Assembly (NCBI GenBank): GCA_002104905.1
Contig: MCFE01000710.1
Span: 1-42,928, forward strand
Origin: Basidiobolus meristosporus CBS 931.73
Lineage: Eukaryota > Fungi > Basidiobolomycota
Length of the DNA stretch: 42,928 nucleotides
Reading direction: 5' to 3'
Shown: positions 1-42,928 of the stretch, piece by piece
Layout of the letters: each line of letters starts with the position of its first letter
How positions within the stretch are numbered: position 1 is the first letter of the stretch
Notes under the pieces: model-generated
Database searches by the model: none
Told to the model about the DNA's origin: nothing
What the model saw: the letters and a program-made list of their open reading frames with translations, nothing else
Position numbers and translations under genes: made by a program

Positions 1-972
1 TTCTGTACGGTCACGCGGTCACCACCGAGTCTACCAGGCATCTTCTTGCCCTTGAACACTTTTCCAGGATCCTGGATAGCAGAACGATGTTAGCTGTGGG
101 ATGGGTCATGGACCAAGCTTAGTTGTGTGCTTACAGTTCTCTGACCGGTGGAACCAATAGATCTGTGTGAGAGGGAGACACCGTGGGTGGCTCTGAGACC
201 CTTGAAGCCCCAACGCTTCATACCACCAGCGAATCCTTTTCCGAGACTGCCATTCGATTAATTACTGGAAACCAGGAAATCACGCTTTGAAGGAGGGACT
301 TACGAGGTGGCGGTGACATCGACGAACTGGCCGGGGACGAAGTGGGCCGCACTGATGGGGGTTCCTGGGAGGGGGGAGAAAAGGGTCAACAACCGGAACA
401 GGCAACGGGAACAACTTTCAAGCAGGTACCAAGTGGTAAGAGGCCGTCCTTCGACACGACGAACTCCATAAGCTTCTTCTTGGGATCGACGCCGTTCTTC
501 TCGAAATGACCCCGAAGAGGTCTGGTGGTGCTGGCGATTCTCTTGTTGTAACAACCGATTTGGACGGCGTTGTAGCCGTGCTTGTCCTCGGTTCTTCTGT
601 CCACCACTTGGTTCTCTTTGAGCTACGGTGGGGAGTTCGTTAGTTCAAGGGAACCCCACACGGTAGGGTAGACACTTCACTTACATGCAACACGGTAACG
701 GGTACACGAACACCCCATTCATCCCAAATGGCGGTCATTCCGGACTTCAAGCCAATGGCACCGGTCCGGATGGAATCTTGGGTGTATTGTTTAGGGTTCT
801 TTTTGAGAATTCCAAAGGCCTTGTCGGCGCTTCTTAAGGGCTTTTGGGCATAAGGACCGGTTCTCAAGTAACGCACCTGGGACACGGCCCGTGCGGCAGG
901 GGAGGAGGCTTTTTGCAGGGAGAGGGAGGAAAATCTCTGGAGTAGGACGCCCATGGAGGAAGTAGACTGCAT
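1..972 (-). CDS. MRPL3: Mitochondrial 54S ribosomal protein L3 (uL3m; yeast MRPL9 / human MRPL3), 3'-truncated by window edge; exons about 972-685, 622-430, 364-304, 246-135, 71-<1
   Basis: Spliced translation gives uL3 motifs [83 protein letters not shown]. Four GT..AG introns of 57-65 nt join the frames. The N-terminus is basic and Ser-rich (presequence-like). Confidence 0.93.
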
Positions 973-1174
973 CTTGTTGACGGTGGAGCAGTTACAAAAA
1001 GACTCTTGCCAAACAACTCTGACCAAACTTTTCGATGGCTGGATGAATTCAAAATTTTTCCCGCTCCACCCATCGCGGGAGGATTTTTTCGGGGGTACGA
1101 TTGCTCGGGGATTCGTTTAAATAGGGGTTTGGTTTATTCACGCATTTAATCGTTTGGCTTAAATGGGAGGGGAA

Positions 1175-2514
1175 TCAACTATCGCAGCCACTGCTCTCCA
1201 GGTGACTCCATCTATATGCCTTGATCACCCCGATGTAGTGAAACATGGCTCCTATCACCACGAAAACGTGGAAGATCTGGTGGGAATGGCCCCAGTAATC
1301 GAACCTCCCTGGATACCATCTCTCTGGGATCCTATCAACCAGTAAACGTTACCACCATGCCATGAGCAGCCAAGCAAACCAACAAACTCACCGACTAGCA
1401 TAAATAAGCGCCCCACTGACGTATGTCAGTCCCATCGACGCGAACCACTTCAGGGAAAGCTTCTGAACGGCGTTTGCCCACTGGATGGTAAGAAGGAGGT
1501 CGGTCACTAACAAGGCCCGCACATCGATGCTACCTGCGCCTGCTTACCCCGTTGACCCAGATGGCATGTCCAAGCGGCAATATGCCCGACAGCCCCATGG
1601 CAAGGAACAGATTGGTTCTGATCCAACGGTACTCCGGCGTTCCGAATTTCTTAGCTATACTCATGACGCCCTTGGGGATTGGTTGTGTTGCAGAACTGGC
1701 AATTAATGGCCTGGGCTAGCGTAGAAGTCGGGCGTTGTATCACTCACCGTAGCAGACCCAAAGATAATGATGAACGACAGATACACTATCTTCCACTTGG
1801 TGGTGCAGTAGAAAGCTGCGCGTGATTTAGTTACCGGGTACTAGAGATACTTCAATGGGAACACCTATACCATAGTTGATGGCAGGGAAATACGACCCCC
1901 TAAGAAGTTCACAGGTGGTGAGCCACGGTCATAGTATAGCAAACGTGTCGAAGGAACACCTACACAATCAGAAACACAATCCCAACGTAGTCGCACCTAT
2001 TCCAGTTCACCGAAACCTACGTAGACACATGTGCAAGGTTGAGCGGTTCCCAGTGGCACATTCGCTGACAGACACAATGTTTGAAGCGTACCTTTTCCGA
2101 GTGACAGAGAAAGAGATGAAAAAGGGCTGAGCAGCACAGACAAGCAATGGCGCCGGCTATGTAGATGTACATGACGGCGAAGTCGGTCCAGTCCGTGGTT
2201 TCGTGCTGGGGGAGAATCTCCTTGGCGGTGAAAAAGGCCATATACAGAAAGAGAACAACCCCCAAGAGGTGGGAGTAAACGTTTCCCGTTTGGTTGTGGA
2301 TATACAACAAGGAGTGGGCGCACTTTAAATAGGAAAAGGTAGGGGGACGGTAGCCTGTCAGGATGTAGTTGTTGTCTTTCATCCATTTGGGTAGCTCGCT
2401 GAAGCTCAGCAACAACGAAGAGAACCGAGAGCTGACCTCTCTGCCGGTTGGGGAAATGAAAGCAGCCTTCTCCTCCAGCTTCGTCTCCATCGGGCGATTT
2501 CTAAGCTTGACCAT
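1175..2514 (-). CDS. PAQR/adiponectin-receptor family membrane protein (IZH-like, hemolysin-III related), multi-exon
   Basis: N-terminal [28 protein letters not shown] and [11 protein letters not shown]; C-terminal [22 protein letters not shown]. These are PAQR Zn-binding motifs. Stop TGA at 1177-1175. Confidence 0.92.
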
Positions 2515-3163
2515 GAGCGGAAAATACAAGTGCTGCTCTCCTTTACTCTAAAGGGTTCGGTAAAATGTTTTACGAACAAACGTAATATCAAGTCAAAATT
2601 GGAACAACCCATGTGATGAAGGTGCTGGCTGCCTATAAGTATCTGAAAGCTACATGCACTTGCACCTGCTGTCCAATCTGGTTTAGGGCAGCATTTTAGG
2701 TGAGATTTGTACCAGGGAACACATAAACCTATCGTTGCATCTAGATACGATATCCAGGAATGTTGGGTACTAGTAAAGGAACGGGACACTGCAGCCTGGG
2801 GCGAACATTGGATAAATGTTGGTTATTTTACTCACCAAAAATGTGCACAATTCCGGGTATTTCCAGTCTCCCCATTAGGTATATCTCCGGAATACTTGAT
2901 TGGACCACCAAATTCTAATAATAACGACGAAAAATCTGAAAACCCTGAAAAATCTCTTCCAAGTTACACCAAGGCAGATCAAAAATCCCATCTGTTTTTC
3001 AACCATATCACGAGCAAATCATTCTCGAACACTGGGTCCAAATTGGTGCTTCTGTGCTTCCTTGTACTCACCCACCGCCATCTCTTGACAGCGAAACCCT
3101 ACTTCCTACACCGTAGTGTCCGAGTAAACAGAACCACCCGGAATATCGTGTGGAACAGTCACC

Positions 3164-4463
3164 ATGCCCAAACCCAGCCACGCCAAGATGGGCCAGCTTT
3201 CCAACCCACCATCTGCCCCGATTCCCCCGTCAACCACACCCAAGAATCCGTTTTCCAGCGAGGAAGATTCGGATTCTTCTTCGCACTCCACTCACACGCA
3301 GCCTTCTAGAAGTGCCGAGCCAGGTAATCTTGTCCTTGCTTGGTTGTGGGAGCTTCCATGTACTCAAGTGATTTAGGTCTAGGTGCACCTCCACGTTTCA
3401 GGGAATCCCCTTACGCTGTTCCAAAGCTTCAACAGCAGCAGAGAGACCGTTTCCCCCCAAGACTGGCTGCCCAGAGAAACCGCTCGTATAGCACCACTTC
3501 ATCCACAAACTTGTCGATCCACAAAAGCCCTCCATCAGTCAACAGCTTCCGGATCAACCCAAACCCACCCACCCATCGAGCTTCTAGCAGACAACGAGAA
3601 CCTCTAGAAAGCAGGCCAGCTGAAACCGTTCTCATGGATCAGGGTGAGGCCAAGAGTCGATCCGGAAATGTCACATTCGATACAGCCAGTGACATCCCAT
3701 TAGAGGAGCTCGATGAGTCCCGTGACAGATATTCCAGAGAACTCCCACCCGGGTTTGGTGACGACGAGAGCAGAAGCTCGTATGAGCTGTTAGAGGCCTA
3801 CGAGGATTCGGAGAAAAGGGGCCGTCAATCGAAAAGGGCGAAAGCTTGGCCATTCTGCTGTATTCCGTGTTGTACGGCCAAGTTCTGTGTGTCGATAACG
3901 TTCATTATTTTCGTCGGGGCGATAATTGTGTTGTGTGTGTTCCTGCCACGAGTCCCGTCCTCGGCGATTATGTCCATCCAGGTTGTGGGGGAACCAATGG
4001 TTTCGGGGGTAGCGGATCAGGAGCCTCCCTACACATTCAATGTCAGCACATCTCTGTCGGTCGTCTTCAACAATATCAACCAATACCCAGTGACCATCAG
4101 CAATTTGGACGTGAATGTATGTATGCTTCGAACTGACCACCAGTGGCCTTCGTTCTGACTCTTCCCTTGTAGGCATTCCCCAAAGACGGCTATGCTTTGC
4201 TGGGGCATACGACGGTGCGCAACATCTATCTTCCGAGCAATAGAATGACCTTTGTGAACATACCTCTGAACATGAGCTACGTCTGGTATCAATCCGAGGA
4301 CAAGGTGTGGACCGCATTCGCGTTCGCGTGCAAGCCAGAGCTCATCTACCTTTCGCAGAAGAACCTCATGCCCTTGCGGTTCACCAACACTATATCAGTT
4401 CACGGTCTGGTAAAAAAAACTCCCATACAATGGCAAGGAGAATTCGTTTGCCCTGACCAATAA
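3164..4463 (+). CDS. Type II single-pass membrane protein: disordered N-terminus, Cys-rich juxtamembrane segment, LEA_2/NDR1-HIN1-like lumenal domain; 3 exons
   Basis: Exon 1 (3164-~3322) splices in frame via GTAATC..TTTAG to GLGAPPRF; a second intron GTATGT..TGTAG lies near 4117-4171. WPFCCIPCC precedes one TM helix (ISITFIIFVGAIIVLCVFLPRVP), followed by the beta-rich NINQYPVTISNLDV pattern typical of LEA_2. Confidence 0.7.
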
Positions 4464-5572
4464 TCCATTCATGTACATTCGTTTCTCCCAGCTGTCATCT
4501 GTCCATATCATTGAACGACCTGTTAATAAATCCCAGGTAACCTACGTAATAAACATGTGATTTAATGGATTCAGATGATCAGCATTCACACCAACACAAA
4601 ACCTCATCAATCACAGACGAGCGGTGACTGGAAAACCTGATCTAATTCTCCATCACATGATGTTGCTGCCAGCAGTCTCCAGAATGGAGCGTAGACATTG
4701 CGTGGAGCCCCCTGCCTGCAGGGAGCCATAGCAAAATATCAGGCGACGGTATGAATGGCCGAGTTTACCTGGGAAATACCCTGGTAACCGTCCCGATTAA
4801 TCCAATTATTGCGGAACAGAATACGTCCCAATTATACCGAAATAGGAAGTCGAATTATTTTCGCAGCATGGGTTTCTCGGCCAATTATGACGATTTAGCT
4901 TTCTGGAAGACTGGTCCTAGATAGTAGAGTGTATGTATTAAGCAACAACCAATCACCGTCACTCTCAGGAGCTAGGTCTTTAGCCTTCTGGTAACCAATA
5001 AGCAGGCCGAAAGGAACATTTGGCATTAGCATTCTAGATTCCGACCGTACCTCGATCAAGTGCCTCGAATCTCGGGAAATCAACATTGTCTAGCTCGCTC
5101 TGTACAATTACCTTGACAACATGCAAGGGGCGGGGGTTCGGGAATAAGGGGCACATCCCCTGGTCATATGGTACAGATGCTGGGTATACCGGGCGGGTGG
5201 TCAGTCAAGCGGGTAACTCAAGACTATTGTATTTATATTACTATGCTACACAGATTAGCTCAAGTACTTGTATTGCTATCCTGCACAGATTAGCTTATCT
5301 TGGAATGCACACTATGGCTCCATATGCGGCAAGAATCCAACTAGTCTTCTGTATTACACTAGACTCCCGTTTAGTCACTTCCTTATATGGCCGATTATCC
5401 TTGAATTTTTTTCTACCCAAATCTGCTTATAAGCAGTAAATCCCCACGGACGATTCCCATCCACTCTCCACCCGTATAATTAGATTAATACCTGGCCAAC
5501 ATTGAGCATCAGGCTACTTTTGCACCAGTCTTTATTTGCACATATTGTTATATATCAACCACATCATAGATC

Positions 5573-6151
5573 ATGCCTGGAGCCAGCATTCATCAGCACC
5601 CCACGATTCCCAAAGATACTCTCAACTCTGCCACTTTCGTGGCCGACGTTATAACGCACATGTGGGGAAACAACCCATACGGCGCGACTGCAGCCTTCCG
5701 CAACTTCTGCGCTCGCCTGTTTCAAATCACCCAACCATCCGCCTCCACTTTGAAGTTGGCCCTTAATTACGTCTATCGCTACAAGGAGACCGAGCCACTT
5801 TCCCTCGGGCTCCTGGGGACCGAGTACTACATCGTGGTGGTTGCGTTGATGCTCGCCAACAAATACCACGAGGACAAATGCTACAGTAACCGCAGCTGGG
5901 CGAAGGTGTCGGGACTTGATCTCATCCAACTCTCCCAAATGGAGCTTGCCGTTCTGGCCACGTTCGGCTGGAACATCAAGGTAGAGAAAGACGAGTTTGA
6001 TGCGTGGACCCAGTTTTTGGATCAATACTGGTCTGCAGTGATCGCCTTCCGCACCCAACACGCCCTGGTCCCCGAGGAGTGCCACGGCTCCAACGACTGT
6101 CGTCGCCAAAGCTTTGTATCCTCGGAGTCGGTCGCCCCGTCTGTCTTGTAG
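5573..6151 (+). CDS. Pho85/PCL-type cyclin (cyclin box only), intronless, 192 aa
   Basis: Cyclin-box motifs LKLALNYVYRY, VVALMLANKYHEDKCYSNRSWAKVSG and LSQMELAVLATFGWNI. Confidence 0.88.
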   Translation: MPGASIHQHPTIPKDTLNSATFVADVITHMWGNNPYGATAAFRNFCARLFQITQPSASTLKLALNYVYRYKETEPLSLGLLGTEYYIVVVALMLANKYHEDKCYSNRSWAKVSGLDLIQLSQMELAVLATFGWNIKVEKDEFDAWTQFLDQYWSAVIAFRTQHALVPEECHGSNDCRRQSFVSSESVAPSVL

Positions 6152-6826
6152 CATCCCAATATCAGCATTATACCCGATACCCTGCCGACCCTGCCACTTG
6201 TCCTATAACTTAATATCTCATCGGCGTTGCTGTCACCAGCAATACTTGTAATATTCATAGCCTTAAATAGAACAGTACATCACCTCATTTCACCATGCAT
6301 ACTTGTTATCATAATCAATAAATTAGACGCGCTATTTACGACACTATCACCACATATCAATTGGACCAGATCATGAATCTAGAATCATGCGATGGAATTG
6401 ACTATTCACCCACCGGCTGAACCAAATCAACCTTTGAACTGAAATCGTACAACTGTGTGTATATATGGAAATCTAGATGGGTGTTGTTTAGTCGGCGCAA
6501 CACGCTCTGTCCCGGAAGCTGTGTTTCATCGGTTGTGGCACAGGCAAGGGGTGGTTGTTTGCAACAAGTGGGATCAGTCACAAACCGGTCTCAGGCTATG
6601 CCGCAAATCAATCAATTCTTGAATGACCACGCTTACCGTCATATGACAAGCATGGCGGACTTGTGCCAATCGCACGCTAAAGACATGAGTCAAACCATTT
6701 CTCACCACCCGCTACACTGACGTACACCCACCTTGATTATCCCAAGATTCTCGCGCAGCAGAGCAAACAGTTCCACCCCGACCCTTATTGGTAAGCACTT
6801 TTCTTCCTCACAAGAGAGTGATCACC

Positions 6827-9358
6827 ATGACTTCCCAGTATAGCGCCTTGGCCCAAGACGAGCAAGAAAATCCAGACCCGGTCGTGGGCGACACGACATC
6901 TCGCCACCGGAACACGGAAAGAACCCCTTTATTACAAGGGGAGAGTGTGCGCGACCACTCGAACAGGGCCCAGAAAGTTGGTCCCGCCACCACCACCACA
7001 CAGGAGAACGTTTCTTCCGAATCGAATGTACATAGTTACCAAATTGCTTTTCACACACTCACCACTCGCTGGAAGGACCTGCAGCCTCAATACAGGTGGC
7101 TGATCATCGCTGGAATAATCCTCCTCTCCCAGGTCCTCCTGGGTCTTGTTGTAGTATACGGGGTGGTGCCTTGGGTGGCCCAGAGAGCCCTGAACCACTC
7201 GAAAATCGTCTTCCTCTCCACCAATATCACACAGCCCAAGCCGGATTCTTTCATGATGGAAGTGTCGGCTATACTGGAAAATGTTGGTCGGATACCTGCT
7301 ACCTCTCAGCCAACTAGCGTCGATATTTACTACAAAGAGCAGCACATTGGCAGGGCGGACATGCCCGGGATGCTGATTAGTTCTGACTCGGGGCCATTCG
7401 AAATCGCCACCAAGTTTGTGGCCCTTGATCGCACTGCATTGGGGGTTTTCGCCGCGGACATGGTCGCATTGCCAAAAATCACTTGGACAATGAAAGGCAA
7501 TGTGGATGTAGTGGCTAAAGGGCTTCATGTCCGGGGCCTAAAGCTCGATAAAGAGGTGACATTGGAAGGTTTGTTCAATCACATAGATATTCGTTGATGT
7601 GGACTTTGCTGACACGAATTTGTTGCCAGGGTTGAACGGGGCGAAAAACATCACTCTGAACTCCTTCGATCTACCTGGAAACGATCCGACTGGCGGAATC
7701 CATCTCGAAGCCTCTTCTACGCTGTTCAATCCGTCCAACATTTCCTTGGAAGTCGGGGTGATGAGGATGGGGATTTTTTACCAGGGCGTTAAAATGGCCA
7801 ACGTCACGGCGGAGGATGTCAGATTGTATCCTGGCGAAAACACACTGAATCTGAGCGGGAGCATGCTTCCATTAGACAAGAAGGCTTCAGCCGTAGCATC
7901 CAAGTTCTTTTCCCGGTATCTGTCCGGAGAGGAGTCGATCATCACCGTCGGTGGGCTCGAGAACTCTTCCCCTATTCCATGGCTTGATCGTGCCTTTCAA
8001 AGTCTCCGGGTGGATGTTCCGTTTCGAGCACCAGTGGCACCGGACCTGATTGAAGGGTTGGATGTGGGCCAGCTGGCCATCCATTTTACCAAATCCAATG
8101 CATATATGCCCTCGACCAATGGGAGTGTTGTGGCAGCAGTCAAAATGCCATTTGATTTCCCCATCGCAATCGAGTCGTTGGGACAAACGACACAACTATG
8201 CATGGCAACCTTTGGAGCGGATGATTGGTGTATACCCTTCGCAGAACTTCAAGTCCCCTTATTGCCAGTAACCACCACTACGGAGGCGGGGTTGATCTAC
8301 GTCAACAGCACCTTTGACAGCGTGCCACTCAAGGTTCTCGAATACCAAGAGGATATGTTCCGGTACTTCATCATGGCCACCTTCTTCAACCAAGAGAATA
8401 TTTTGGGGTTCACCGGGAATGTCGAGACCACGGCCAAGGCAGCAATCGGAGAGCTCGACCTTAAAGACATCAAGTTCACCAAGTATGTCAAGCTAAAAGG
8501 TATGTTTTCAAGCGGTCTAGCTTGACCACCGCCCAACTAATGCTCCATCTAGGTCTTGCCGGGTTCCACGACCCAGCCCCTGTGTTGACCGGTATGGAGA
8601 TATTGAAGGACATTGACAAGGTTACCTTTGCTGCGGACATCATCCTTTTCAACCCAACCAACTTCTCGGCAAAGATGGGGGACGTCTCGTTTGACCTGGA
8701 GTACAAGGACACGGTTATAGGCGAAGCATTCATCCCCAACTTCATGATCGTCCCTGGTAACAATTCGGTGAGTTGCAAGGGGAAGCTGCGGAAAGAAACG
8801 GATGATTACCTGCAGCAAAAGATCGAGGAGTTTTTGTCAAACTACGTGTCGGGCAGTGACAACGCACTAACTATCGTCGGGAACGACGCGTCCACGGACA
8901 TCGACTCCCTCAAGCCCATGCTGAAATCATTCCGGACCACCTTCAATGTGCCAGGGTCACACGACCAGCTGATGGACGAAGCGACTATGCATCTGCTCTC
9001 CAGAACGGCGGTCGTCAAGCTGTTCAACCCGCTAAAGTACACAGATATCAACATCAAATATCTCAATGCCACCTCCTTCTACGAAGGTTTGCCCGTGGGC
9101 CATGTGTTTGCCAACTTCACCGAGCCTCAATGGAATAATCAGTCCATTCTGATTCCCGCCGGAGGCGAGATCTATTCACCGAAATTACCGGTCTCTCTTG
9201 AATCCGGCGGGCTGAAATTGATCAAGAAGGCGTTGAGCAACGGGGGCCTCGCACTTGATATGGTTGCCAGATCTCTGGTAGAAATCAATGGAGTGGAGAT
9301 GTGGCTAACCTACGTCAACAGCAAAGTCCCCATTAAGGTGGTTGGGTGGTTCCTTTAA
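6827..9358 (+). CDS. DUF3712/Tag1-like single-pass membrane protein with tandem beta-sandwich repeats; 3 exons
   Basis: Three long ORFs are joined by GTTTGT..CCAG (~7569-7629) and GTATGT..CTAG (~8500-8552) introns. One N-terminal TM helix is followed by repeated motifs (LEGLNGAKNITLNSFDLPG, LFNPSNISLEVG, LFNPTNFSAKMGDVSF, KLFNPL). Confidence 0.75.
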
Positions 9359-9498
9359 GCGTACCTCATCCTCCCCTCGCCCACCGTGTATTTTATATCG
9401 CTAACAATCCACACTCATTCATTTGGCCTTTTGCCGGAAGAAGTAGGAAGTACCGCACGAAACACAAAACACGCAACATGTAATAAAAATTGAGTTGG

Positions 9499-9821
9499 TT
9501 TATCTTATCTTTATCAAATGAGATAGCCAACGTTCTGAATGACTATTCGGACAGTAAGCGTGACCAATTCTGGCAGGCATACCTATTAGTAACCCATGAA
9601 CCCATGTGTAAAATGACTTGGCCTGCCAAATGCCTAATCCAAATCCAAATCCATACACGATAAGCCTATCTCGTTTGGGAACGAGTGGAATGATCCATGA
9701 ATGTGCATTGGGTGTAGTAGTTTATTCATTCCCTCCTATTCGAATTTATTCATTCCCTCCTATTCGAATTGTCTGTAGTCGAATCTCCCACTAGATTGTT
9801 TGGCATATCTTGATTAGATAA
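9499..9821. promoter_or_regulatory. Cluster of HGATAR (GATA-factor) sites upstream of the purine permease
   Basis: At least 7 HGATAR matches on both strands: 9500-9515 (three, in TTATCTTATCTTTATC), 9521, 9659, 9666 and 9816. TATAAAA at 9932. Confidence 0.5.
9721..9768. repeat. Perfect 24-bp tandem duplication TTTATTCATTCCCTCCTATTCGAA x2
   Basis: Read directly in the sequence. Confidence 0.9.
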
Positions 9822-9974
9822 ATGTCCCGGAAGTAGCCATTGGCCCGGATTCATGCAACTGGATGAAGTGAGCACAAAAATTTTCATTCGAAAAATCTCC
9901 TAAAAAAGCCAACGAGTTCCTATGCGGGGTCTATAAAACGAGGCTTTGCACACTAGCATCTGTAACTTTTCATC

Positions 9975-11660
9975 ATGGGTTTTGTTGCCAAGTTGAACGA
10001 GGCAGTTGCTAAATCGCCAGTGGGCAGGTGGTTCAAGCTCCAAGGATCAGGTACCAACAAGGAACGAGCGAATACCAGATTCAGTTCGGAGATCCGTGCT
10101 GGTGTGGCTACCTTCGTTACCATGGCCTACATCATCTCGGTTAACTCTACCATCATTTCCCAGACTGGTGGCACCTGTGAATGTAATCCTCCTCCCGGCG
10201 CTACCGGGTCCGAAGCATTGTGTATTGGGGATCCAGTGTATGAAGCCTGTGTTAATGTGATTAAACATGACCTGATTACGGGGACGGCCGCCATTGCCTG
10301 TATCGCCTGCATAGCCATGGGCTTCTTTGCAAACTTGCCATTCGCGCTGGCTCCTGGTATGGGGATCAACGCCTACTTTACATACACCGTGGTTGGCTTC
10401 CACGGGAGTGGCAAGGTACCATACAGAACCGCTCTCGCTGCTGTCTGCATTGAAGGAATCATTTTTGTCATCTTATCTGCTATCGGGATTCGACAATGGC
10501 TGGCTAGACTCATTCCAAATTCGATCAAGGTCGCTACTGGTGCAGGTATCGGGCTTTACCTATGTTTCATTGGGCTTCAAAGCTCGGCTGGCATCGGATT
10601 AATCACAGCCGACTCCGCTACTCTGGTTACCCTTGGGGGATGTGCTCCATCGCATAAGAATAGCCAAGGGGTGTGTCAGTCAGGCAGGATGGAGGGGCCG
10701 ACAGTGTGGATGGGCATCCTAGGGTTTTTCCTGATCACCATGCTGACCTTGTTCAGAGTCAAGGGGGCAGTGTTGTGCGGAATCCTGGTTGTCGCCATCA
10801 CCTCTTGGTTCCGTGGAACTCCGGTTACCCATTTCCCCTACACCCCGGAAGGAAACGAGGCGTTCGATTTCTTCAAGAAGGTGATCACCTTCCATCCCAT
10901 TCAACACACCTTGGCCGCGTTCGACTTCGGGCTCAATCACAGCGAAGTTTGGGTCGCGCTTTTCACCATGCTCTACGTTGATATCCTCGATGCCACTGGA
11001 ACCATGTTCTCCATGGCGAAGTTCGGTGGATTCACCAAGGATAACGGTGATTTTGAGGGTATGGGCATGGCATTCATCGTCGATGGATGCACCATCATCA
11101 TTGGCTCGGTGTTTGGCGTTTCACCGGTTACCGTCTTTGTCGAATCTGGAGCCGGTATTACTGACGGAGGCCGAACTGGGATCACGGCGATAACCGTAGG
11201 GTTCTTTTTCTTCATTTCGCTCTTCCTTGCGCCGATCTTCGCATCGATCCCCCCTTGGGCCACCGGACCTGCTCTGATTGTCATCGGATCCATGATGACC
11301 AAGAGCGTGAAAGACATCAACTGGGACTATCTAGGAGACGCGGTTCCCGCCTTCCTTACCATCGCCCTTATGCCATTGACCTACTCGATTGCTTATGGGC
11401 TTATTGCCGGAATTGGCTCGTATATCGCCATTAACTTGACTGCCTGGCTTGTTGTTCGGGCTAGCTGTGGACGCATCACGCTGGATAGATCCCAGAAAGA
11501 GGCCTGGAATAATTTCAGAATGGATGACGGACAAAGAATCCTGGCTCCCTGGATCATTCGCCTCAAGAACAAGATGTTCGGAAAGCAAAAGTCGACGGAA
11601 GAGTTGAGCACAAAACTGGCGGTTCAAGACGAGATTGATAAGATCACCCGCCACATCTAG
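9975..11660 (+). CDS. azgA: AzgA-type (NCS2 family) purine permease, intronless, 561 aa
   Basis: EIRAGVATFVTMAYIISVN, ANLPFALAPGMGINAYFTYTVV, FVESGAGITDGGRTGIT, PAFLTIALMPLTYSIAYGL. Confidence 0.93.
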   Translation: MGFVAKLNEAVAKSPVGRWFKLQGSGTNKERANTRFSSEIRAGVATFVTMAYIISVNSTIISQTGGTCECNPPPGATGSEALCIGDPVYEACVNVIKHDLITGTAAIACIACIAMGFFANLPFALAPGMGINAYFTYTVVGFHGSGKVPYRTALAAVCIEGIIFVILSAIGIRQWLARLIPNSIKVATGAGIGLYLCFIGLQSSAGIGLITADSATLVTLGGCAPSHKNSQGVCQSGRMEGPTVWMGILGFFLITMLTLFRVKGAVLCGILVVAITSWFRGTPVTHFPYTPEGNEAFDFFKKVITFHPIQHTLAAFDFGLNHSEVWVALFTMLYVDILDATGTMFSMAKFGGFTKDNGDFEGMGMAFIVDGCTIIIGSVFGVSPVTVFVESGAGITDGGRTGITAITVGFFFFISLFLAPIFASIPPWATGPALIVIGSMMTKSVKDINWDYLGDAVPAFLTIALMPLTYSIAYGLIAGIGSYIAINLTAWLVVRASCGRITLDRSQKEAWNNFRMDDGQRILAPWIIRLKNKMFGKQKSTEELSTKLAVQDEIDKITRHI

Positions 11661-11917
11661 TCTGCCATACCTTCCCCAACCCAACCCACCTGTCTGTTTA
11701 ATTTTGTATACATTCTAATTGTCACCATGAGAAGGGTCGTTTTGTAAGTAGATTGATAATAAACATGCTACTCAGTATAGATTGACAATAACCAAGGATA
11801 TGGCACCTAGAGATTTTTCTGAATCCAATCCTGCCACAACCACAAACCGAATCGATGGTGAGATGGTGAGATGGTGATATTAATTGTGTATAGTAACTTG
11901 ATCCAATTGTTGTTTGC

Positions 11918-14706
11918 ATGAGTATGGATAGCGATAGCGAAGACGCCTTTGAAGAAGCTCCTCTGCCAAGACCGCGAATACTTCGGCTCCCCAAACCTCG
12001 GCCACGCTCTTCAAAACACCAGGAAAAACGAGAGACGTCCCCCGCTCATGAGACTCACAACTTTCCCACCCAGAGCCAAGTCAAACCAGTCTTGTCCGAT
12101 CCCTCAATTAACCTTAATGAAAAACCAGAAAAGGTCAAAGTGAAGTCCACTCGTATGTTCGGAATCCAGCCCAAGAGGCCAAAAAGAAAGGAGGAACCCT
12201 TTACGGTAGCACCTGGGTCGGACAAAACACCCCCGAAGAGGAAGTTAGTGTTAGATTGTGTGGAGCTGGTAACGACCAGGAACCTCTCTCCGGAAACCCT
12301 CAACACCGAGAATCAACTCGACCCCGTGGAAAACGAGTCGAACTTTACTCTCCGGACGAAGCCAAGACAAGCGAGAACCTTTTTGGAGAGGGGTAACCGG
12401 GGCTTTGTTTGTTTAGGATTGGTCAGGTTTATTGACAGCGCGTTTTTTAGCTTCCCCGCCCCCTTGCATACAGCCAGAGGAGGGCTCGTTTTTGGTTGAC
12501 CCGGAGGGGGATGCTCAGAATATGTGTTTGGACAGACAGTCAGCTGCTTCCCCAAAACCACACCCAACTCAGAAAAGTGTAATCACTCTAGATTCGCAGG
12601 AGTCATCCACCGATCGCTCAGATTGTGAAGAGGAAGAAGAGAATCTGGGGTTCCTGAATGAGCTGATTGAACTTGAAGCGGTATGCTAGCCATCTACGTC
12701 CCCTTTTAACCCCAGATCCTCAAGTGGCCTTTCCTCAGGAACTGTTCCAAGCCGACACCTTTCAATGTTTCATGGAAAGAAAAAGTCATCTAGCGCGCAG
12801 TCAGAGGATATACGACTCCTCATCGACATGTAGGAAAGGTGGCACACTCGGGAAGATTCTTCACGAATACACATCCAAATCGCTGGAATCGATCTCTTAC
12901 TTCGAAGATCAGATCATACTTCTCCGAATGGACCTTGTCCAGAAGGTGAGGATCTTCGTCACGATCCTGTATCCCTTGCTAACTTATTTCCGTTCAGCTA
13001 AGGTCCCTTGCTCAAGAAAGAGCGCTTAAGCTCGAGCCTTTTGTATCATCGCTAACCCAAGAAAACCCCGTAAATGGACCCGAGCTCATCGATCCCTCCC
13101 GCACCCAACTCTCTTGCGAAGACCAGGAAGACGCCGATATGATACTCAGCGGTATTGGCGAAATCTCCGTGGTGCCAGCTCGAAACGCTGTGATTGATTT
13201 GGACGATCGCAAGGATAGAGATGGCTCAATCTCCCCATTTAACGAAGGAATAGCCAAGAGCCCCATTGATTCGAACCACAATAGCCCCCTTGCCGCGAGA
13301 TCGCCGCTACCAGCGGATCTGCCAGGGATCAGTGAAGATGAATTGGAAGCATTGACTCCACCACCGTTGCCCTTACTTCCAGAGATCGACTATGAGAGTA
13401 TGGTGGGATTGGAAACAGACGCTGGGGGATACGATTTGGACGATTTGAAAACACCACCACCATTACCTCCTCTGCGTGACGAACTCAACGACGAAGACTT
13501 GTACTCCTACGGAGGGCTATCTCCGTTGAATGACAGTGACGAAGACGACCTCATTTATCTGTGCGAGAAAGACGTGGATGATAGCGAGAAACACGAACCT
13601 CTGGAGTTTCGCCTGAGCGGGATGAGAATATCACAAGAGTTAGAGAGGGAAAGCTTCGAATACAGGTCTAGAAACACAGTGTCCCCTTGGCGAGATATCA
13701 CCCCTCGAGCCCGGCAGGCTGAATTGTACTCGACGCCTCACGACGAAACGGAAGCAGATATGCTGGAGTACAATCTGGTTGATGCTGAATCTCCAACCAC
13801 CCCGCACTATGCATCCTCGCCTCCCAAGCCTCGTGTAGACATCAAACAACGGGCTTGCGTCGATGAGCAACCCCAGTGGACGCGCTCTTTTCCTGCCAGT
13901 CAACCACCACCGCGTCAACCAAAAGCGGCCCATCCCGGAAGGGGCACAAACTCACAAGCCGCTGGGACCTCGATGCCTGATTATAAGAACATGTCGCTGG
14001 ATGTGTTGAAGGTAAGTGGGTAGGAAAAAGCCAGGATCCACGCCCGGCGAACTCAACGATTTCTATGTTAGGATCATGCCAAGGTATACGGGCTGCGAGT
14101 CAAATCACAAAGAATGCTGGTCTCGCAATTGGAGCACATCTGGCAAAACCTGTACGGCTCCCCTATTGTAGAAGAGCCATCCGGTTCCTTGACCCAACCT
14201 GCACCAACCTCCACTCGCCTGAAACCGCTATCCTCGACGCGGGCGAGCTCGAGTGCGTCCGAAATGGGGACCGACGAAGAGGGGGAAGAGAACGATCTGG
14301 ACGCATCCATATGGGACTTGACGGAGTCGGAGGTGGTTGAAGAAGTGGGCACCACCAGCGAGCCCAACCTAGAGGGGCATCTGCTCAAGTTCATCCAAAA
14401 CGACCCACAACTGTACAATTCTATTCTGTGTTATAAAGTAAGTTCGTTCAGCCGGGCAGTACAAAACCCCATGTCTTAACGCAACCTTAGCCTGTAGAGT
14501 TCGAGAAGCTTTACGAGACGGTCCTGCCTGTGATTCCATGCAAACGGCACGAATTAAGAGACTTTCTAGATAATCGGGTATGCATCCTGCCCAACCGTAC
14601 TTCCCTCCCACCCCCATCTCACTAAACGCTCGCCTCCGTCTAGGGAATCTTGGCGATCTTCTCGAAGGAGGGCTGGCGCGCACGCCGAGTCCGGACCCAG
14701 CACTGA
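11918..14706 (+). CDS. SLX4: Structure-specific endonuclease scaffold SLX4, multi-exon
   Basis: Long low-complexity N-terminus. The SAP-like motif MPDYKNMSLDVLK|DHAKVYGLRVKSQRMLVSQLEHIW and the C-terminal Slx1-binding domain FIQNDPQLYNSILCYK|PVEFEKL..LRDFLDNRGI are assembled across GT-AG introns. Stop TGA at 14704-14706. Confidence 0.8.
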
Positions 14707-14921
14707 TGGTATCAAACGAATTTTGTTGGGCATGACACGAGGTTGATCGACCCTTCGTTCGTGTTTATTCTTTCGCTTGGGATTCGGTTAGGAACGGGTA
14801 CATTTAGAAGGATGTGGATGTTTAATTCAGTAGCCAGCACTGACATTTTATACATGATCATGGGAAATAAATTCACAAAAGAATGAATACAAAGAGCATT
14901 TACATTGAGCATCCGCCAGGT

Positions 14922-15541
14922 CTAATCCAACTGCTTCTTCTTGCCGAACCCCCTCAGCTTCTTGATGGTTGGGAATTTCCCCCTGGTTTTTCGAGGCATC
15001 GGCTCCTCCACGGGAGCGTCCCGCATCTCGGTGTAAGCGGGAGGTCTCGGGGTTAACCGTAATGGCCTGGTGGGTGTTAAAGTGTTGCGCAGTTTGGAGT
15101 ACCAGCGGCCCTTGCGAAGACCGCCCTTCTCAGTGTGATAAACCCCTTCGCAAGACCATTGATCCTCATCCAGCAGCTGATGGATGGAATACGGACGCCT
15201 CTCCAGATCATCGCATTGAGGAAGATCCTTCACGGGATAGCTTGCTACCCACGTATCGAGGTCGGAGATGTAAAGGGGAGGCGCGCACTCGTAATCCATC
15301 TTCGGCGAGTGGATACTCTAGAAAATCCGAGTTAGTCAACAGATGAAGACGAGACATCACGCGTCATGAGAATTACCTCTTGAGAAGGCGCGTATTCCTG
15401 TCGAGCATAGGGTTGAGACTCCTTGTCGAAAAAGGTACTCACTTTACGTTTGAAGCTTAGCATTAGATGGACAGTGGGTGGGGTGGGCGCGTGCTCAGGT
15501 TGGACGCGGAATCGACTTAATTGGAAACGTCGGGATGCCAT
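14922..15541 (-). CDS. Hypothetical ~164-aa basic protein, 2 exons (15541-15443, 15317-14922)
   Basis: The GTGAGT donor at 15442 and CTAAC..TTCTAG acceptor at 15318 join MASRRFQ..LSFKRK to SIHSPKMDYECAP in phase 0. No recognisable family. Confidence 0.6.
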
Positions 15542-16270
15542 GGGTTTTATACATGCAGGAGCAAGGGCAAAGACGAGGACGAGGACAAATTTGATGCTGG
15601 GACCAGAGTTCCCAGACGAAATAAACTTAGGACCTGGTGTAACGTTCCGCATGCATTAAAAGATCCGTGGGTCTAGCTTAACTCGATAGCACTGATAATT
15701 AATTATTAGGTGTGGTGCATGGCAGACTCGATTTCACTGACCATTAAATATTAGTTACGCTGTATACGGTATAGCAACCAATCAATCCGTCGTACACTGG
15801 AACTAAATTGAATACAAGTCCCCGCCCCCAGACCAAGATTCCATCTGTTCTGTGAGCAAGTGTCGATTGGTCAAACACCGCAATTCCAACTAATAACCAA
15901 TGTAAAGTATATTTTATATAGAATGATTCAGGAGTGACTTGACGCCCAGCGTAGGTGCCAGCACTTGCGCCCGTCTTTCCAGCCACAAGTCATCCACAAG
16001 AAATCGAACTACAACCTCTATAAAATATATCTTCTAAGCTAATAACTCATAACACAGAAAATCATTAAAATAATCGAATAATAAATCGTATATACACTAA
16101 GTGTTGGGGCAGGCGGGCTCTAACGAGTTCTGCCCGTGGTGAGCTTGGTGCAAGGTAGAGTGAGCCATTCTGTTCATGCAGGATGTTCGAGTATTATACT
16201 AGACTGTGTGTATGTTCGCTATTTGGTGGATGTGATACTAATGTACAAGGGATGTGCAAAATTGAATGCT

Positions 16271-17096
16271 TCATACAGTGGCTACTCTTTTGGCTTGAAG
16301 AAGCTGGGCTTCGATATCCGCTTCTTCATAGCACCGCTTGCGTTTGTCCCCGCTCACCAAAGCCTGGGCTTCCGAGGAGGCTTCATTCAGAAGCAGAGCT
16401 TTAGATAACTCAGAATAAAATGGATGGGGATTTTCAGAGGATTCAACTTGAATATCTTGAGATATATTTTCACTGTTGGTTTGACAACGCTCATTAAGTT
16501 CCAGCGTCTCGGAATTGGTAGAGGCAAGATAATTATAGTACGAGGGTTGCTCGAACGCGTAATTGGGCTGATCCGAAGTGACGGCGGTCTGAGGTGTTGA
16601 AATAAGCTCTGAGCTGTAACAGTCACTTTCTGTAGCCAGGCTGTATGAAAACTCTGATGCAGTCTCGTTGGGCCAAGAGTAGTTTACGTATCCTGTAGAT
16701 ACATTGGAGGATACGGCGTATTCGGTGGCAGTAGGATACATGTAAGTGTTCATAATACTCAAGATGAGCTCGTTGTATGCGCTTCCATTGCAAGAGGCAT
16801 CCATGGGAGAGCGAGCGAGACCATCATCATAGAAGTAGTTATCTAAACAATGAAATGTACAGTAAGTAAACTATTGTTTTCCACGAGTGAAGGTGGGGCA
16901 AGCTACCGAAGATCTCTTTAGATGGGCTCAGATTCAAAGGGATCTGCTTCTGAAAATCGTTGATCTGACGAGCCTTTCTTAGAAAGTCCTTGAGAACGAC
17001 CTCTTTGGCAATGCCCAGATCTCGGTTGGATTCATACAGATGAGTGAGTTTGCTATCACCGAGGGTGATAACACGTTCGAGGGAGAGATAATCCAT
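16271..17096 (-). CDS. IER/SERTA-like protein: N-terminal helical motif, acidic Ser/Tyr-rich disordered middle, C-terminal bipartite NLS-like segment; 2 exons (17096-16907, 16842-16271)
   Basis: A 64-nt GT..AG intron joins both ORFs in frame (KEIF-D-NYFYDD). The N-terminus RVITLGDSKL..GIAKEVVLKDFLRKARQI resembles the IER N-terminal motif. The C-terminus carries KRKR..AKR. Confidence 0.65.
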
Positions 17097-18909
17097 GGGT
17101 TTGTGTATATGTATGTGCGTGTGAGAGTGTATGTTGTTTTGTATATATGCAAAAAGAAAGTTAATAGTGTGAGTAAGAGGATGAAAATCGAAATTCGAGC
17201 TCATACTGACATAAGGGTGCTTAAAAGCATAACCACGAAGTCATCCACCAAACAAATCCATCCCTGCCACAGGGGCCAGATCCAATGGTTATCTAAGGAT
17301 TACATGGGCACTTTCTAAAGAGAGCAGTCGTTTCTTCCAAAGAAATGATAGGAATTTCCTAATTTGCGCGTTTGATTCGAATGATTGGACATCAACGTGT
17401 CAAGAAATTTCTAGGAGACAATCTATTTTAAGCATGGGCCCGAATAGTCAACCGAAGTGAGTAGTAGCGCTTGATTTGCTGGATAGCCCCACTCCATTCT
17501 GTCAAATCATTCTTCAGGCCAAACACTCGCCAACTTCCTCTACCGCTGGTCAACCCGTCATTCCAACAGTCGTTAGAGTTGGTGTTGGTATGGTTTTGCA
17601 GAGGGCTTTACTAAACAGGTGAATCAAAGTTGCCCGTTGAATCGCAGCATACTCTGTTTCCAGATTTAGAGAAACTTACACAGCGCTCAGACACGATTAC
17701 CTGAAGATTCTAGGCATTGTTTCTCATTACATATATGAAGTCTACGGAAGATAGATGATGCTCAAATGCAAATGACCATCAAATAAGCAGTACTATCAAA
17801 GAGAGTGGCTTGGTTGTGTTTATCATGTTCGGTGACAGATACCAAGCTGGCAGTCTAGCTATTTAGAGTGGAAGTGCTTGGTGTTGGTTTTGGGAATTGA
17901 TCAGATGGCATATAGATGGCATATAGTTGGATATGCTAATGGATAACAATCAACCTCCTTAGCCATCTACCCGCATGAAACAATCGCGCTTCCAATCCAC
18001 TTTCTAGAATGAGCGATGTCATGAGTTTTAACAATAAGGTTATATTAAAGTGGGAACCTAGCTAGAGGCAATGCGTGAGTAAGCTGATGGCAAGCAGTCG
18101 GCGAGTTGGACCTATCCCGTCCCGAAGAGCGACACCTGCCGGCTAAAATGGCCAATGATAGGGATGGAGGATGTAAAAAAGCCGTATCCGGGCCAGCATC
18201 TCTTATCAGGCAAAATCCCATTTTGGCCATTCAAAGGACTTAGTAAGAGGCAATGACTAATTGTATTGAATTAACTTCGCAGGCTAACTTGCGGCAAACA
18301 AGCTAAGATGGTTTAAAGTATATTGATAAGATGTTTAGTCAGGAGAGGGCGTTATTGGTAATGTGGATGATATCATTTTTCTCGGTATAATTAAATGCCG
18401 TCGAGGACTGAATTTCCACCTTGTCTGGTTGACCAGTGATACTTGGATCAGATTTGTTAGTTCTCCAAAATAGGAGAATGCTGCGATAAATGGAGTTAAG
18501 GTTACACTATCTTCATGAAAAAAGAAGGATTTGGCAACTTGAACATTGATTAATATCGAAATGACGAAATGGGCCAAGGTGCTCGCTAGTCTAAATTATA
18601 ATACAGTGATCGTATCCGAACGGCCCGTAACGGCTGCCACGGCCATTCTGCTCAACGTGTGACTTAATTAGAAATAAATAGTCTTTGGCACAAAACAAAG
18701 TCGGCAGCGGCATTGAGTAGGACCGAGTCTCTGGCATAGCTTCGTAATAAAAGCTGGCGAGCTCTCCCAGCTTCATCACAAATTCGTAGACCTCTCTCAG
18801 AGATTTCGTTCATACATACACCTGCATTAGTCTAATCACCTCCACTCGCATTCTACTGTCCATCAGGGCATCCCTCATATATTATTTACCCTTTTGACTT
18901 AATTATTAG

Positions 18910-21900
18910 ATGGAGAAAGACACAAACCCTATAGACAATCGTCACAGCGACGATAGCGAAGGCACCGCCACATCGGCCGCATTCGATACCTCCAAAGAAA
19001 AAACTGCCCATGCTCACTTCGAGCGCCCAACAAGTAACAACTGGGGCGAAGGTGAGCCCGACATTGATGTGCTTGGAGCCACCGGCGAATACGAAGATCT
19101 CAGACGCGAGCTTTCCCGGATCTCCACCATTCATCGTGTCACGACCGCCCACTCGTCGTCGGAGGCCACGCTTGAGGAAGGTCAAGGCGGCGACGACTTC
19201 GATCTAGATGACTTCCTCCGCTCAGTAGCACAAAAGAACGAGCAGGCCGACATCAAGCAGAAACGCATTGGCCTCACTTTCAAGAACCTCACTGTCGTTG
19301 GTGACAAGGTCGGCAAGATCTATGCTCCTGATTGTGGTACCCCATTCGTGGGTATTGCCAATCTTTTCAACCCATTCGCTTGGAAGAAGAAGGAGAAGCC
19401 TGCTGGTGATGACGAGGGCCGAGTCATCCTCCACGAGATCGATGGTTTCTGTAAAGATGGCGAAATGATCTTCGTACTTGGTAGACCCGGGGCCGGTTGT
19501 TCCACTCTTCTAAGAGTCCTGGCCAACGAGCGTAAGCAATACAAGAAGATCACAGGCGAGGTCTCGTACGGCGGCATCTCAGCTGAGGAGTTCAGCAAGA
19601 AATACGTCGGTGAAGTTGCCTACAACCCTGAGGATGATTTCCATTTCCCCACCTTGACCGTCAAGGAAACGATGGACTTTGCGCTCAAGTGTAAGACCCC
19701 TGGAAAGCGTCTTCCTGATGAAACCAAGAAATCCTTCGTACAAAATGTTCGTGACACCCTGCTTAAGATGTTCGGTCTGTCCCACACCTTGGACACCTTG
19801 GTTGGTAACGAGTACGTTCGTGGTGTATCAGGTGGTGAACGTAAGCGTTTATCCATTGCTGAGCAAATGGCTGCCCGTGCTGCTATCAATCTTTGGGACG
19901 GTAGTACGAAGGGTTTAGATGCCTCCTCCGCCTTGAGTTACGTGAAGTCTCTGCGCATCATGACCAATATCATGCACAAAGCCACCCTTGTGACTATCTA
20001 TCAGGCATCCGAGAATATCTACCAGGAATTCGACAAGGTCCTGCTGTTGGATCAAGGCCGCTGTGTGTACTTCGGTCCTGCTCAGGAGGCCCGTGAGTAC
20101 TTCAACAAACTCGGCTTCGAGAGCAACCCTCGCCAAACCACTTCGGATTTCCTGACTGCTGTCACCGATAAGCACGAACGCAGAATCATCCCTGGTATGG
20201 AGAAGGTTGTCCCACAAACCTCTGAGGAATTGGAGAAGGCTTACAAGAACTCCAGCATCTATCAGAGAATGCTTTTGGAGAGAGCCGAATACGAGAACTT
20301 CCTATCTAGCAATTCACCCGACAAGGAATTCAGACAGCACGTATCCGAATCCAAACAAAAGCATGTTCCAAACAAGTCTCCCTACACTACCTCCTACGCA
20401 CAACAAATCAAGGCCCTTACTCTTCGTCAATTCCAACTCACCTTTGGTGATCGCGCTGCTCTGATCTCTCGTTATGTCTCTATTGTGGTTAAATCGATTA
20501 TTGTTGGTTCTGTATTTTTACTACTCCCCACCGATACTGGCGGTGCCTTTACCCGTGGTGGTGTCCTTTTCTTCGCTCTTCTGTTTAACTCCCTCGTTGC
20601 CCAAGCTGAAATCCCAACTGCCATGAGCGGTCGCTCCATCCTCTACAAGCACAAGTCCTTTGCCTTCTACTACCCTAGTGCCTTCTACATTGCTCAAATG
20701 GTCGCCGATATTCCCTTCCTGATGGTTCAGATTCTCCTATTCTCGTCGGTACTATACTGGATGGCCGGTCTTCAAGCAGATGCCGGGAAGTTCTTCATGT
20801 TCATGTTTATCTTGTTGGTATCCAGCTTCAGTTTGACCGCCTACTTCCGTATGTTTGCCGCATTCTCCAAGGACTTCGACACTGCGTCCCGGTACTCTGG
20901 CTTGGTTCTTATGGCCTACCTATTGTATACTGGTTATTTGATTCCCAAGACTCAAATGCATCCTTGGTTCGTCTGGATCTTTTGGATTAATCCGCTGGCG
21001 TATGGTTTCAAGGCGCTGATGTCGAATGAGTTCAAGGGATTGAAATTCACCTGCAATGCTGGAGCTTTGATTCCCAACGGACCTGGTTACAACGATATCA
21101 ACCATCAAGCCTGTACTTTGGCCGGTAGTCGTCCTGGTGAAAGCTTTGTCGATGGTGCTGCGTACATGGACAAGGCCCTCGGATACGATGCTGACCAGAT
21201 GTGGGTCGACTTTGTCGCCGTTGTTTGCTTCTGGATATTGTTCTCTCTTCTTGCCATGTTCGCCATGGAATTCAAGACATTCGGAAAGGGCGGCTTCACC
21301 TTGAGCATGTTCAAGCGCACCAAGGAGTCGGAAGTCAGTGGAAACTCCACTCCTGAAAACCATGTTCAAGTCGACGCCAAGATCGAGGACATCGCCCTCG
21401 AAGGCACTGACTTCACCTGGCACAACATTGATTACGTTGTTCCTGCCAAGGGCTTCCCTGATGGTAAACAACTGCTTCACAAGATCGACGGATGGGTTAA
21501 GCCTGGACAACTTACTGCTTTGATGGGTTCCTCTGGAGCTGGTAAGACCACTTTATTGGACGTGTTGGCGCAACGCAAATCTATCGGCAAGGTCACTGGT
21601 GATATCTTTGTGGACAGCCGTCCTCTTGGTGCTGACTTCCAACGTACCACTGGCTACTGTGAACAGATGGATGTTCACAACCCAGCTGTTACTGTCCGCG
21701 AGGCTCTGCAATTCTCTGCTACCCTGCGCCAACCTCCCGAGGTACCCCAATCTGAGAAGTACGCTTACGTCGAGGAAATTATTCATCTTTTGGAGATGGG
21801 CCCCATTGCTGATGCTCTTATTGGTGATGTCGAAAGTGGTGTTGGTATCTCTGTCGAACAGCGCAAGCTCCTGACCATTGGTGTCGAACTTGTCGCCAAG

Positions 21901-23289
21901 CCCAAGCTTCTTTTCCTCGATGAGCCTACCTCCGGTCTCGATGCTCAAGCTGCCTTCAACATCATCCGATTCATGCGCAAATTGGCCAACCAAGGACAAG
22001 CCGTCCTTTGTACCATCCATCAACCCAGTGCTGTTCTCTTTGACTTCTTCGACCACCTTTTGTTGCTCGCCCGTGGCGGTAGAACCGTGTATTTCGGCGA
22101 ATTGGGGCCTGACTCGAAGACCTTGTTGGATTTCTTTGAGCAAAATGGCGGACCCAAGTGCTCCTCGAGCGCCAACCCTGCCGAATATATTTTGGACGTT
22201 GTCAATGATAAGAAGCGTGGTATCGACTGGCCCACTGTCTGGGACAACTCGCAAGAAAAGGTTGCCGTCCAGCAAACCTTGAGCAACATCAAGCCTCTTG
22301 AACTCTCCTCCCAAGAGAAGCATGATCAACATGAATACGCTACCACATTCGGTACTCAATTGCGTGTTGTAGGCCGCAGAATGTTCACCTCCTGGTGGCG
22401 TAACATCACCTATAACTTCGGTCGTCTTATGTTCTGTCTCATCTTCTCCCTCCTCCTTGGCTTCTCCTTCTGGCAGCTTGGTAACACTCAAATGGATCTT
22501 CAGCTTCGTAACTTCGCCATCTTCCAGTCTCTTGTTATGGGAGTTATCTTCATGAACTTGGCCCAGCCCAGATACATTGATGAGCGTAATGTGTACAACC
22601 GTGAGAATTCAAGCAAGATGTATGGCTGGAAACCCTTCTGGATTTCCATCATGACTGCCGAGCTACCTTTCCTCGCAGTAACTGTCACTGTGTTCTGGCT
22701 TGTCTTCTACTGGGTTAGTGGATTCAGTGGTGATTCAGGACGTGCTTTCTACGCCTGGATCATGTATATCATCTTTGGCTTCTTCTGTGTGTCCTTGGGA
22801 CAAATGATCTCTGCCTTCTCCACATCCAAGCAAATGGCCGCTCTCCTCAATCCTTTCTTCTTCTCCATGTTGAATCTTTTCTGTGGTGTTGTTGTTCCAT
22901 ACAATGCTCTACCAGGCTTCTGGAAAGCTTGGATGTACTGGATTGATCCATTCCATTACTGGGTTGAAGGATTGGTCGTCAACGAGCTTCACGGACTTCC
23001 AGTTCGCTGTGCCAGCAACGAGTTTGTAACATTCAACCCACCCACTGGCCAGTCCTGTGTCCAATACGCCGGAAACTTCTTGGATCGCTCCCCAGGATAC
23101 CTCAATAACCCCAACGATACCATGAACTGCCAGTACTGCTCGTACTCCCTTGGTGACACTTTCTACGAACCACTCAAGTGGAGCTTCGACCACCGCTGGC
23201 GCAACTTTGGAATCATGGTTGGCTTCTGGGTCTTCAACCTTCTCTTCACTGGCTTTGTTATTTCCAGATTCCGTAGCAACCGTCGCTAA
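18910..23289 (+). CDS. Full-size pleiotropic drug resistance (PDR/ABCG) ABC transporter, intronless, 1459 aa
   Basis: NBD-TMD-NBD-TMD order. NBD1 has the degenerate Walker A GRPGAGCST and signature VSGGERKR; NBD2 has GSSGAGKT and the degenerate signature ISVEQRK. PDR_CDR-type extracellular Cys loops are present. Confidence 0.96.
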   Translation: MEKDTNPIDNRHSDDSEGTATSAAFDTSKEKTAHAHFERPTSNNWGEGEPDIDVLGATGEYEDLRRELSRISTIHRVTTAHSSSEATLEEGQGGDDFDLDDFLRSVAQKNEQADIKQKRIGLTFKNLTVVGDKVGKIYAPDCGTPFVGIANLFNPFAWKKKEKPAGDDEGRVILHEIDGFCKDGEMIFVLGRPGAGCSTLLRVLANERKQYKKITGEVSYGGISAEEFSKKYVGEVAYNPEDDFHFPTLTVKETMDFALKCKTPGKRLPDETKKSFVQNVRDTLLKMFGLSHTLDTLVGNEYVRGVSGGERKRLSIAEQMAARAAINLWDGSTKGLDASSALSYVKSLRIMTNIMHKATLVTIYQASENIYQEFDKVLLLDQGRCVYFGPAQEAREYFNKLGFESNPRQTTSDFLTAVTDKHERRIIPGMEKVVPQTSEELEKAYKNSSIYQRMLLERAEYENFLSSNSPDKEFRQHVSESKQKHVPNKSPYTTSYAQQIKALTLRQFQLTFGDRAALISRYVSIVVKSIIVGSVFLLLPTDTGGAFTRGGVLFFALLFNSLVAQAEIPTAMSGRSILYKHKSFAFYYPSAFYIAQMVADIPFLMVQILLFSSVLYWMAGLQADAGKFFMFMFILLVSSFSLTAYFRMFAAFSKDFDTASRYSGLVLMAYLLYTGYLIPKTQMHPWFVWIFWINPLAYGFKALMSNEFKGLKFTCNAGALIPNGPGYNDINHQACTLAGSRPGESFVDGAAYMDKALGYDADQMWVDFVAVVCFWILFSLLAMFAMEFKTFGKGGFTLSMFKRTKESEVSGNSTPENHVQVDAKIEDIALEGTDFTWHNIDYVVPAKGFPDGKQLLHKIDGWVKPGQLTALMGSSGAGKTTLLDVLAQRKSIGKVTGDIFVDSRPLGADFQRTTGYCEQMDVHNPAVTVREALQFSATLRQPPEVPQSEKYAYVEEIIHLLEMGPIADALIGDVESGVGISVEQRKLLTIGVELVAKPKLLFLDEPTSGLDAQAAFNIIRFMRKLANQGQAVLCTIHQPSAVLFDFFDHLLLLARGGRTVYFGELGPDSKTLLDFFEQNGGPKCSSSANPAEYILDVVNDKKRGIDWPTVWDNSQEKVAVQQTLSNIKPLELSSQEKHDQHEYATTFGTQLRVVGRRMFTSWWRNITYNFGRLMFCLIFSLLLGFSFWQLGNTQMDLQLRNFAIFQSLVMGVIFMNLAQPRYIDERNVYNRENSSKMYGWKPFWISIMTAELPFLAVTVTVFWLVFYWVSGFSGDSGRAFYAWIMYIIFGFFCVSLGQMISAFSTSKQMAALLNPFFFSMLNLFCGVVVPYNALPGFWKAWMYWIDPFHYWVEGLVVNELHGLPVRCASNEFVTFNPPTGQSCVQYAGNFLDRSPGYLNNPNDTMNCQYCSYSLGDTFYEPLKWSFDHRWRNFGIMVGFWVFNLLFTGFVISRFRSNRR

Positions 23290-23699
23290 CGAAAATATCC
23301 ACCTCATTATACATCATATTAATATGCATCTTCATAAATAATTCCCAGTTTTGTTCATGATTTTGAATAATAAAGGCGCTTATGAAATTACTTTTGCTCT
23401 TGGATTCTTACCCTGTGATCGATCAATGATCGAAAGTCGATGTGGGCCTATGCATGCCGGATTTCATTTAATTAGCACCTCTGGTACCCATGATAATGCA
23501 CGGGGCTGATATATTGGGTCCAATGGCCCCAATGAGTTACCTAACCCCAACATAAACAAAATAAATTACGACAAGAATGTATATATATATACGTACAAAC
23601 AAATCACGACTAGCGCTGAATAGAAAATCAGATACACTTATTCACACATTTATTCGAAATTACAGGATAGAAAGAAAACACGAATACAAATAAGAATCA

Positions 23700-24336
23700 C
23701 TAGATCTCGTATCCAAGAAGGATATACTTGGGATTCTGCGAGTATACTGAGGGGTGAACCATTTCAAAGCCAGCGTACATAAAGGCTCGGATCAGATTTG
23801 GGGAATCCGGATGTTGCTTCTCTAAACAGACTACCAATTTATCACAATGTAAAAACTCTTCGGCTAGCTCAAGGATGGACATGATAGTCTCCCGGAACTC
23901 GTTCTCCGCCCAGCTTTCGTAAGCAGGGGGTTGGAGGAACATGGTTCCATCCGAGATAAATGCTAGCCATTGGTTCATTGTGTGGTCTTCCAGTTTTCGA
24001 GAAGAAATAGCCAGGACCGCCGAAACGTTCTGAAGCGAACCTTTGGGATGCTTCAAGAGATCAATGACGAAATTTGAAGCACTCACTAGATTGCGGTTCA
24101 ACCCTTCGAAACTCCTTCCACCGCCACCCGCTTCTGCAGTTGAAGGGACGTCAAAAACACCACGTTGCCTTTTTACCCAACGTATAGTAGTAGTTCTCCC
24201 TACGATTCGAAGAAGTGCGGTAGAGAGAACAGAGGGCAAGGCAACTGCTACCGTTTGATTGAAGAGAATCATGAGTATTGCGACTCATGTCTTGCATTGG
24301 TATAGATATTTCGGAACTGAGATTAAGAGCAACCAT
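23700..24336 (-). CDS. OAZ1: Ornithine decarboxylase antizyme, expressed via +1 programmed ribosomal frameshift (ORF1 24336-24154, ORF2 24152-23700)
   Basis: ORF1 ends TGG TGT TTT TGA (W-C-F-stop). The +1 frame continues GAC GTC CCT (DVP) into the antizyme domain: FRETIMSILELAEEFLHCDKLVVCLEK, LIRAFMYAGFEMVHP, YILLGYEI. Confidence 0.95.
24151..24162 (-). other. +1 frameshift site UGG-UGU-UUU-UGA-C
   Basis: Exact match to the antizyme W-C-x-stop shift-site pattern, located at the ORF1/ORF2 junction. Confidence 0.92.
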
Positions 24337-24500
24337 TGAATATGTCGTTCGGTTAAAGCGGAAGCTGAAGAGTGTTTTGAGTTTGGGCAGATAGCGAGTG
24401 GAGGCTTGGAGCAATATGTCTTGAGAGTAGTATGGCTTAGTTGTTAAAGTAACTGATACTACTACTACTACTGTTGGAGAGCTTGGGTTTGGAGGCCTTG

Positions 24501-24560
24501 CTGTAAATAGAGGAAGAAGAGAAAAGAAGAATCACCAAAAACTGGGCCAGCGCGTCTTAC
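24501..24560 (-). other. OAZ1: Putative 60-nt intron in the antizyme 5' leader
   Basis: GTAAGA donor at 24560, a long polypyrimidine tract, and TTTACAG acceptor at 24501. The length matches other introns in the window. Confidence 0.65.
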
Positions 24561-24846
24561 AAAGGGTTGATAATCCTTGCTTGGATTACCAAAAATACGT
24601 GGGTGGGTTGTGAAAACGGTACGAGAAAAAAGCTTCTTAGAACTGACCAAGTAGGTCGGTTTAGTTGTAGTTATTTAACGAAAGTTGAATTGGACGTTGG
24701 TTAAAATGCAGCTGAATTGGTCCTTGGACGAATGAGCTGAGTACTTGCTAGTGAAAAGTGAAACTGCGGAGTCTGCTTAGAGCAATCGAGTAAACCTTGG
24801 ATACTTTAGAAAGGACCTTACAAATCACTGGCTAATGTCGTTTTGT

Positions 24847-24853
24847 CCTTTAT
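24847..24853 (-). promoter_or_regulatory. Candidate TATA box of the antizyme gene
   Basis: TATAAAG on the minus strand at the start of an AUG-free stretch that leads to the ORF1 AUG. Confidence 0.45.
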
Positions 24854-25909
24854 ATCGCGGAATCAACCAGGGGCCACCATTGGGTACCACCCCTTTTTCC
24901 TGGGTTTCTAACCTGCATGTTGCACAGATTTCAGGCGAGGCGATTGATCCCTATCCTATCAACATCCAACGATAGGAGGATAGCCATTGGCCTAGGAAAT
25001 CATCGATTTGTGTTATTGATGAATAATAGTGATTCTACGTTCATATTCTCTCCAAATAAGGAAAATACATAATAAAGATTGTTTAGCGAAGGGCCTACAC
25101 CCCAACAGCTGTGGCGCTGTGGATGGCAAACCAGATTTTCCAATATTATCCGTAGCCAAATTCCCAAAATATCTGGCAAATGGGGTTGTTTCGCTTCTTG
25201 CAAAACTCCCGTTTTGTAAGTACATTATCGATTGTCGCAGCTTTAATCTTACGAATGCTTGGCTGATTTAGCCGATCTTGTCGGACTGCCCGCAATTGGT
25301 CAAATTTTCATTTTCACTTTTGCGGTGGTTGGTGGAGCTGAGTAAGCCTAATCATCTTGGAAAGAATTCCAACAGGCTCGGTTGGATACGATCCTGTGTT
25401 TCTCTGAGACACTGCTTTTAGCCTGTTTCTTCCCAAAGATGAGCAGTCACCCAGCAACCAGACAATTATATAGTGAACATATAACTGTCTCAATAGTAAT
25501 CATATGGTGGAGGAAGCTAACCAAAAATGGCTAACTGAGAATGAGATTTATTTCATGCTATAAACATATTCTAAGCGCACTTGGGAATTTGGTTTCGGCT
25601 TGGCTGCTAGTGAGAAAAAAACTTGCAAATGGCGCATTGTAATTCCTGGACCGTCGTTACGGTGATTGGACAACCTGAAGCAACCGGGATTATGGTTCTG
25701 GGTTATTTCGAGTGAACGCATTATTATTGAGAGACGGGTGATTTATTTTTGTTGAATGCCAAGGTACGAAAGTAATGAGTGAATGCTTTACATATATTTA
25801 CCGGTCACCTTTCGAAGTTCGATGATTAATAAAATGAAGTGAATGTCAGATAGCTAGTGCATGTGCCTCTCATAGCAATGATGTGATTATGATGCGGGAT
25901 TGTGTGGAT

Positions 25910-27484
25910 TTAGGCAGAGGCGGAGGCGGCCTTGGGTTGAGTTTCGACATCAAAGAGAGCCTTGATGTTCTCAGTGCTCAAGGACTTAGGGCGCTCAATG
26001 GGCATACCCAAAGCACGATCCCAAATAAGCTGAGAGAGAACGCCTAGACCACGGGAAACACCGAAGAGGACGGTGTAGAAGTCTTGCTCAACCAAACCGT
26101 AGTGTTGAAGGAGAACACCGGAGTGAGCATCAACGTTGGGCCAGGGGTTCTTGGTCTTGCCGTGCTCAGTGAGGACGCCAGGAACAATCTTGTACAATTG
26201 GCTAACCAACTTGAAGGTAGGGTCATTGGGCAAGTGCTTCAAGGCGAATTCACGTTGGCATGCGTAACGAGGATCGGTCTTACGAAGAACGGCGTGACCA
26301 TATCCGGGAACAACACGTCCAGACTTGAGGGTCTTCCAGACATACTCCTTGATGGTTTCATCAGAGTGGTCGCCAGCGCCAAGCTCCTTGCGCATCTCCA
26401 AAATCCAGCGCAAGACTTCTTGGTTAGCAAGGCCGTGAAGAGGACCAGCCAATCCATTAAGGCCAGAGGCAAAGGAAAGGTAGGGGTCGGAAAGGGCGGA
26501 TCCAACCAAATGGGTAGTGTGTGCACTGACATTACCACCTTCGTGGTCAGTGTGAATGGTAAGATACAAACGCATCAATTCGACGAATTCCTTGTTGTCA
26601 CCCAATCCCAAAACAGTAGCCATGTTGTGGCCATAATCGGCGTTGGGGTTAAGGGCAGGGAGCTTGCCATCCTTGAAGACATTCTGGTAAATACGACCAG
26701 CAATGTTGGGAAGCTTGGCAATCAAGTTCATGGAATCTTCATAGGTGTATTCCCAGTACTTGGACTTGTGGATACCTTGATGGTAGGCCTTGGCGAAGGT
26801 AGATTCGCTTTGGAGGGCGGTAACGGCAAGGGAGAACTGGGTCATAGGATGGACGGTCTTGGGGCAACGGTCCAAAAGGTCCTCGACAAATTCGGGGATT
26901 TGAGCGCGAGAAGCCCACTCAGCAGAGAGCTGGTTGACTTGATCTTGGGTGGGGATCTCACCGGTAACCAAAAGCCAGAAAAGAGCTTCGGGGAGAGGCT
27001 CTTCACCGCCAGGGGCGGCTGGGAGCTTTTGTTGGCATTCAGGAATGGTCATGCCACGGAAACGGATACCCTCCTCGGGATCCAAAACGGAACCCTCCCA
27101 AATAAGGCCCTTGATACCTCTCATACCACCGTAGACCATATCAACGGTAACATTGCCCAAAACCTTGGATCCATGCTCCTTCTTGATTCTTTTGACCTCT
27201 TCCTGTTTCTCGGGGATAAGTTCACTAAGACGATCTCTCAAACCCTATTGTTGTGTTGAAAAAGGTCAATCAATGTAACATGCCAAATTCAGATTAATGA
27301 AATCAATGCTTACAGAGTTGGCGGGAGTCGAGTAAGCACGAACAGCAGTAGCAGCGAACTGGCGGCGAGCAGTAAGCTAGTAGAGATCAAAAGAGAGTCA
27401 GCAATGTTATGCAAAAGCATGTGTACTGGAAAGCGTGGCAACCTTAAGGAAAGATGTGGAAGCAGAAGAGCGGAGGAAAGACAT
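25910..27484 (-). CDS. CIT1: Mitochondrial citrate synthase; short presequence exons plus one long exon
   Basis: [62 protein letters not shown]. The presequence [14 protein letters not shown]|[17 protein letters not shown] is assembled across two introns (first donor choice inferred). TATAAATA at about 27560-27553. Confidence 0.96.
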
Positions 27485-29438
27485 TATGAATCAAGACTTG
27501 GACCCTATGAGAAAGGCGAACTTCGTGATTTCCAACAAGGAACCGCTTCCTCTATTTATACACAAATTCGCAATCAAACAGATTTTTTGATCAGCGAATA
27601 ATACAACAGATTGGAATTTAGTTTATCATTTCGATTTCATTATTACCAAAGCTGGGGTAAACCCTCAATGTTAAGCTACCACATCAGAATATCCCGGACA
27701 GAATAAGGAAACTCCTATGACTGTCCGTTTTGAATAGCATTCTATTGAGTTGTTTGCATGTCAAACCGAACTGACCTGTTCATTGGAACGTGTTGGCAGG
27801 TTCGGGGGTTCATTCATATGGAATAGCGCTTGATGCCTTCTATCGGAAAGCTGGTTGCCGAAATTAGTGAATTGACTTTCTGAGCCAGTGGAGATACATC
27901 ATTTCTGTGTAACGCCAAAATCACTTTATCACCAAGAACCCCAGAGAGGATCCGCTTGGATAGAGGTCAGTGACCTTGCTTCGATGGTACCACATCGATT
28001 AGGTAAATGGAAATGGCCGTAATGCTCCCGCACTTGATTCAATTGCCACTTATCTGATCCAGAGTTGGTTAATTGAAGGATTGCTGGTTAAAGTTGAATA
28101 ATCAGTGTCTTTGGGGATAAATTGTTCAACTGACATGGTGAAGCATGGGGTTCCTCGATTAACCTAAAAACGTACCAACTGCCATGTAGGGAAACCATGA
28201 GGCTGTCAGGTGAGCTATGGTGCGGCTAATCTTGGCAAGTTTATCGGATAATTGGCCTCCAGATAATTGTTGTTACCCACCAGCTTGCAACCCACCCACC
28301 TCTCTGTGTTACTACTTGGTGTTTTCATCACAAGGACGTCATTTTCCGTGCTCTTCATTTCCACCCTCCAACTTGTCTAACAGCTGTCAAATTTTCTCTG
28401 CACAATTTCGCCTGCCGCACTACTTTATTCTCAATGTGGGGTAATGGTTGGTGATTGTCAAATGAAATCCTAGGGCCAATCGGAACAACATGTAGCATTG
28501 TTTGTGTTGGGGATATCGGTGAGCAAGGTATGGGAATCAGAAAAATGGGTTTCGGTTAAATTAGGCGTTTTGTGCGCTGAGTAGGCTTTGTAGTCACATG
28601 ATACCACCAGTGGTTCATTTATCCGGAGGTGTCATGGTTTCCCATTCAAATGCCGAGCTTCTCAGGTGCCAAGTCTTGCTCATACCTTGCCACACGCATT
28701 TGGATATAAGTACGCATGAATTCCACCGAAATCACATCAAGTCGGTACACGCTGCTATATGCCATGCGATTATAATAGATATCATTCAAGGGTAATCATG
28801 CATGCCCAAGTGGGATCAAATTTGATTTATTCAACAGACAGTCGGAATAATGGATATTCCCGCTAAAGTTGGATAAGAATTTGGATGAAATGAAGCGTGG
28901 TAAAGTTCGGAGAGTACCGTAGCTTATTCGCTATCTGAAAAGTAGCGGAGATCCCCGGTTCACTCCGAACATTGGAGGTTCAAGGATAACGAGTTGTAAT
29001 AGTTCTAGATCACAGAGAGCATAGCCGTTTAACGCAGTATAGGCCCAAGTTTTCATCTTCAATGCATCTTATCCGTAGTGATCAGTGTTCATTAATTTGA
29101 CTATATTATGATAACGTAACTTTAATACCAGACATGCTGACCAACCACGTACCGATATATACATATAAGAGCCGTGTATATCCCATAGGTATGCGTGGAT
29201 TGATAATTAAGCAACTCGGATTAGATTGCGAATTGAGTAAATGGGACTTTGCGATCTACCATTGTGAGTAGGGCTGTGAGTAGGGCAATTTGGGACTATG
29301 ATTGTCAGTATTCCTTCATCAAATTCATACCAACACTGTAGCTTAACGATCGCAAAAGAAATCACCGACATTTTATTACAGACAAAAGAAATGTATCGAA
29401 GTATGGCAGGAGCAAATATATAGAATATAGGTGTACAT

Positions 29439-29972
29439 CTAGTGAGGGCCACGACCTCTGGCAATTCCGCCGCGACCGCCTCGTCCTCTAGCTAAAAATT
29501 ATGGGAAGCCGCATTAATATCGTGAATATAGTGAATTCTTAATCTACTATCACTCTACCTTGAGCTCGAGCTACGGTTGCTTTACCACGACCCAATCCTA
29601 TTCCCCTTCCTTTTGACGCACCAGGCCCAGCCTTCTTGAACATTGGCGCGTTTTTAAGCATATCTGGAACAATGAAGTATCTGACGTGCGAGCCGCGGAT
29701 ATATACTTGTTCTAATTGAGAAACACGTCCGTCTCTAGCCGTCACTGTGATCTCCTTTAGTTGACAATTCATGTTGTCTTCCACTATTATGTTGCGCGTA
29801 GAGTAGATTTAGATGAGAGATTAGATCAAACAAAAAGAGACAGTAAGGAAAATGACGAAAGATTCGAACCTTCGAAGAGCTTTCCGCGGTATACATAGCC
29901 TGTCTTTAGCTCTATGGTAATGATATGGCCTTGTGCTTCGTGAAGTAGCTTGATGGGGACACCAATCGACAT
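29439..29972 (-). CDS. SMD3: Small nuclear ribonucleoprotein Sm D3; 3 coding exons
   Basis: [65 protein letters not shown], and an RG-repeat tail ending RGRGPH-stop. Confidence 0.96.
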
Positions 29973-29978
29973 TTTATG

Positions 29979-30054
29979 CTAAGATTAGGCAAGCGAAAAG
30001 AGGTGTTAAAGGAACAATATGATGGTAACTACAGCTCGCGTACATATTCCTTAC
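29979..30054 (-). other. Putative 76-nt intron in the Sm D3 5' UTR, ending 6 nt before the AUG
   Basis: CAG|GTAAGG donor and CTAAT..CTTAG acceptor. Confidence 0.6.
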
Positions 30055-30320
30055 CTGAGTAAGTGATTTTTTTACCAATCTTTTAGTACGAACTCGGGTG
30101 AAAACATTTTTTTATTGAATGGGACTTCGCGGCAACTCAACCTAAATTTAGTCAATCATTGAAGCGTACATAGTGTATATATCATCATTCGCAGGTGATT
30201 TTAACCTGGAGGCTAATCAAGTTGCAATGGAACTTCGCATTAATTATTTCTTTTCTGAATATACGTGTCAACGAGTTGGGTGATCCTCGAGTTTTTATGA
30301 GGCATACTGCTAAATATATC

Positions 30321-30340
30321 AACCAACCAACCAACCAACC
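30321..30340. repeat. (AACC)5 microsatellite in the SmD3/Sec24 divergent intergenic region
   Basis: aaccaaccaaccaaccaacc read directly. Confidence 0.85.
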
Positions 30341-30451
30341 ACATCACTGTTGACTTGTATTTCAGAAGAGTCTCTTTTTCTAACCAGTCTTGGCTAGTAA
30401 TCTTAGCTATAAGATTGTAGTTTCATCTGCTAGAAGACAATTAGCTGTAGT

Positions 30452-33400
30452 ATGAATCCTCAGAATCAACCATACAGCCAGCCTGGGAGCCCACCAATCA
30501 ACAATGGCTATCCACAACAGCGGCCTCTTAATAAACTTCCCAATCCACCAAACTCTGGCATGATGCGCCCACCTAATAGCTTTTCACCCCCTCAAGGATC
30601 ATCTCCACAGCAGGGAATTCGCCCTCAAAGCGGCCAATTCCCACCTGGTGCTAGACCACCCGCTTTAGGAAGCCCAAATCAAATGCCTCCCGGACAGCGT
30701 CCTCCTATGGGTATTCATCGTCCAGCCCCACCCAACCAGCGTCCACTCAATAGCTCTTTGCGTATGTAACCCTTTTCGATGTTGACATCTATTAAGCAAT
30801 TCTTGGTCAAGATCTGATTCCATTCTCGTGCAGCTCCCGGTGGTCCCCGCCCTCAGCAACCTATCCAAAACGCCGGGGGGATGTATCAACAGAGCTCTGT
30901 AGGTCATCCTAACATTCCTTCCAGCGGACAGCCCATGATGGGCGGACGTCCTCCTTTACCTGGCCAACAAGCTGGTGGCTTTATTCCCCAACAGCAACAG
31001 CACGGCTTTCCTCAACAACAGCAAAATAATATACCCCAAGGCCAGGCCAGAGGAAGCTTGCCCAATGATAAGGACGATCTTGTGAGTCGACTATCCAGCC
31101 TGAATTTGCGCCAAAATGCTCCTGAGGTATGTAGAATCGATTCTAGCATTCTATTCTCGACAGGGTTTAACATTTTTCTTCCGAGGATAGGCTGCCAACG
31201 GACAGCATCATATGAGGCCTAAGCGTCCCTACATAGGTCCGGATGGAAGACCTATTGACCCGTCCAGTTACTACAATAACAATGACGCGCAGGGCCCTGT
31301 TGCCCCCAAACAACCCTCATTCTATAGCCCCATGGATCAACAACAAGCGCAGCCAGCGGTGGGTGGTTACACTCCCATGGCACAGCCACCGCCATCACAG
31401 TCACAACCGCAGATGCAACAGCCGATGCACCAGCCAGGTGTCCGCCCACCAGTTTCTAGCCATCCAGGTGTCGGACGTCCTGTCATGGACAATCCTCCGC
31501 GCAATCGCATCGATCCGGACCAGATTCCATCGCATATTGCTGTCCAAGAGCAAAACCAGAAAAACTTTATCGACACTCCTTACATGACTTATTCAAGAAC
31601 TGGTGTTCCCTTAGCCAGTACAAACTTCAAGGCTATCGATGAAGGTAGGCTCTAGGACAGTTTGGACGATCTCTTTGATGGGACACTCATGCGGCTTTTA
31701 GGATGCTGTAACCCAAGATTCATGCGGATGACTATGTACAATATCCCCGCATCGCCTGATCTTTTGAAGAGCTCGCATATGCCGCTTGGCATGATTGTTC
31801 AGCCATTGGCCGAACTGCGACACGATGAGGTTTTTATCGCCAGTCAAATCTCCCCTCTGACACCTGTATTCAACAAGAGCTTTTCTATCGATAGGCGCCT
31901 ATTGATGTGGTTGATTTCGGAGAAGCCGGTCCTATCAGATGTAACCGATGCCAGGGCTATATCAACCCATTTGTCACATTTATTGACGGTGGAAGGAAGT
32001 TTGTCTGCAACCTGTGTCAATTTGCAAATGAGGGTATTTTATGCTTATGAACGCGTTGTAATGCCGTGCGCGTACTCAACGTGATTGAATATCTAGTTCC
32101 GGATTCTTATTTCTCTAACCTGGATATGAATGGACGTCGCCTGGATATCGATATGAGGCCGGAATTGCGATGTGGTACTGTGGAGTTCGTGGCAACCAAG
32201 GTTTGGCCTATAGGTGCTCCGTTTTGAGTGGGTACACTTCTCACATTCATTCGCCAGGAATATTGTATTCGCCCTCCAGTTCCCGCATCTTACATTTTTG
32301 CCATTGATGTCTCTTGGAATGCCGTTCAAAATGGGATGCTTGCCTCCGCCGCTCAAGCCATTCGAGACTCCCTTTACTCTGGAAATGGAATTGCCCAAGG
32401 GATCCGGGTTGGCATCATAACCTACGATCGAAGCGTGCATTTCTACAACCTTTCAGCGAATCTTGAACAAGCTCAGATGATGGTTGTTCCCGATGTAAAC
32501 GATGTGTTTGTGCCACTGAGCGAAGGCTTCCTGATTGATCCGTATCAATCCAAAGCAGTCATAGAGGATCTATTGGAGAACCTTCCCACCATGTTCGGGA
32601 ACAACAGAATTGTCGAGCCCGCTCTTGGCGCCGCCATGCAGTCATCCTACATGGCTTTGAAGGACTTTGGTGGAAAGGTGTTTGTGTTCCATACCTGCCT
32701 GCCGACATTTGGACCAGGATCCTTAAAGAACAGAGATGACGTCAAACTCGCGGGCACAGATAAAGAGAAGACCCTCTTTGCGCCACAGGACGCATTTTAC
32801 AAGGATCTGGGGGCCAGCTTTGTTGAGTCGGGGATTAGCGTTGATATGTTCTCATTTACCAACACTTATGTTGATATTGCCACTATTGGCACGTTATCCG
32901 CGCTGACTGGTGGAGACATTCATCATTATCCCAATTTTGATGCGCAAAAAGATGGCTTCAAGTTCAATCAAGAGCTTCGGCACAATGTTTCCCGACAATA
33001 TGGGTTCAACGGTGTGTTGAGAATTAGATGTTCGAATGGCTTGAGTGTGGACGATCACTTTGGAAATTTCTACATGAGAAATGCCACTGACGTCGAGTTT
33101 GGCGGCATCGATAGCGACAAATCGATTGGAGTGGTCCTCAAACATGATGCCAAGGTGGATGAGAAGCTAGACGCCACTTTCCAATGCGCTCTGTTGTACA
33201 CTACGGCCACAGGCCAGAGAAGAATCCGTCTTCATAACCTGAGTGTTCCTACTACCACCTTAATGGCAAACATGTTCAAATATGCCGAGATGGACGCGAC
33301 CCTTAACCTGATGGTCAAGAGCGCAGTTACCCTAGCGTTGGACACTTCTCTCAAAGCGGTTCGGGATAAACTGACGGAGCAATGCTACCATATCCTTGGT

Positions 33401-34075
33401 GCTTACCGCAAACATTGTGCTTCAGCCACCTCTCCAGGGCAGTTGATCCTACCTGAAGCGTTGAAACTTTTCCCACTCAACACCTTGACGGTGCTCAAGT
33501 CCAGGGCATTAAGAAATGGAGTTGATATTTCCGTTGATTCACGCGTCGTTTGCATGCGTTTACTTAGAAGTATTGGGGTTTCGCAGTCGATAGCCTATTT
33601 CTATCCCCGGTTGTTCCCAATTCACAATCTCACGGAAAACGTCGCTTATGAGGATGAGCAAGGGGTGTTCCACCTCCCGCCCATGATTAGAGACTCCTAT
33701 TCCCGTCTTGAGGCGAATGGCGTTTATTTGCTTGAGAATACTCAGACATTGATGTGTTGGATTGGTAAAGAAGTGTCGCCGGAGTTTCTGCAAAGTTTGT
33801 TTGGCGTGGCCTCACTATCCGGGGTCGATCCCAGGATTCGTGCACTCCCGGTGTTGGACAACCCTATTTCTAAACAGGTCCAAACCCTTGTCCAACATCT
33901 TCAGAAGAATCGGGTAAGATACCCTGTGCTCCAGATTGTACGTCAATCTATGGATCAAGTGGAGCTTGAATTTGCCAACCTTTTGGTCGAGGATAAGAAC
34001 AACGATAATATGTCATATGTGGATTATTTATGCTTTATTCATCGCCAGATTCAGCACGAGTTGAGCACCGATTAA
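30452..34075 (+). CDS. SEC24: COPII cargo adaptor Sec24 (Sec24C/D / Sfb3-like); about 7 exons
   Basis: Pro/Gln-rich N-terminus, RIDPDQIPS, CNPRFMRMTMYNIP, zinc finger GPVRCNRC..KFVCNLC, trunk YIFAIDVS, GQRRIRLHNL, GQLILPEALKL, and a gelsolin-like C-terminus LVEDKNNDNMSYVDYLC. Confidence 0.94.
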
Positions 34076-34495
34076 CCATGCTATCCTCATCCAACTTGAG
34101 TTGAGCACCGTACTATCCCAGATGCTCTCTAATAATGCGCTCCGCTCCAACTATCTGTCAACCTTCTCATCCCAATAAAGCTGCCTCTCTTACCTAACAA
34201 ATGTGGCTATGTTTCCAGAATGAATTGGTGGAACTTTTTACTATTTGCGTTGTAATGAACGCATCATACTACATTCGTCATGTTACACCAACGTATCAAA
34301 TATTCCTTTAATTGGCACCTTAATGTAACTATAATTCGCTGGACTCGCTACTAAAATTAGCTGGGACGAAAAAGGAAATCTCTTGGGTATTACGTTTTTT
34401 CGGGCTGAACTTGGCATAAGTGAATGGTTGGAATATAAGTACACGTAGAGGCGTAGAGGGGATGTGAGATTGCTCCGTAAATTAACTTCTCTATA

Positions 34496-34672
34496 ATGGC
34501 CCTTACCTGTACCGACATCTTCAAATTCTTCTTTGCCGTGGTTTTCCCGCCTCTTGGTGTACTACTTGAACGTGGCCCATGCCATTGTGACCTACTGATC
34601 AATATAGCTTTAACACTCCTGGGCTATATTCCCGGAATCATCCATGCTTTCTATATTATATTGAAATATTAG
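34496..34672 (+). CDS. PMP3: Plasma membrane proteolipid 3 (PMP3/UPF0057), 58 aa, not in the ORF track
   Basis: Manual translation MALTCTDIFKFFFAVVFPPLGVLLERGPCHCDLLINIALTLLGYIPGIIHAFYIILKY* shows the family motifs FPPLGV and LTLLGYIPGIIHA. Confidence 0.93.
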   Translation: MALTCTDIFKFFFAVVFPPLGVLLERGPCHCDLLINIALTLLGYIPGIIHAFYIILKY

Positions 34673-34865
34673 CTCCGGCCGCATCATTCTGTTCATAAAG
34701 TGTACGATTACTCTACTAATCCGATAACCCCGTATCTAAAAGCGGGAAAATAAACTTCTTCGTAACCAATTTGAGTAAGGAAATAGCAGTTGGTTTTATT
34801 AAAGGTTTCCGAGTTAATGTGTGTATATAGGTAGTGATATATTGTGAATTTTACATGGCAAACAA

Positions 34866-37800
34866 TTAACGACCGAAGAATCTCTTGTAGAGAGCAGCAA
34901 CTCCACCATCGCCACTATGGTCTGAGGTGTCGTATGCACCAGCTCCTCCGTTGCCGCCATTATCTCCACCGTTGCCTCCTCCATTACCGCCGTAGCCGCC
35001 ATTACCTCCATTGCCGCCACCGTTACCGCCAGCACCGTTTCCAGTATCATAGGCACCGGCTCCTCCGTTACCACCACCATTGCCACCATTGCCTCCACCG
35101 TTGCCACCTCCGTTACCTCCATAGCCACCATTGCCACCACCATTGCCGCCATTTCCTTCACCGTTGCCACCACCGTTGCCGCCATAGCCACCATTGTCTC
35201 CACCGTTGCCACCAGCACCGTTTCCAGTATCGTAGGCACCAGCTCCACCGTTGCCACCTCCGTTGCCGCCATTGTCTGAACCATTTCCTCCACCGTTACC
35301 TCCATAGCCACCGTTCCCACCACCATTGCCGCCATTTCCTCCACCGTTGCCACCGGCACCGTTTCCAGTATCATAGGCACCAGCTCCTCCATTGCCACCA
35401 CCATTACCACCATTGTCGCCACCATTACCTCCATAGCCGCCGTTGCCACCACCGTTGCCGCCATTGTCTCCACCATTTCCTCCACCGTTACCTCCGTAGC
35501 CACCACCATTGCCGCCATTTCCACCACCGTTGCCACCAGCACCGTTTCCGGTATCATAGGCACCAGCTCCTCCGTTGCCACCATTGTCGCCACCATTTCC
35601 ACCACCGTTACCTCCATAGCCGCCGTTGCCACCACCATTACCGCCATTGTCTCCACCGTTGCCTCCACCGTTGCCACCAGCACCGTTTCCAGTATCGTAG
35701 GCACCAGCTCCTCCGTTGCCACCACCATTACCACCATTGTCGCCACCGTTACCTCCGTAGCCACCACCATTGCCCCCATTTCCACCACCGTTGCCACCAG
35801 CACCGTTTCCAGTATCGTAGGCGCCAGCTCCTCCGTTACCGCCTCCGTTACCGCCATTGTCTCCACCGTTGCCTCCACCGTTACCTCCGTAGCCACCATT
35901 GCCACCACCATTACCGCCACTTCCTCCACCGTTGCCACCAGAACCGTTTCCAGTATCGTAACCACCAGCTCCTCCGTTGCCACCACCGTTGCCGCCATTG
36001 CCACCATTGTCGCCACCATTTCCTCCACCGTTACCTCCGTAGCCGCCGTTGCCACCACCATTACCGCCATTTCCACCAGCACCGTTTCCAGTATCGTAGG
36101 CACCAGCTCCTCCGCTACCGCCTCCGTTACCGCCATTGTCGCCACCATTTCCTCCACCGTTACCTCCATAGCCGCCGTTGCCACCACCATTATCGCCATT
36201 GCCACCACCGTTGCCACCAGCACCGTTTCCAGTATCGTAGGCACCAGCTCCTCCGCTACCGCCTCCGTTACCGCCATTGTCGCCACCGTTGCCACCACCG
36301 TTACCTCCGTAGCCACCGTTGCCGCCGCCATTGCCACCACCGTTGCCACCAGCACCGTTTCCAGTATCGTAGGCACCAGCTCCTCCGCTACCGCCTCCGT
36401 TACCGCCATTGTCGCCACCATTTCCTCCACCGTTACCTCCGTAGCCACCGTTGCCGCCGCCATTGCCACCACCGTTGCCACCAGCACCGTTTCCAGTATC
36501 GTAGGCACCAGCTCCTCCGCTACCGCCTCCGTTACCGCCATTGTCGCCACCGTTGCCACCACCGTTACCGCCATTGCCACCACCGTTACCTCCGTAGCCA
36601 CCGTTGCCACCACCATTACCGCCACTTCCTCCACCGTTACCACCAGAACCGTTTCCAGTATCGTAACCACCAGCTCCTCCGTTGCCGCCACCGTTGCCGC
36701 CATTGCCACCACCGTTACCTCCGTAGCCACCATTGCCACCACCATTACCGCCACTTCCTCCACCGTTACCACCAGAACCGTTTCCAGTATCGTAACCACC
36801 AGCTCCTCCGTTGCCGCCACCGTTGCCGCCATTTCCACCACCGTTACCTCCGTAGCCACCATTGCCACCACCATTACCGCCATTTCCACCACCGTTGCCA
36901 CCAGCACCGTTTCCAGTATCGTAAGCACCAGCTCCTCCGTTACCGCCATTGTCGCCACCATTTCCTCCACCGTTACCTCCATAGCCGCCGTTGCCACCAC
37001 CATTATCGCCATTGCCACCACCGTTGCCACCAGCACCGTTTCCAGTATCGTAGGCACCAGCTCCTCCGTTACCGCCATTGTCTCCACCGTTGCCACCACC
37101 GTTACCTCCATAGCCACCATTGCCACCACCATTACCGCCACTTCCTCCACCGTTGCCACCAGAACCGTTTCCAGTATCGTAGGCGCCAGCTCCTCCGTTG
37201 CCACCACCGTTGCCGCCACCATTTCCTCCACCGTTACCTCCATAGCCGCCGTTGCCACCACCATTACCGCCATTGCCACCACCGTTGCCACCAGCACCGT
37301 TTCCAGTATTGTAGCCACCGGCTCCTCCGTTACCACCACCGTTACCGCCATTACCACCACCGTTACCACCATTGCCGCTGTGATCTGAGACATCATACGC
37401 ACCTGCACCTCCATTTCCACCACCGTTTCCTCCACCATTACCGCCACTTCCTCCGCCGTTTCCGCCAGCACCGTTTCCAGAATTGTAGGCACCAGATCCA
37501 CCGTTGCCGCCACCGTTACCGCCATTGTCGCCACCATTTCCTCCTCCGTTACCTCCATAGCCGCCGTTACCAGCACCATTGCCGCCAGCACCATTTCCAG
37601 TATCGTAGGCACCAGCTCCTCCGTTACCACCACCGTTACCACCATTGTCTCCACCGTTTCCTCCTCCGTTACCGCCATAGCCGCCATTACCTCCATTTCC
37701 TCCACCGTTACCGTTTCCTCCACCATTGCCACCGTAGCCGCCGTTTCCTCCATTGCCACCGCCATTACCACCTAATCCTCCAGAGAGGTCGCTAGTGTCA

Positions 37801-37919
37801 TAAGAGCCAACACCCCCAGCACCAGCACCAGCACCAGCATGACCAGAGCCTGAGCTTCCGGCGCCAACCGAGCAGGCAGCAGAGAGGACGAAGAGAAGGG
37901 CAGGAGCAGAGAATTTCAT
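34866..37919 (-). CDS. Secreted Gly/Asn-rich repetitive protein, 1017 aa, about 22 repeat units
   Basis: Signal peptide MKFSAPALLFVLSAACSVG, then units of (NGG/NGGG)n-YGG-(NGG)n-AGAYDTGNGAGG, ending LYKRFFGR. TATATAAG is 86 nt upstream. Confidence 0.85.
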   Translation of the reverse strand: MKFSAPALLFVLSAACSVGAGSSGSGHAGAGAGAGGVGSYDTSDLSGGLGGNGGGNGGNGGYGGNGGGNGNGGGNGGNGGYGGNGGGNGGDNGGNGGGNGGAGAYDTGNGAGGNGAGNGGYGGNGGGNGGDNGGNGGGNGGSGAYNSGNGAGGNGGGSGGNGGGNGGGNGGAGAYDVSDHSGNGGNGGGNGGNGGGNGGAGGYNTGNGAGGNGGGNGGNGGGNGGYGGNGGGNGGGNGGGNGGAGAYDTGNGSGGNGGGSGGNGGGNGGYGGNGGGNGGDNGGNGGAGAYDTGNGAGGNGGGNGDNGGGNGGYGGNGGGNGGDNGGNGGAGAYDTGNGAGGNGGGNGGNGGGNGGYGGNGGGNGGNGGGNGGAGGYDTGNGSGGNGGGSGGNGGGNGGYGGNGGGNGGNGGGNGGAGGYDTGNGSGGNGGGSGGNGGGNGGYGGNGGGNGGNGGGNGGDNGGNGGGSGGAGAYDTGNGAGGNGGGNGGGNGGYGGNGGGNGGDNGGNGGGSGGAGAYDTGNGAGGNGGGNGGGNGGYGGNGGGNGGDNGGNGGGSGGAGAYDTGNGAGGNGGGNGDNGGGNGGYGGNGGGNGGDNGGNGGGSGGAGAYDTGNGAGGNGGNGGGNGGYGGNGGGNGGDNGGNGGNGGGNGGAGGYDTGNGSGGNGGGSGGNGGGNGGYGGNGGGNGGDNGGNGGGNGGAGAYDTGNGAGGNGGGNGGNGGGYGGNGGDNGGNGGGNGGAGAYDTGNGAGGNGGGNGGDNGGNGGGNGGYGGNGGGNGGDNGGNGGAGAYDTGNGAGGNGGGNGGNGGGYGGNGGGNGGDNGGNGGGNGGYGGNGGDNGGNGGGNGGAGAYDTGNGAGGNGGGNGGNGGGNGGYGGNGGGNGSDNGGNGGGNGGAGAYDTGNGAGGNGGDNGGYGGNGGGNGEGNGGNGGGNGGYGGNGGGNGGGNGGNGGGNGGAGAYDTGNGAGGNGGGNGGNGGYGGNGGGNGGDNGGNGGAGAYDTSDHSGDGGVAALYKRFFGR
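34930..37770. repeat. Coding minisatellite of the Gly-rich gene (units about 90-180 bp; 132-bp period in the centre)
   Basis: An identical 70-nt block occurs at 36077, 36218, 36350 and 36482. Confidence 0.9.
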
Positions 37920-38004
37920 GTTGCAAAGGTATAAAAGTTTGTAAAACGAATATATTCAAGTGTTTACAAAGCACACTGATGAATGAGAGAGAGGGCAAGG
38001 GGGC

Positions 38005-38012
38005 CTTATATA
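38005..38012 (-). promoter_or_regulatory. TATA box of the Gly-rich protein gene
   Basis: TATATAAG, followed about 30 nt downstream by an initiator-like TCATCAGT. Confidence 0.55.
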
Positions 38013-38871
38013 GCATAGCGAAGGATATCGAATACTCAAATCACCCAGACGATTGGAATTACGTAGAATGGAAAATAAAATGAGCTTCACCTTTACAATA
38101 AAGATTCCCTCCTCCTGAATCCCCCACTCCCTTCGTTCTCCTGTAGATTCCCCTGAAATTGGAACATTGTTGTGAAACAAGAACATGCTCAATTGTTTAG
38201 TCATGTATGTCAATGGACTTTGGCTGTGTCTCGCAGCAACCTTTCCAAGAAATCTGCTCGCCACCATCCTGGATCGGATTTGCAGTGAAAATACTGACAT
38301 CTCCAACCATCAAGTTGCGCAGCCGACACACAGATACACGCGAACGCACATATACAAGAATCCACGCACACACATAGTATATCAGGGTGTAGAAGGGACT
38401 CTTTGACAGCAACTGGGGAGACCATTTACTTTCGAGATGTGCTCAGCGTTTCGTGAGTTGGTATGGGGGAGATTATACCGAAGGATCCGATTCAAACAAG
38501 CCTATTCATTAGGAGTGGGAGGATGGACAACCCGGTTTTTGATTGATTAGTGGGACTCCTATACACTGGCTGGATCACTGTCGCCATTCTACTTCTCGCC
38601 TTTACCTCTGCTTATGCGGAGATTTCTAGAGGGACATTGTGTGTTTGATGTTTGTGTCTGTTGGCTGCATTATTGCTCTTTTGTTTGAAAAAGGGAGGTT
38701 TCAGGATTAGCTGCTGCAACAGAAATAGGTCTGGTCTCTAAGTTTGTTGGTCAAGCTGCGGGTGGTGATCTCGATTGAGCACATTGTGGAATCAACCGAT
38801 CGGGGATTTCATTGGTGAGGTTGGAAAACACTAATTTGATTCCCTCATTTATTAACATTCCCATTCCATTA

Positions 38872-38916
38872 AATATTACTCCATGATACACTTTGAATAT
38901 TACTCCATGATACACT
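38872..38916. repeat. 21-bp direct repeat AATATTACTCCATGATACACT x2 with 24-bp period
   Basis: Read directly in the sequence. Confidence 0.9.
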
Positions 38917-39375
38917 AGATAACCATTGGAATTCAGTTTAACTTAAGATACAGGACCCGCCGCGGGCTTGGCCAATCCAAAATTATACTGATCTAAGCCC
39001 GAAGCACCGATCCGCAGACAATGGGAGCGTAAATAATCCATGAATTTCCTTAATATTCATGGAATAGAATTTGGCTTCTCCAACGTGTGTTTTTCCTTCT
39101 CCCTACTGAGCTTGCTTCGGTGTGAGTTTTCTCCCTTTTTCCAGGTCGTCAAGTTAGCAGCACCGCATTCTGCCTCCCTCAAGATACTCCTCTCGACTTG
39201 ACTTACTGCTGAATCCCCCACTGTTGTGGTAATTAAACGAGGTCAATTGGCTCAAGAAGGCTCTACGCGGGAAACGTAGAAACAGAAGCTTCCTAATTTT
39301 GTTGTTCAAAAAGAAACCCCTCCCTTGAGAAGGTTCCAACCACCCATCCGAAAGTTCTTCAACCCCTCTTTATGA

Positions 39376-40762
39376 ATGGATAGAAATACAGTGGAATTGT
39401 ACGAAACGCTCAACGTGAGCAAAACCGCCACACCCGAGGAGCTCAAGAAAGCCTATCGTAGGTTGGCGCTCAGATACCACCCCGACAAGAATCCTGATGC
39501 TGCCGACCAGGTAAACCACCCAACCCGTGCCTACAAAGTCCTACTGTAGTAACCAATTACTTGAGAATAGTTCAAGGCCATCAGCCATGCTTACGAGATT
39601 TTGAGTAAGTGCTTGCTACCCTTCAATCATCGGTTGCTCCAAACGGCTAACCTTCCTTGCAGGCGATCCGAAGAAAAGGGCGGTGTATGACAAATATGGC
39701 GAAATGGGGGTGAATATGCTCGGCACGGTCGCTGGCGCCTTCTTGGACCCAGAAATCAGTGATATGCTTTGCGTCTTCTTTGTCACCACATCGTTTTTCA
39801 TTTTGATGGTCGTGCTCTTCTGCACCTTCTTGTCGTTGAGAGTGGATCTCAAGACCCAGTGGTCGTACGCGGTTGTTTTCATTCCCCTGTGGATCATCGA
39901 CGCTATTCTTGGCTTTGTTCTTGTCGGAAGGTTCTTCAAACAACCCAAACTAGAGGAGATGGAGGAGGTGGACGGGGAGTTCGATGGACCCATCGAGGAT
40001 AGAGAGGAGCTTCTGAAGAAACGCCAACAGGTGTATCTTTTACAGAACTGCATCACGTTTGCCTACTTTGCTTTGATTGTGCTGTTCCAAATCTTCATTG
40101 TCGTGCAGCAATCTGTGCACTGGTCAACCGTGGTGACGTTCATCCCTTGGATCATTCTCGAGGCCATCAACTTTGTCCGACTCACCATCCAATTCTACAC
40201 ATCGTTGCACGCTGGTGTAAGTGAAGATGGCATGCCAGTCAGCTTGCCCCTCAATGTCAAACTCCACTTTGCTTTTGAGCATTACTGGTGGTTTGTGCTT
40301 CGCGTTCTGCTTATCATTCTGCTAGTTCTACGCATCAACGAAGATATCACTGTGAGCTGGGGTGTCGTGTTTATTCCGTTATACCTAGTTGGCGTGCGCT
40401 ACTTGGTGTGGATCGTAAGTGCCTATACGAAGCTTCGACGAATCGACGTTGAAGAGGCAAGACAGCAGAGCAAGGCCCTCCTCATCTTAGGTGTATTGGT
40501 GTTCGTTGTTTTCGGCACATTGTTCTATGCCTTGGTTGGTTTGCTTGCCAGAAAGCTGGACAGCAACTCGGTGACCCTGGCTGTCGTGTTCATCCCAATC
40601 TTCATTGTGTTAACTCTGGCATTCTGCTGTTCAGCGTGCTGCTTACCTTGTATTCTCCTTAATCCGCCCATGGAGGACTCCGAAAACGGAACCACCGGTC
40701 TGCTTCGAGTCGTTTCCCCTGATCGCAGAATCACCTACTCGTCCAATTCCACCACTGTATGA
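39376..40762 (+). CDS. DnaJ (J-domain) protein fused to a TMEM185/FAM11-like multipass membrane region; 3 exons
   Basis: [25 protein letters not shown] (HPD motif), [19 protein letters not shown], four W..VFIPL-type repeats, and a C-terminal CCSACCLPC. Confidence 0.85.
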
Positions 40763-41429
40763 TTCGATTTCGTTCAGAGTTTTGGCCATTCTCTTTTTGA
40801 TCCCTCTCCTGCATTATCCTAATCTTGTTCAATGAGGCAGCCATTTTCTAAATTAAACTATGTAATGCTGTTGCGTACAATTCCTTCAACTGGACTCAAA
40901 TAACGTATGCATATTTCTTGTGGAATTTCGCAAAATTATGATGAACGATATAAGAAAATAGCACAGCAATATAAGGGCTAAATCATAACTAATAAGCAGC
41001 TCAGGGACTAAACTCAATCATTGGTATGTAGAGAATATAGAGAAGTGATGGCTATGTAGTATTCAGGACACTGTGCATTCTGAAGGGAGAAGGTAATGCT
41101 TGAAGGAGCGATTTGTTTATAGCGGTAACAAGTGGAATACGATGCTCTGACGTTTCCGACTTGAGTTTTTGTGAGCTGAAGACATTACAATGACAATGTG
41201 ATAAAGTAGATGAAGGAAAGTGAGCAAAGATAGATTAGTTTTAGGAACAACTTTGACCAAGCACCTATTCTCAAGATATGTAGCAGTATCCACTTTCCTA
41301 CTGACTTCCCAGGTCTTAGTTCACTTGACCAGCGTCCATAAATATATGAATATTCGAAGTTTCGGATTCATGTAATATTTGATATACACAAACGCCAGTT
41401 TATATATTGAGAATAGAAACACTACTAGC

Positions 41430-42478
41430 AAGGCATTTAGTTGTACTCCCAGAACTGATACAATATACTTCATGAATTCCATATCTTTCTCTACCTGAGC
41501 TCGGTCTAGCATATATTCGCGGAAACCAAGGGGGTCGGTATTCTTAATCTTCCAGATAGGCTTCCGTTCTGCTGTTCCTGGAGACCGAGTATCAGACATG
41601 AGATTCTTTCGCACATCATAAGAGGTCAACCAGCTGACGTAGAGCTTTGCTCCTGCTGGATCCATCGCCTTTTTGAAGATGGCTCCTGTTTGCGCCTAGG
41701 ATTGGAATAGTGCTTTGAATGGTGTCAAAGAGCCACTGTTTGTAAAACTGGCCAAGGATATCCCGTTTTTAATGTAGAATCCTGAATTTACTATTCCACG
41801 AACAGCCAGCGGTTTTTGGGTAAGGAAGGCCTTGAACCATTTAAGGCCATTCTGCTTGATAAGTCGCTTGAATTGATAGTGAACCGCATCATCATTGTGA
41901 GGATAAGTATAGATGATTTTCCCTCCTTTGAGGTTTGGGCTCAAGCCATCTTTGGCTGTTCCCTATAAGATTGGGGAAGTAAAGGGTTTGGTCGCCCAGT
42001 GGCACTCTTCCTTTTTTTTTCACGGTGCGTAGGTGTGTTTAAAACCGGCAGGTTTGTACCTATTAGAGTTTGAGCATTCATTCTATCATCGAGAGGGTTT
42101 AGAAGTTTCCTTTAATAAGGCTCCTTGTTCCTTCCGGCGAGAGAAATCATGCAAGGTTTGTAAGTGGGGGACATCAGGCTCCAAAGCGTCCCCGCCCTAA
42201 GCAAGCTGGGAGTCAATCAATACATTATGATGCTTGCTAGGATCAGTAGTAATATTGAGGGTTGTCCCAGGAAACTTGCTTTCAAATGCTTTGACCACAT
42301 CAGCACCTGCATTCTGTAGATCCCCTCTAGTAAAGACAGTTATCATGCCACCCTCGGCAAAGTAAAGTCGTTGAAGCTCGGCCTCCTCCCTCTTTAAATG
42401 CTATGGCTTAGCATCCGACTCGGAAGGAAGAAGTAATGCAACGGCAACAAATAAATAAAATGGGAGAGGAAACTTCAT
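41430..42478 (-). pseudogene. Pseudogene of a secreted bacterial-type ABC Fe3+/AfuA-like (periplasmic-binding fold) solute-binding protein; 3' end approximate
   Basis: Signal peptide MKFPLPFYLFVAVALLLP, then EGGMITVF..GD, FESKFPGTTLNITTD, LQTLHDF, YKPAGF, KIIYTYPHNDDAV, S*AQTGAIFK, AGAKLYVSWL, DRAQVE. Five in-frame stops (42403, 42199, 42022, 41965, 41698) and an apparent GT>GG dead donor at 42110. Confidence 0.8.
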
Positions 42479-42726
42479 TGTTGAGTCGCAGTAAACCCAA
42501 GATTGCCTTACCGTTTTATAGAAGTCTGGTGCAACAAACTCTAAACCGTGTTGTCAGCTCAAGGTTAGCAAGAACCCAGATATTCGGTGCGTCAGCTTTC
42601 CTAGTATGGAATATGGGGTTAATAAAGCCTGAATATTCATGTTTTCGATGCTAAAGCCTAAATAGGCTAATTTATCCAACCTACCGTTCCATTAGTAATT
42701 CATACCAATTATATTATGGATCGCAT

Positions 42727-42872
42727 TCAGATAATATATATAATGTATCGAGCCACAAGGGTACTCAACTTCAAGTAGGGATGCATATACTGCCATTCAG
42801 GCCAATCTACCAGATATTGTTCTTCGTTTTCAGACAACTTCCTGGCAATCCGTTTCCCCTTGATTGCCGCGG
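42727..42872 (-). CDS. Possible terminal exon of a gene extending beyond the window
   Basis: A CTCTAACCAG acceptor is followed by 47 open codons, AAIKGKRIARKLSENEEQYLVDWPEWQYMHPYLK...; no family recognised. Confidence 0.3.
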
Positions 42873-42928
42873 CTGGTTAGAGTTGGAAGGTAGACTTGTG
42901 ACGATGCGCGGGAGAGCAATCAGTTTTT

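What the first reader, a model, noticed from the sequence alone, without database searches (positions are those of the whole stretch)
16271..17096. Fungal IER5/SERTA-like protein: candidate PP2A-B55 adaptor outside animals
Seen: a two-exon gene whose first ~46 aa read MDYLSLERVITLGDSKLTHLYESNRDLGIAKEVVLKDFLRKARQI, followed by an acidic disordered region and a C-terminal KRKR..AKR. From memory, the human IER5 N-terminus is [41 protein letters not shown]. The two align without gaps: RVITL/RIVSI, K[LI], 21 residues, then LR.ARQ. Established: IER and SERTA-domain proteins use this helix-loop-helix to bind PP2A-B55, and IER proteins carry a C-terminal NLS. Inference: this is a pre-metazoan member of the family. 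I know of no description of IER-like proteins in fungi.
Basis: partly seen in the sequence, partly recalled or inferred. Interest (0 to 1): 0.8.

Follow-up and report, generated by a model that had tools for sequence, protein, structure and literature searches.

The report
Basidiobolus nuclear protein with IER5-like hairpin
A real, conserved two-exon gene of the fungus Basidiobolus encodes a small nuclear-type protein whose N-terminal helical hairpin fits the published rules for docking onto the PP2A-B55 phosphatase, as in animal IER5. No sequence or fold statistic shows that it belongs to that animal family.

Summary
Window 16271-17096 (minus strand) is a two-exon gene of Basidiobolus meristosporus CBS 931.73, annotated K493DRAFT_308128, a 253-aa "hypothetical protein". 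Four Basidiobolus genes share its intron position. Their N- and C-terminal modules are under strong purifying selection (dN/dS about 0.1 or less).

AlphaFold gives a hairpin (helices 6-22 and 29-51), a disordered acidic middle, and a C-terminal helix carrying KRKR...KR.

Membership in IER/SERTA is not demonstrated:
- Pfam gives no IER or SERTA hit at E<=10 for any member.
- hhalign gives P=0.07. The HMMER profile gives an empirical P of 0.02.
- The gapless score beats full shuffles (P=5e-4) but not shuffles that keep the hydrophobic pattern (P=0.16).
- Fold searches return only generic hairpins.
- Four of ten residues needed for IER5 binding are not kept, including S14.

In favour:
- All four proteins carry the published B55 helix-loop-helix determinants (K16; I29, K/R31, V33, V/I34) with IER spacing.
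- A language-model search puts SERTA as the nearest Pfam-labelled family.

My verdict is a plausible B55 binder (about 0.45), with homology unproven. Relatives were found only in Basidiobolus, and no RNA data were available.

The parts
16907..17096 (-). Exon 1: Met1 to Phe63 plus the first base of codon 64
   Evidence: Translation. The NCBI gene call covers the same span. Met1 is conserved, and the upstream in-frame extension is not conserved in the three other loci.
16843..16906 (-). 64-nt phase-1 intron (GTAGCT...TTGTTTAG)
   Evidence: An intron sits at the same position and phase in all four Basidiobolus genes. Lengths are 61, 64, 65 and 65 nt. Reading through it hits a stop.
16271..16842 (-). 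Exon 2: last two bases of codon 64, residues 65-253, and stop TGA (16273-16271)
   Evidence: Translation. It matches the suffix of the database protein P0001.
16944..17084 (-). Codes for the N-terminal helix-loop-helix (residues 5-51). Candidate B55-docking residues are R8, V9, L12, K16, I29, K31, V33, V34, L35 and F38.
   Evidence: AF2 model: helices 6-22 and 29-51, mean pLDDT 74. 33 of 64 columns are invariant. dN/dS is about 0.1 or less. The determinant pattern sits at K16 in all four genes.
16739..16786 (-). Conserved hydrophobic helix in the middle (residues 83-98, YNELILSIMNTYMYP)
   Evidence: Conserved block in A1. Predicted helix 83-98 at low confidence. Function unknown.
16274..16423 (-). 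Conserved C-terminal module (residues 204-253): PFYSELSKALLLNE followed by DKRKRCYEEADIEAQ..KR.ATV
   Evidence: Almost invariant in the four proteins. dN/dS is 0.04-0.11. Predicted helices 209-215, 220-226 and 230-252.
16334..16345 (-). KRKR (residues 230-233), a candidate nuclear localisation signal, with KR at 248-249
   Evidence: Read directly from the sequence and invariant in the family. The nuclear-import role is inferred from the motif only.

Best explanation
This is a genuine protein-coding gene, restricted to Basidiobolus as far as the searches reach. It encodes a small, mostly disordered, probably nuclear protein with two constrained modules.

The mechanism I think most likely is as follows. 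The N-terminal helix-loop-helix (residues 5-51) docks onto the conserved substrate-binding face of the PP2A regulatory subunit B55/Cdc55. I29 and V33 would sit in hydrophobic patch 1, V34 on patch 2, and K31 together with K16 from helix 1 on the acidic patch 3. The C-terminal KRKR...KR tail would carry the protein into the nucleus. There it would either block PP2A-B55 or redirect it to partners bound by the acidic middle and the PFYSELSKALLLNE motif. This is how IER5/IER2 and the SERTA-domain proteins work in animals.

Shown here: the gene model, the conservation, the hairpin prediction, and the presence of the published determinants.

Inferred: B55 binding, nuclear import, and any descent from IER/SERTA. 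Of the 0.45 I give to B55 binding, I assign about 0.3 to true homology and 0.15 to convergence.
For: Gene reality:
- The annotation calls the same gene.
- There are four genes in two species, all with an identical intron position.
- Synonymous sites are saturated, yet pN is only 0.06-0.23 in the terminal modules.

Hairpin: helices 6-22 and 29-51 at pLDDT 74. IER5 residues 3-45 form a helical hairpin in the cryo-EM structure.

Determinants:
- All are present and conserved here: I29, V33, V/I34, K/R31 and K16.
- The K-to-i spacing is 13, as in IER5 (K17 to L30).
- The pattern K-x12-hydrophobic-x-[KR]-x-hydrophobic-hydrophobic occurs 0.18 times per 1000 aa in 22,014 ORF residues of local Basidiobolus DNA. 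It sits at K16 in all four proteins and at K17 in IER5.

Binding-critical positions: six of the ten IER5 positions are kept or conservatively replaced (K17, L30, I10, K32, L35, V39). R9 is identical.

Alignment: the gapless 41-column alignment gives P=5.5e-4 against full shuffles.

Language-model search:
- With exon 1 as query, a chordate SERTA cluster ranks 3rd overall (score 0.79).
- With P0004 residues 1-64 against named clusters only, it ranks 2nd (score 0.76).
- In both searches all ten best hits that carry a family share one family or clan.

Architecture: an N-terminal hairpin plus a C-terminal basic signal is the minimal functional pair in IER5.
Against: - Pfam gives no IER or SERTA match at E<=10 for any of the four proteins or their N-terminal domains.
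- PDB sequence searches with the protein and with the family profile do not find IER5.
- hhalign gives P=0.073 over 11 columns.
- The HMMER profile scores 3.6 bits, with empirical P=0.02 (full shuffles) and 0.11 (pattern-preserving shuffles).
- The gapless score is unremarkable once the hydrophobic/polar pattern is held fixed (P=0.16).
- Foldseek and VIA-align return only generic helical hairpins. 8uo5_D is not among Foldseek's 102 matches at E<=10, nor in VIA-align's top 50 of about 48,000 chains.
- IER5 S14 (S14A abolishes binding) is an invariant Gly here. H31, R25 and K29 are not matched in register.
- Net charge over the aligned 41 residues is +2 to +4, against +7 for IER5.
- The strict IER/SERTA consensus of Cao et al. 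is only partly met.
- The candidate was picked from a very large scan because it resembled IER5. Chance look-alikes are therefore expected.
Confidence: 0.45

Rival explanations
1. It is a lineage-specific nuclear factor, for example a transcription co-regulator. Its N-terminal amphipathic hairpin binds some other partner or dimerises. The likeness to IER5 is a coincidence of helix lengths, loop length and hydrophobic periodicity, found because a very large number of sequences were read.
For: - The similarity disappears when the hydrophobic/polar pattern is preserved in the null (P=0.16; P=0.11).
- There is no profile hit to IER or SERTA.
- The fold is generic: 304 PDB representatives reach Z>=5.
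- Relatives were found only in Basidiobolus in an exhaustive search of 1.84 billion representatives.
- Key IER5 residues S14 and H31 and the basic loop are not kept.
- The domain is only weakly basic.
Against: - All five published B55 determinants are present with IER spacing and are conserved in four genes.
- SERTA, rather than any other family, is the nearest Pfam-labelled family for two members.
- The same N-terminal placement and C-terminal basic tail occur in IER proteins.
- No alternative partner is suggested by any search.
Confidence: 0.45
2. It is a SERTA-type transcriptional co-regulator that has kept the hairpin fold and the acidic activation region but does not act through PP2A-B55.
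For: - SERTA is the nearest Pfam-labelled family in the language-model search.
- The protein has a long acidic region and a conserved PFYSELSKALLLNE motif that resembles short acidic-hydrophobic activation motifs (the resemblance is my inference).
- Cao et al. note that SERTAD proteins carry potent activation domains.
Against: - There is no Pfam SERTA hit.
- The hairpin sits at the extreme N-terminus as in IER. In CDCA4 the SERTA domain is internal, at residues 37-72.
- Spacing follows IER rather than CDCA4: 13 residues from K16 to I29, as from K17 to L30 in IER5. In CDCA4, K44 to L56 is 12.
Confidence: 0.07
3. It is not a real gene, only a chance ORF pair joined by an annotation pipeline.
For: No RNA run could be listed. 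There is no Pfam domain.
Against: - Four genes in two species keep both reading frames across an intron whose length varies by non-multiples of three.
- dN/dS is 0.04-0.11 in the terminal modules with saturated dS.
- Synteny next to a PDR-type ABC transporter is conserved.
Confidence: 0.02

Closest known systems
IER5 / IER2 / IER5L (animal immediate early response proteins; IER5-N50 bound to PP2A/B55alpha, PDB 8uo5)
   Same: - A helix-loop-helix of about 45 residues starts within a few residues of Met1.
- It is followed by a long disordered region and a basic C-terminal nuclear signal.
- Sizes are similar: 253-273 aa here and 327 aa for IER5.
- The alignment is gapless, with R9, K17, K32, L40, R41, A43, R44 and Q45 identical in the window protein.
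- I10, I13, L30, L34, L35, V36 and V39 are replaced by other hydrophobic residues.
- The spacing from the helix-1 Lys to the first patch-1 residue is the same, 13.

   Different: - There is no significant sequence or profile match.
- S14 becomes an invariant Gly, and H31 becomes A/S/G.
- The loop is not basic: SNRDLG here, against SRVQRGGIK in IER5.
- Net charge of the domain is +2 to +4, against +7.
- The gene has an intron.
- The family also has a conserved mid helix and a PFYSELSKALLLNE motif. I did not compare these with IER proteins.
- It occurs in a fungus.
SERTA-domain proteins (SERTAD1-4, CDCA4; Pfam PF06031)
   Same: - They use a helical hairpin that binds B55 with a Lys in helix 1 (CDCA4 K44) and i/i+2/i+4/i+5 determinants in helix 2 (L56, R58, V60, L61).
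- They are acidic, largely disordered nuclear co-regulators.
- SERTA is the nearest Pfam-labelled family in the language-model search.
   Different: - There is no Pfam SERTA hit at E<=10.
- The SERTA domain is internal (CDCA4 residues 37-72), whereas this hairpin is N-terminal.
- The loop here is one residue longer than in CDCA4.
- The strict consensus is only partly met. For helix 1, [I/L][aliphatic/aromatic]x-aliphatic-S-aliphatic-xK-aliphatic, 4 to 5 of 7 defined positions match. For helix 2, [HKR]xxL[LI]x[SN], 0 to 2 of 4 match.
Zds1/Zds2 C-terminal Cdc55-interaction domain (budding yeast)
   Same: It is a fungal protein that binds B55/Cdc55 through a helix-loop-helix on the same conserved surface. 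This shows the binding mode exists in fungi.
   Different: It is an unrelated, much larger protein whose domain is C-terminal. No sequence match to it appeared in any search here. In Zds1 position i+2 is acidic and a loop Arg makes the salt bridge.

Membership tests
IER (Pfam PF05760) | Significant match to the family profile | tested here: not met
   hmmscan against Pfam-A at E<=10 lists no IER hit for exon 1, exon 2, the four full-length proteins or the four N-terminal domains. HMMER's filters drop most hits above E of about 0.1, so a very weak match cannot be excluded.
IER (Pfam PF05760) | Detectable sequence similarity to IER5-N50 itself | tested here: inconclusive
   - hhalign, family profile against the IER5 41-mer: P=0.073, 11 columns.
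- hmmsearch --max: 3.6 bits, empirical P=0.02 (full shuffles) and 0.11 (pattern-preserving shuffles).
- Gapless 41 columns: P=5.5e-4 (full shuffles) and 0.16 (pattern-preserving shuffles).
- PDB sequence searches do not return 8uo5_D.
IER (Pfam PF05760) | N-terminal helical hairpin of about 45 residues starting near Met1 | tested here: met
   AF2 gives helices 6-22 and 29-51 at mean pLDDT 74. The start codon is supported by conservation. IER5 residues 3-45 form the hairpin.
IER (Pfam PF05760) | Residues whose mutation abolishes or reduces B55 binding in IER5 (S14, K17, L30; I10, R25, K29, H31, K32, L35, V39) | tested here: inconclusive
   - Six of ten are kept or conservatively replaced: K16, I29, V9, K/R31, V/I34 and F38.
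- Four are not: G13 for S14, N/T/S24 for R25, G28 for K29, and A/S/G30 for H31.

IER (Pfam PF05760) | C-terminal nuclear localisation signal required for function | tested here: inconclusive
   KRKR (230-233) and KR (248-249) are invariant in the four proteins. This is a motif only. Localisation was not tested.
IER (Pfam PF05760) | Physical binding to PP2A-B55, and rapid stress induction of the transcript | not testable with these tools
   No complex prediction was available. No RNA run was listed.
SERTA (Pfam PF06031) | Significant match to the family profile | tested here: not met
   There is no SERTA hit at E<=10. SERTA is only the nearest Pfam-labelled family in the language-model search, at scores of 0.76-0.79. 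The tool rates that as a lead only.
IER/SERTAD superfamily (Cao et al., bioRxiv 10.1101/2023.08.29.555174) | Consensus motifs: helix 1 [I/L][aliphatic/aromatic]x-aliphatic-S-aliphatic-xK-aliphatic; helix 2 [H/K/R]xxL[L/I]x[S/N] | tested here: not met
   - Helix 1 is V9-I-T-L-G-D-x-K-L17. K and three aliphatic positions fit. Ser is replaced by Gly and one aliphatic position by Asp/Glu. The latter aligns with IER5 L15, where L15R is tolerated.
- Helix 2 matches 0 to 1 of 4 positions in register, and 2 of 4 with a one-residue shift.

IER/SERTAD superfamily (Cao et al.) | Structural similarity to IER5-N50 standing out in a fold search | tested here: not met
   - Foldseek against PDB: best E=2.8. 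8uo5_D is not among the 102 matches at E<=10.
- VIA-align against 48,161 chains: only generic hairpins, top Z 7.0.
- Shape search of the ESM Atlas: no SERTA or IER cluster.
Hairpins are too common for this test to discriminate.
Helix-loop-helix class of PP2A-B55 binders (Kruse et al., Sci Adv 2024, PMC11446282). This is a functional class, not a homologous family. | The binding helix starts with hydrophobic residues at i and i+4 (patch 1), a hydrophobic i+1/i+5 (patch 2) and a basic i+2 (patch 3). An extra basic residue comes from the preceding helix. | tested here: met
   - I29 (i), K/R31 (i+2), V33 (i+4) and V/I34 (i+5) lie at the start of predicted helix 2.
- K16 lies in helix 1.
- All are conserved in four proteins.

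Sequence determinants only. Binding was not tested.

The most novel reading that the evidence does not exclude
The IER/SERTA type of PP2A-B55 regulator is not an animal invention. Its hairpin-plus-nuclear-signal design was already present in the common ancestor of fungi and animals, and it survives in a highly diverged form in Basidiobolus. It may also survive in the two uncharacterised Mucoromycota clusters that the language-model search placed next to this protein.
Probability: 0.3. Interest if true: 0.7.

Novelty: new variant of a known kind. Interest (0 to 1): 0.5.

Why it matters
PP2A-B55 is a major cell-cycle and stress phosphatase conserved from yeast to humans, but its IER and SERTA regulators are described only in animals. 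My paper searches found no description of such proteins in early-diverging fungi. One mushroom GWAS paper mentions a gene labelled SERTAD3, and I could not verify that label.

A fungal protein using the same hairpin would push this regulatory design back to the opisthokont ancestor, or else show that it arises repeatedly. Kruse et al. suggest such helices may arise de novo through few mutations. Either outcome would add a diverged natural variant for mapping which hairpin residues B55 actually needs. An example is Gly in place of the Ser that is essential in IER5.

If binding fails, the gene remains an ordinary lineage-restricted orphan.

Tried and rejected
Searches that found no further relatives:
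- Word-index search with exon 1 alone found no candidate.
- The same search with the N-terminal alignment A2 gave one candidate and no score.
- Exhaustive phmmer of exon 1 against 1.84 billion representatives returned only the protein itself, its paralogue and one repeat protein (P0003). I reject P0003 as spurious because it matches only a repeated SKLTHLY..RD string.
- Two metagenome scans, with C-terminal and then N-terminal patterns, confirmed no relative.

Other attempts:
- Four fold searches were uninformative for a two-helix hairpin.
- The weak Pfam WIF hit (E=0.002-0.004, below cut-off) appears in one of four members, so I reject it.
- The weak DUF5974, bL9m_C, LYR and DUF5411 hits are all at E>=0.04 and inconsistent among members. 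I reject them.
- An HSE-like element about 315-320 nt upstream (window 17399-17416) is not conserved in the other three promoters. I do not use it as evidence.
- No RNA run was listed.
- The species tested in Kruse et al. fig. S11 could not be read from the held text.

Handling of sequences:
Exons were searched by reference. Full-length work used the database's own record P0001, which a search returned. The dN/dS script threaded codons exon by exon and skipped the split codon 64.

Full report
**Source and gene model**

The window is contig MCFE01000710.1 of Basidiobolus meristosporus CBS 931.73 (GCA_002104905.1). I identified it by an exact look-up of the neighbouring ABC transporter. The organism belongs to the phylum Basidiobolomycota.

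The finding lies on the minus strand:
- Exon 1 runs 17096..16907.
- A 64-nt phase-1 intron runs from GT at 16906 to AG at 16843.
- Exon 2 runs 16842..16271 and ends in TGA.

The public annotation calls the same 253-aa product at the same coordinates. The exhaustive protein search returned it as P0001, named K493DRAFT_308128 'hypothetical protein'. The quoted N-terminal sequence, the acidic polar middle (D+E 22 against K+R 3) and the KRKR...AKR tail are all present.

**Is it a real gene?**

Yes. Three relatives exist, all in Basidiobolus:
- a paralogue in the same genome (P0002);
- two genes in B. ranarum (P0004, P0005).

All four genes have one phase-1 intron after nucleotide 190. The introns are 61-65 nt long and end in TTGTTTAG. 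Synonymous sites are saturated (pS 0.54-0.89). The non-synonymous difference (pN) is only 0.11-0.23 in residues 1-63 and 0.06-0.13 in residues 201-253. Where dN/dS is computable it is 0.04-0.11 in these modules, against 0.16-0.38 in the middle.

Met1 is conserved. The in-frame upstream ATG in the window has no counterpart in the other loci.

The window gene, L002 and L004 lie beside a PDR-type ABC transporter. The P0004 locus (L003) starts about 1.7 kb upstream of its gene, so that side is not visible there. It shares the xanthine/uracil permease neighbour with the window instead. P0001/P0004 and P0002/P0005 therefore look like orthologous pairs from an older duplication.

No RNA run could be listed, so the splice is supported by conservation and annotation only.

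**Anatomy**

AlphaFold2 on the N-terminal alignment gives helix 6-22, loop 23-28 and helix 29-51, with mean pLDDT 74. The full-length model is mostly disordered, with mean pLDDT 44.7. It has extra helices at 83-98 and 209-252. The conserved blocks are residues 1-64, the YNE..MN.YMYP helix, PFYSELSKALLLNE, and DKRKRCYEEADIEAQ..KR.ATV.

**The comparison with IER5**

It is 100% identical to PDB 8uo5_D.

The statistics are marginal:

| Test | Result |
|---|---|
| Gapless 41 columns, full shuffles | P=5.5e-4 |
| Gapless 41 columns, hydrophobic/polar pattern kept | P=0.16 |
| hhalign, family profile vs IER5 | P=0.073, 11 columns |
| HMMER profile, no filters | 3.6 bits; empirical P=0.02 (full shuffles), 0.11 (pattern kept) |
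| Pfam, E<=10 | neither IER nor SERTA for any member or fragment |
| PDB sequence searches | IER5 not returned |
| Fold searches | only generic hairpins |

These negatives have limited power. Cao et al. linked IER to SERTA by structure search, not by sequence. A two-helix hairpin is also too common a shape to discriminate.

**What speaks for a B55-binding hairpin**

Two papers define what matters.

Cao et al. (bioRxiv 10.1101/2023.08.29.555174) list the IER5 contacts and mutations:
- S14A, K17E and L30E abolish binding.
- I10A, R25E, K29E, H31A, K32E, L35A and V39A reduce it.
- L15R and N20A are neutral.

Kruse et al. (PMC11446282) give general rules for helix-loop-helix binders:
- a hydrophobic i+1/i+5;
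- a basic i+2;
- a Lys from the preceding helix.

In all four Basidiobolus proteins these are I29, V33, V/I34, K/R31 and K16. The Lys sits 13 residues before position i, as in IER5; in CDCA4 the distance is 12. The corresponding pattern occurs 0.18 times per 1000 residues in local ORFs. It sits at residue 16 in all four proteins and at residue 17 in IER5.

Six of the ten mutation-sensitive IER5 positions are kept or conservatively replaced, and R9 is identical.

A protein-language-model search of 7.7 million Atlas clusters gave separate support. With exon 1 as query, a chordate SERTA cluster ranked third overall. With the N-terminus of the more distant P0004, searched against named clusters only, it ranked second. 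Uncharacterised Mucoromycota clusters ranked alongside it. The tool rates scores of 0.76-0.86 as leads only.

**What speaks against**

- The Ser whose loss abolishes IER5 binding is an invariant Gly here.
- H31 and the two basic loop residues are not matched in register.
- The domain is far less basic, at +2 to +4 against +7.
- The strict IER/SERTAD consensus is only partly met.
- No relative was found outside Basidiobolus.
- The candidate was selected from a huge scan precisely because it looked like IER5.

**Verdict**

- The protein fits the functional class 'helix-loop-helix B55 binder with a nuclear signal' at the level of sequence determinants and predicted structure. I rate actual B55 binding at about 0.45.
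- Membership in the IER or SERTA families fails the profile tests and is unproven. I rate common descent at about 0.3.
- The main rival, at 0.45, is an unrelated lineage-specific nuclear factor whose amphipathic hairpin merely shares IER5's geometry.

I found no paper describing IER- or SERTA-like proteins in early-diverging fungi. A mushroom GWAS paper labels one gene SERTAD3 without evidence I could check.

Exons were searched by reference, and full-length analyses used the database record P0001. The only typed letters were the 41 IER5 residues quoted in the finding.

Noticed in passing
window 18910-23289 (+); L002 1-1212; L004 1-1380: A 1459-aa PDR/CDR-type ABC transporter in a single ORF is transcribed divergently from the gene. 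The same adjacency is seen at the P0002 (L002) and P0005 (L004) loci. This points to an old segmental or whole-genome duplication in Basidiobolus.
   Followed up: partly
window 23700-24272 (-): An ornithine decarboxylase antizyme gene (PF02100, 190-aa call). Another first-stage note flags a +1 frameshift site at 24151-24162.
   Followed up: no
window 34814-37919 (both strands): Three overlapping ORFs of about 1000 aa lie on both strands in a GC-rich stretch (58.8% GC in 36001-38000) with strong C skew (GC skew down to -0.44). The 1017-aa ORF has no Pfam hit. Another first-stage note reads it as a polyglycine repeat protein.
   Followed up: no
window 17399-17416: A heat-shock-element-like run (TCC-ta-GAA-at-TTC-tt-GAC on the gene's strand) lies 303-320 nt upstream of the start codon, in the intergenic region shared with the ABC transporter. 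It is not conserved in the three related promoters.
   Followed up: yes
window 17097-17204 (-): An in-frame upstream ATG at 17204 extends the exon-1 reading frame by 36 codons. The extension is not conserved and is interrupted by stops at the other three loci, so Met at 17096 is the likely start.
   Followed up: yes
L002 9859-10445; L003 3652-4244: A 174-aa gene with no Pfam hit follows the hairpin-protein gene at two of the related loci. In L003 it is followed by an Slx4-domain gene and a xanthine/uracil permease. The window has a permease at 9975-11660.
   Followed up: no
P0003 (150 aa): An unrelated protein built of repeats of NSSKLTHLYHTTRDAVSLHE matched residues 2-27 at E=8.6e-4. This is a chance hit to the SKLTHLY..RD string.
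   Followed up: yes
window 9975-11660, 25910-27241, 32228-34075, 39683-40762: Ordinary housekeeping neighbours: a xanthine/uracil permease, citrate synthase, a Sec23/Sec24-family protein and a TMEM185-like membrane protein.
   Followed up: partly

Follow-up and report, generated by a model that had tools for sequence, protein, structure and literature searches.

The scaffold MCFE01000710.1 of Basidiobolus meristosporus CBS 931.73 was analysed in its entirety (42,928 nucleotides, hereafter the window), and its minus strand carries what looks like a real, single-exon gene for a long glycine- and asparagine-rich repeat protein. On balance we lean towards reading the product of this gene as a disordered, turn-rich and tyrosine-crosslinkable extracellular matrix polymer of elastic or adhesive character. 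The open reading frame (34866..37919, minus strand) is uninterrupted and encodes 1017 aa in 1017 codons. It lies in ordinary chromosomal surroundings, in the order Sec24, Pmp3, repeat gene, Tmemb_185A, and its codon usage is that of the neighbouring housekeeping genes, including the avoidance of GGG. The start codon has an A at position -3 and is preceded by an in-frame stop 39 nt upstream. A TATA-like box (TATATA in ctatataagg; 38007..38012, minus strand) is located 93 nt 5' of the ATG, and an AATAAA polyadenylation-type signal (34795..34800, minus strand) follows 65 nt 3' of the stop codon. The absence of a gene model from the annotation would be expected if the low-complexity DNA had been masked.

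The Gly/Asn reading frame is under selection. Differences between modules are distributed over its codon positions 1, 2 and 3 as 126/126/553, and 69% of the differing codons are synonymous as opposed to 26.5% expected under random changes; the pooled pN/pS between modules is 0.26, an estimate that is blurred by concerted evolution and by the ungapped alignment of low-complexity sequence, as the comparison is made between paralogous modules within one gene. Only in this frame is the variation concentrated at third positions. Two other ORFs of about 984 aa were rejected as genes, since most differences within them are non-synonymous (90:570 and 30:665). Stops close the Pro frame of the repeat. 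A non-functional, unexpressed minisatellite that expanded and is open in several frames by chance could account for the three frames that are open across the repeat, as well as for the missing public protein model and the missing relatives. Such an origin is nevertheless very unlikely given the selection signature of the Gly/Asn frame, the ATG and signal peptide that sit exactly at the 5' edge of the repeat array, the stop 13 codons beyond its 3' edge, and the TATA-like and AATAAA signals on either side.

The encoded protein starts with a signal peptide (residues 1-20; 37860..37919, minus strand) composed of MK, the hydrophobic stretch FSAPALLFVLSAAC and SVGA, which was judged by eye, with cleavage predicted after Ala20 by the -3/-1 rule; residues 3-16 have a mean Kyte-Doolittle value of 1.98. 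It is followed by an N-terminal cap (residues 21-52; 37764..37859, minus strand) that consists of GSSGSGH(AG)4G and the first variant anchor GSYDTSDLSG, by the repeat array (residues 53-1004; 34908..37763, minus strand) with 21 modules built from NGG and NGGG units, and by a unique C-terminal tail, GGVAALYKRFFGR, with the stop codon (34866..34907, minus strand). Gly (58.7%) and Asn (18.9%) dominate the composition, followed by Ala (6.3%), Tyr (4.4%) and Asp (4.3%). After cleavage, about 1000 residues would remain as an acidic chain of low complexity; the net charge of the protein is close to -41, and its Asp residues number about 44. The only Cys and the only Pro are located inside the signal peptide, and Lys and Arg occur twice each, all within the last 13 residues; the repeat region is therefore free of all four residues, as stated in a preliminary description of this DNA. 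The same description saw no GPI-like tail, and we concur: the C-terminus (...VAALYKRFFGR, GDGGVAALYKRFFGR) has no hydrophobic stretch, and the mean Kyte-Doolittle value of 10-residue segments within the last 30 residues peaks at 0.71. The tail also contains the only dibasic KR site of the protein. A Kex2-processed precursor of the repellent type was rejected because this site is single and lies four residues from the end.

The repeat grammar follows the outline of the preliminary description, which had proposed a signal peptide followed by about 22 modules: the motif G[AS]G[AG]Y[DN] occurs as an anchor 21 times, which together with the first anchor, GVGSYDTSDLSGG, makes 22 modules. The regular module length of about 43 aa given there holds for the commonest anchor-to-anchor distances, which are 43-47 aa, but the overall range is wider, at 28-61 aa. 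Central GGYGG motifs, ascribed earlier to most modules, number 22 in the protein, and the replacement of TGNG by SD[LH]SG in modules 1, 4 and last is confirmed. One Tyr falls in every half-module (about 22 aa), GGYGG alternating with (N/S)GGAGAYDTGNG(A/S)GG, and the regular spacing of Tyr noted previously is quantified by gaps of 22.2 +/- 3.2 residues between the 44 Tyr, corresponding to a CV of 0.14 as opposed to about 1 for random placement. DNGG usually occurs once per module, NGS sequons occur five times in the array, and Tandem Repeats Finder reports arrays of 129-132 nt with scores of up to 1300. The regularity of the repeat protein is far beyond chance. Asn-Gly is a strong beta-turn-forming pair, and 190 of the 192 Asn in the protein stand before Gly.

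We found no relatives of this protein. Exhaustive phmmer (HMMER) searching of 1.84 billion representatives returned 0 matches at E<=1e-3, a word search with the whole protein yielded 0 of 8000 candidates at E<=1e-3, and residues 1-60 used as the query gave no match at E<=10. An exact-sequence look-up in the protein collection did not retrieve the protein, a Pfam scan at E<=1 assigned no family, a PDB sequence search at E<=10 produced no match, the ESM Atlas offered no usable match, and metagenome scans with protein and degenerate DNA patterns for GAYDTGNGAGG gave no match either. Local HMMER controls tested whether composition filters had caused the phmmer blank. At library size, the protein itself, copies mutated by 10-50%, module-permuted and spacer-scrambled copies and a 6-module fragment were all recovered at E<=1e-55, while shuffled copies and generic NGG/Y copolymers obtained no score. 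As these control copies are detectable, the blank means that no annotated protein carries the module of this protein; it is compatible with the existence of looser Gly/Asn proteins. Literature searches on Basidiobolus glycine-rich, secretome or adhesive proteins yielded no account of such a protein. By these sequence comparisons, public protein sets lack the protein, and it fits no known family, in keeping with the earlier view of an undescribed fungal protein; membership in an already characterised family, which that view had named as one possible refutation, was found neither by Pfam nor by phmmer.

Structure prediction and repeat register bear on how the chain may be organised. AlphaFold2 produced no confident element for the full-length protein from a single sequence (mean pLDDT 24.4) and no element for three modules with a 3-row alignment only (mean pLDDT 34.6); run without a deep alignment, such low values neither show nor exclude a fold or disorder, and they are compatible with a repeat chain that is probably disordered. 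In an ordered glycine fibre, by contrast, the NGG/NGGG units would form polyglycine-II helices or some other regular solenoid in which the YDTGNG anchors supply the turns; the product would be either a stiff fibre of the wall or a flat face that binds ice or mineral. The 59% Gly, the very regular modules with cap-like variants at both ends and the many XGG triplets (39 single triplets and 56 pairs, with 20 runs of three and 3 runs of four) argue for this arrangement, but the triplet register is interrupted by an extra Gly every 1-3 triplets, so that runs of at least three triplets cover only 216 of 1017 residues (21%) and runs of at least four cover 3.5%. Successive Asn are more often 4 residues apart (86 cases) than 3 (38 cases). 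Together with the low pLDDT values (24 and 35) and the lack of a solved structure with a sequence match, this makes the ordered fibre unlikely, even if poly-Gly/Asn chains could equally give ordered or amyloid-like assemblies. PE_PGRS proteins and the snow-flea antifreeze protein, to which the preliminary description had likened the repeat, share with it a very high Gly content, with Asn or Ala next in abundance. However, no PE domain (PF00934) is present, the signal peptide is of the eukaryotic Sec type and phmmer gave 0 matches, which excludes membership in PE_PGRS. In the snow-flea antifreeze family, the Gly-X-X tripeptide recurs without a break throughout the chain; our protein lacks this strict periodicity and AlphaFold2 predicts no polyglycine-II structure, leaving the polyglycine-II analogy without support. 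The comparison with silk fibroin fails as well, since there is no poly(GA) block: GA stretches are limited to HAGAGAGAGG near the N-terminus and one AGAY per module, with Ala at 6.3%. What stands of the first interpretation is thus a fungal, secreted-type, undescribed protein with regular Tyr, and a structural or adhesive extracellular role appears the most reasonable reading of its sequence.

In the extracellular polymer reading that we favour, the predicted signal peptide would direct the protein into the secretory pathway and, as no GPI signal is present, the chain would either be released or stay at the outside of the cell through non-covalent contacts. Flexible NGG/NGGG spacers would set apart the 44 evenly spaced Tyr and about 44 Asp. 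The chain would have no fixed fold and might be a succession of turns and disordered spacers in which Tyr act as stickers. Chains could then associate into a hydrated gel or coacervate, which oxidative crosslinks between Tyr might set, or which pH or Ca2+ might modulate through the Asp residues; the outcome would be an extracellular material that is elastic or adhesive. Such a material could be used in the adhesive on the beak of the capilliconidium, in the conidiophore wall, which is loaded elastically, or in a coat of spores or hyphae. We infer this link to glue, elastic wall or coat from the biology of the genus: the beak of the capilliconidia of Basidiobolaceae is covered with adhesive material (PMC13370150), and their conidia are shot off by contraction of a pressurised wall (PMC4959704).

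The same features permit two further readings of the protein. As a protective or lubricating coat of spores and hyphae, the Gly-rich layer would resist trypsin and protect the wall during passage through the amphibian or reptile gut and have no special mechanical role. About 950 repeat residues without Lys or Arg and the gut habitat of Basidiobolus (PMC4959704; 10.1101/2025.03.31.646025) agree with such a coat, but the sequence holds no specific support for it, and the 44 Tyr are chymotrypsin and pepsin sites and the small residues elastase sites; we consider it improbable. To an acidic Ca2+-binding or mineral-associated matrix, whose flexible chain, rich in Asp and Asn, would bind divalent cations and buffer them or else direct the growth of crystals, we give still less credence, despite some 45 evenly spread acidic residues, the Asn-Gly repeats, the 18 GGxGxD motifs and the occurrence of NG-repeat domains in shell matrix proteins (PMC6599672, PMC7677314). 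The GGxGxD motifs occur about once per module of about 45 aa, each followed by NGG, and do not form tandem nonapeptides of the type GGxGxDxUx with a hydrophobic position; with no HemolysinCabind match, an RTX beta-roll was rejected. No carbonic anhydrase or other partner domain accompanies the repeat, and Basidiobolus is not known to us to form a biomineral. The NG repeat of nacrein, N66 and pearlin likewise is acidic, rich in Asn, Gly and Asp, and part of a secreted matrix protein, but there it is short and inserted into a carbonic anhydrase domain or placed next to one (PMC6599672, PMC7677314), whereas here no such domain exists and the repeat, with its regular Tyr, makes up the whole protein, which sets it apart from the nacrein/N66 type.

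The closest functional parallels to the polymer that we propose are found outside the fungi. Like resilin and the flagelliform-type GPGGX silks, the protein is of the secreted type, Gly-rich and of low complexity, with regular Tyr and tandem turn-forming dipeptides, and resilin uses its spaced Tyr for dityrosine crosslinks. In contrast to these proteins, it has a single Pro, confined to the signal peptide, and no YGAP or GPGGX, with Asn-Gly in the place of Pro-Gly; it also has no chitin-binding or silk terminal domain and no sequence relation to them, and any likeness would accordingly be convergent and functional rather than a matter of membership. Plant class I/II glycine-rich wall proteins and the Gly-Tyr proteins of insect and schistosome eggshells resemble it in their signal peptide, in their repeats of the (GGX)n type and in the motif GGYGG, which undergoes oxidative crosslinking in those systems. 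Our protein differs in being fungal, in its 19% Asn and in its much longer, hierarchical YDTGNG module, and has no detectable homology to them. Within the fungi, SsGsr1 of Sclerotinia sclerotiorum, a GPI-anchored Gly/Ser-rich protein shown to reside in the cell wall (PMC10269696), also combines a signal peptide with a tandem glycine-rich repeat, but it is small, with 13.8% Gly overall, 11-aa repeats and a GPI signal with omega site S231 (PMC10269696). A GPI-anchored wall protein of this type was rejected, as the repeat protein has no hydrophobic C-terminal tail and no sequence relation to SsGsr1.

Fungal extracellular materials are usually seen as polysaccharide together with small proteins such as hydrophobins. 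Secreted Gly/Tyr-rich polymers are familiar from animals and plants, as silks, resilin, eggshell and shell-matrix proteins and plant glycine-rich proteins, yet to our knowledge they are hardly known from fungi. The repeat protein is a concrete candidate for a Basidiobolus spore glue or discharge-apparatus protein; no link of the gene to pathogenicity is apparent. More speculatively, and with only a small chance of being correct, it might belong to a hidden, unannotated family of Basidiobolus polymers that employs Asn-Gly turns in place of the Pro-Gly turns of elastin, resilin and elastic silk and serves in an elastic conidium-discharge wall or as the glue of the capilliconidium, which would make it the first known fungal protein elastomer or adhesive of the Asn-Gly-turn type. 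The roughly 190 fast-deamidating Asn-Gly sites might further act as a built-in clock by which the material changes its charge and its swelling as it ages. Finally, a repeat gene without a public model illustrates how annotation pipelines hide such genes, and its Pro-free, Asn-Gly-based repeat grammar is of interest to biomaterials work.

The Gly/Asn repeat gene (34866..37919, minus strand) consists of a single exon with one unbroken ORF of 1017 codons, and every detail observed in the preliminary description of this locus (ORF, signal peptide, modules and composition) was borne out. A classical signal peptide is predicted by eye from the N-terminus of the encoded protein (MKFSAPALLFVLSAACSVGA/G), where a brief charged segment leads into 14 hydrophobic residues (mean Kyte-Doolittle 1.98) and small residues occupy -3 and -1. 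A short Ser/Gly/Ala cap separates it from the repeat array (residues 53-1004), which is followed by a unique 13-residue C-terminal tail (GGVAALYKRFFGR). Overall, the protein contains 58.7% Gly, 18.9% Asn, 6.3% Ala, 4.4% Tyr and 4.3% Asp and has a net charge of about -41; Cys and Pro are confined to the signal peptide and Lys and Arg to the tail, leaving the repeat free of all four, as had been stated. The array features 22 anchors of the type (N/S)GGAGAYDTGNG(A/S)GG, spaced 28-61 (most commonly 43-47) residues apart, together with 22 central GGYGG motifs, and the first, fourth and last anchors carry SD[LH]SG in place of TGNG, matching the cap-like variants reported earlier. Tyr recurs at intervals of 22.2 +/- 3.2 residues (CV 0.14), Asn is followed by Gly in 190 of 192 cases, and five NGS sequons are present. 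On the DNA level, Tandem Repeats Finder resolves 21-nt sub-units and 129-132-nt modules with scores of up to 1300. The sole dibasic site, a Kex2-type KR, lies in the tail (34869-34907, minus strand), four residues from the C-terminus (…VAALYKR/FFGR), where a cut would remove a tetrapeptide.

Since three reading frames are open across the repeat, a test of the coding frame was needed, for which 16 modules were compared over their last 20 codons. Inter-module differences at positions 1, 2 and 3 of the Gly/Asn frame numbered 126, 126 and 553, respectively, and 482 codon differences were synonymous versus 213 non-synonymous, a synonymous share of 69% compared to the 26.5% expected for random point changes in Gly/Asn repeat sequence. 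Counted by the Nei-Gojobori method on module pairs of equal length, pS was 0.35, pN 0.09 and pN/pS 0.26, the units being paralogous modules within one gene and not orthologues. Codon usage is that of the adjoining housekeeping genes (GGT > GGC > GGA, with GGG nearly absent). Ahead of the ATG lie a TATA-like box (at a distance of 93 nt), an in-frame stop (39 nt) and an A at -3, and an AATAAA is found 65 nt downstream of the stop codon of the ORF. Based on the third-position bias, pN/pS, codon usage and flanking signals, we conclude that the Gly/Asn frame represents a real protein-coding gene, with selection judged on paralogous modules. Two overlapping ORFs of about 984 aa, one rich in Val/Ala/Met/Thr/Glu (34814-37771, minus strand; 90 synonymous to 570 non-synonymous differences) and one rich in His/Arg/Cys (34844-37795, plus strand; 30 to 665), were rejected as repeat by-products because the inter-module differences are mostly non-synonymous in them; such ORFs could mislead gene callers. 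The antisense Pro frame, the only other frame rich in synonymous differences, is not open: each Tyr codon reads as a stop in it.

Scanning the repeat protein against Pfam produced no family at E<=1, and word searches with the whole protein and separately with its N-terminal 60 residues found no match. The exact sequence is absent from a collection of 15 billion proteins that does include the scaffold's citrate synthase. An exhaustive phmmer search of 1.84 billion representatives likewise returned 0 matches at E<=1e-3. As a claim of no relatives rests on absence, a sensitivity control was run locally at the same database size. At E<=1e-55 it recovered the unaltered query (1211 bits), variants in which 50% of positions carried composition-biased substitutions (E 5e-78), versions with permuted modules, a fragment of six modules and spacer-scrambled copies with anchors kept. 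It did not recover shuffled copies or generic NGG/Tyr copolymers. Given that diverged control copies were recovered and the library search was blank, sequence comparison indicates that no annotated protein among the 1.84 billion representatives carries the repeat module, the search being blind to looser Gly/Asn proteins and unannotated genes. Neither a PDB sequence search nor two metagenome scans yielded a match, and the ESM Atlas gave none that was usable.

In order to act as an ordered polyglycine-II fibre or ice binder, as the earlier analogy with PE_PGRS and snow-flea antifreeze protein implied, the chain would require a steady three-residue register. However, its XGG triplet runs are short (one triplet 39 times, two 56 times, three 20 times and four 3 times), each broken by an extra Gly; runs of three or more cover only 21% of residues, an Asn-to-Asn spacing of 4 is commoner than 3, and the PE domain of PE_PGRS is missing. 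The suggested likeness to silk fibroin also falls away, as the poly(Gly-Ala) blocks of fibroin are lacking. A Ca2+- or mineral-binding matrix protein resembling the NG domain of nacrein, the Gly-X-Asn repeat of mollusc shell proteins (PMC6599672, PMC7677314), is another rival reading, but the carbonic anhydrase domain of nacrein-type proteins is not found here. Two further rival readings are a protease-resistant gut coat and a minisatellite ORF without function. Membership of the RTX proteins was rejected, the 18 GGxGxD matches occurring once per module and not as tandem nonapeptides, and so was that of the GPI wall proteins, the GPI signal being missing as previously noted. AlphaFold2 gave a mean pLDDT of 24.4 for the full-length protein from its single sequence and 34.6 for a three-module segment supplied with a 3-row alignment of module blocks, and neither model contained a secondary-structure element worth naming; as no real alignment exists, these models are compatible with disorder and not proof of it.

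In function, the protein appears most like resilin, the elastic silks and Gly/Tyr wall proteins, yet it is a member of none of these; every defining feature that could be tested is missing, including the Pro-containing repeats of resilin and elastic silks. Among glycine-rich wall proteins of fungi, the only characterised example found was SsGsr1 of Sclerotinia (PMC10269696). This is a small, GPI-anchored protein with repeats of 11 aa and an overall Gly content of just 13.8%, and it was judged not comparable. We therefore file the protein under a known kind, the secreted low-complexity Gly/Tyr structural polymers, with a function suggested by composition alone; new here are its fungal origin, its Asn-based rather than Pro-based spacers and its having been hidden from annotation.

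A Gly/Asn-spacer chain of about 1000 residues should be flexible. The Asn-Gly pair strongly favours type I' beta-turns and is also the dipeptide that deamidates fastest. The even Tyr spacing would follow the grammar of resilin, plant and eggshell GGYGG proteins and sticker-and-spacer phase-separating domains. The Asp residues, likewise set at even intervals, would hold water around the chain and let it respond to pH or Ca2+. Considering the flexible spacers, the Asn-Gly turns and the regular Tyr and Asp, the protein probably helps to build a hydrated gel or coacervate outside the cell, a material that Tyr-Tyr oxidation could harden until it is solid and either elastic or sticky. Two candidate sites for such a material are obvious in the genus: the capilliconidium beak, which bears an adhesive covering (PMC13370150; the adhesive droplet is the subject of a 1994 ultrastructural paper cited in PMC5126542), and the wall of the pressurised conidiophore, whose contraction drives conidium discharge (PMC4959704).

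The window is a complete scaffold of the assembly, and the neighbours of the repeat gene are ordinary, comprising Sec24-like, Pmp3, Tmemb_185A, PDR-type ABC transporter, permease and two DUF3712 ORFs. The gene for the 58-aa Pmp3/UPF0057 plasma-membrane proteolipid (34496-34672, plus strand; PF01679, E 3.5e-22) is convergent with the repeat gene, with a stop-to-stop gap of 194 nt. An unbroken 1459-aa ORF (18910-23289, plus strand) encodes the PDR/CDR-type transporter with ABC2_membrane, ABC_tran and PDR_CDR domains, and a 294-aa ATG-started ORF (13139-14023, plus strand) matches no Pfam family at E<=1e-3. The two DUF3712 ORFs (7599-9358, plus strand; E 2e-14 and 6e-4), which lie next to each other, may belong to a single gene as separate exons or form a tandem pair. 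The citrate synthase ORF (25910..27241, minus strand) is 100% identical to an NCBI protein of B. meristosporus CBS 931.73. A second B. meristosporus copy shows 82% identity, and B. ranarum has two orthologous copies at 93% and 91%; these extra copies suggest that genomes in the genus are duplicated.
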